Below are positions 1-38,512 of a DNA stretch of 38,512 nucleotides, one piece after another (within the stretch, counting starts at the first letter, position 1; each line of letters begins with the position of its first letter). Made by a program: the position numbers and the translations under genes. The notes below the pieces were generated by a model, which did no database searches, had not been told where the DNA came from, and was given only the letters and a program-made list of their open reading frames with translations. The stretch lies in the NCBI GenBank assembly GCA_023247935.1, contig JAHFFM010000001.1, positions 19,353 to 57,864 on the forward strand, written 5' to 3'. This DNA is from Candidatus Omnitrophota bacterium (lineage in GTDB: Bacteria > Omnitrophota > Gorgyraeia > 2-02-FULL-51-18).

Positions 1-285
1 TAAATCATGATTTTTTTTCTTAAGCTCATCCAATTCCTTGACCATCGCCTCTTCCTTGGTGAGAACCTGTGAAATTTTCTTGGTGTCCTGATACTTTAGG
101 AAAGCCAAAACCGCGACGGCGGCCACCACCGTGGCAATCAGTGGGATTACTATTTTGGATGGAAAGGATCCAAGTTTTGGAGTTTTTGGTGTCGTCTTTA
201 AGGGCTCTGAGGGCTGCATTTTCTCTCTGAGCATCTCTTTAAACTCTTCCGGTTTTGAGGGGTCTTGAATAGGGTCGTCGGTCAT
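1..285 (-). CDS. Partial CDS (3' end beyond window): small bitopic membrane protein with charged, coiled-coil-like tail; function unknown
   Basis: Absent from the supplied ORF track. Hand translation of the reverse strand from ATG 283-285 gives MTDDPIQDPSKPEEFKEMLREKMQPSEPLKTTPKTPKLGSFPSKIVIPLIATVVAAVAVLAFLKYQDTKKISQVLTKEEAMVKELDELKKKNHDL, with no stop before position 1. One hydrophobic helix (IVIPLIATVVAAVAVLAFL). The ATG overlaps the secretin stop (ATGA at 282-285). Confidence 0.55.
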   Translation of the reverse strand, partial: MTDDPIQDPSKPEEFKEMLREKMQPSEPLKTTPKTPKLGSFPSKIVIPLIATVVAAVAVLAFLKYQDTKKISQVLTKEEAMVKELDELKKKNHDL

Positions 286-2108
286 GGCCTACCCGCGCCT
301 CCTTTAGAAGGGGTTGTCGGGGGTGCTACCGCGGCGCCCGGCGGAGGAGGCGGCACATCGTAATCCGCGTAACTCATCAGCGAGGTGTCTCCCACGGGTG
401 GCGTTCCGGATCCTGTCACATCCACCAAGGTATCCCCATAAACAATATGCGGCGTCAAAAGAATTAGGAGTTCGCTGTGAACATTGGTCTTTGTGGAGGA
501 GTTGAATGGTCCTCCGATAAACGGCAAGTCTCCAAGAAAAGGCACTTTTTTGCGGCTCTCCGTGCTTTCATCTTTTTTTAGACCGCCGATAATAATGGAA
601 ACTCCGTCCTGAACCATCACGGTCGTTTCCGCGAGCGAACTGTCAATGATCGGAATTTTATTCCCGGAAGGCGTCGTCAGAAATTCAGCGACGCTGGAGA
701 TTTCAGGTTTGATTTTCATGGTCACAAAACCATCATCGTTGATGGTCGGAGTCACGGCCAGCTGAATACCCACGTCAATAAAGGTCACGGATTCGGCCGT
801 GGTGGTTGAATTGGAGCCGGTCGTGGTGGTAGTGGTCACATACGCCTGCTTTTCACCGACGTGAATTTTGGCTTCTTGATTATTCACCACCGCCAATTTG
901 GGATTGGAGAGAATGCGGGTATCCCCCATTGTCTTTAAAAAATTAACGAGCACTTCGAAGGCATCGTCGCCATCCACACGACCAAACACGAGATTTTCTG
1001 TGAGGGTGCTCTTGCTTCCGGCCGTCGGATTCGCGTCTGTCGGCTGAATAGTCGTAAAATTATCAATGAAAGACTCGCCGGTTCTGACAACCGGGCTAAA
1101 AGGGTGATTTCCTAAAAACTGGGTGCCGTATCTTGTCATGCGGGTGAAAATACCTTCCCACTTGATCTCGGCATTTAGTCCGTTATTGATAGTCACTTTA
1201 ATAACTTTCGCGTCAATGAGAACTTCCTTGGTTTTTTGATCCAGCGCCTTCACCACTTCATCGATTTCCTGCATGCGCTCCGGCAATGTTTCCACAATCA
1301 CCTGATTGGTGCGTTCATCCGCTGTAACCGTTCCAACTTTTTTATTGTCCAAGCGCGTCTTCAAACGGGTTTCCACTTCCAGCGCCTTGGCATATTTCAA
1401 ATTATACACCTTTACCGTCTTTTTTTGCTCCAACGCCGTAAGTGCTTCTTCCATGCGTGAAATATTTTGAGGGGCGTCCATGACCAACACGGTGCCGGAC
1501 TCCGGATCCACCAACAGACGTCCGATTTCACTCTTAAGCACTTCGAAAAGCGCGAACGCTTGTTCCGGGATCGCGTAACGAAGTTTGAATATTTTCACTT
1601 TTCGAGTGTCCGAAAATTTTCGTCCGTACCGTTCCTTATAAGCGGCTTCCGTCATCACATAATAAACGTCCCCTATCTTTTCATAGGCCAAGGCGTTGGA
1701 AACCAAAACAATGTCTAGAATATCCCTGATCGGAACATTATTTAAAAGAAGTTGGACACGACCTGTGACGGTTTTATCGATCGCCAGATTTAAACCGCCC
1801 TTGAGCGCCAAAAACCTTAGCGCGTCGGCCACATCGATATTTCTTAAATCCAAGGATACCTTTTCTTCAATCCCGGCGGAACCGGCTGTTAACTGCTGAT
1901 CCATCGGCGCGGCCTCTCCGGCGCTGGAAGCATCCGTCGCTTCTTCACCGACAGGACTAAAAGAACCGGCTGGCTGAGACTCTTCCGCAGGCGCGCTGGA
2001 ATCTGCGTCTTCCGCCAAAGCCACTCCGCAACCAATATAAGAAGCAGACAGGACAATCAACAGAAACATTGAGCAACCTTTTTTGAAGGAAAATTGATCG
2101 AGGATCAT
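282..2108 (-). CDS. Secretin (PilQ/MshL/GspD superfamily outer-membrane channel)
   Basis: 608-aa ORF. N-terminal signal sequence (KK...MFLLIVLSASYIGCGVALA). N0/STN-like block (VSLDLRNIDVADALRFLALKGGLNLAIDKTVTGRVQLLLNNVPIRDILDIVL). Two secretin_N-like repeats (VKIFKLRYA..., VKVYNLKYAKALEV...). Canonical C-terminal secretin core (LSNPKLAVVNNQEAKIHVGEKQAYV ... KVPFLGDLPFIGGPFNSSTKTNVHSELLILLTPHIV). Pro/Gly/Ala-rich C-terminal tail. Confidence 0.9.
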   Translation of the reverse strand: MILDQFSFKKGCSMFLLIVLSASYIGCGVALAEDADSSAPAEESQPAGSFSPVGEEATDASSAGEAAPMDQQLTAGSAGIEEKVSLDLRNIDVADALRFLALKGGLNLAIDKTVTGRVQLLLNNVPIRDILDIVLVSNALAYEKIGDVYYVMTEAAYKERYGRKFSDTRKVKIFKLRYAIPEQAFALFEVLKSEIGRLLVDPESGTVLVMDAPQNISRMEEALTALEQKKTVKVYNLKYAKALEVETRLKTRLDNKKVGTVTADERTNQVIVETLPERMQEIDEVVKALDQKTKEVLIDAKVIKVTINNGLNAEIKWEGIFTRMTRYGTQFLGNHPFSPVVRTGESFIDNFTTIQPTDANPTAGSKSTLTENLVFGRVDGDDAFEVLVNFLKTMGDTRILSNPKLAVVNNQEAKIHVGEKQAYVTTTTTTGSNSTTTAESVTFIDVGIQLAVTPTINDDGFVTMKIKPEISSVAEFLTTPSGNKIPIIDSSLAETTVMVQDGVSIIIGGLKKDESTESRKKVPFLGDLPFIGGPFNSSTKTNVHSELLILLTPHIVYGDTLVDVTGSGTPPVGDTSLMSYADYDVPPPPPGAAVAPPTTPSKGGAGRP

Positions 2109-2800
2109 CTCAGCTCAAACTCCTGTCCGTCATAACTCAAAATCACGTGGTCTTTGAAAATCGCTTCTACCTTCACGGAATCTCCGACCATCTGTCCCCG
2201 CTTCACAAAAAAAGTTTTTTGCTTGGTCTTGTCCTCAATAATCACATCCGGATTTTGAGACCAGGAAATACCGACCAGCGATAAGCTGTTCTTGATGGGA
2301 TTGTCCTGAGAAACGGCTTCTTTTTTGGTTTCTTTTTTGGCCGCCAGACCGCCTTCTTTAAAAATATCCCGGGAGCTGACTTTTTGAAGATAATACGCGG
2401 AATCCTTTAAGGAAGAAGCTGGGGTCGACTCCGCCGCCATGGATGTTTCTTTTTGGAAATTAAAATTAGGGGATTTTTGAAGGCTGAGCGCGGAAGCGAC
2501 CGTGTCCCCGGCCACATACACCAGAAGACAAAACGCGACCACTGCCAGAAGAATATTGAAACGCTTCAAATCAAAGCGTTGGCGTGAAGCGGTGATTTTT
2601 TTGGCGGTGCTTCTTTTTAAAAATGAAAAGCGGCCGAACAAAGCTCCGCGAAGCGCGCCCAAGGACAAAAAGCTCTTGCCGGCACGATCCAGCTTCGCCC
2701 CTTGAATTTTAACATTCAAAGAAGGCGACTGCTCGTCTTTGGACTGTTCAATCAGCTTTAGAAGCTGCTTTTCTGGAGTAAGCTGTCCGCCGTCTGCCAT
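2105..2800 (-). CDS. Bitopic inner-membrane protein with PilP/GspC-HR-like C-terminal beta-domain (putative secretin-docking protein)
   Basis: 231-aa ORF starting at ATG 2798-2800. Single TM helix (FNILLAVVAFCLLVYVAG). The C-terminal ~60 aa (LSLVGISWSQNPDVIIEDKTKQKTFFVKRGQMVGDSVKVEAIFKDHVILSYDGQEFEL) follow the L.L.G......A.I.......V..G..V.G..V..I....V.L...G....L pattern of GspC-HR/PilP domains. 43-nt overlap with the upstream ATPase gene; ATGA overlap with the secretin gene. Confidence 0.55.
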   Translation of the reverse strand: MADGGQLTPEKQLLKLIEQSKDEQSPSLNVKIQGAKLDRAGKSFLSLGALRGALFGRFSFLKRSTAKKITASRQRFDLKRFNILLAVVAFCLLVYVAGDTVASALSLQKSPNFNFQKETSMAAESTPASSLKDSAYYLQKVSSRDIFKEGGLAAKKETKKEAVSQDNPIKNSLSLVGISWSQNPDVIIEDKTKQKTFFVKRGQMVGDSVKVEAIFKDHVILSYDGQEFELR

Positions 2801-3630
2801 CCCGCGTGTACCTCATCCTCGATTATGCCTTTGACAATCTCGCGATCCACCACGAGTTTGTTTTTAAGCAGCATTTCTTTCAAAGCCCGGTGACACATCA
2901 TCGTCACTTTTCTCGGGTAACCATGGGTAAATTGATAGATCTCGCGGAGCGCTTCCTCCAAAAAGAGATCCATCTTCGACTGGTAACCCGCCTGCTTGAT
3001 GCGAAAATAAATCATTTCTTTCATTTCCGTATAATCTAAGGGGCTTAAAAGGGTTTTAAAGCTGATGCGATCCAGGAAATTAGGGATCCCGCGCAGGGTT
3101 TGCATGAGCTCGCTCTGACCCAACAGCACCAATTGCAGTAATTTAAACTGATTGGTCTCATAATTTAAAAGAACGCGTAGCGCCTCCAGGGATATTTCGT
3201 TCAGCTTCTGAGCTTCATCGATGATCAGGATCACCGTCTTATTTTCAACGATGCCCTTCTGAAAAAGAAAGCGTTCCAGCTTTTCGCGCAGTTCCGTGAT
3301 AGTAAAAGGTTGGGCGGGCGGCTCTCCGATAATCCCAAAATTGCGAACCAGGGACTGCAAAAAGAGCGCATTGGACTCAAACACCGGATCCAGCATGATA
3401 TGAAAGAGACAGTCTTCCCTCATCTTGAGATCCTGGATCAATTTTCTTGAGAGTGTGGTCTTGCCGGTTCCAACATCCCCCAACACGACGCTTAAGCCCC
3501 GTTTTAAACGAAGCTCGATCAGAACATTGGTCAGCGCGCGTTCATGTTCGCGGGAGGAATAAAAAAATTCAGGATCGGGGCTTGTGGAAAACGGCTCTTT
3601 GTCGAATCCTAAAATCCGGTAGTAGCTCAT
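2758..3630 (-). CDS. ExeA/GspA/MshM-like AAA ATPase (ATPase domain only)
   Basis: 290-aa ORF. Walker A LGDVGTGKTTL and Walker B TVILIIDEAQ. The opening (YRILGFDKEPFSTSPDPEFFY) and LLLGQSEL blocks are typical of ExeA/MshM and of the PEP-CTERM-locus secretion ATPases. No TM or peptidoglycan-binding extension. The ATG follows the MerR-like gene stop directly (TAA-ATG). Confidence 0.85.
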   Translation of the reverse strand: MSYYRILGFDKEPFSTSPDPEFFYSSREHERALTNVLIELRLKRGLSVVLGDVGTGKTTLSRKLIQDLKMREDCLFHIMLDPVFESNALFLQSLVRNFGIIGEPPAQPFTITELREKLERFLFQKGIVENKTVILIIDEAQKLNEISLEALRVLLNYETNQFKLLQLVLLGQSELMQTLRGIPNFLDRISFKTLLSPLDYTEMKEMIYFRIKQAGYQSKMDLFLEEALREIYQFTHGYPRKVTMMCHRALKEMLLKNKLVVDREIVKGIIEDEVHAGWQTADSLLQKSSF

Positions 3631-3882
3631 TTATAAGCTCCCCTTTTCTCTGGCGACGATCTTTTTACGGATAAGCCTTAGAGGATAACCCTCATTCATC
3701 ATCTTAGAGATGAGGCTCAAGCGACCGCGGACTTCTTTGTCGCTGTACATGCGCTTATTGCCTTCGCGCTTGATAATGGAAAGAAATCCCAGATCCGTAT
3801 AATGATTGATTGTCGGATAAGGAACTTTATATTTTTTGGAGATGTCTTTGGCCGTCACCAGACTGCCGTTTTTTTCCGTCAT
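3631..3882 (-). CDS. MerR-family helix-turn-helix DNA-binding protein (short, no obvious effector domain)
   Basis: 83-aa ORF. VTAKDISKKYKVPYPTINHYTDLGFLSIIKREGNKRMYSDKEVRGRLSLISKMMNEGYPLRLIRKKI matches the MerR HTH-wing-coil pattern (..RyY...GL......g.R.Y......L..I......G..l..I). GAGGA Shine-Dalgarno at 3886-3890. Confidence 0.75.
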   Translation of the reverse strand: MTEKNGSLVTAKDISKKYKVPYPTINHYTDLGFLSIIKREGNKRMYSDKEVRGRLSLISKMMNEGYPLRLIRKKIVAREKGSL

Positions 3883-3897
3883 ACATCCTCGCTCGTA

Positions 3898-3952
3898 AAA
3901 CCTCTCTAAGCATTGGGGTACTTTCAGTAGTTACTGGAAGTACTAGAGGTTT
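3898..3952 (-). promoter_or_regulatory. Nested inverted repeats in the leader/operator region of the MerR-ATPase-secretin operon
   Basis: Inner 26-nt palindrome GTACTTTCAGTAGTTACTGGAAGTAC (3918-3943): 12-nt arms, one mismatch, 2-nt centre. It is flanked by an 8-bp inverted repeat, AAACCTCT (3898-3905) and AGAGGTTT (3945-3952). The element lies between the predicted -10 box and the Shine-Dalgarno. Confidence 0.45.
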
Positions 3953-3956
3953 CAAA

Positions 3957-3984
3957 AGTGTAGCATATGCCGCATAATAGTCAA
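3957..3984 (-). promoter_or_regulatory. Candidate sigma70-type promoter for the MerR/ATPase/secretin operon
   Basis: Minus strand reads TTGACT (3984-3979), a 16-nt spacer, then TACACT (3962-3957). The spacer contains the palindrome TATGC-G-GCATA (3966-3976 on the plus strand). Motif match only. Confidence 0.35.
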
Positions 3985-4125
3985 GCACAATATAAGCCTG
4001 TTAAAACCTAATTAAAATTTAAAACGATTGGAAATACTAGATATGGGGTCTGCGGAGGTCGGAGGTAGATGGAATAGTGGAAATATTAATAGATAAAATA
4101 TTTAGATTAAGGGCTTACGAGGGGG

Positions 4126-5598
4126 CTACCTTCGCCCAAAATCGTCTTCTAGTCGCGTAATATCATCTTCGCCCAAATAGTCTCCTAGCTGGACTTCAAT
4201 TAAAGCCAAAGGTTCATTTCCCGTGTTATGCAGACGATGAATCGTCCCACGGGGAACATCCAGATAAGATCCTCGGGCGATAGGCCATTCTTTTTTTCCG
4301 ATCGTCGCCATTCCCTGACCTTGAACAACCACCCAGCGCTCGTCACGTTGAGCGTGTTTTTGCAGACTGAAACGAAGACCGGGTTCCACTTGAATTTTCT
4401 TTACTTGAAAATCAGGCCCCTTCGCAAGCACTTCATAGCCACCCCAAGGCCGACGTTCCTGTGCACTGGCCTCTCGATGAGCTTTAAAGCGTGCTAGCTT
4501 TTCTAAAACCTGCTGGCGCCGGGCAGCGTAGACTTCCAGAAACGCGATCACCCCAATAATCGACATAAAAATCAACCCGACCAAGGTCGCTCCAAAAGCA
4601 CTCACCTGAGTGGTTGAAATAGCCACCAAACCCAGAGTCACGGAAATAAAGTAAGAAAAAATCACGGCAATGCGGTCACTCATCCCCATCTTGACCAGAC
4701 GATGGGCAAAGTGATTGCGATCCCCCTTCCAGGGAGCCAGGCGACGTATCAAGCGAACCACAATCACAGAGGCGGTGTCATAAATCGGCACTCCGAAGAT
4801 CAGTACCGGTATAAAGGAAGTGATGTGGTGCAGTTGATCCCCTTGATAGTGGCAGAGCAGGGTAAACGCGGATAGCATGTACCCGATGAATTGGCTGCCA
4901 TTATCCCCCAGAAAAATACTTGCCGGCCTGAAATTTCTTATTAAAAACCCGGCCAAAACGCCCGCGAAGGTGATGAGAAAAAAACCTACCATCGCCTGAT
5001 CAATGATCTGGGTGATCCAAAAAAATGTCAGCGCGGAAATCAACGCCACCCCCGCGCAATGCCCGTCCAGTGAATCAATAAAATTAAAAGCGTTGATAAT
5101 CAAAAGAACCCAGATAAAAGTAATCACATCCCCCCAAAACCCTAGGTTCTGGATAAAGTTGATGGTGAGTCCCGAGTGAAGAAGAATAAAAACAGCGAGG
5201 AATTGCCCAGCAAGCTTTTGAAGCGGAGACAACGTGAATTTGTCATCAATAAGCCCTGTCAGAAAAATAACCAGGCTCCCCAAAAAGATAGTCATGACTT
5301 TGGGAGTCAGGGAGAGGATGTGCGTCAGAACAGGCCATTGGACATCAAAAATGCCCCGACCTAAGAAATAGGCTGCGCCGATCCCGGTAAAAACCACTCC
5401 CCAGAACGAGACAAAAATAGCGGCGCCCCCCAGAAGAGGCATGGGCTTGGTGTGCCGCTTGCGATCCGTCGGATGATCTAAAAACCCGTAGGAATGCGAA
5501 AGTTTGATGCCCACCCAAGAAAAAAAACTGCACAAGACAAAAGCGTACCCAAAAATAAAAAAATTCTTGAATAAGGACGTCCAAAAATATTCGCTCAT
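4126..5598 (-). CDS. Fusion: WecA/MraY-family polyprenyl-phosphate HexNAc-1-phosphate transferase (N-terminal, about 11 TM) plus ManC-type (type II phosphomannose isomerase-like) cupin domain (C-terminal ~115 aa)
   Basis: GT4-family membrane motifs: GLIDDKFTLSP, INAFNFIDSLDGHCAG, IFLGDNGSQFIGYML, GDRNHFAHRL. The C-terminus RPWGGYEVL...VKKIQVEPGLRFSLQKHAQRDERWVVVQGQG...VPRGTIHRLHNTGNEPLALIEVQLGDYLGEDDITRLEDDFGR is near-consensus for the ManC C-terminal cupin. The track start at 5604 is a TTG; I prefer the in-frame ATG at 5596-5598 (MSEYFW...). Confidence 0.85.
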   Translation of the reverse strand: MSEYFWTSLFKNFFIFGYAFVLCSFFSWVGIKLSHSYGFLDHPTDRKRHTKPMPLLGGAAIFVSFWGVVFTGIGAAYFLGRGIFDVQWPVLTHILSLTPKVMTIFLGSLVIFLTGLIDDKFTLSPLQKLAGQFLAVFILLHSGLTINFIQNLGFWGDVITFIWVLLIINAFNFIDSLDGHCAGVALISALTFFWITQIIDQAMVGFFLITFAGVLAGFLIRNFRPASIFLGDNGSQFIGYMLSAFTLLCHYQGDQLHHITSFIPVLIFGVPIYDTASVIVVRLIRRLAPWKGDRNHFAHRLVKMGMSDRIAVIFSYFISVTLGLVAISTTQVSAFGATLVGLIFMSIIGVIAFLEVYAARRQQVLEKLARFKAHREASAQERRPWGGYEVLAKGPDFQVKKIQVEPGLRFSLQKHAQRDERWVVVQGQGMATIGKKEWPIARGSYLDVPRGTIHRLHNTGNEPLALIEVQLGDYLGEDDITRLEDDFGRR

Positions 5599-5705
5599 TG
5601 TCAATTTAGTTTAGACTCATTTGATTTTTCATCGGCACAACCCATGTATAGCCATTTGACCCGCGAAAAGCAATAAAAAAAGAAGCTTTCGAGCATTCCA
5701 ACCGC

Positions 5706-7292
5706 TTAAACGGTATAAATCCAGTACTGCTTCGTCTGGCCACTAGTCTCCGGAGCCTGCTCCCCAAGAGCCGGAACCCGCCGGTTGGAAACAATAATTC
5801 GGATATTTTTACTTCTCATGACATTAAGAACCGAGTCGTTCACTTTCGGATTGGCGCATGGATAAATTTGAGCAGCTATTTCAACTCTAGCCAAACGAGC
5901 CCAGTACTGCAGATAAATATTTTTGCCACAATAAGCGACTTTAGACCCCGGCTCAATCCCCATCTCTTGGATCTTTTTTGCCGTGTCCGTTTGAAGTTGT
6001 TGATCCGCGCGAGGCAAAAACAGTTTCACCCAATTTTTTGAAAGGGACGCGGTTGTTAAAAAAATAAAAACGGCCATCGCCGCCAGAAACGCTTTTTTTT
6101 GGGATGCGGTATCCATTTGAGCTAAGAGTAAGAAAATTCCGATATAAAACAAAGCGGCGAACGGCGCCATGTACCTTCCCTCCACCAACAAAAACAGGTA
6201 CGGAAGAGTTCCTGCGGCACTCAAAAGAAAAATAGGGAGAACAGAGCGTAATCTTTTAACCAGAAAACCGGCAGGAACAAAAAAAACGAGGCTTAAAATC
6301 GGCAGCGAGTACGGAAAGAAAAAATAACTGGATAGAAATTGGCAATTTCTCGCGAGTGCCCCTAATTGCTTTCTAAGATTAAAGGTAACGGTCGGATTTT
6401 GCCAGGAAGGATCGTAATGCCATGGGAAAGTGACTCTCCGCTTAACTGTCGGAGGTACCTGAAATTCAAAAACATTGCAAGGTTTGCTGAGAAGTTTCTC
6501 ATGGATGATAGGAATCTTGTGCGCTCCTCCAACAAACCAGGCATAATTCGCAGCGCCAGTTGTTCCCATCGAAAATTTCCCGCTCTGCTTGCTAATCGAA
6601 TAAACATACGGAAATAACACGCTTGAAAACACCAAGAGCAGGATGGCGACGCGGATCACTCTCTTGAAAAATGAGAATTGTCTATCCAATAAAAAAATAA
6701 TGGTAAAGGCAGCCGTTATAAAAAGCATAATCGGCTTGGTCAAAAATCCAAACCCCAAAACGATCCCAAGTAAAATAGGCCAAAAAATGGATTTTCTACC
6801 GGAAGCAATCCAAAGCAAAAGGAGAACCGCTAAATAAACGAAAAAACTGACGAGAAGATCGGGAGTCGGTAAATCAACGGGAGTCGCTTTGAAGGTGGTC
6901 CAAGCAAAAAGAAAATAACCGAAAAGCTTTGTATAGAAACAAAATTTTTCTGTCGCCGGAAATAGTCCACGCCACCATTGAATCAAAACACGCATCAAAA
7001 AAACAAAAACAATCGCCGTCATTACCAGCGTGAAAAAATTAAAAGCGCTGATCGTCCAAAACTCAAAATCGATGGGAGGTCTCGCCCACTTCTGAATGAA
7101 ACCTAAAATAAAAGAATAAAGAAAACTCCAGTAAGCATTGATGGGATGGTGACTTCCTCCAAAAAAATACATCTCCCCCACATCCAAATAAGCGATACCG
7201 TCTGGATAGGTCAGATTGTTTCCAATTAATAAAAGCTGAGTAGCCGCTATCGCTAATGAGAAAAATAAAAACAACACATCGGTAAGATCCAT
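5706..7292 (-). CDS. Polytopic GT-C-fold glycosyltransferase-like membrane protein (ArnT/PMT, GT39/GT83-like)
   Basis: About 12 predicted TM helices. Early acidic loop (YPDGIAYLDVGEMY), GFGFLTKPIMLF block and a C-terminal soluble tail. Start moved to ATG 7290-7292 (MDLTDVLFLFF...), because the track start at 7421 would overlap the upstream flavoenzyme gene by 107 nt. Confidence 0.6.
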   Translation of the reverse strand: MDLTDVLFLFFSLAIAATQLLLIGNNLTYPDGIAYLDVGEMYFFGGSHHPINAYWSFLYSFILGFIQKWARPPIDFEFWTISAFNFFTLVMTAIVFVFLMRVLIQWWRGLFPATEKFCFYTKLFGYFLFAWTTFKATPVDLPTPDLLVSFFVYLAVLLLLWIASGRKSIFWPILLGIVLGFGFLTKPIMLFITAAFTIIFLLDRQFSFFKRVIRVAILLLVFSSVLFPYVYSISKQSGKFSMGTTGAANYAWFVGGAHKIPIIHEKLLSKPCNVFEFQVPPTVKRRVTFPWHYDPSWQNPTVTFNLRKQLGALARNCQFLSSYFFFPYSLPILSLVFFVPAGFLVKRLRSVLPIFLLSAAGTLPYLFLLVEGRYMAPFAALFYIGIFLLLAQMDTASQKKAFLAAMAVFIFLTTASLSKNWVKLFLPRADQQLQTDTAKKIQEMGIEPGSKVAYCGKNIYLQYWARLARVEIAAQIYPCANPKVNDSVLNVMRSKNIRIIVSNRRVPALGEQAPETSGQTKQYWIYTV

Positions 7293-7314
7293 TCCGCCGA
7301 TAGCACGGACAGAA

Positions 7315-8850
7315 CTATTTTTGAGAGGGCTGCGTAAAGGCATACGTGTCCGGTGTCGCGGAAGATTCTTGATAGTTTTCATAGTCCGTGTTGACCCCCC
7401 ACAAATCATGGTGGGCGCCATTCACAAGATTTTCCGCGGCAAAAATTCCCATGAGAATACTGTGATCCTGATTATTGTATTTAAAAGCGCCGTAACGGCC
7501 AATCACGCTCAAATTTTTTATCGAATTCAAGTATTGCTCAATAGGTTTTAAATGTTGTTTGTACCCTCGTTCATAAACCGGGTAACAGCGGCGGATTTTA
7601 TGCACGTGCCCTCGCAGGACTTCAAACTCTTTGGCGTGCCGGACGAAATCATCCACAAATTCCTGTTTGACGATCTCCTCCTTCGACAACTCTTCCTTAT
7701 TTTTGGATAGATAACGCATCGCTCGGAGACCGATGCGCTTGATTTCTCTTTTGGCCATTAAAATGAGCTCTTCCTCGCTTTTAGACCACAAAGCCTCTTG
7801 GTCATAACACCAATACTCCAGCGCCACAATCGTTGTTTTGGCGTTTCCATACAAGGTTGGCACCCAATTTCTAAAATTGGTCACACGTCCCGTTTGTAAT
7901 TCGGGAGAGTGCACGTAAATCCATTGATCCGGGAACAAGTCCGCGGCGTTGATCTCTAGATAAACTAAAATCGTATTTCTAAACTTCAAAGCAGCGGCAT
8001 TGTCTAAAACATTTTTAGGCGCGTCCGAAAGTTGGGAAACCAGCAAAGTGATGGGCATGGAAGAAATAACATGATCAAATAAATGGGTACTCCCGTCTTC
8101 CAATAGAATTCCAATCGCGGATTGATTTTGCGTTAACACCCTGGAAACGGGCGCTTGGCAATGGACTTGCCCGCCTCGGGCGCAAATCGCCTCTTTCATT
8201 CTCTCATACACCATTCCCGTCCCGCCGGTCGGATAAGCAAATTGATCCAAAAGCGTTTTGTGTTTTTTTTGTTTATCCTTAAAAACGGCGTATTTGATCG
8301 CTTCTAAGAGAGAAAGTTTTTTGATTCTTTGTGCCGCGAAATCGGAATCCAGATTCTTACAGGAGATGCCCCACAATTTTTCGCTGTAGGATTTGAAAAA
8401 TATTTCAAAAAGACGCCTGCCGAAACGCGCGACAACCCAGTTTTCAAAGGAACCGTCCTGGCGAATCAGAAAAAGTTTTTGGTAAACGTAACTGGCGACA
8501 CATCGCGCCGCCTCAAATAAACCGAGATTGGTTAGCGCGTTCCAGGCTTTAAAAGGATAGGCATAAAATTTCTTTTGATAAAGGATACGGGTCAGACGGT
8601 TGACGATTTTGTAATCGCGTCCGACAATTTCAAACCATAAGCCATTGACTCTCGCGTCCGTCGAAAAAAAGCGATGCGGACCCAAATCGACTCTCTGCCC
8701 CCACAGCTCGATGGTTTTGGCCAATCCCCCGACACTGGGGCCGGCCTCAAACACCTCCACCGCCACCCCCGCCTTGGCCAATTGATACGCGGCTGTCATC
8801 CCCGCCGGGCCGGCGCCGATAATTGCGACTCTTTTATTTTTATCAATCAT
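7315..8850 (-). CDS. FAD-dependent enzyme, Rossmann (GxGxxG) type; amine-oxidase/PPOX/UDP-galactopyranose-mutase-like superfamily
   Basis: 511 aa. N-terminal dinucleotide fold RVAIIGAGPAGMTAAYQLAKAGVAVEVFEAGPSVGGL. C-terminal VIGRYGAFKYNNQDH resembles the GRLxxYxYxxMD motif I recall at the C-terminus of UDP-galactopyranose mutases. Confidence 0.75.
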   Translation of the reverse strand: MIDKNKRVAIIGAGPAGMTAAYQLAKAGVAVEVFEAGPSVGGLAKTIELWGQRVDLGPHRFFSTDARVNGLWFEIVGRDYKIVNRLTRILYQKKFYAYPFKAWNALTNLGLFEAARCVASYVYQKLFLIRQDGSFENWVVARFGRRLFEIFFKSYSEKLWGISCKNLDSDFAAQRIKKLSLLEAIKYAVFKDKQKKHKTLLDQFAYPTGGTGMVYERMKEAICARGGQVHCQAPVSRVLTQNQSAIGILLEDGSTHLFDHVISSMPITLLVSQLSDAPKNVLDNAAALKFRNTILVYLEINAADLFPDQWIYVHSPELQTGRVTNFRNWVPTLYGNAKTTIVALEYWCYDQEALWSKSEEELILMAKREIKRIGLRAMRYLSKNKEELSKEEIVKQEFVDDFVRHAKEFEVLRGHVHKIRRCYPVYERGYKQHLKPIEQYLNSIKNLSVIGRYGAFKYNNQDHSILMGIFAAENLVNGAHHDLWGVNTDYENYQESSATPDTYAFTQPSQK

Positions 8851-10072
8851 TTGATTCGATCAGTTTTGTAAGAGCGCTGCAAAGCTTTTGATGGCTAAAT
8901 TTTTCCTCTTTCACTTTCAAACTTTTTTCTTCAATTTCTTTTCTTTCCATCGGACTTAATTTTCTCGTTTTTTCAATCACTGCTAAAAGCGTTTGGACAT
9001 CCCCGTGCTCCAGCGGAGCGCCTAGGCCACTTTCTTGAATAAAATCCCCCATGGCGCTTTTTTGAGGGCCGATAAACACAAACGGTCTTCCAACCGATAA
9101 AATCCCGTAAATCTTGCACGGATGGACAATGCCCACAAATTCATCCCCCATCACCGTCACCTGCAGATCCGCCGCCGAAAGAGACTCTGAGAGCTTTTCA
9201 AGCGGTTCGTAGCCCAATTGGATGATATTTTTTAGATTATTTTTCTCTTTGAAGGCCTTGATTTCCTGGACGCGACTGCCGCCGCCGATAAAATAAAACA
9301 AAAGCGTGTTGTCTTCGCGACAACGAAGAGCCGCTTGAAGCACCGTCGCCAGCGGGTGACAGGGGCTGTGATTGCCCGAATACATCACCACAAATTTGTC
9401 GCCGATGGCATGATCCTTTCGAAAACTATTTTGATCGCGATGGACTGGATGCAGTGATTTCTCGTTGGCCCACGGCGGAATCACCACGATTTTATTTCCA
9501 TCAATGCCGTAATTTCTGATGATCCGCTCCTTCATAAAGCGATCCAACGCAACAATCGTCGTACTTTTTTGAAAAGCCCAACGCGAAAAACATTTTAAAA
9601 TCCGCGTCGCCAAAGATTTTTCTTTAAGCCAGCCGGCAGCCATCGCCTCGTCGGGGTTTAGATCCATCACCCAATAAAGGAAGCGTCCCCCTTTGAGCCC
9701 GCAGAACAAATTTCCAAACACAGCGATTAGGGGCGGCGAAGTCAGCCCAATCACCCGGTCTTGCTTTGGAAAAAAGAGCAGTTTTACGCCTAAACAAAAA
9801 TTAAACGAGGCAAAATCAAAAAAACGGGCGGCTTTAGAAGCTTTTCCGAGCGATAAATAAGAAATGCGGTGGATTTTGATTCCTTGATACTCTTCATAAG
9901 GCTTAAAACGCTTGGAAAAGTCATCATACCCATGACGGCCTGTCATCACCGACACCTCATGGCCGTTTCGCACAAGCTCCAACGCCAAATCAGTCAGGTA
10001 TTGGCCTGTCGCGACAACATCAGGATAAAACGCCTGATTCATCAGCAATATTTTTAGTTTTTTCTCTTTCAT
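8843..10072 (-). CDS. GT-B glycosyltransferase, family GT4 (WcaI/WbuB-like)
   Basis: 409 aa. N-terminus KILLMNQAFYPDVVATGQYLTDLALELVRNGHEVSVMTG is typical of the WcaI-like GT4 subgroup; C-terminal GT-B half is present. 8-nt overlap with the downstream gene. Confidence 0.8.
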   Translation of the reverse strand: MKEKKLKILLMNQAFYPDVVATGQYLTDLALELVRNGHEVSVMTGRHGYDDFSKRFKPYEEYQGIKIHRISYLSLGKASKAARFFDFASFNFCLGVKLLFFPKQDRVIGLTSPPLIAVFGNLFCGLKGGRFLYWVMDLNPDEAMAAGWLKEKSLATRILKCFSRWAFQKSTTIVALDRFMKERIIRNYGIDGNKIVVIPPWANEKSLHPVHRDQNSFRKDHAIGDKFVVMYSGNHSPCHPLATVLQAALRCREDNTLLFYFIGGGSRVQEIKAFKEKNNLKNIIQLGYEPLEKLSESLSAADLQVTVMGDEFVGIVHPCKIYGILSVGRPFVFIGPQKSAMGDFIQESGLGAPLEHGDVQTLLAVIEKTRKLSPMERKEIEEKSLKVKEEKFSHQKLCSALTKLIESND

Positions 10073-10079
10073 TTTAAAA

Positions 10080-11108
10080 TCAGGAAAGCCTCTTGATCCA
10101 TTTTAAAAGTCCCTGGTGAAGCGCTTTTCGATGACTGGTTCCATAAGGCGCTTTCGCTTGCGCATTTTCCAAATAATCGTTATAGGCGGTGATTAAAATT
10201 TCCTGATTGCCGCTCTTCGGTTCCCACCCCAGCGCTTGCTTGGCTTTGGCGTTGTCAAAATAAAAATCTTTGTGATACGTCAAATAATGCCAAGAAGCCA
10301 GCGGCGACAGGCGAAAAAAATCCAGCGTACTGAGTAGCGCGATACAGGGCGCTACCGGCAATGAAAGAATTTTTGAACGAGTGCCGGCATGACGGATCAA
10401 AGCCCCCAAATCTTCACGCAAAGAAGCAAATGTCCGGCTTCCGACATTGTAACTGCCTGAGGAAGTGTTTAAGGAAGCCAGGTAACAAACCGAGGCCAAG
10501 TCTTCGGAACTTAAAAATTGAATTTTGTTTTTCCCCGAACCCAAAATATAAATATTTTTTCCTTCAGAAATCCAGTCAAATAAAATACTGAAAATACCCA
10601 GACGCCCCGCCCCAATCACTGTTCGCGGCCGCATCACATCAATCCTCAGGCCTTTGGCGGAATACTCGGCGCAAACGTCTTCAGCTGCTTTCTTTGTTCG
10701 CGCGTACAAACCGACGGGATGGTAGGGCGCGTCCTCGGCCACGGGATTGCGTTTGGACATCTGAACGGCACTGGAAGAAATATGCACCACCTTGGAAACG
10801 CCGTTTCTTTTAGCGGCCTCCAAAACATGACGCGTTCCCTCAACATTCACTTCCCAAAAACCTTTACCGGCTTTGCTGATAGGCACCTTAGCGGCGGTAT
10901 GTATGATTTTATCGACACTGCGAGTAGCGGCCTCCACCTGTCGCAAATCGCGGATATCCGCGCGGATAAACTCTACCCCTGGAATGGGCTGTGGCAAACC
11001 CTCAATATCCAACACTTTAACGGTCTCGCCCTTATTCTGGAGAAATTTTACGATCTCAAATCCGCAAAACCCCGACCCACCGGTCACCAAATAAACGCTA
11101 GCAGGCAT
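10080..11108 (-). CDS. Extended-SDR NAD(P)-dependent sugar epimerase/dehydratase/reductase
   Basis: 342 aa. VYLVTGGSGFCGFEIVKFL glycine-rich loop and catalytic YARTK (YxxxK). 11-nt overlap with the upstream GT-C gene. Confidence 0.8.
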   Translation of the reverse strand: MPASVYLVTGGSGFCGFEIVKFLQNKGETVKVLDIEGLPQPIPGVEFIRADIRDLRQVEAATRSVDKIIHTAAKVPISKAGKGFWEVNVEGTRHVLEAAKRNGVSKVVHISSSAVQMSKRNPVAEDAPYHPVGLYARTKKAAEDVCAEYSAKGLRIDVMRPRTVIGAGRLGIFSILFDWISEGKNIYILGSGKNKIQFLSSEDLASVCYLASLNTSSGSYNVGSRTFASLREDLGALIRHAGTRSKILSLPVAPCIALLSTLDFFRLSPLASWHYLTYHKDFYFDNAKAKQALGWEPKSGNQEILITAYNDYLENAQAKAPYGTSHRKALHQGLLKWIKRLS

Positions 11109-12942
11109 AGCGAACGATTTTCTCCGATTCGTATAGCGCTAGCCAGGCGGGGTCTAAAGGACGGGTTCGCTTTTCTTCAAAACCGTCTTCTTTTAATGTC
11201 CGGCGAAATCTCTCCGAGACATCCCGGCGAATAAAAAATCCGATTTGATACGAATCCCGGCTGTTCTTTAAATTGGGGTCACGAACAAAAAATAAATCAT
11301 AACGTTTCGTCACTTCGCGCATATCGCCAAGCAAGTTTCCCTGGTTACGGCTCAAATGATGAAATAAAAGCTTTTTCTCCGCCACGTCAAAACCGTCTTC
11401 AGCTCTGATTCCGGCCACGGTCATCCAAAAAGGCCAATACACTTCCGGAGACTGCGAAAGAAAATAATCAGGATTGCTACGACCCTTATCCCCGTTACAA
11501 AACTTGGACTCGGCTATTTCGCGGGTACTATAGCCCCACAAATCGATCACAAAACGATCGGAGCCAAAGCCGAAAGAATTCATTTCTGTCGTTGAAAAAC
11601 GAAAGTCTTTGGGAGCGAGCCGGTCCAGAAAAGATCCGGACTTTAACGCGCAAGAGCGATTGACCCACTCCGTTCTGGAGAAAAGAAGGACGTCTTTTTC
11701 ATAGAAAAAGAGCCCCGTAAAAAATAGAAACAAAAATAAAGTAAAGCTCGCCCTTGGAAAGTCTTTTTTAGAGGGGTGCGCGATCCCCTCGGCGTCCGCA
11801 TGGGACACAACAAGCAGTGTCAACAACGCCAGAGCCGCCAAAAACGCGACCCAGTACCGGCATTCCCGGTTAAATAAAAATTTACCTACAATACTGAAAG
11901 AGACAGTAAAAAAAAGCCAGTGCGTCGATAAAAGTAGTGTGTAAATAAACACGGTTTTGGTGGATGGGTGGATTCTCTCGTCTTTCCAAAAAAAGATCAG
12001 AAAAGTTGCCGCCGCGAAACCCAAAATCATCATCGGCTGATTCAACCAGAAAAATAGGCTCGAGACAAACTCTCTAAAGCTAAACATATTCAGCATGACG
12101 GGTTTAATGAGTTTGAATAATAAAGGTGTCGGGATCCAAACTCCGTACATTATTTTATAAATAGAAAAATAAAGGCACAGAGCCGCCGCCGGAAAAATAA
12201 ACGCGACGGCCACATCCACAAAACGAATCGACTCGCGTCGACGGATTCTTCCAAATAAAAGCACGACCGAATGCGTCAATGAAAGAAGCAGTCCTTCCGG
12301 ACGGATCAAGGGCAGGCACCCGCTGACCACCAGAGACGAAAATTCCTTTTTCTCCGCCACGGCAAGACTAATCGCCAGAAAAAAGACCAAAGACAGGAGT
12401 ACATTTCCAAATCCGTTTGAAAAAATCATGACCAAGGGAAACATCATCGCCAGACAAGATAAAAGAAGGGTGTTTTTACGCGACAGCGTCTTAAACCAGA
12501 AAAACCACGCGCACACCAAATGAAGCCAGCCGAAAAACAACCCGATCAAATAATTCCCCAAAATAAGCACCGGAATCGAAACAGCAAAAGGCAGGTGCAG
12601 CAAATAATAAATCATTTCCACCGTCCCTCCCTGCATCTGGGAAGGTGACATGGAAAAAAATCCATGATGAAATAAATTGTACGGATGCTCGAGATTGATC
12701 ATCACCTCATCAATCGCGCCATACGTGTTGGTATAAACTCCGATAAAAATAAGGGAGGGCCAAAAAAGCGTCGCTAATGAGAATTTTGAAAGAGCGGGTT
12801 CCGCCTGACGCAAGATAAGGATTGCGACGGCAACAGAAGCAAAAATCCAGAGGGCTAATCCGAGCCAAACCGAGGGAATGAGTGTGAAAGGATTCCCCGG
12901 TAAAAAGTTTTGCACCGGCCCTGTGTATTCAAATAGCTGCAT
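11098..12942 (-). CDS. GT-C-like polytopic membrane protein with conserved C-terminal soluble domain (paralogue A of tandem pair)
   Basis: 614 aa with more than 10 hydrophobic helices. Acidic first-loop motif YGAIDEVMINLEHPYNLFHHG. Blocks shared with the neighbouring paralogue: GGTVEMIYYLLH, LPLIRPEG, WIPTPLLFK, STEMNSFGFGSDRFVIDLWGYSTREIA, NPDYFLSQSPEVYW, QIGFFIRRDVSER, and the terminal YAC. Confidence 0.6.
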   Translation of the reverse strand: MQLFEYTGPVQNFLPGNPFTLIPSVWLGLALWIFASVAVAILILRQAEPALSKFSLATLFWPSLIFIGVYTNTYGAIDEVMINLEHPYNLFHHGFFSMSPSQMQGGTVEMIYYLLHLPFAVSIPVLILGNYLIGLFFGWLHLVCAWFFWFKTLSRKNTLLLSCLAMMFPLVMIFSNGFGNVLLSLVFFLAISLAVAEKKEFSSLVVSGCLPLIRPEGLLLSLTHSVVLLFGRIRRRESIRFVDVAVAFIFPAAALCLYFSIYKIMYGVWIPTPLLFKLIKPVMLNMFSFREFVSSLFFWLNQPMMILGFAAATFLIFFWKDERIHPSTKTVFIYTLLLSTHWLFFTVSFSIVGKFLFNRECRYWVAFLAALALLTLLVVSHADAEGIAHPSKKDFPRASFTLFLFLFFTGLFFYEKDVLLFSRTEWVNRSCALKSGSFLDRLAPKDFRFSTTEMNSFGFGSDRFVIDLWGYSTREIAESKFCNGDKGRSNPDYFLSQSPEVYWPFWMTVAGIRAEDGFDVAEKKLLFHHLSRNQGNLLGDMREVTKRYDLFFVRDPNLKNSRDSYQIGFFIRRDVSERFRRTLKEDGFEEKRTRPLDPAWLALYESEKIVRYAC

Positions 12943-12973
12943 ATTTTAAACAGTCACTCCGTGGTAGGTATTT

Positions 12974-14824
12974 TCAACAGGCGTATTGACAAATTTTCTG
13001 CTCACGATAGGACTTTATCCAATCCTCGCCAACATCCCGGGAGCGCTTAAAAGCAAACCCTTCCACTTTCAAGCGTTGATCTAATCGCTCGGACACATCT
13101 TTTCGAATCAAAAATCCTATTTGAGACGGAGATTTTGTTTTTTCCGATCGCGAGTCACGAAGAATAAAGCAATCGTATTTCTCCATGACTTTCTCCATGT
13201 CTCCAAGAAAATTGCCCTGATCCTTGTTTGTGAGATCAACCGTCAGCAATTCACGATCCGATTCAATGCCGTCGGAATTTTTGAGCCCATGAACCGTGAC
13301 CCAGTACATCCAGTAGAGCTCCGGAGATTGCTCCAAAAAATAATTAGGATTTGTCCGGACTCTCATGCCGTTACAAATCCTGGAGTTAGCGATGTCTCTG
13401 TTGGAATAGCCCCAAAGATCTATCACAAAGCGGTCTGAGCCCAAACCGTAAAAATTCATTTCGGTGGACGAAAACTCAAAATCATCCGGCATCACACGAT
13501 CCGAAAATAATCCAACTTTAATGGCGTAGTCGCGGTTGAGACCTAAATCATTTTTATAATTTTTGGATGCTCCCTCAAATCCATGCATCAATGCTGACAA
13601 ATATAACATGCAAAAAATAAAAAAGCTTGGTCTTAGAACAATCGAATGAAATTTATCCGCCACCACAACTTCTTCCATGCTAGAAACAAAAACAAGACTA
13701 AACAAAGTCAGTGTCACCAGAAACGGCAGGCCATGACGCATCTCGCTGACTCCCCCCAAATAAGGCAATAAGGTGGCGCCAGCCATAAAAAAACTGAATT
13801 GAACGGCTAATAACAAAACACAAACCCAAAGCATCCTGATCTCAAGATTAAATTGTTTGTTTTTTTTCAACAGTAAGATGAAAAAAGCGATCGCGAGCGC
13901 TACACCCATCATCATGGACGGTTGGCTCAATAAAGCCAGCATCTGGTAAACAAAAAAGGCGGGGTTAAATTCTTTCAGCATGCTAAGTTTTACTGACTTA
14001 AACAGGACGGGGGTCGGTATCCAATGCCCATAAAAAAACTGATGCCCTGCTAGATAAACAAATAAAGAAAGGCATGGAGCGCAAAACCCTATCATCGTGT
14101 CGCCGATTCCTACGGCCTTCTTTGAAGTCTTTCTGTGGAATACAAAAGCGATGAAATTGATGACGGATAAATAAATCCCCTCGGGACGGATCAGCGGCAG
14201 AAGCGCGCCCAAGCCTAAGGACACGCGTTCGCGACGAGCCTTTAAAAAACTCAACGATAAAATGAAGGCCAGGGAAATCAAAACATTTCCGAAGCCATCA
14301 GAGAAAATGACGGCGATGGGCACCGTCAAAGCGAAGCAGGACAAAAGAAGCGTATTTTTATGAGAGTTTTCCGGTAGCCAAAACTTCCAAATACAAAAAA
14401 TATGAAGCCAGCCAAAAAGCATCCCCAAAATATAATTGGCTAGAAGAAGCCTCCGCAAATCTCCCGCGAAAGGTGTGTGCAAAAGATAATAAATAATTTC
14501 CACGGTTCCCCCGATCATTTTATGGGGAGACATCGAAAATAATCCGTGGTGAAACAGATTGTATGAATGTTCTAAATTAACCGCGACCTCGTCGTTCAGG
14601 CCGTAAGTATTCATATAAAGCCCAAAAAATATCAAGGACGGCCACAGAAGAGTCTTAAAGGAAGGTTTGGTAGAAATCTCCTCTTTTTTGGAACAAATCA
14701 CTATAAAAACGGCCAGTCCTGATAAAACCCAAAGCAACAAACCCAGGCGATAGGACGGAATGAGCTTAAAAAAGCTCTCAAAGCCAAATTCACGAATCAA
14801 GCCTTCATATTCCAATATCCTCAT
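12974..14824 (-). CDS. GT-C-like polytopic membrane protein with conserved C-terminal soluble domain (paralogue B of tandem pair)
   Basis: 617 aa from ATG 14822-14824 (MRILEYEGLIREF...). This start aligns with the MQLFEYTGPVQNF start of paralogue A and avoids overlap with the upstream SDR gene (stop at 14829-14831). Shows the same conserved blocks and the terminal YAC. Confidence 0.6.
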   Translation of the reverse strand: MRILEYEGLIREFGFESFFKLIPSYRLGLLLWVLSGLAVFIVICSKKEEISTKPSFKTLLWPSLIFFGLYMNTYGLNDEVAVNLEHSYNLFHHGLFSMSPHKMIGGTVEIIYYLLHTPFAGDLRRLLLANYILGMLFGWLHIFCIWKFWLPENSHKNTLLLSCFALTVPIAVIFSDGFGNVLISLAFILSLSFLKARRERVSLGLGALLPLIRPEGIYLSVINFIAFVFHRKTSKKAVGIGDTMIGFCAPCLSLFVYLAGHQFFYGHWIPTPVLFKSVKLSMLKEFNPAFFVYQMLALLSQPSMMMGVALAIAFFILLLKKNKQFNLEIRMLWVCVLLLAVQFSFFMAGATLLPYLGGVSEMRHGLPFLVTLTLFSLVFVSSMEEVVVADKFHSIVLRPSFFIFCMLYLSALMHGFEGASKNYKNDLGLNRDYAIKVGLFSDRVMPDDFEFSSTEMNFYGLGSDRFVIDLWGYSNRDIANSRICNGMRVRTNPNYFLEQSPELYWMYWVTVHGLKNSDGIESDRELLTVDLTNKDQGNFLGDMEKVMEKYDCFILRDSRSEKTKSPSQIGFLIRKDVSERLDQRLKVEGFAFKRSRDVGEDWIKSYREQKICQYAC

Positions 14825-14828
14825 AAGC

Positions 14829-15848
14829 TTAAATAGGGACTCCGTTTTTGCGGCACCACTCAATAGAGCGGCGCATCCCCTCTTTGAGCGAAACTTCTGG
14901 ATGATAACCCAGCTCCGCTTGAGCTTTGGCAATAGAACACGCGATGGACTTATTCATTTCTCCGGCCACGTGGATTTCTTTGATATAAAAACCCGTCAAC
15001 TGAATCAACCAATCGGCCGCCACGCACGACTCGGAGACTAGGTCTGGCAAGTAACGAGGTTTGAAATTTTTTACTTCCAAGAGATCCGCCACCGTGCGGT
15101 AAATTTGATTGGAGGTGTAGGGTTTTTCATCGGCGATCCAGTAGGTCTGTCCGACAGCGGACGGATGTGTCGCCGCCAGGAGCATCGCCTGGCACGTGTT
15201 GTCCAAATAGCTCATGCTTCTCAGGGCTCCTCCGTCTCCAAAAATAATCGGATTGCCCTTCTTGATCATTTTGAAAAATGTTGTTTGCCGGAGCGGTTGA
15301 TTCGGCCCGTAATACCAGCACGGCCTTAAAATAACCGTTTGGATTTTTCCGGATTGATAAAAATCATTCACGGTGACTTCCGCGTTCCATTTACTCTTTC
15401 CGTAATTAAAATAAGGATGAGGCTCGTCCGTTTCTTTCATGAGAATATCCGGGCTGGGATTCACACCGGCAACAGAATTACTGCTGATATAAACAAACCG
15501 CTTCACACCACTTTTAACGGAGGCCTCCAGCATATGACGAGTGCCTATTTCATTCACCTGATACAGCTCCGCTATCTTTTTCGGGTGAATAATTCCCACC
15601 GCGTGAAAGACCACGTCCACGTCTTGAGCCGCTTTTACGAGCGTTTCAGGTCTTGTGACATCGCCTTCGACAAATTCCACTTGCCCGGCGGAAACCTGGC
15701 TCCGCAGATCGGATAGATTAGTTCCGGGCAAAACCAAACAGCGAATTTTCCAATCATTCACAGGCCCTGCCCCATTAAAACCGCCTGACAAAATATCCAA
15801 AAATCGATTTCCAAGCCATCCGGGGACGCCTGTTATCAACGCTCTCAT
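14829..15848 (-). CDS. Extended-SDR NAD(P)-dependent epimerase/dehydratase/reductase
   Basis: 339 aa. ALITGVPGWLGNRF glycine-rich loop, YISSNSV and YGKSK (YxxxK). Confidence 0.8.
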   Translation of the reverse strand: MRALITGVPGWLGNRFLDILSGGFNGAGPVNDWKIRCLVLPGTNLSDLRSQVSAGQVEFVEGDVTRPETLVKAAQDVDVVFHAVGIIHPKKIAELYQVNEIGTRHMLEASVKSGVKRFVYISSNSVAGVNPSPDILMKETDEPHPYFNYGKSKWNAEVTVNDFYQSGKIQTVILRPCWYYGPNQPLRQTTFFKMIKKGNPIIFGDGGALRSMSYLDNTCQAMLLAATHPSAVGQTYWIADEKPYTSNQIYRTVADLLEVKNFKPRYLPDLVSESCVAADWLIQLTGFYIKEIHVAGEMNKSIACSIAKAQAELGYHPEVSLKEGMRRSIEWCRKNGVPI

Positions 15849-15860
15849 AACGCTCCTGAA

Positions 15861-16733
15861 TTAAATTTTAAAATAAATGACAAGAACGCAAACGCAAAAC
15901 CACGCGATCAAATTAATTTGCGTCATCTTATCAAAAAATAACACATAAGTCGGGTCATCCCCCAGCCTTCTTTTGTGGACAAGGTAGAGGTAACGAAAAA
16001 TACCATAATAAACGAATGGAATCGTGTACACCAAATGAGCCGTTCCAAATTCGGCGATGGTTCCGCTGTCCACCGTGTAAAGCATATAAACCACAATCAT
16101 CGTGGAAGTAAGAACCGCCATTATTTGATCGATGAAATACAAACTATACTTGGACAAAACAAAACGGTGACCCGCCGCCTTGTCCCCCAGCAATTGGCAT
16201 TCTTGCCGGCGCTTGACGAAACCTAAAAACATGGCCAAGAGGACAATCATGAATATCATCCAATGAGAAAACCGGACATGCGCGATCACTGTCCCGCCCA
16301 CCACACGCAGTACAAAAAAGATGGCCAAAGAAAAAACATCAAGAATCACGATATTTTTTATAATTTTGGAGTAAATAAAATTAAAGAGGAAATAAGATAA
16401 AACCACCCATCCAAACAGAGGGTTGAGTAGAAAAGATAAGGTGGTGGATACAACGCATAAACACCCGGACATAAGAAGCGCGAGTTCCTTCGATAATTTT
16501 CCGGAAGCCAGAGGTCTCAGCCTCTTCATCCGGTGAATCTTGTCTTGTTCAAAATCCACCAGATCGTTCATCAAATAAACCGCGCTGGCCATCATGGAAA
16601 ATAAAACAAATCCCTCCACGACTTGAAAATTTTCAGGCCAACTAAATAACTTTTTCCCGAACACCAAAGGAAGAAATACAAATAAATTTTTTGCCCATTG
16701 CTTGGGTCGGAGCGCAAAAAAAAGAGCTTTCAT
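15861..16733 (-). CDS. UbiA-superfamily polyprenyl-phosphate phosphoribosyltransferase-like enzyme (decaprenyl-phosphate 5-phosphoribosyltransferase / Rv3806c-like signature)
   Basis: 290 aa, about 8-9 TM. LRPKQWAKNLFVFLPLVF, then SAVYLMNDLVDFEQDKIH.MKRLRPLASGKLS (the NDxxDxxxD motif plus the KR.RP.ASG block), which is characteristic of the DPPR-synthase branch rather than the quinone/haem prenyltransferases. Confidence 0.7.
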   Translation of the reverse strand: MKALFFALRPKQWAKNLFVFLPLVFGKKLFSWPENFQVVEGFVLFSMMASAVYLMNDLVDFEQDKIHRMKRLRPLASGKLSKELALLMSGCLCVVSTTLSFLLNPLFGWVVLSYFLFNFIYSKIIKNIVILDVFSLAIFFVLRVVGGTVIAHVRFSHWMIFMIVLLAMFLGFVKRRQECQLLGDKAAGHRFVLSKYSLYFIDQIMAVLTSTMIVVYMLYTVDSGTIAEFGTAHLVYTIPFVYYGIFRYLYLVHKRRLGDDPTYVLFFDKMTQINLIAWFCVCVLVIYFKI

Positions 16734-17701
16734 GATTGTTTTCCTTTAAAACAGGTTGACTGCTTATCTCGGAGCCACCGATACGTCGGCCTCAGCCATT
16801 TCTTGAGTTTTACTTTTAACGGCTCACCAGGTCTCCATCCCTGCCAGGGCGTCTGATCCAAGTATTGGTAAAAATCCGGGAGATTGGGGTGCTGGCACTC
16901 GGACTTCCAAGGTTTGCTGGCTCCGGTGAAATGAAGCCCGTAGGGATCTTGAATAAGCTGGAAGTGCTCTTCTTCCGCGAAAGGCGTCTCATGCCATGGC
17001 TTAGAAAAATGGATGCAACTCATCCGATTCCACTGGCGATTTATCTTTTTCCATTCGCCGATCATCGTGGCGTTGAGCGCATCTTGCTCCGCGTACATCA
17101 GTTGTTTTGAATAACGCTCCAGATAGGCAAACCATATAGGCATGAACTTGAGCTTTCGAATCCTGTCTAAATTAAGAACCATTAATCCCGAGTTAAAATA
17201 AGGCGCGTCTGGCGGCAAACCAGCTTCCTTCCAGTAAGGAATCGCTTCCTGGATAGTCCAAAAATAACAATCGTTGGCCGCGAACAGGGAAACATCCTCT
17301 TGATAAAAGTCCCACAAAGGGCTGATATCTCTTAGAAAGACCATATCCGCATCAATCCAGATTATTTTCTTGAGTTCCAATGGCAGTAGTTCAGGCAGGA
17401 GTAATCGTGAATAGGCCACCCAATTGATATGCCCGCAAGTCGGGTATCGTCTCAAGAGTTTTTGGTTGAGCCGGATAATATTTACTTTTGACCGCGGGCT
17501 CTCAAGCATCCGCTTTATTTTATCTAAAGTATCTTTTCTGATCCCGCCATCGAGAATAAAAAAAACCACTTTTTGTTTTTGATTTAAATTTTTTAAAATT
17601 GAAAACAAAGCGACCGCCAATGTCATGGCATAGTTGTTGTCCGCGGCGCTGACGATCTGAATGGGGTCGTCGTGAACCGATAGTTTCGACGGCGCAATCA
17701 T
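16730..17701 (-). CDS. GT-A glycosyltransferase, family GT8 (RfaJ/LgtC-like retaining hexosyltransferase)
   Basis: 323 aa. IVSAADNNYAMTLAVALFSIL, IWIDADMVFL (DxD), YFNSGLMVLNL, EQDALN, HFTGASKPW. Confidence 0.85.
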   Translation of the reverse strand: MIAPSKLSVHDDPIQIVSAADNNYAMTLAVALFSILKNLNQKQKVVFFILDGGIRKDTLDKIKRMLESPRSKVNIIRLNQKLLRRYPTCGHINWVAYSRLLLPELLPLELKKIIWIDADMVFLRDISPLWDFYQEDVSLFAANDCYFWTIQEAIPYWKEAGLPPDAPYFNSGLMVLNLDRIRKLKFMPIWFAYLERYSKQLMYAEQDALNATMIGEWKKINRQWNRMSCIHFSKPWHETPFAEEEHFQLIQDPYGLHFTGASKPWKSECQHPNLPDFYQYLDQTPWQGWRPGEPLKVKLKKWLRPTYRWLRDKQSTCFKGKQS

Positions 17702-18702
17702 TGAATCTTATCCATCAGGCGCTCGATAAATAGCTCACAACCCTCATCGGAGAGATGACAAATATCATTGTAGTATTTTCCTATTTTTGGCATAAGCTTC
17801 TCTTGATCCACAAATTTAGAAACGCGATACTCCAGCGCTAACTCTCGCGTCACTTGATTGTGAGCCAGAATGGTCTTTTCAATGTTTTCGGGATTTCCCC
17901 ATATTTCAAGAGGGCATCGAGTGGCCTTATAGTCCAAGCCTCTGGTTTTAAACTTCTCAAGAGAATATCCTTCCGAAATATAATAAGCGCAAGTCATTAA
18001 TAAGACGCTTTCATTTTTAGCTTTAGCGATCTCTAAAATCTTAGAGAGATTCTCTTTGAAAGGCTCTCTTGTTTTAATTTTACCGCCATAATCCATCCAT
18101 TCTTTTCTGGGAAACTCCTTAGGCACGTAAAGAGTGCGGCAAAGTCTATCTTTGATCTGTTGAAAAATAACATCCAGCACAAACGGTGTAATAAAAAATG
18201 GGATGTTTTCATATCTTGTTTTTCGATTGATCAATCGATAATAAGCATAATGGGAATAATCTTTTTTAAACATTTCATCCAGACAATTATTGGCTCTTGC
18301 GTCATTTAAACCATGATAAAAAATAACCTGGTCGAAGTGCTTTTTTCTTAGGTACTCATACTTAAAATAACTGTCTCTGGAAGTTTGGGAGGACTGGGCT
18401 AAATTAAATATTTTAATCGGTTTGTTCATTTTTTGACTCAAGTTCTCGAATAAATGAGCCTCCATGGTTCCCCAATCGTTATTAAAAGTGGACTCCGAGA
18501 GAATTAAAATTTTAAAAGTGCCGTCGCTCCACCGGCTGCTGTCGACTTTTTTTAACTCCGGGTAGTAAAAATAATTGATTATTTTTTTGGAACTCAAAAA
18601 TAGGGGCGTTTCGAGACGAAAGACAAAAAAAGCTCTAAAAATAATTTCCGAGAAAAATATCGCGCAAATTAAAAAAATTATGAAATACAAGGTTATTCTC
18701 AT
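17698..18702 (-). CDS. Membrane-anchored SGNH/GDSL-like hydrolase or acyl-esterase (putative glycan-modifying enzyme)
   Basis: 334 aa from ATG 18700-18702 (MRITLYFIIFLICAIFF..., preceded by AGGGA). SGNH-like blocks: ILILSES (block I), FYHGLNDA (block III), NDICHLS (D-x-x-H, block V). The longer track start at 18822 overlaps the upstream gene by 104 nt. Confidence 0.5.
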   Translation of the reverse strand: MRITLYFIIFLICAIFFSEIIFRAFFVFRLETPLFLSSKKIINYFYYPELKKVDSSRWSDGTFKILILSESTFNNDWGTMEAHLFENLSQKMNKPIKIFNLAQSSQTSRDSYFKYEYLRKKHFDQVIFYHGLNDARANNCLDEMFKKDYSHYAYYRLINRKTRYENIPFFITPFVLDVIFQQIKDRLCRTLYVPKEFPRKEWMDYGGKIKTREPFKENLSKILEIAKAKNESVLLMTCAYYISEGYSLEKFKTRGLDYKATRCPLEIWGNPENIEKTILAHNQVTRELALEYRVSKFVDQEKLMPKIGKYYNDICHLSDEGCELFIERLMDKIQ

Positions 18703-18718
18703 ATTCCCTGCCCCCTTT

Positions 18719-19687
18719 TCACCCCTGGGATGACTTGATGAGCTGACGTCGTAGATACGGAATCGCGCGCGTATGAAGCATGGATTTCCAGTAAGCGGAG
18801 CCACAGTAATGCGCCGCCACAATTGCCAACTCGGAAGGGTTTGGAGTGCATATGGGGTACTCCTCTTCGGGAAGAATCATAGCTTCCGCGTGTGTCAGCT
18901 CCATCGCCCAGAGCGTCTGCTCCGAATAATAGTTGCCGGTGCCGTCACCATTCCAGAACTTTGGATTCGAAAGATAACGCTCTATCCTTGCCCAATCAAC
19001 GTCCTTGGCGCTAACCGTCATTACTCCAGAGTTCAGCTTGGCGACACAAGGCCTTCCCAAAAGACTCCGCATCTCCTCTTCATTTAAAATATACCGGTGC
19101 CCATTATCCGGAAAATACACTAGGGATCTCTTTAAGTCTAAACTGTCGAGGATTTCTTTTGGATATTTAAAAAAAAGAACATCGGAATCTAAAATAACAA
19201 GCCGTTTTTCTCTGGAATAGTGGATCGTATCGAATAATTTCAAAGAAAGGATAGAATTTTTCCTAAGCTGAGCACAACGAGAAAAGCCTTTTTTTTCCAG
19301 CGCGTCAATAACCTCTCTGTTGGCATCCACGCGCGAAATGATGTCGATGCCGGGAAAAAGAGATTTTAAAAAAGAAATGTCCTTGGCGTTGAGAGTGCCG
19401 TCATTATGAATCATCGGGTGACAACGCCGTTTAGAGAAATACATAAACGAATAAATAGCCCAGCCCCCCTCCAGCACCATTCTGTGGTTTAACAGCATAT
19501 GAATTTCTATGCCGTCCTGACTCGGCACCGGAGTAAAATTTTTGATGGCTGTCAGATCTTTTTTGAAAAAAATGGCTACTTTTAAAAAATTAAACAAACC
19601 CAAATCCATGAGATGACGAACATTTAACAACGCTCTTCCAAGGCCAAGACTTCTCGCTAATTGATATATTTTTTGTTTGAAGGTCAT
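18719..19687 (-). CDS. Divergent GT-A-fold nucleotide-sugar transferase with GT8-like motif order (function unknown)
   Basis: 322 aa from ATG 19685-19687 (MTFKQKIY...; the track start at 19696 is a TTG). Motifs are collinear with the GT8 next door: LVILDSDVLFF (DxD), KLNSGVMTV, SEQTLWA, HYCGSAYWK. Confidence 0.45.
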   Translation of the reverse strand: MTFKQKIYQLARSLGLGRALLNVRHLMDLGLFNFLKVAIFFKKDLTAIKNFTPVPSQDGIEIHMLLNHRMVLEGGWAIYSFMYFSKRRCHPMIHNDGTLNAKDISFLKSLFPGIDIISRVDANREVIDALEKKGFSRCAQLRKNSILSLKLFDTIHYSREKRLVILDSDVLFFKYPKEILDSLDLKRSLVYFPDNGHRYILNEEEMRSLLGRPCVAKLNSGVMTVSAKDVDWARIERYLSNPKFWNGDGTGNYYSEQTLWAMELTHAEAMILPEEEYPICTPNPSELAIVAAHYCGSAYWKSMLHTRAIPYLRRQLIKSSQG

Positions 19688-19688
19688 T

Positions 19689-21440
19689 TTAGCCAAGCCG
19701 CTTGATAAAATAGTCCCCCAGCACCAACACGTCCATCTTTGTTCTTAAAAAACAGTCGAGCGCCTCTTCCGGGCGACACACAATCGGCTCATTTTCATTA
19801 AAAGAAGTATTTAGAAGCATCGGCACTTGGGTGAGCCGTTCAAAAGCGGAAATGAGATGGTGATAGATTGGATTTTGCTTGCTCGTGACTGTTTGGAGCC
19901 TTCCTGAGCCATTCACATGCGTCACGGCAGGGATCGTAGCCCGCTTTTCCGTCCGAACCTGAAAAACCTGCAACATAAAAGGAACGTCATAATCACTTTC
20001 AAACCATTCTGATACTTTCTCCCTCAAGATAGAAGGCGCAAAAGGCCTAAAGGACTCCCGGCGCTTTATTTTCAGATTCAAAATATCTTTCATGTCCGCG
20101 CGACGCGGATCGCCGAGAATGCTGCGGTTTCCCAGAGCACGCGGTCCCCACTCCATCGCGCCTTGAAACCAGCCCACCACCTTGCCCTCGGAAATGGCGA
20201 GAGCAGTCTTCTCACAAAGTTCTTTTTCGTTTATTTTTTCAACAACACAATTTTTCTCTTTCAGCTGCAAGCTGCAAGCTGCAAGCTGCAAGCTAATCTC
20301 TTCCTCGCTAAACGCCGGCCCAAGATAAGCGTGATCCATTTTGAATGCCTGTGAATTTCCCAGTGTCTCATTCCATACGGAGTAAGCCGCCCCAATAGCA
20401 CCCCCCGCGTCCCCGGCCGCGCATTGAATATAAACATCCTTGAATCCTGTTTTTTCAAAAATTTTACCGTTGGCGACGCTATTCATCGCGCAACCGCCGG
20501 CCAAACAGAGAGAGCTCTGCCGCGTTTGTTGATGCACATACTTTAAAATATGAAAAAATGCCTCTTCGTACATTGCTTGAACCGAGGCGGCTATGTTTTT
20601 ATGGTGTTGGGAAAGCGGCTCTTGCGGCTTTCGGGCGGAGCCGAATAGGCTTTCCATGGCTTTAGAATAAGCCCGCCCAATCACGGGTTCCCCTTTCTCC
20701 CAGACCATCGAAACGCCTTCTGAATGATGAAGAAAAAAATTCAAATCCAATTTAAACTTTCCTTTGGGCAGTAAATGGACAATGCGCCGCATCTTTTCGA
20801 TTTCAGTCGCCTGCCCATAAGGCGCCAAGCCCATCACTTTGTATTCATCCCCATAATTGGAAAATCCCAAATATTGAGTGAACGCCAAATAAAAAAGCCC
20901 CAGAGAATGCGGAAAGCTTACAGAGTCCCGGCAAGAAATCCGATGCTTTCCACCCGTTCCCCACATCATGCTGACAAAATCTCCAAAACCATCCACCGAC
21001 ACAACGGCCGCCTCGTCAAATCCCGAGACAAAAAAAGCACTGGCTAGATGCGCCCGGTGATGCTCGATGTGATGCACTTGAGCGCGAATATCCCGCGAGG
21101 ACACGCCCATCGCTTGAGAGAAAATACTTTTGATGTCATTGATTTTGGCAGCATTTTTAGCGCGCTCCATCACGATCGATAAATCCGGTTTTTTTGAAAA
21201 AGCGTAGATGGCTTTCTCCAGCCAATGAGCTTTTGGGTCGCGGTTGAGAGCGATGTGATCCAGCTGATCAACGGAGATCCCCGCGGCTTTCAAACAAAAT
21301 TGGATAGACTGGGTCGGAAAACCCGCCCAATGCTTGATTCTTAAAAATCTTTCTTCCTCCACCGCGGCCACCAAACGACCGTCCTGAATCAGACAGGCGG
21401 ACGCATCGGCGTGAAACGCGTTGATTCCCAAAATATTCAT
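19689..21440 (-). CDS. NodU/CmcH-family carbamoyltransferase
   Basis: 583 aa. N-terminus MNILGINAFHADASACLIQDGRLVAAVEEERFLRIKHWAGFP is the classic start of this family. Also GLAPYG, LAGGCAMNSVANGK, and the C-terminal LNTSFNENEPIVC block. Confidence 0.9.
   Translation of the reverse strand: MNILGINAFHADASACLIQDGRLVAAVEEERFLRIKHWAGFPTQSIQFCLKAAGISVDQLDHIALNRDPKAHWLEKAIYAFSKKPDLSIVMERAKNAAKINDIKSIFSQAMGVSSRDIRAQVHHIEHHRAHLASAFFVSGFDEAAVVSVDGFGDFVSMMWGTGGKHRISCRDSVSFPHSLGLFYLAFTQYLGFSNYGDEYKVMGLAPYGQATEIEKMRRIVHLLPKGKFKLDLNFFLHHSEGVSMVWEKGEPVIGRAYSKAMESLFGSARKPQEPLSQHHKNIAASVQAMYEEAFFHILKYVHQQTRQSSLCLAGGCAMNSVANGKIFEKTGFKDVYIQCAAGDAGGAIGAAYSVWNETLGNSQAFKMDHAYLGPAFSEEEISLQLAACSLQLKEKNCVVEKINEKELCEKTALAISEGKVVGWFQGAMEWGPRALGNRSILGDPRRADMKDILNLKIKRRESFRPFAPSILREKVSEWFESDYDVPFMLQVFQVRTEKRATIPAVTHVNGSGRLQTVTSKQNPIYHHLISAFERLTQVPMLLNTSFNENEPIVCRPEEALDCFLRTKMDVLVLGDYFIKRLG
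20264..20294 (-). repeat. Heptanucleotide tandem repeat (GCTGCAA)x4 plus GCT on the plus strand (TTGCAGC on the coding strand), inside the carbamoyltransferase CDS
   Basis: Direct reading: gctgcaa at 20264-20270, 20271-20277, 20278-20284 and 20285-20291, then gct. Encodes SLQLAACSLQL. Confidence 0.9.
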
Positions 21441-22279
21441 CCGGAAACTCTCGAGGTTTGTTTTGATTTTAATTCGCGCTTTTTAGAGACAATCATGCCG
21501 TGATAAGCGCTTTTCATGCGGCAAAACAAAAACCCTTCTTTCCCATCTAAAAATCCCAAACGAAAAAAATAGCTGTAAATAAAATAAAAATGGGGTCTAA
21601 AAGGAAACTGACGGATCAAGCGCTTCATCCCGGCCTGACGCCGCATAGGATCCTGAGAAAAGATGTCCGAAATTTTTCCGGAGCCGTTCAATTCGTCTTC
21701 AATCTCATAGATTGCTTCTTTTTCGGCATAGCGTTTTTGCCGCTGGAACCATTCCTCGATACCTTTCAAATTTTCATCAATCAAATCATTTTCTAAAGAG
21801 AGCGTTTTTCCATTCACTGTTTGAGACTCCGCGTGTCCTCGATCAAAATAAACAACCCGGTCTTTGTGAATCAAGCGCACCACCCACACCGGATAAAGAC
21901 TGCTATATTTGAGCCATCTTCCCCATAGGTGGAAACGACGGCGTAAACGATAAGCGGCCACGTCGGGCGTGGAAATAGCCGTGACAGTCGCTACCTCTTG
22001 CGCCAACGCCTCCGAAACCCTTTCATCGGCATCCAAGATTAAAATCCACTCATGTTTCGGGGATGTGTTTTGAATCGCCCATTGGCGCTGAGATCCAAAT
22101 CCCACAAAAGCATGCTGAAAAAAACGGGCACCGGATTGTTTGGCTATTTTTTCGGTATTGTCCTGGCTAAAAGAATCAATCACGATCACGTCATCGCACC
22201 ACTCAAGACTTTTTAAGCAAGACTCGAGATGAATCTCTTCATTCAGAGTAAAAACCATGACGCTCGCGCCACTTTTCAA
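21437..22279 (-). CDS. GT-A glycosyltransferase, family GT2
   Basis: SVMVFTLNEEIHLESCLKSLEWCDDVIVIDSFSQDNTEKIAKQ and ILILDADE. Start is uncertain. TTG 22277-22279 overlaps the upstream TGA (TTGA) and leaves a normal lead-in to strand beta-1. The alternative is ATG 22256-22258. The track start at 22345 overlaps the upstream gene by 70 nt. Confidence 0.8.
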   Translation of the reverse strand: MKSGASVMVFTLNEEIHLESCLKSLEWCDDVIVIDSFSQDNTEKIAKQSGARFFQHAFVGFGSQRQWAIQNTSPKHEWILILDADERVSEALAQEVATVTAISTPDVAAYRLRRRFHLWGRWLKYSSLYPVWVVRLIHKDRVVYFDRGHAESQTVNGKTLSLENDLIDENLKGIEEWFQRQKRYAEKEAIYEIEDELNGSGKISDIFSQDPMRRQAGMKRLIRQFPFRPHFYFIYSYFFRLGFLDGKEGFLFCRMKSAYHGMIVSKKRELKSKQTSRVSG

Positions 22280-23454
22280 CGCTGAGAGGCCTTTTCGAGA
22301 ATTTGCTGATAAGCGTTTTCCATGCGGCCAGCGATCGCCGGCCAACCGAACGACTCTCGCGCGGCTCGCATGCCATTTTCTCCCATTTGCCTTCCAAGCT
22401 CAGGGTTTGAAATAATTTGATTGAGAGCCTCCGCCAAAGCTTTTGGATCGCCTTTGGAAACCAGTCCTGCCCTGCAAGACGCTACGGTTCCCGACAAGCC
22501 CACTTCACGCGTCACAAGCACCGGGCAACCGGCGGACATGGCTTCCAAAACGGTATTTCCAAAATTTTCCGAGTACGAAGGAAGCGCGAAAACCGTCGCG
22601 CGCTTGTATAAAGCTTCCTTTTTTGCGCCATAAACAGGTTCAAAAAAATGGAGGCGGTTTTCCACGTGATGTTCGGCCGCCAACTTTTTAAGAAATGTCC
22701 CGTAACCTTCTTCGTCATTGCCGACAATCACTAGTTGAGCCTCCGGAATATGCCGCAGCGCGGGAATCAACCGATCCAATCCCTTTTTCCAATGGATACG
22801 CCCTAAAAAAAGAATCAGCGGAGATGCCGCTGGCAATCCTTTAAACAAATTTTCTTCGAAATGGTCTTGAGGGGGATCTTCCGAGCGTATCTCCGCGCCA
22901 TTAGGAATCACAAACCCTTGAGGAAGCGAGATTGAAAACTTAGCCGCCTCCTCTTTTTCTATGTCGCTTGTCCAATGAATCGCCGAGGCTTGTTCTAAAT
23001 TTTTTCTTTCAACCCATTGAATCCACAAATTTTTTAGCAATGGATTTTTGCGGCGCACTAACTCTTTCACCAGCATTCCCCGCGGAGAAACAATATAAGG
23101 AATACCCTGTTGGCGAGCGACTCGTTCCGCCATCCAGGTCGGCCAAAGAAAAATAGAGTGTGTATGAATCAAATCGAAGTTTTTTGCCTGATGCCTGACA
23201 AATGTTTCCATCGTAGGCGCCCAGTAAATCCTTCGTAGGGATTTGGATTGGAAATACCGCACATTCACGCCGTCCACCCGCTGAATTTCTTGATGAATGA
23301 CCTGAGAATCCGAGGCTCCGTCCACACTGGTGGTGACCACTTCCACTTGATGCCCCCGGAGAGTCAGCGCTTTACACAGCCCATGCACCGACTGGATAGT
23401 TCCCCCATATCTCCAGGCCGGAATATACGTCGGAACCACATGCAGTATCTTCAT
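22276..23454 (-). CDS. GT-B glycosyltransferase, family GT4
   Basis: 392 aa. MKILHVVPTYIPAWRYGGTIQSVHGLCKALTLRGHQVEVVTT and the EX7E region SENFGNTVLEAMSAGCPVLVT. Confidence 0.85.
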   Translation of the reverse strand: MKILHVVPTYIPAWRYGGTIQSVHGLCKALTLRGHQVEVVTTSVDGASDSQVIHQEIQRVDGVNVRYFQSKSLRRIYWAPTMETFVRHQAKNFDLIHTHSIFLWPTWMAERVARQQGIPYIVSPRGMLVKELVRRKNPLLKNLWIQWVERKNLEQASAIHWTSDIEKEEAAKFSISLPQGFVIPNGAEIRSEDPPQDHFEENLFKGLPAASPLILFLGRIHWKKGLDRLIPALRHIPEAQLVIVGNDEEGYGTFLKKLAAEHHVENRLHFFEPVYGAKKEALYKRATVFALPSYSENFGNTVLEAMSAGCPVLVTREVGLSGTVASCRAGLVSKGDPKALAEALNQIISNPELGRQMGENGMRAARESFGWPAIAGRMENAYQQILEKASQR

Positions 23455-24800
23455 CGAGCGCGTTTTTTATCCCAAAAACGTAAACGATTGAGAACCGTTC
23501 CCTTGTATTTCTGCAATATGTACTTATTAAGAAAAACGCAAAATACCAGCGAGGAGGCTACCGTCCCCGCCACCTCGATTAGCGATCCTCCGGCTTGGAT
23601 AAATCCCATCCCTGATAAAAACCAGAAGGAGAAGCCCGGCCAATCACCCTCCTTGAGCCGAAGCCCCGACATCAAATCAAACATGGCAACCAATATCCCG
23701 TAAATAGCGAATCCGACGCAAACCCCTGCTTTTCCAAAATTAATATAAAACTCCATCACCTGTCCCACGCCAATGCTTGTGCCCTGGGCAAATTCAATAC
23801 CGGTGTAATCAGAAACAATGGTTCCGCTACCACCATAAAACGGCTTGTCAGGCCAAATAATTCGAGGAATCACCGCTAACAACGCGTCCGAGATGGTCTG
23901 GCCATGCGCCAAATCCACGGCTCCTTGCGCAATATAATCCATCGACTTACCAACCAAAAAGTTTTGGTTCAGGCGCGAATCAATTCTTTCCAGATGTTGT
24001 TCATTGTGAATATCCAAAAATTCAAAATCTGTGAATATTTTTGAAAACTTTTCCATCTTTTGAAATAAGGTTTGTTTTTCATACCAGATGGCTTGGCGCA
24101 AATCTCCTCGCTCACGCATATAGGTCACAAAAAGTGAGAGGCTTAAATAAAGCACGATCACGGAGGCCGTCCACACCTTCCATTTCGGCCGATAAAACGT
24201 GCCAAAGAATATGAAGCAAACGGCGACGGCGGCAGCACCAAAACCTAAAAATCCGCTACCCACCACGGTGATCACCGGCAAAATTAAGGCCAAGGCAAGC
24301 CATCTCAACACCTTTTTTCGTCCATTCAACCACGCCCGCCAGGTGAATAAACAAATACTGATGACAAGCAGGGACCACCCCGCGCCGACAAATGTCGCGA
24401 AACTCGGAATTCGCGAAAGAACCGGTCTTAGCACATAAAAAAATAAAATACCGGTCACTCCATAAACAAAAGGCAAATTGTTGTTGGGTTTGAGCATCTT
24501 GGTTGGCTTGAATGACACTTGAAATGTTTTTAGAGTCAAAGGTAGCGAAACAGCGCCGATTCCAAAAAAGATTACCGCATACGTGCTCATCTCAAAACCT
24601 CTGGCGACTGATTCGGGATCCGGAAAGTTAGCCCAAGGAAAGGTGTAAATCAAACCTCCAAAGAAGTGGTTGATCATCAAACTTGTGATGTAGGCGAAAA
24701 CCAGGCCTGAGTTTGGCATGGAAGTTTTTTTGAACACGACCAAACAAATAAAAATGACGATCGGCCACGCGTATAAGCCTGTCTGGATATCAAATGTCAT
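23451..24800 (-). CDS. Wzy-type oligosaccharide repeat-unit polymerase / O-antigen-ligase-like membrane protein
   Basis: 449 aa, about 10-12 TM. Has one large loop (RERGDLRQAIWYEK...HLERIDSRLNQNFLVG...AVIPRIIWPDKP), and a PR..WP.KP-type motif followed by further TM helices is typical of Wzy/Wzy_C proteins. Confidence 0.55.
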   Translation of the reverse strand: MTFDIQTGLYAWPIVIFICLVVFKKTSMPNSGLVFAYITSLMINHFFGGLIYTFPWANFPDPESVARGFEMSTYAVIFFGIGAVSLPLTLKTFQVSFKPTKMLKPNNNLPFVYGVTGILFFYVLRPVLSRIPSFATFVGAGWSLLVISICLFTWRAWLNGRKKVLRWLALALILPVITVVGSGFLGFGAAAVAVCFIFFGTFYRPKWKVWTASVIVLYLSLSLFVTYMRERGDLRQAIWYEKQTLFQKMEKFSKIFTDFEFLDIHNEQHLERIDSRLNQNFLVGKSMDYIAQGAVDLAHGQTISDALLAVIPRIIWPDKPFYGGSGTIVSDYTGIEFAQGTSIGVGQVMEFYINFGKAGVCVGFAIYGILVAMFDLMSGLRLKEGDWPGFSFWFLSGMGFIQAGGSLIEVAGTVASSLVFCVFLNKYILQKYKGTVLNRLRFWDKKRAR

Positions 24801-25978
24801 CTCAGCTCCCTCATGGAATTTTCACAAATCTTTCTAAAATCCTCCGCTACCTGGCTCCAACTCCTCGGCTCAAAATCATGATAAACCTGGTCGCACATCT
24901 GGGCTAACTCTTTTCGATGAGCGTCACACCAGCGAAGACGCTCAATAAACGCTTTTGGATCGCGTATCGACACTACCCAGCCCGACCGCTCTTCTGAAAT
25001 AATATCGGGCGCGCAACTATTGGTCGTCGCGATAATCGGCAAACCGGCGGTTTGAGCTTGAGACAAAACCACCGCGTATCCATCCTCTAATGTAGGGAAT
25101 ATAAACAAATCCCCCCGATCATAAAACTTTGGCAAATCGAGTTCGTTCTTCCGCCCCTCAAACCGGACATGAGTTAATTTTGAAGCCAATCGCGTCGCTT
25201 CATTGGGAATATCCCCGACAAATTGAAATTCAAACTCCTCTTTCAATTGAGTGGCTATTTCAGAATAATCTTGGGCGCCCTTTCTATAAGAAAAACTGCC
25301 CACCGTTAAAATTCGGAGTTTCTTTTGATGGAGAATGCGCTTTTGACGCTCCCGGATCACTTCGATAGCGGGTCTAAAATTTTGTACATTCGCGCCGAGC
25401 GCCAAAACAGTGAGCTTCTCTTTAGGATAGGCGTTTTCGATAAAAGATCTCTGCGCAAAAGTCGACAAAACCAGCATCTTGTCCGCCAACGCGTATTCTC
25501 TTAACTCTCTTTGAATCATCCAATCCGACGGCCTTTCGATCGCAACACCCGATCGGCGCTCTTCCTCCGACAAAATTTTCGATTGCGTCAAAATATGAGC
25601 GGATCCTCTGACCAATAATTTTACCCGCGCCTCGAGGTTGGGATTCATCAATATTTCTTCCGCCACACCGCTAAAAACATGAACAACGTCCCACGTTTCT
25701 TTTTGCAGTTGGCGACTGACCCAGCTAGAAAAAAGCCGGTGTAAAAACGGTTCTGCCTTGAAATAAAACGCAGGGATCGGTTTTAAAAAAAAATGAGCCA
25801 CTCTCGCTAAAAGGCCGTGCAAAACAAAGCTCTTTACGATTCTTCCGGACAGACCAAATCGTTTGGTGACCATCTTTGGATAATTGGTGTAAACAGAGAT
25901 CTCATCCCCTTGCTCCGCCAAAGCCTTCGCGAGCGCAAACGCGTGAAACCGGCCATGCACCACAATCGCTATCTTCAT
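24797..25978 (-). CDS. GT-B glycosyltransferase, family GT4-like
   Basis: 393 aa. MKIAIVVHGRFHAFALAKALAEQGDEISVYTNYP N-terminus and C-terminal FIFPTLEDGYAVVLSQAQTAGLPIIATT (E..........E-type donor-binding region). Confidence 0.75.
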   Translation of the reverse strand: MKIAIVVHGRFHAFALAKALAEQGDEISVYTNYPKMVTKRFGLSGRIVKSFVLHGLLARVAHFFLKPIPAFYFKAEPFLHRLFSSWVSRQLQKETWDVVHVFSGVAEEILMNPNLEARVKLLVRGSAHILTQSKILSEEERRSGVAIERPSDWMIQRELREYALADKMLVLSTFAQRSFIENAYPKEKLTVLALGANVQNFRPAIEVIRERQKRILHQKKLRILTVGSFSYRKGAQDYSEIATQLKEEFEFQFVGDIPNEATRLASKLTHVRFEGRKNELDLPKFYDRGDLFIFPTLEDGYAVVLSQAQTAGLPIIATTNSCAPDIISEERSGWVVSIRDPKAFIERLRWCDAHRKELAQMCDQVYHDFEPRSWSQVAEDFRKICENSMRELR

Positions 25979-25988
25979 CGGATAGATC

Positions 25989-27254
25989 TCACGAGATGGG
26001 ATCCCGTTTTTCGAGCTTCAAAAATAATAAAAATAACCCTAATAAAATAAGTCGATACGTGATGCTAAACCATTTGTAGGGCGTGTCAAACGTAAGTTCC
26101 TCCAAAGAGGCTCGATAGAAAAACAGATACACCTTTGAGGCGTCGACAAACCACACCGCGAGGCCAAAAATCATTAAAATTATTTTTTTAAAATCTATTT
26201 TCTCTAAAATAATCCACTGATTCATCACAAACGCCGCGGGAATAATTAAAAGCACGGTATCGTGAGTGGAGTGGTAGACGGCCAATAAACAAAAGAGCAT
26301 TAAAATAGATAATCCATAATCGTCCGCAACCAAGTGCCTCCGGCGATGCCATGCCAGAGCGCAGATGGCTAGAATGCCTATTAAAAAAATGGAGATCGCC
26401 GCCTGTCCCAGAGCCGTGTGGCCAAAAATAAGAAAAATGACCGGATGTAGCTGCGTCGAACCAAGCCCCGGGAGATCCCCCAATTTGGAGTAAGTCGCCC
26501 ACCAACTCACTTCTTTGAGATAACTTTGCGTCGCCTGCGTTACCAGATGCGGTAGCCTCAAAAAGAACGCTCCCAGATAACACAACAAATAAAAAACCGT
26601 CCATCCAAGAACTTTCCATTGTCGTTTCACGACATAATAAGGAAGCATAAAAATAGTGAGATTAAATTTATGGAAACTCATGGCTAAAAATATTCCCGCG
26701 ATCGAATTTTTCTGCTTCGACAAAAATAAGAGCGAGGTTAAAAAACACGATAGCCAAAATAAAGTGTGCTGACCCAGACCAAGTCCCACCCGCAGTCCCA
26801 TGCCGCCAAGAAATAAAACAGTTAAAAATAAATAATGGCGCCGCTTCCAATGCGGGTACCAAAGACGCCCAAGACACCAGGGAACATAAAAAGCGCACAA
26901 AACATTGAATAAGAGCCACAACAAACGGCAATCACTCCACTCCCAAAAAGAAAAAGGCGCCAAATGCAACAGCGTCACCGGCGAATAAGGCGTGGAGTAC
27001 GCCACGATAAGATTCAGCGGAGGCAATTCTTTGGATTGGGTTAAAAGTTGCCAAGAAGCTCCTGCGGGCGTCAAATAATCTTGATACGGGTTCTGGCCTT
27101 TCAGCCAAAGCTTGGAGGACATAAAAATAAGCGATAAATCTTGGCTTTGTTTGGGCTTGAGGGCATTTTTACAGCCGATGGAGAACGAAAAGGCCGCGTA
27201 AAACGCTAGAGCCGCCAGAAGAACGTAACTGCCTATTTTTTTAGATGATTTCAA
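25989..27254 (-). CDS. Polytopic membrane protein, DUF2029/GT87-like (GT-C-type polyprenyl-phosphate-sugar-dependent transferase, putative)
   Basis: 421 aa, more than 10 TM. The early loop SKLWLKGQNPYQDY resembles the G..PY motif of PimE/GT87-like proteins. TTG start 27252-27254 is preceded by GAGG; no nearby in-frame ATG. Confidence 0.45.
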   Translation of the reverse strand: MKSSKKIGSYVLLAALAFYAAFSFSIGCKNALKPKQSQDLSLIFMSSKLWLKGQNPYQDYLTPAGASWQLLTQSKELPPLNLIVAYSTPYSPVTLLHLAPFSFWEWSDCRLLWLLFNVLCAFYVPWCLGRLWYPHWKRRHYLFLTVLFLGGMGLRVGLGLGQHTLFWLSCFLTSLLFLSKQKNSIAGIFLAMSFHKFNLTIFMLPYYVVKRQWKVLGWTVFYLLCYLGAFFLRLPHLVTQATQSYLKEVSWWATYSKLGDLPGLGSTQLHPVIFLIFGHTALGQAAISIFLIGILAICALAWHRRRHLVADDYGLSILMLFCLLAVYHSTHDTVLLIIPAAFVMNQWIILEKIDFKKIILMIFGLAVWFVDASKVYLFFYRASLEELTFDTPYKWFSITYRLILLGLFLLFLKLEKRDPIS

Positions 27255-27260
27255 ATAACC

Positions 27261-28982
27261 TCAGCCGGCATCGCCGTCGTTCTTTAACCGGAACTGCTTG
27301 GATGTGAACCAGCCTATCCTGTGAAAAAAATAACGGCACATCACGCTAATGATTCCGAGCCCGTAACGAATGCTCGGCCAGAGCCTGATCGAAGAAGCTT
27401 CTTCAAAGTAACGTGTCCGTATCGGAACTTCGTCGATTCGAAAACGATTGGCCAGGATTTGAACAATAATTTCCGTGTCAAAAACAAACGCGTCGGAATT
27501 GAGCGAATAAGAAATTTGTTTCAGTAGGGTCGCGCTATACGCCCTGAAACCGGAGTGATACTCCGTCAAATAGGTGCCCAACACCACATTCTCGAAAGCC
27601 GTTAGTAAAATGTTGGCGTTGTGCTTCCAAAGAGGCATTCCTCCCTCCAGAGCGCCCCCCTTCATCATGCGGGATCCAAAAACAGCGTCTGCTTTTCCCT
27701 GTAGGATCGGCAAGACAAGCTCAGGAATAATGGTCGGATCATACTGATAATCCGGGTGAACCATCACCACAATGTCCGCTCCCTTTTCCAGCGCCCTGTC
27801 ATAACAAGTTTTTTGATTTCCACCATAACCCTTATTTTTTTTATGCTGATAGACAGTCAGCCCCAATTCCTTGGCGATTTTGACCGTTTTATCGCGACTG
27901 ACATCATCCACCAGAATAATTTCGTCGACGATGTCTTTGGGGATATCCGCGACGGTTCTTTCCAGTGTTTTTTCAGCATTGTAAGCCGGGAGCACCACGA
28001 CTACTTTTTTCTTTTCAACCGGCGACGAAGGAATTTCCCCGGAAGTGATCACGGTATCCAGGCGTTGGATCTTTTTCGCGGTCACTCCGATTTGATCATG
28101 CAAATTGATCTTGAGAAGGAAATCCTTGGCTCCCATTTTTAATAAAAAACTAAAAGGCGCGCGAACAAACCAGGGGTAGCCTTCGAGTCTTTTGACCCAA
28201 TACCCCAGAGAAAAAATACGCGGATAAGCGCTGTACCGGATTTTTTTGAACCCCACCACCTCAAACATCTGCTCCATTGTTTTTCTGGAAAAATAGAAAA
28301 GGTGGTATTTATTGACTCCCCACCAGCGCGCTCTCAAAAAACGGCTTAAAAAACTTCCGATATCAGGCGTGCTGAGATACAAGATCCCGTCATTTTTTAA
28401 AATCCGGCGAATCTCCTGAAGCATTTCTTTGGGATTTTCCAAATGCTCGATCACGTCATTCATGACAATCCGGTCAAAAAAATTATTGGGAAACTTCGCC
28501 TCCTTGAGAGAACCCGTAAAAACATCGATACCAAAATGATCGTGGCTGTATTTCTTAGCCCACTCCGAAAGGTCAACTCCCCTCACCTGCCACCCAGCCT
28601 TTTTAGCCTCATCCAAGAAAAATCCTGGGCCGCATCCGATATCCAGCAATTGCCCGCCTGGTTTTTTTGGGAAATTCGAAAGAATCATCCGCGCCTGAGC
28701 CCTGCGTCCTTTTTCTTCCTTCAGATATTCGGGATCCGCCATCGTCTTGTAATCATGAACCAATTCTTCCTTCTGAAAACCGGGAATCGCATAGATCAGT
28801 CCGCAAACCATACAGCGCACCACTTTTTCGGGTTTTTCCAATTCAGACTCTGAAATCGTATACCCGGCCGGAGAAGCGGGACGCGGCTTTTGCGAGGAGC
28901 TTTGTTTGTAGACCAAATAATAACGGGAAGATCCGCAAAGATCGCACACCGTTTTTGAAAATTTTTGATTTTTTGATTTCAT
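27261..28982 (-). CDS. Fusion: Zn-ribbon plus class I SAM-dependent methyltransferase (N-terminal) and DPM1-like GT2 polyprenyl-phosphate glycosyltransferase (C-terminal)
   Basis: 573 aa. CDLCGS...CMVCG ribbon, LLDIGCGPGFF SAM motif I, and ILKNDGILYLSTPD. Then VVVVLPAYNAEKTLERTVADIP..DEIILVDDVSRDKTVKIAKELG, KNKGYGGNQKT, VMVHPDYQYDP, GSRM, and YHSGFRAY. Confidence 0.8.
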   Translation of the reverse strand: MKSKNQKFSKTVCDLCGSSRYYLVYKQSSSQKPRPASPAGYTISESELEKPEKVVRCMVCGLIYAIPGFQKEELVHDYKTMADPEYLKEEKGRRAQARMILSNFPKKPGGQLLDIGCGPGFFLDEAKKAGWQVRGVDLSEWAKKYSHDHFGIDVFTGSLKEAKFPNNFFDRIVMNDVIEHLENPKEMLQEIRRILKNDGILYLSTPDIGSFLSRFLRARWWGVNKYHLFYFSRKTMEQMFEVVGFKKIRYSAYPRIFSLGYWVKRLEGYPWFVRAPFSFLLKMGAKDFLLKINLHDQIGVTAKKIQRLDTVITSGEIPSSPVEKKKVVVVLPAYNAEKTLERTVADIPKDIVDEIILVDDVSRDKTVKIAKELGLTVYQHKKNKGYGGNQKTCYDRALEKGADIVVMVHPDYQYDPTIIPELVLPILQGKADAVFGSRMMKGGALEGGMPLWKHNANILLTAFENVVLGTYLTEYHSGFRAYSATLLKQISYSLNSDAFVFDTEIIVQILANRFRIDEVPIRTRYFEEASSIRLWPSIRYGLGIISVMCRYFFHRIGWFTSKQFRLKNDGDAG

Positions 28983-28984
28983 GT

Positions 28985-30004
28985 TTAAGACGCCCTCAGC
29001 GCTAGATCCAGCATCGTGATCAACCGGTCTTGATAGCTATTCTTCCCTTCAACAACGATTCGATAAGCCCGTTCCGATAAACGCTCTCTGAGAGGCGGAT
29101 TGTTCAGAAGGCGCCGGATTTTCTCCATCATTTCGTCTACCGACTTAAAATAAAGCACCGCCTCGCCTTCCTCCCCAAAAATTTCCCGGTGTTCCACCGT
29201 GTCCTCGGTTAACATACATCCTCGCATCGCGGGAATCTCGAAACTTCTCATCACATGCCCATCACGATTGGCGCGTCTGACCAGGCACAGCGAAATTTTA
29301 GCGGCAGCGATCACTTGCCTCATCTTTGACATGCCAATCTGGCCTTTGCTTCGCCCCCGCAATCCCTTGAATCGATCCCAAAAAGACCCATACAGATCAA
29401 ATCGAAAGCCGGAGCCCACCAGAGCCCTAATATAAGGAAGTCTATCGCTATCGGCACTCCCAATGAAAGTGATATCTGCGCCGGAAACGTCTTTATTCGC
29501 CTCATTCATCGCCGGATCCGGGTAATACAATTCAGGATCATACCCAAAAGGCAGATAAGAGACAGCCTGACAGCCCGCCGCTTTAAAATCAGCTAGATTC
29601 GATTTGCGTGTTGAAAAAAGATAGTCGTATTCTTTAAGGCCACGAATAAACCAGGACGCCTGATGCGCCGGATTCCAGGGATCATCCGTAGAATAATTGA
29701 GCCGCTTGATTCCTAGCTCCCCGATCCGTTTTAAAACATCGGCCTCAACCGGCGCCGTGCCGGTCGTAATCAAGCATTCCGGTTGAAAGCGACGACAGGC
29801 TTCCAGAGTCTGCCAGCTAAATTGTTTCAATCGAAAAGGCCTTTTTTGAAATAAATGCCAATAAAGTCGCTGAATCCACTTGGGGGCTTCCATAGCCTTG
29901 AAAGCATCCAAAAAGAGAATGTCATGCCCGAGATTTTTGGCGGCTCGCTCGATGGAACCGCCCACATTCGACCCGTCGCGATTTCCGACGATCACTAATT
30001 TCAT
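28985..30004 (-). CDS. CgeB-like / DUF3880-type GT-B glycosyltransferase
   Basis: 339 aa. MKLVIVGNRDGSNVGGSIERAAKNLGHDILFLD and the C-terminal MRSFEIPAMRGCMLTEDTVEHREIFGEEGEAVLYFKSVDEMMEKIRRLLNNP pattern typical of CgeB-family proteins. Confidence 0.6.
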   Translation of the reverse strand: MKLVIVGNRDGSNVGGSIERAAKNLGHDILFLDAFKAMEAPKWIQRLYWHLFQKRPFRLKQFSWQTLEACRRFQPECLITTGTAPVEADVLKRIGELGIKRLNYSTDDPWNPAHQASWFIRGLKEYDYLFSTRKSNLADFKAAGCQAVSYLPFGYDPELYYPDPAMNEANKDVSGADITFIGSADSDRLPYIRALVGSGFRFDLYGSFWDRFKGLRGRSKGQIGMSKMRQVIAAAKISLCLVRRANRDGHVMRSFEIPAMRGCMLTEDTVEHREIFGEEGEAVLYFKSVDEMMEKIRRLLNNPPLRERLSERAYRIVVEGKNSYQDRLITMLDLALRAS

Positions 30005-30630
30005 TTTATGGCTTCCACGTGTAGGGAATCTTCGGGCCGACTGTCTAAAGAAAATAATTCCTTATCCGATCCTTCCCTGTAATTTTGCCGAGTTACCTTG
30101 GAAAAACCGATTTGTTTAAAAAGTTCATGAAGGGTCGGCCAATCATACATATAAGAATGAAACGCGCCGCTTCTTTTTTTATTAAAATAAGCGCCATAAA
30201 GATTAAAAAGAAGCTCGTCATGAGGTTCACGCCCCACACTTTCACCCGACGCTGTTTTTTCAAGGTATCGTCGGCAGTGATACGCCAGATCAGGCACCAC
30301 CAAACGGAAAGTGCCTCCCTTTTTTAAAACCCGGAAACATTCTTTTAGAAGATTTTCGCCAGTGGAACGCTCCATGTGTTCAAGCATGTGAGAACTATAA
30401 ATTTTACTCACGGATCCTTCGGGGTAACCTAATCTCCCCGAAAGATCGCGTCTTTCGACGTTTTTAGGCCACACGGCCTCATAGGAGTCTTTGCTAATAA
30501 CGCCCGTCTTCCACAAGAGCCGACGAATCCGCGGCCATCGGGAGATGATGGCTGACCAAGAATTGTCGATATTCACCCAGTCAGGGTATCCTGTTTGCCC
30601 GCATCCCAAATTCAGCTTAATTTCTTTCAT
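30001..30630 (-). CDS. Class I SAM-dependent methyltransferase
   Basis: 209 aa. LNLGCGQTGYPDWVNID (motif I variant), SSHMLEH, and VLKKGGTFRLVVPD. Confidence 0.7.
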   Translation of the reverse strand: MKEIKLNLGCGQTGYPDWVNIDNSWSAIISRWPRIRRLLWKTGVISKDSYEAVWPKNVERRDLSGRLGYPEGSVSKIYSSHMLEHMERSTGENLLKECFRVLKKGGTFRLVVPDLAYHCRRYLEKTASGESVGREPHDELLFNLYGAYFNKKRSGAFHSYMYDWPTLHELFKQIGFSKVTRQNYREGSDKELFSLDSRPEDSLHVEAIK

Positions 30631-30632
30631 AG

Positions 30633-31691
30633 TTATCTGCCTTTCGCGAATGATTTTGCGATGGAATACAATTTTGGGTACAAAGCAAAAAAAACTTTAC
30701 CGGGCGCCACCAAACAAAATAGCGTAATAACAGAGTAACACAGCAAAAGCCTGGTTCTGAGCCAAAAACCTATCCGGATGCCTTTAAAAATATTTCTGGG
30801 ACGCATTCCCAGACAAATCCCGACCGCGTACTTCCAAGACTGGATGCGACGATATTCAAATATCCAGTAAGAATACGTAAAAATTAAAAACTGACTTAAA
30901 ATATCTCCCACCAAGCGTTCACGTTCGCCGCCTGAAACAAAAGGCTCGATCGCGTCAACCGTCACGCGTCCAAATAAATTCAGAGGAATCGTGCGCTCCT
31001 CAATCGGGCACGGATCTAGCTTAGGCCGGCTCCGATAACTGTCCACGTCTTCATTTGAAATTTTAATCCCTTCTCGTATAGCGACTTTATCGATGCCTAA
31101 TAAAGGGAGGCCTTCGGCGATCATCCGGCACCCGATAAACATCTGATACATCTCACTGCCATCCCAGCGAGAAGTGGCATGTGCCTGGGCTCGTGAAGTT
31201 AAAAGCAAAACTCCGCTTACAAAACTAAAATTTCTAAAATGCTTTGCGGCGACAGCGGGTCCTGATCCCAAAAGACCGGATTGCCGGATCCGGCGAAGCG
31301 GAACTCCCGTGGAAAAACTCTCGTAATTAGTGATCACCACACCGGCCGACGGGTTTTTTTGAATTTCGGCATAAATTTCTTCTAACACCGTCGGCGTCGC
31401 CAACGCGTCGTCATTACCCAGTAAAAATGAGTAGCGGCCTGAGGCCATCGATAAACTGGTTCTGAGATTGACATCGTAACGAACATTTTTTTCCTGTTTT
31501 TTGTAAACAAAACGCATCCCGGAAGCCTTTAAAAAAGAAAGGAGCGCTTCCTCTTTATTGTCATTCGAACAATCATCAGAAATGCACAATTCAAAATCTT
31601 TAAAAGTCTGCATCGACAGAGAACGGCAGGCCTCAATCAAAAAAGAAGTGCGATTGTACTGCGGAACACAGATTGAGAAATAGGGTGTCAT
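30633..31691 (-). CDS. GT-A glycosyltransferase, family GT2, with C-terminal membrane helices
   Basis: 352 aa. FSICVPQYNRTSFLIEACRSLSMQTFKDFELCISDDCSNDN, LLGNDDA, and a hydrophobic C-terminus (FWLRTRLLLCYSVITLFCLVAPG). Confidence 0.8.
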   Translation of the reverse strand: MTPYFSICVPQYNRTSFLIEACRSLSMQTFKDFELCISDDCSNDNKEEALLSFLKASGMRFVYKKQEKNVRYDVNLRTSLSMASGRYSFLLGNDDALATPTVLEEIYAEIQKNPSAGVVITNYESFSTGVPLRRIRQSGLLGSGPAVAAKHFRNFSFVSGVLLLTSRAQAHATSRWDGSEMYQMFIGCRMIAEGLPLLGIDKVAIREGIKISNEDVDSYRSRPKLDPCPIEERTIPLNLFGRVTVDAIEPFVSGGERERLVGDILSQFLIFTYSYWIFEYRRIQSWKYAVGICLGMRPRNIFKGIRIGFWLRTRLLLCYSVITLFCLVAPGKVFFALYPKLYSIAKSFAKGR

Positions 31692-32854
31692 CTTGAACCG
31701 ATGCTTTCTAAAGCCTCTAAGACCGGTTTAAATTGGCTGTCATAATTCCAATCTTCCGCTATTTTTTGGTGACCCTTTCGCCCCATTTCCTGAGCGTCTT
31801 TCGGATGCTCGACAAACCATCGAATCGCCTGAGCGATGCTCGCCGGGTCATCCGAGTCGCAAAACTGTCCGTAACCGGGACTGACGAACATCGCTTTCCA
31901 ATCTTCGAGATTCGACACCAAGACCGGCAGTCCGCAAGCCAGATAATCAAATACTTTGTTTGACGCTCCTGTCATATTTTGAATATTAAAATCGTCGCTT
32001 TTCTTAGGTAAAAAGATAATGCCTGCATGCGACCGGAGAGTTTGCTGAAAAAGATCGCGCCGAGTCGGAACGCATCCGATAATATCGAGTCGGTCTTGAA
32101 GCCCTTTTGCTTTGGCGTGATTAAGAAACGTCTGGGTATACCCTAAGGCGCCGACCGTCTCATACCCAACAAGACGAATGCCAACTTGACTCGGAAGGAG
32201 TTCCAGCGCGTTTAAAACCGACAAAGGAAATCTTTCCGGAACAATGGAACCATGGTATAAAACCCAAAAAAAACTTTCATTTCTATCGGCGGAAGTAACA
32301 GGAATTTCGTTTAGAGCCGGGCAATTCCAGACACAAAAAATGTTTTTGTTTGATTCTCTGATATTCTGAAATGCCTCCAAGCGTTTTTGATTTGGAAGAA
32401 CACAAAAGTCAGCGCGCTTGGCAAGTTGTTTTCGAGTCCAAATAATGCTCTTAAGATAAATTGAGTTTTGTTGCCTAAGATTATCGACATCCGGAGAATC
32501 GTGTTCGTGATACAACACTTTGATCCAAGGGACATAGCTTAAAACCCAGCCAATGGGACAAGACAGAGAATCCGAACAATAAACGACCGTTGCCCTCCAA
32601 AAAATAGACAAAAGCGTCACCCCCAAGCAAAAGAGACCGTAGTGCGCTTTTTGAAAAAAACCGGGTCGGCAAAATGGAATTTTCGTGTTTTTAATTTTTG
32701 GATGGCTGATAAACTCCGTTTTATTTTTCCCAAAAGTTCCCGTCCCTATAAACCAGACTCTCCAGCCTTTGCCGGCAAGAATCTGCGAACTATTCCCCAG
32801 GGAGGGATAGTTGGCGGGATTGGTGTATTGAATATAGAGAATGCGCTTTCCCAT
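31688..32854 (-). CDS. GT-B glycosyltransferase, GT4-like
   Basis: 388 aa from ATG 32852-32854 (MGKRILYIQYTNPANYPSLGNSSQILAGKGWRV). C-terminal SNKVFDYLACGLPVLVSN. The track start at 32908 overlaps the upstream gene. Confidence 0.7.
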   Translation of the reverse strand: MGKRILYIQYTNPANYPSLGNSSQILAGKGWRVWFIGTGTFGKNKTEFISHPKIKNTKIPFCRPGFFQKAHYGLFCLGVTLLSIFWRATVVYCSDSLSCPIGWVLSYVPWIKVLYHEHDSPDVDNLRQQNSIYLKSIIWTRKQLAKRADFCVLPNQKRLEAFQNIRESNKNIFCVWNCPALNEIPVTSADRNESFFWVLYHGSIVPERFPLSVLNALELLPSQVGIRLVGYETVGALGYTQTFLNHAKAKGLQDRLDIIGCVPTRRDLFQQTLRSHAGIIFLPKKSDDFNIQNMTGASNKVFDYLACGLPVLVSNLEDWKAMFVSPGYGQFCDSDDPASIAQAIRWFVEHPKDAQEMGRKGHQKIAEDWNYDSQFKPVLEALESIGSR

Positions 32855-32858
32855 GGGT

Positions 32859-34751
32859 TTAAATTTTCCTGACCATAAATAATTTATTCCCAGCCACCGC
32901 GTCTTCAATGCCCGAGTCGACCAAGGAGAAAACTTCTTTGCTCAGCGAGGCTCCTCTTTCAACAAGGATGTACTCGATGTGATACCGTTCGATGAATCGC
33001 GCCTGGCTATCCCCTATTGAGATAAATTTATTTTGTTTTTTCAAATCGTCCATAAATCCGTAAAAAGGGCTCCGCTCAAAGTAAGGTTTATAGCCATAAC
33101 GATTTAAAAGAGCGCGGTCTTTCGGCAAGGACACTTCCACCACCCATCGATAAGGCGCTGTGTACTTAATAAAAGCGGCGGAAAAACAAAAACGCGGATC
33201 GCTGGAGTAGCTGTTTTCATTCGCTGAATAGTAAACCCCGATCGGATTTTTGATGTCTTTGAGCTTCTCTTTAACAGCGGCTATGTATTTTCTGCTGAAA
33301 GCGTGATCTCTGTATTGATTCACAAATGAATAATTATAGACGGAGCACAATCCCTGAAAGATCAAAACAGTGGTGCAAAATAAAAACACTGTTTTCAAAG
33401 TTTTTTGAGAAGAAAGAATGCTGCCGTACAAATATAAGCAGCCGATGGCTGCCAAAGGTATCTGAACCACGGCAAAAAATTGCCAACCTTCATAATGGTT
33501 GTGAAATATCCCATAAAGAAAGAACCCTGAGAGGGATAAGGCGATCATGACCTGGCAAAAATGCCGATGTTTTTCAAGTGTCACGACTTCACCGAGACCT
33601 TTGTATGAAAAGAAAATTAAGAGCGCTAGTGGGTAAAAATAAAACCATGCGCTTTTAAAAAAAAGAAGGGCGCAAGCACCGATGACACGGGCGGAGGCCA
33701 TTTGGGAAATGTGCAGTTGATCGGAATAAAATTGATTCGAGCTTCCAAATAATACATAGAACAATGGAATAGCCGTAAAGAACAACAGGCTGATCATGGG
33801 AAACTCCGATAACGCTTCTCGGCGTCGCCTCACCACCTGATAAAGAAAATAGAAAAAAAGAGCGACGACTGTGATCGGCAGATAAAGAAAGTTAAAAATG
33901 GCGGGCACCCCCATCAAAACAAAAGCTAATTTGCCGGACTTCCTCATAAAGAGAGCGATTCCAAATAGACAGAGTCCAAGGTAGAGAGAGAAAATTTTTG
34001 GCATGAGAAAAACTGAGAAAGGATACCCGCCACTCTTAAAAGGGATTTGAGCGATCATTAAAAGAATCGCGAACGTGACAACAAAATCAATAGGTTTCAG
34101 TGTTTTCAGCGTTTCTAAAAATGCTGTCAAACCGGAATAAATTAATGTCATGAGCAGAGGAATCGCCAGATAGATATAGGTGGACAAAGAATCCGTCGGC
34201 GACAACGTTTGAAGAAGACTGAGAAACCACATCTCTCCATAATGATACGGTTGAAGCGCGGCGTCTCGAATGGCCGAAGTTAAAGAAAAATACCAGGGCG
34301 ACGAGGACTCAATTCCCGTTAGCCTTAAATATTCAGCGAGACTGGCGTAGGCGGCATCATCCCAATTAGAGATATAGACTAATTTGTCATCGAACATCCC
34401 GCTTCTAAAGCCTTGGAGCAGCATAAAAAAAGTCGTGACCGCCAGGAGGCCTAAAAGCAACGGCAGTTCTTTTAAAATCTGAACGCGATCTAGTCCAAAC
34501 TTAAAACGATTTTCTTGTTTCATCACGAATAGCACATAGAACATCATCAATAAAATAAGAATATGAACGCTTTTCCCGTGAGTCCAATAAAGCGAGAAAA
34601 ATACGACCGAACAAGTCCAACTTAACAGTAATTTAAAAAATAGCACCGTGGCAATCCCCAAAGAAGACGTGTCAAAAAATAAAAGGATCAAAGTGCCTAT
34701 CCCATAGGCGCTGAGGACTAACGCGTGATTCGCTAGGAGTAAAGGAAGCAT
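32859..34751 (-). CDS. Large polytopic membrane protein (about 13 TM plus ~150-aa C-terminal soluble domain), no recognisable family; GT-C-like or polymerase-like by architecture only
   Basis: 630-aa ORF that is strongly hydrophobic over its first ~470 aa. Early loop FDDKLVYISNWDDAAYASLAEY (acidic). C-terminal domain RDHAFSRKYIAAVKEKL...YHIEYILVERG. Confidence 0.5.
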   Translation of the reverse strand: MLPLLLANHALVLSAYGIGTLILLFFDTSSLGIATVLFFKLLLSWTCSVVFFSLYWTHGKSVHILILLMMFYVLFVMKQENRFKFGLDRVQILKELPLLLGLLAVTTFFMLLQGFRSGMFDDKLVYISNWDDAAYASLAEYLRLTGIESSSPWYFSLTSAIRDAALQPYHYGEMWFLSLLQTLSPTDSLSTYIYLAIPLLMTLIYSGLTAFLETLKTLKPIDFVVTFAILLMIAQIPFKSGGYPFSVFLMPKIFSLYLGLCLFGIALFMRKSGKLAFVLMGVPAIFNFLYLPITVVALFFYFLYQVVRRRREALSEFPMISLLFFTAIPLFYVLFGSSNQFYSDQLHISQMASARVIGACALLFFKSAWFYFYPLALLIFFSYKGLGEVVTLEKHRHFCQVMIALSLSGFFLYGIFHNHYEGWQFFAVVQIPLAAIGCLYLYGSILSSQKTLKTVFLFCTTVLIFQGLCSVYNYSFVNQYRDHAFSRKYIAAVKEKLKDIKNPIGVYYSANENSYSSDPRFCFSAAFIKYTAPYRWVVEVSLPKDRALLNRYGYKPYFERSPFYGFMDDLKKQNKFISIGDSQARFIERYHIEYILVERGASLSKEVFSLVDSGIEDAVAGNKLFMVRKI

Positions 34752-34755
34752 CTTT

Positions 34756-36081
34756 TTAATTTAAAATTGATTCGTATCGGAGTCTTGTTTGTTGCGCTAC
34801 CTGTTCCATTGTGGTTGGTTTGCGAATCTGAGATCGAAACTGTTCCAACAACTCTGGCTTTTGGAAAAATTGTTTTAATGCTTTTTCCCACGCGTCGGGG
34901 GAAGAGAACTGTTTCACTAGACAGCCATCAATTCCATCTTGTACCTTTTCCGCGACTCCCCCAAGATTGGAGCCTATGACTGGAATCCCCGCGGCAAAAG
35001 CTTCCAAAACGACCAACGGGCCTGTTTCCAGGCACTGGGACGGGACTGCTAAAAGGTCATACTTGGATAGAGTGGCGCGGACATCCCCACTGGGCACAGG
35101 CTCGCAAAAGAGAACTCGCGAATCTCGTTGAGCCATGGTCAAAATTTGTTTGGCGTAAACAGATTCTCTTCCTCCCTGAAAAACACCATAAACATCCAAT
35201 TGAATATTTAACGCGGGGTCGAGCAATAACGCTTCGAGAATCACGTGAAGCCCCTTTTCCCGGCTGATTCGCCCAAAAAATGCCACACGAAGCCTCGCAT
35301 CCAAAGAGTCTTCCCTTTTTTGAGCAACGTTCACCGCCAAACCTTGAGGAATGCCATGAGGAATCAACGAAATTTTTTTGGAGGAACATCCATTTTCTTG
35401 CAAAACCTGCCCAGCCCATTCATTCATCACGATGAAATGATCCACTGTCTTGATAAAAAGACGAAAGTTTTTGACGCGACTCTGCATCAACTCCGTCATG
35501 CGCAGTGCCGTCCATACTTTTCCTTTAAAACCGGCTCTTCTAATGATTTTTCCCACAAAAGAAGGCAAGCTTCCTATCAAAAATGCCACCCAGAAATCAA
35601 TACCGATCCCATGCAACATGCATCGGGAACACGTATGGAGCCGAAGCTGGCCATCGCATTGTTTTTGTCCCCATCGCAGTAATGTTCCGCGCGGACAACC
35701 GACCGTCGCGGTGTGATAGGTAAACATCACCTGGATTTTTCTCTTTTTCGCTTCGTGAATCGCTAAAAGCGAGACCCCTCGCGTAAGCGCGTGAAAATGC
35801 ACCACATTCGGCTTCTCTTTGTCTAAAATTCTACCGAAAGATTCCGCGGAAACAGGATCCCCCTCTCCGTACAACTCTCCCAAATCTTGAATGTCTTTTC
35901 CCACGACATATCTTTTTACTTTTAAACCATTTATTTCGTATTCTTCTTCCGATTTGGCGGGTGCGGCGATGATATTCGTCGTTCCGGTCTTATTCAACTG
36001 CTTCGCCAAGGACTCCACATACACTTCGACCCCACCAACTGGATCCGGATAAAAACAATAAGTGACTTGAAGGATTTTCAA
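34756..36081 (-). CDS. GT-B glycosyltransferase, family GT4, with a four-cysteine insertion in the N-terminal half
   Basis: (L/M)KILQVTYCFYPDPVGGVEVYV N-terminus. C-terminal ETGPLVVLEAFAAGIPVIGSNLGG (EX7E). Insertion GCPRGTLLRWGQKQCDGQLRLHTCSRC. Proposed TTG start 36079-36081 overlaps the upstream TGA (TTGA). The track start at 36135 is a GTG lying 58 nt inside the upstream gene. Confidence 0.8.
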   Translation of the reverse strand: MKILQVTYCFYPDPVGGVEVYVESLAKQLNKTGTTNIIAAPAKSEEEYEINGLKVKRYVVGKDIQDLGELYGEGDPVSAESFGRILDKEKPNVVHFHALTRGVSLLAIHEAKKRKIQVMFTYHTATVGCPRGTLLRWGQKQCDGQLRLHTCSRCMLHGIGIDFWVAFLIGSLPSFVGKIIRRAGFKGKVWTALRMTELMQSRVKNFRLFIKTVDHFIVMNEWAGQVLQENGCSSKKISLIPHGIPQGLAVNVAQKREDSLDARLRVAFFGRISREKGLHVILEALLLDPALNIQLDVYGVFQGGRESVYAKQILTMAQRDSRVLFCEPVPSGDVRATLSKYDLLAVPSQCLETGPLVVLEAFAAGIPVIGSNLGGVAEKVQDGIDGCLVKQFSSPDAWEKALKQFFQKPELLEQFRSQIRKPTTMEQVAQQTRLRYESILN

Positions 36082-37034
36082 GACGATTTTCTCGAAAGAA
36101 AATGTTTGAACGCTCTGTAATGCCAGGCCATCCACTCCGCGCCGCGGTATCCAAAAATTTTAGACGCAACAGCCAGGCGCTTGGGGCCTTGTGACAAATA
36201 ATTAGAATCCAATTTCTTTAAAATCATCTCCGCCTTCTCAAATATTTCCGGATCCTTTTTAAAACTTCCTCGAGTCACCTGCAAATAAACCTTAAGCAAC
36301 GCTTCACGGCGTTCCTTGTTCAGTCCGCCATGAGATTCCCACCACGTTTGAACCTCTTGGGCATTTACAAAGCAATCGCGCAAAAAAGCTTTGGGATCTT
36401 TTTTAGAAACAGACTCCTGCGAAGACTTGCGATAATACGCCATGACACCGGGGCAATAAGCGAACCGCGCGCCCTTCAAAGCGCAGTCGAGCACAAAACG
36501 CGCGTCTTGGATAATCGGTAAATTTTTTTTCCATTCCCCTACCGCCGAAACGATGCTACAGCGAAACAAATAAGCCGCCGGCGGACACCAGAAATCAGTG
36601 AACAAAGCCACTTCAGCCTCTTTGGGAATTTGGCGTGAAACCAGCCTCTTTTTGGCATAAGAGCCTGTCGGCGTTTTCTCAAGCTCTTGCCAATCCCCGT
36701 AAGCGACATCGGCTCCGGTCTTCTCCAGCATTTCCAGCTGTGTGCGCAGTTTTCCTTCGGCTAAAACATCATCCGCGTCTAAATATTGAATAAAACGTCC
36801 GTCAGAAGCTTGGGTACCGGTATTTCTGGCGTGGCTCGGGCCTTGGTTAGCGGTTTGGATCAAATGCACGGACGGAAATTTTTGTTTCACGACCTGAGCG
36901 CTTCTATCGGTGGATCCATCATCCACCACAATCACTTCCAAATCCGAAAGACCTTGAGAAAAAATACTGTTCAAAGCTTCCTCGATCCAAGGCTCGGCAT
37001 TAAAGCACGGGACAATGACCGAGAGTGTTTTCAA
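36078..37034 (-). CDS. GT-A glycosyltransferase, family GT2
   Basis: 318 aa. LSVIVPCFNAEPWIEEALNSIFSQGLSDLEVIVVDDGSTDRS and YLDADD. TTG start 37032-37034 overlaps the upstream TGA (TTGA). Confidence 0.85.
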   Translation of the reverse strand: MKTLSVIVPCFNAEPWIEEALNSIFSQGLSDLEVIVVDDGSTDRSAQVVKQKFPSVHLIQTANQGPSHARNTGTQASDGRFIQYLDADDVLAEGKLRTQLEMLEKTGADVAYGDWQELEKTPTGSYAKKRLVSRQIPKEAEVALFTDFWCPPAAYLFRCSIVSAVGEWKKNLPIIQDARFVLDCALKGARFAYCPGVMAYYRKSSQESVSKKDPKAFLRDCFVNAQEVQTWWESHGGLNKERREALLKVYLQVTRGSFKKDPEIFEKAEMILKKLDSNYLSQGPKRLAVASKIFGYRGAEWMAWHYRAFKHFLSRKSS

Positions 37035-38512
37035 ACGGTCTCCTCAAGCCACTCGAGGCATTTTTTTTGACCGGTCGCCAAATCCACTTGAGGCGACCAG
37101 CCAAGCATCGTTTTGGCCTTCGCCGAAGAAAATGTCGTGGAATAATTGCCGAATAAATCCGCCAGCCATTCGGGTGGAAGCGTCGCTTCTTTGACGCCCG
37201 CGCCCACATCCCCCGCGGAAACCGCTTTCGAAGAAAGCCCGGAAGATTTCTTTAAGAGCCGGTAGAAGGTTGGCATGTTTGCGGAAAAAAATTTCCGAGG
37301 AGAGTCTAAATAAGAAATTTGTCTTATCAACGATAAAGCCTTTGATTTGTTTCCCAGCGCGCCGGGTAGCGCACTCAACGCTTTCCATGATTTTTGATTT
37401 TTTAGCTCTCGCAGTTCTTGGCGGGTATACGAAGGGATTTTCTGCTCATATTTTTTAAGTAGCGGCGTTAAAAATTCTTTCCAGGTGCACACTCCGTCGT
37501 TCAGAAGAAAACGCTGGCCATGCGCTTCAAGGCAAGTCGAGGCCAATAAAACCGCGTTGATCAAATTATCGATAAAAATATAATTGGCCAGTCCCTTTCC
37601 ATTTTCAATCCAGCAAAAAGAACCATTCTGAGCCATCACAAAGGGCATCTGGGTGTATGTTTTTCCGCCGGGACCGTACACACAAGTGGGGCTTAAAATC
37701 ACAAGCCGGGTTTTGCCTGAGCTTTTAGCGCGATCTAAGCACCAACGCTCCATTTCGGCCTTGCTGTTTCCATATTCGCCGCCGATAGGACTGTAAGCAT
37801 CTTTTTCATCAACGGCCTTGGAAGGCCTCCCAAAAACATAAGCCGTGCTCAAAATCACGACGGCTTCCGCGCCTTCCTGAATCGCCGCCTCCACCACATT
37901 TTTAGTGCCTTGAACGGTAATTTCTTTTGGATTTTTTCCATCGCGCCCATAGGCCAGATGAAAAACATAACGAGCTCCTTGAATAGATTCCTTCACTTGC
38001 CGGAAATTCATTAGATCCATCTTGGGCATCGCCACGCGATAGCGGGCGATCGTGCACGCGCTTCGATACTGGCGAATCGGAGCGGTGATCTGAATGCCTT
38101 CCATGGCGTTGAGGCGCTCTATCAAGTGGGAACCAATAAAACCTGTTCCTCCGCTCACAAAAACCTTGGAGGGATTTAAAGAAATGCTTGTGCTGGAAGG
38201 CTGGCTGGCGGCAACACTGCCTTGGGCGCGTTGATCATAAGCCCATTCGATAAGACGCGCCGACGAAGCGGCTTGCGCGGCGCTTACCTTGGGTTTATTA
38301 TTTTTTTGAATCGCGGATGAGAATTGGAATAGTTGTTCAATAAAACAAGAGTCGAGCGTCGGCGACCAATCTCCCGATAAAAATGGCTTAGTCGCGGATA
38401 AAATCTGCGTTTCTCCCGAGGTGGGCTTCCAAAAACAATGCGCAAAATTATCTTTCTCTAAAATAATTTCGCCTAAACTCCCTTTTAAAATCAGAGTGTT
38501 GCGTAGTCGTCT
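37031..38512 (-). CDS. Extended-SDR NAD(P)-dependent epimerase/dehydratase with an N-terminal extension running off the window (5'-partial; probable multidomain fusion)
   Basis: SDR core KVFVSGGTGFIGSHLIERL ... YGNSKAEME (YxxxK). The track starts it at GTG 38156-38158. My hand translation of the same frame from 38159 to 38512 is open for 118 further codons (...LILKGSLGEIILEKDNFAHCFWKPTSGETQILSATKPFLSGDWSPTLDSCFIEQLFQFSSAIQKNNKPKVSAAQAASSARLIEWAYDQRAQGSVAASQPSSTSISLNPSK-VFVSGGTGF), with no stop and no ATG/GTG/TTG. The other two minus-strand frames contain multiple stops. Confidence 0.7.
   Translation of the reverse strand, partial: RRLRNTLILKGSLGEIILEKDNFAHCFWKPTSGETQILSATKPFLSGDWSPTLDSCFIEQLFQFSSAIQKNNKPKVSAAQAASSARLIEWAYDQRAQGSVAASQPSSTSISLNPSKVFVSGGTGFIGSHLIERLNAMEGIQITAPIRQYRSACTIARYRVAMPKMDLMNFRQVKESIQGARYVFHLAYGRDGKNPKEITVQGTKNVVEAAIQEGAEAVVILSTAYVFGRPSKAVDEKDAYSPIGGEYGNSKAEMERWCLDRAKSSGKTRLVILSPTCVYGPGGKTYTQMPFVMAQNGSFCWIENGKGLANYIFIDNLINAVLLASTCLEAHGQRFLLNDGVCTWKEFLTPLLKKYEQKIPSYTRQELRELKNQKSWKALSALPGALGNKSKALSLIRQISYLDSPRKFFSANMPTFYRLLKKSSGLSSKAVSAGDVGAGVKEATLPPEWLADLFGNYSTTFSSAKAKTMLGWSPQVDLATGQKKCLEWLEETV

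Follow-up and report, generated by a model that had tools for sequence, protein, structure and literature searches.

A WecA-related phosphoglycosyl transferase fused in frame to a small ManC-type cupin in an uncultured groundwater Omnitrophota bacterium

Organisation of the fusion gene

The window, i.e. the whole stretch of 38,512 nucleotides that was analysed, comes from an uncultured groundwater Omnitrophota bacterium and carries on its minus strand an open reading frame free of interruptions (4126..5604). It may start at an ATG at 5598 or at an in-frame TTG at 5604, which would lengthen the protein by two residues; the ATG is the more likely start. The earlier note had described the frame 4126-5598 as one uninterrupted gene joining an initiating phosphoglycosyl transferase (PGT) to a ManC-type cupin. 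This description was borne out, as PF00953 and PF01050 both score above their cut-offs and all of the motifs it quoted (DDK, NxxNxxDxxDG, GDNGS, DRNHFAH and those of the cupin) are present at the coordinates checked. The features of the gene are the following:

4126..5598, minus strand: whole fusion ORF, 490 amino acids from the ATG at 5598, stop codon TAG at 4126-4128
4534..5598, minus strand: transferase half, residues 1-355; PF00953, WecA/MraY/DPAGT1 superfamily, about 11 predicted transmembrane segments
5239..5247, minus strand: DDK motif (D118, D119, K120), in a short KR-containing loop
5062..5094, minus strand: NxxNxxDxxDG motif (NAFNFIDSLDG), residues 169-179; columns invariant in alignment A2
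4894..4908, minus strand: GDNGS motif, residues 231-235; columns invariant in alignment A2
4702..4722, minus strand: DRNHFAH motif, residues 293-299, in a large basic loop with 8 K/R
4471..4533, minus strand: basic linker, residues 356-376; shortened, predicted cytoplasmic WecA tail and site of gene fusion
4129..4470, minus strand: ManC-type (type II PMI-like) cupin, residues 377-490; PF01050, TIGR01479, AF2 model
4318..4380, minus strand: cupin motif 1, G(x)5QxH(x)4E(x)6G, residues 407-427, with Q413, H415, R418, E420 and W422
4225..4272, minus strand: cupin motif 2, G(x)5PxG(x)2H(x)3N, residues 443-458, with H454 and R455
4132..4185, minus strand: C-terminal signature of PF01050, GxYLGEDDIxRxxDxxGR, residues 472-489, a motif match

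Within the cupin, RPWG is found at residues 383-386, SLQKHAQRDERW at 411-422, HRLHN at 454-458 and GDYLGEDDITRLEDDFGR at 472-489.

The transferase half

The PF00953 (Glycos_transf_4) domain occupies residues 102-248 and scores 104.5 bits (7.5e-30; Pfam cut-off 27), and the profile of the transferase family matches the solved structures of MraY and DPAGT1. Against the wecA equivalog model TIGR02380 the score is 92.9 bits, below the cut-off of 326.05; the transferase half is therefore counted as a relative of WecA and not as a demonstrated WecA, and its donor sugar is not fixed by this assignment. In 39 relatives the columns of the PGT signature motifs, D120/D121 of alignment A2 among them, do not vary. 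Hydropathy and charge analysis, a crude method, gave about 11 segments; on this analysis every motif falls in a loop rich in K/R, and these loops share one side. The fusion product is predicted to have about 11 transmembrane helices; the linker and cupin would be cytoplasmic, on the side on which the transferase has all its catalytic loops. The polytopic PGTs WecA, MraY and DPAGT1 resemble the N-terminal 355 residues in the domain, in the signature motifs, predicted to lie in cytoplasmic loops, and in the approximately 11 predicted transmembrane segments, but the fusion adds a C-terminal cupin, which among about 4,450 scored relatives is otherwise present only in proteins P0002 and P0003.

The cupin domain and its metal site

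The PF01050 (MannoseP_isomer) match covers residues 379-485 and profile positions 10-116 of 116, with a score of 114.4 bits (4.3e-33; cut-off 23.6). In TIGR01479 (GMP_PMI) model positions 341-466 alone are matched, with 112.8 bits against a cut-off of 372.95, and the nucleotidyltransferase (GMP) half of a bifunctional ManC is absent from the fusion. The cupin is 50-56% identical to ManC C-termini, and cupin motifs 1 and 2 both match exactly.

The ligand positions are Q413, H415, E420 and H454, their grouping in space being deduced from the motif register. None of these four residues varies among 52 aligned sequences of ManC, small-cupin and GT1-fusion proteins, and a Gln/His/Glu/His set forms the Zn ligands of type I PMI (PMC3765361). 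All small cupins (120/120) and all ManC-length proteins (40/40) contain the core S.Q.H..R.E.W, and the fused cupin has all 19 of the 19 family-invariant residues. It had been suggested that the metal-binding set is partly replaced, since the ManC consensus was given as Q.HHHR.EHW. That consensus proved to be a majority pattern but not a fixed one: among the 40 ManC-length proteins 23 have His at position +10 and 30 have it at +14, position +9 is variable, and the true ManC proteins P0126, P0132 and P0133 read QKHARRSERW or QKHARRAERW. This comparison lends no support to the proposed replacement, as the His residues thought to be missing fall at +9, +10 and +14 whereas Q413, H415, E420 and H454 are all kept. 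From its residues the metal site of the fused cupin looks intact rather than altered. An easy misreading is thereby corrected: what marks the ligand positions is the Gln/His/Glu/His pattern known from type I PMI, and not the stretch of ManC that is rich in His. Instead of the ManC-majority His residues (H-x-H-R-x-E-H-W), the fusion has Gln at +10 and Arg at +14. In small cupins (n=120) position +10 is K/R/Q in 112 and position +14 is never His; the fused cupin falls within this clade and carries its signature, K/R/Q at +10 and K/R/T at +14.

An AF2 model of the cupin (pLDDT 92.7) has as its best fold matches 7zvy and 7zvm (TM 0.86-0.89, rmsd 1.2-1.7 A). These are Thermococcus PMIs, single cupins of about 110 residues, which are approximately 22% identical to the fused cupin and whose PMI activity is given by the deposition title. 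The second-best fold match is the cupin of CapF (TM 0.75, about 22% identity), which raises the possibility that the domain is another sugar-modifying enzyme, similar to the CapF cupin and acting on the substrate or product of the transferase itself, for example an epimerase or keto-isomerase of a UDP-sugar or of polyprenyl-PP-HexNAc. Nucleotide-sugar enzymes are indeed fused to other WecA-family proteins, as in P0266 with its GFO/IDH/MocA oxidoreductase, and in genome G183 a cupin gene lies between those of an aminotransferase and a sugar-nucleotide SDR. However, the homology is specific to PF01050 and TIGR01479, the identity to CapF is far below that to ManC C-termini, and fold likeness among small cupins is generic, with 500 matches having E below 0.001. 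Such an activity on the transferase's own substrate or product is considered highly doubtful.

Reality and rarity of the fusion

The fusion gene is genuine and complete on both sides, but rare. Two further proteins, P0002 (Logan) and P0003 (JGI), have the same two-domain architecture and are 88% and 87% identical to the fusion, respectively; the linker is the best-conserved part of the three (90-93% identical). A contig of run X2, derived from another sample, matches positions 4277-4772 with 0 differences and 0 gaps. The occurrence of the same fusion in two other assemblies, together with this indel-free junction contig from a second sample, indicates that the gene is not a frameshift artefact, and the check for a frameshift or stop near the junction that had been called for thus upheld the continuous frame. 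The contrary reading, that an assembly or sequencing error, i.e. a missed stop or frameshift, joins two genes, could draw on the separation of the wecA and cupin genes in every relative examined and on the low read depth in the contigs at hand. No one contig spans the full ORF, parts of it being without cover, and X1, the possible source run (about 45% read), yielded short, imperfect pieces. Against such an error stand three diverged, independently assembled sequences sharing a continuous frame and a conserved linker, the exact match in the other sample, and a junction shortened by about 11 codons, which is more than a single-base change, making an artefact hardly credible.

No WecA-cupin fusions were found beyond these three proteins of one lineage, in a representative library that can hide fused clusters behind non-fused representatives, and full-text literature searches retrieved no description of such a fusion, in keeping with the earlier impression that the architecture is not a described one.

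Origin from adjacent wecA and cupin genes

In at least 11 related loci a wecA gene of about 385 codons is directly followed by a gene for a cupin of about 113 amino acids. In 7/9 of the relatives' loci and in four more metagenome loci wecA precedes a distinct cupin ORF of the same orientation, and the two ORFs either lie in different frames or have a stop between them. Junctions at which the split genes overlap by 4 nt (ATGA/TTGA) or by 1 nt (TGATG) occur alongside others with 2-60 nt between the genes, and the ancestral genes were probably co-transcribed. Twenty small cupins are on contigs identical in size to the contig of a WecA relative. In comparison with the tails and N-termini of the split proteins, the fusion has lost about 11 codons at the junction, namely the acidic extremity of the WecA tail, the WecA stop and the cupin start. 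Comparison with these loci shows that two genes which were neighbours in the ancestor have joined naturally and in frame.

In the phylogenetic tree the small cupins and the fused ones group together in a single clade (support 100/99), inside which the fused trio lies. Standalone Omnitrophota proteins annotated as 'phosphomannose isomerase type II C-terminal cupin domain' (about 113 aa) belong to this clade, reach 70% identity and bear the same K/R/Q signature; these are free proteins, whereas the fused cupin is tethered to a transferase. Judging from the tree, the source of the fused cupin is this standalone clade and not ManC directly. This departs from the picture in the earlier note, the direct source being the small cupin encoded beside wecA in relatives. 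This account of the anatomy and origin of the fusion gene, taken as a whole, is held with high confidence.

The same genome encodes a second, standalone cupin, 63% identical to the fused one, at the ancestral locus on contig C96. There, as in genomes G047, G063, G093, G302 and G318, the small cupin remains at the same locus without wecA. The presence of this paralogue fits a neutral accident in which the fused cupin is a relic drifting to loss and the standalone copy does the real job. The stem of the fused clade in the cupin tree is also long (0.57), and among the fused trio divergence of the cupin runs at about 1.5 times the rate of the WecA half, whereas in split pairs the WecA and cupin proteins diverge equally (62.5 vs 62.3% identity). 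However, no stops or indels occur in three lineages whose cupins have diverged by 12-23%, and the complete set of family-invariant residues, the confident AF2 model and the strong conservation of the linker are likewise at odds with decay. A relic is therefore regarded as very unlikely.

Possible function of the fused protein

By homology, since it keeps all residues that are invariant in the PMI domain of ManC, the cupin most likely still works in a metal-dependent way, either isomerising sugar phosphates of the Man-6-P/Fru-6-P type as a PMI would or binding them. It would do so tethered to the membrane on its cytoplasmic side. The transferase half would start the glycan of the surrounding cluster with a UDP-HexNAc-type donor, while the fusion would mainly fix the 1:1 co-expression and membrane co-localisation of two already co-operonic proteins. 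No direct catalytic hand-over between transferase and cupin is implied by this scheme; PMI is several steps from the UDP-HexNAc transferase reaction, so there is no obvious catalytic logic in the fusion. As a whole, a fusion of co-operonic genes with a PMI-type cupin at the cytoplasmic face is the best explanation and on balance a probable one. That the cupin has PMI-type activity as such is plausible, with the balance tipped slightly against it; some proteins in which the PMI motif is kept have no PMI activity (PMC3204966), and the systematic departure of the small-cupin clade from ManC at +10 and +14, beside the metal site, argues against this activity. The quality of the MAG, 80% complete with 5.8% contamination, also weighs against the overall explanation.

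A PMI-type function is favoured by the identity to ManC C-termini, by the best fold matches and by the split of ManC in this family, in which a GMP-only gene adjoins the PMM gene and the cupin is located elsewhere. In the genome of the fusion a 337-aa gene on a different contig encodes the GMP half by itself. Also in favour, the cupin gene of genome G034 is inside an operon with those of a GH130 mannoside-phosphorylase and a GT1. GMP and PMM are present, and no type I PMI was found and no PGI/PMI scored above the cut-off. The view of the small cupin as the only PMI candidate filling this pathway hole was first taken as support, but was then dropped as non-discriminating because type I PMI is rare phylum-wide (22/301 genomes) and most of the GMP-bearing genomes have neither the cupin nor type I PMI. 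By a tally, the GMP gene is present in approximately 34/55 small-cupin genomes vs approximately 144/197 cupin-less ones, and is absent from about 21 small-cupin genomes; the cupin is thus not linked to GDP-mannose synthesis by these profiles. The phylum-wide gene profiles neither support nor exclude a PMI-type function.

Alternatively, the cupin may be a regulatory module that binds Man-6-P, Fru-6-P or GDP-Man and gates or stabilises the active transferase, in which case the separate small cupin of the split relatives would be a dissociable subunit of WecA. The replacement of two His beside the metal site by Lys, Arg or Gln in the clade could retune ligand binding. The cupin goes with wecA and not with the GMP-PMM genes, in an operon that is tight at the 11 or more loci and in which stop and start often overlap, and the fusion has been kept over about 12% divergence with the linker as its most conserved part. 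A precedent is provided by EpsW-EpsZ (PMC12802240), in which a small cytoplasmic protein, the response regulator EpsW, activates by contact an initiating PGT, the monotopic EpsZ; the likeness is that of a small soluble partner at the committed step, but neither protein is homologous to the halves of the fusion. Regulation is opposed by the distribution of the genes, the small cupin being found in 55 and the wecA subfamily in 8 of 301 genomes, by the persistence of the small cupin at the locus lacking wecA in the six genomes mentioned above, by the wecA relatives without a cupin outside the family, and by the fact that the cupin keeps every residue that does not vary in the enzymatic domain of ManC, as would be expected of a catalyst. 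A regulatory role is thus unlikely. Complex prediction for the split WecA and cupin of genome G035 (alignments A2 and A1) gave a score of 0.00, which speaks neither for nor against binding.

It is decidedly unlikely that in this family the small cupin, instead of being a housekeeping isomerase, is a dedicated metal- and sugar-phosphate-binding subunit of the initiating transferase, coupling the committed step, which consumes lipid carrier, to the supply of hexose phosphate; under this proposal the relevant metabolite link is Fru-6-P, which supplies both UDP-GlcNAc and GDP-mannose. If this were true, the fusion would be the Rosetta stone of the complex and would reveal a new mode of control for polytopic PGTs.

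Comparison with other fusions

The WecA-cupin protein is a new but narrow domain architecture. The gain is modest, since the transferase and the cupin both come from well-known families, and interest is limited because the distribution is narrow (three sequences of one lineage) and no catalytic link is obvious. Nevertheless, fusions of polytopic (WecA/MraY-type) PGTs with soluble pathway domains are far less catalogued than those of monotopic PGTs, and a new architecture is added to them. Together with the conserved wecA-cupin operon it also offers a testable hypothesis for the abundant cupins of about 113 aa, as an isomerase or a transferase partner. Besides the GFO/IDH/MocA oxidoreductase, a monotopic PGT domain was seen fused to polytopic PGT relatives.

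The bifunctional GMP-PMI enzymes ManC, AlgA and XanB (TIGR01479) share with the C-terminal 114 residues of the fusion the conserved Q, H, R, E, W, HR and GxYLGEDDI; it differs from them in that a membrane transferase takes the place of the nucleotidyltransferase half, in its affiliation with the separate small-cupin clade, and in Gln +10 and Arg +14. The 'cupin protein needed for LPS' of Acidovorax (PMC8666233) is a generic cupin and was set aside as a comparison. In P0135, P0144 and P0149 a ManC-type cupin has been independently fused to the C-terminus of a glycosyltransferase, but there the partner is a soluble GT1 (PF00534), and the cupins form a separate clade (98/90) with His at +14.

Structure and authenticity of the fusion gene

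The minus strand of the window contains an uninterrupted ORF at 4126..5604, which from an ATG at 5598 to a TAG stop encodes a protein of 490 aa (P0001). Two Pfam domains lie in this one frame:

Residues 102-248, minus strand: Glycos_transf_4 (PF00953), 104.5 bits
Residues 379-485, minus strand: complete ManC C-terminal cupin (PF01050), 114.4 bits

The ORF therefore joins a phosphoglycosyl transferase (PGT) to a ManC-type cupin, as the earlier note proposed, and every motif quoted there was found and its coordinates verified. By the NCBIfam membership tests the protein is neither WecA proper nor ManC: TIGR02380 (WecA) is matched partially and below the cut-off (92.9 vs 326 bits), and of TIGR01479 (bifunctional GMP/PMI) the last 126 model positions are matched, likewise partially and below the cut-off.

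Among 5.8 billion clustered proteins, two others, P0002 from a Logan assembly (490 aa, 88% identity) and P0003 from a JGI metagenome (493 aa, 87% identity), match the window's protein in its three Pfam domains and their order, with linkers 90-93% identical to the linker of that protein. The junction is also covered by sequence from a second sample of this groundwater study: a contig of 496 nt spans positions 4277-4772 with 0 differences and 0 gaps. Given the shared architecture, the conserved linker and this second-sample contig, it is very unlikely that the fusion results from a frameshift or a missed stop. A cupin-only search returned PF00953 in P0001-P0003 alone and no further PF00953 plus PF01050 fusions, and the architecture was found in one lineage only. 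No match covering both halves was found among 1.84 billion representatives, which means not found rather than absent, since in this library the fused cluster itself is hidden behind a non-fused representative.

Metal-ligand positions of the cupin

Cupin motif 1, G(x)5-Q-x-H-(x)4-E-(x)6-G, is matched exactly by residues 407-427, and motif 2, G(x)5PxG(x)2H(x)3N, by residues 443-458, so the predicted ligand positions are Q413, H415, E420 and H454. Their spacing equals that of the H-x-H-(x)4-E...H ligands of classical cupins, and in alignments to solved cupins the canonical H-x-H falls over Q-K-H of the fusion. Gln at the first ligand position is also found in type I phosphomannose isomerase (PMI), where Zn is bound by Gln111, His113, Glu138 and His285 (PMC3765361). 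Across 52 aligned sequences, little or no variation is seen at these four positions, at R418, W422 and R455, or in the C-terminal GxYLGEDDI, and the core S.Q.H..R.E.W is present in 120/120 standalone small cupins and 40/40 ManC-length proteins. The proposal that the ligand set is altered was thus not borne out; the absent His residues sit at +9, +10 and +14 in the numbering along motif 1. The departure of QKHAQRDERW from ManC is real as a clade signature but entails no loss of ligands, and some full-length ManC proteins almost match it.

Residues at two positions of cupin motif 1
Position +10, ManC-length proteins (n = 40): His 23, Arg 10, Gln 5
Position +10, small cupins (n = 120): Lys 66, Arg 37, Gln 9, His 6
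Position +14, ManC-length proteins (n = 40): His 30, Arg 7
Position +14, small cupins (n = 120): Lys 90, Arg 14, His 0

Origin from adjacent genes

The closest relatives of the transferase half are cupin-less proteins of ~385 aa from Omnitrophota MAGs (52-65% identity). Those of the cupin half are standalone cupins of 113-130 aa (45-70%), named 'phosphomannose isomerase type II C-terminal cupin domain' by NCBI, ahead of ManC proteins (38-56%). In other genera of the same family, a separate cupin ORF directly follows wecA on the same strand in 7/9 wecA loci, and this arrangement recurs in 4 more metagenome loci; the two genes overlap by 4 nt (ATGA or TTGA) or 1 nt (TGATG), or are separated by 2-60 nt. 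A further 20 small cupins share an identical longest-contig size with a WecA relative, several of these contigs being shorter than 4.6 kb, which is indirect evidence that they reside together on one contig. Relative to the tail plus N-terminus of the split pairs, the fusion is shorter by ~11 codons: it has lost the cupin's start, the stop codon of wecA and the acidic stretch that ends the WecA tail. In a tree, the small cupins and the fused ones all fall into a single clade (100/99), distinct from ManC C-termini and from the independent GT1-cupin fusions; within it, the fused trio is nested on a long stem inside the family-level cupin clade.

The wecA subfamily is patchy, occurring in 8/301 genomes of the phylum sample and 17/31 of the family. 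The small cupin is commoner and persists where wecA is absent, and so does not depend on the transferase. In split pairs, WecA and the cupin diverge at equal rates (62.5 vs 62.3% identity). This, the tight operon, the joint move into the glycan cluster and the conserved linker fit a functional tie within the family, and they fit plain operon inheritance too.

Hydropathy analysis predicts about 11 TM segments. In this prediction the KR-rich loops that hold the catalytic motifs are all on one face, where the basic linker and the cupin would also lie, after the final TM segment. In the proposed mechanism, the initiating transferase would take a sugar-1-phosphate, probably HexNAc, from a UDP-sugar donor and pass it to polyprenyl phosphate, while tethering next to it a sugar-phosphate cupin that depends on a metal; joining the two would set stoichiometry and location, with no product channelling.

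Possible function of the cupin

The cupin shows strong and specific homology to the PMI domain of ManC and retains all invariant ManC residues. Its structure model (pLDDT 92.7) best matches Thermococcus cupins of ~110 residues deposited as phosphomannose isomerases. The GDP-mannose pyrophosphorylase (GMP)-only gene of the family encodes 337 aa covering model positions 3-339, the cupin corresponding to positions 360-466; in 5/5 family genomes checked, the only PGM/PMM gene is on its strand and no more than about 3 kb away. In the window's own MAG (contig C229, locus L004) the GMP-only gene is located downstream of trpA and followed by ruvX. The local picture is of a 'split ManC', with the GMP and cupin halves as separate genes. 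In another Omnitrophota genome (G034, locus L012) a small cupin lies in a tight plus-strand operon with 6-nt gaps:

529-1467, plus strand: GH130 (beta-mannoside phosphorylase family) protein
1474-1839, plus strand: small cupin
1845-2897, plus strand: GT1 glycosyltransferase

The GMP gene is present in 222/301 genomes of the phylum sample and type I PMI in just 22/301. The gene-content argument for a PMI role fails at phylum scale: GMP occurs in about 34/55 small-cupin genomes vs about 144/197 cupin-less ones, in a cross-tabulation made by hand over related, non-independent genomes. PMI activity can also be missing from proteins retaining the PMI motif (PMC3204966). The reading of the cupin as a PMI-type sugar-phosphate isomerase consequently rests on homology and is put forward tentatively.

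In other Omnitrophota, giant open frames (2,721 to 18,962 aa) contain matches to the catalytic domain of type I PMI (genome:contig G095:C5, G276:C58, G102:C98, G135:C5, G237:C5 and G177:C56).

Second cupin copy

Contig C96 of the same MAG encodes a standalone paralogue of 113 aa (L001:1483-1824, minus strand), which is 63% identical to the fused cupin and has the motif QKHFKRAEKW; the gene order there is nth (endonuclease III-like), cupin, hypothetical, LysM-protein. In two other genomes, G317 and G304, a cupin-(hyp)-LysM block of this kind directly follows wecA, and the C96 locus looks like the ancestral cupin site. Since the standalone cupin is the only one in two congeneric genomes, which also lack such a wecA, the fusion gene is an accessory second copy borne by the glycan cluster. 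With completeness of 80% and contamination of 5.8%, the MAG may have brought together C96 and the window's contig from different cells.

Surrounding glycan cluster

The fusion gene stands at the end of a single-strand glycan cluster of ~33-35 kb (5706-38158, minus strand), which also encodes GT1, GT2 and GT8 enzymes and several large membrane proteins without annotation.

Genes of the cluster and downstream of the fusion gene
282-2108, minus: secretin, downstream
2105-2800, minus: T2SS protein C-like gene, downstream
2758-3630, minus: AAA_22 ATPase, downstream
3631-3882, minus: MerR-family HTH, downstream
5706-7421, minus: large ORF, no family match
7315-8850, minus: PRK07208-type FAD oxidoreductase
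11098-12942, minus: large ORF, no family match
12974-14932, minus: large ORF, no family match
14829-15848, minus: SDR adjoining the UbiA gene
15861-16733, minus: UbiA-family protein, decaprenyl-phosphate phosphoribosyltransferase-like (model score above cut-off, 258 vs 234 bits)
19689-21440, minus: carbamoyltransferase
23451-24800, minus: Wzy-like protein
25989-27254, minus: GT87
32859-34751, minus: large ORF, no family match

Such gene content is suggestive of a pathway of the polyprenyl-phospho-pentose / GT-C type in this Omnitrophota MAG, and it fits a complex envelope glycan, mannose possibly included.

Related fusions

Each half belongs to a known superfamily, and related fusion themes are known; the combination of PGT and cupin appears to be new. 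Full-text literature searches gave no description of it, in agreement with the earlier note. A related theme is the activation of a PGT by a small soluble partner (PMC12802240). GT1-cupin proteins also carry a ManC-type cupin on a glycosyltransferase; in P0135, P0144 and P0149 it is at the C-terminus of GT1 (PF00534), and these independent fusions form their own clade (98/90). P0266 (701 aa) is a WecA-family protein with a GFO/IDH/MocA oxidoreductase at its C-terminus, and P0277 (771 aa), of the same family, extends a polytopic PGT domain C-terminally with CoA_binding_3 and Bac_transf (monotopic PGT), two kinds of initiating transferase in a single chain.
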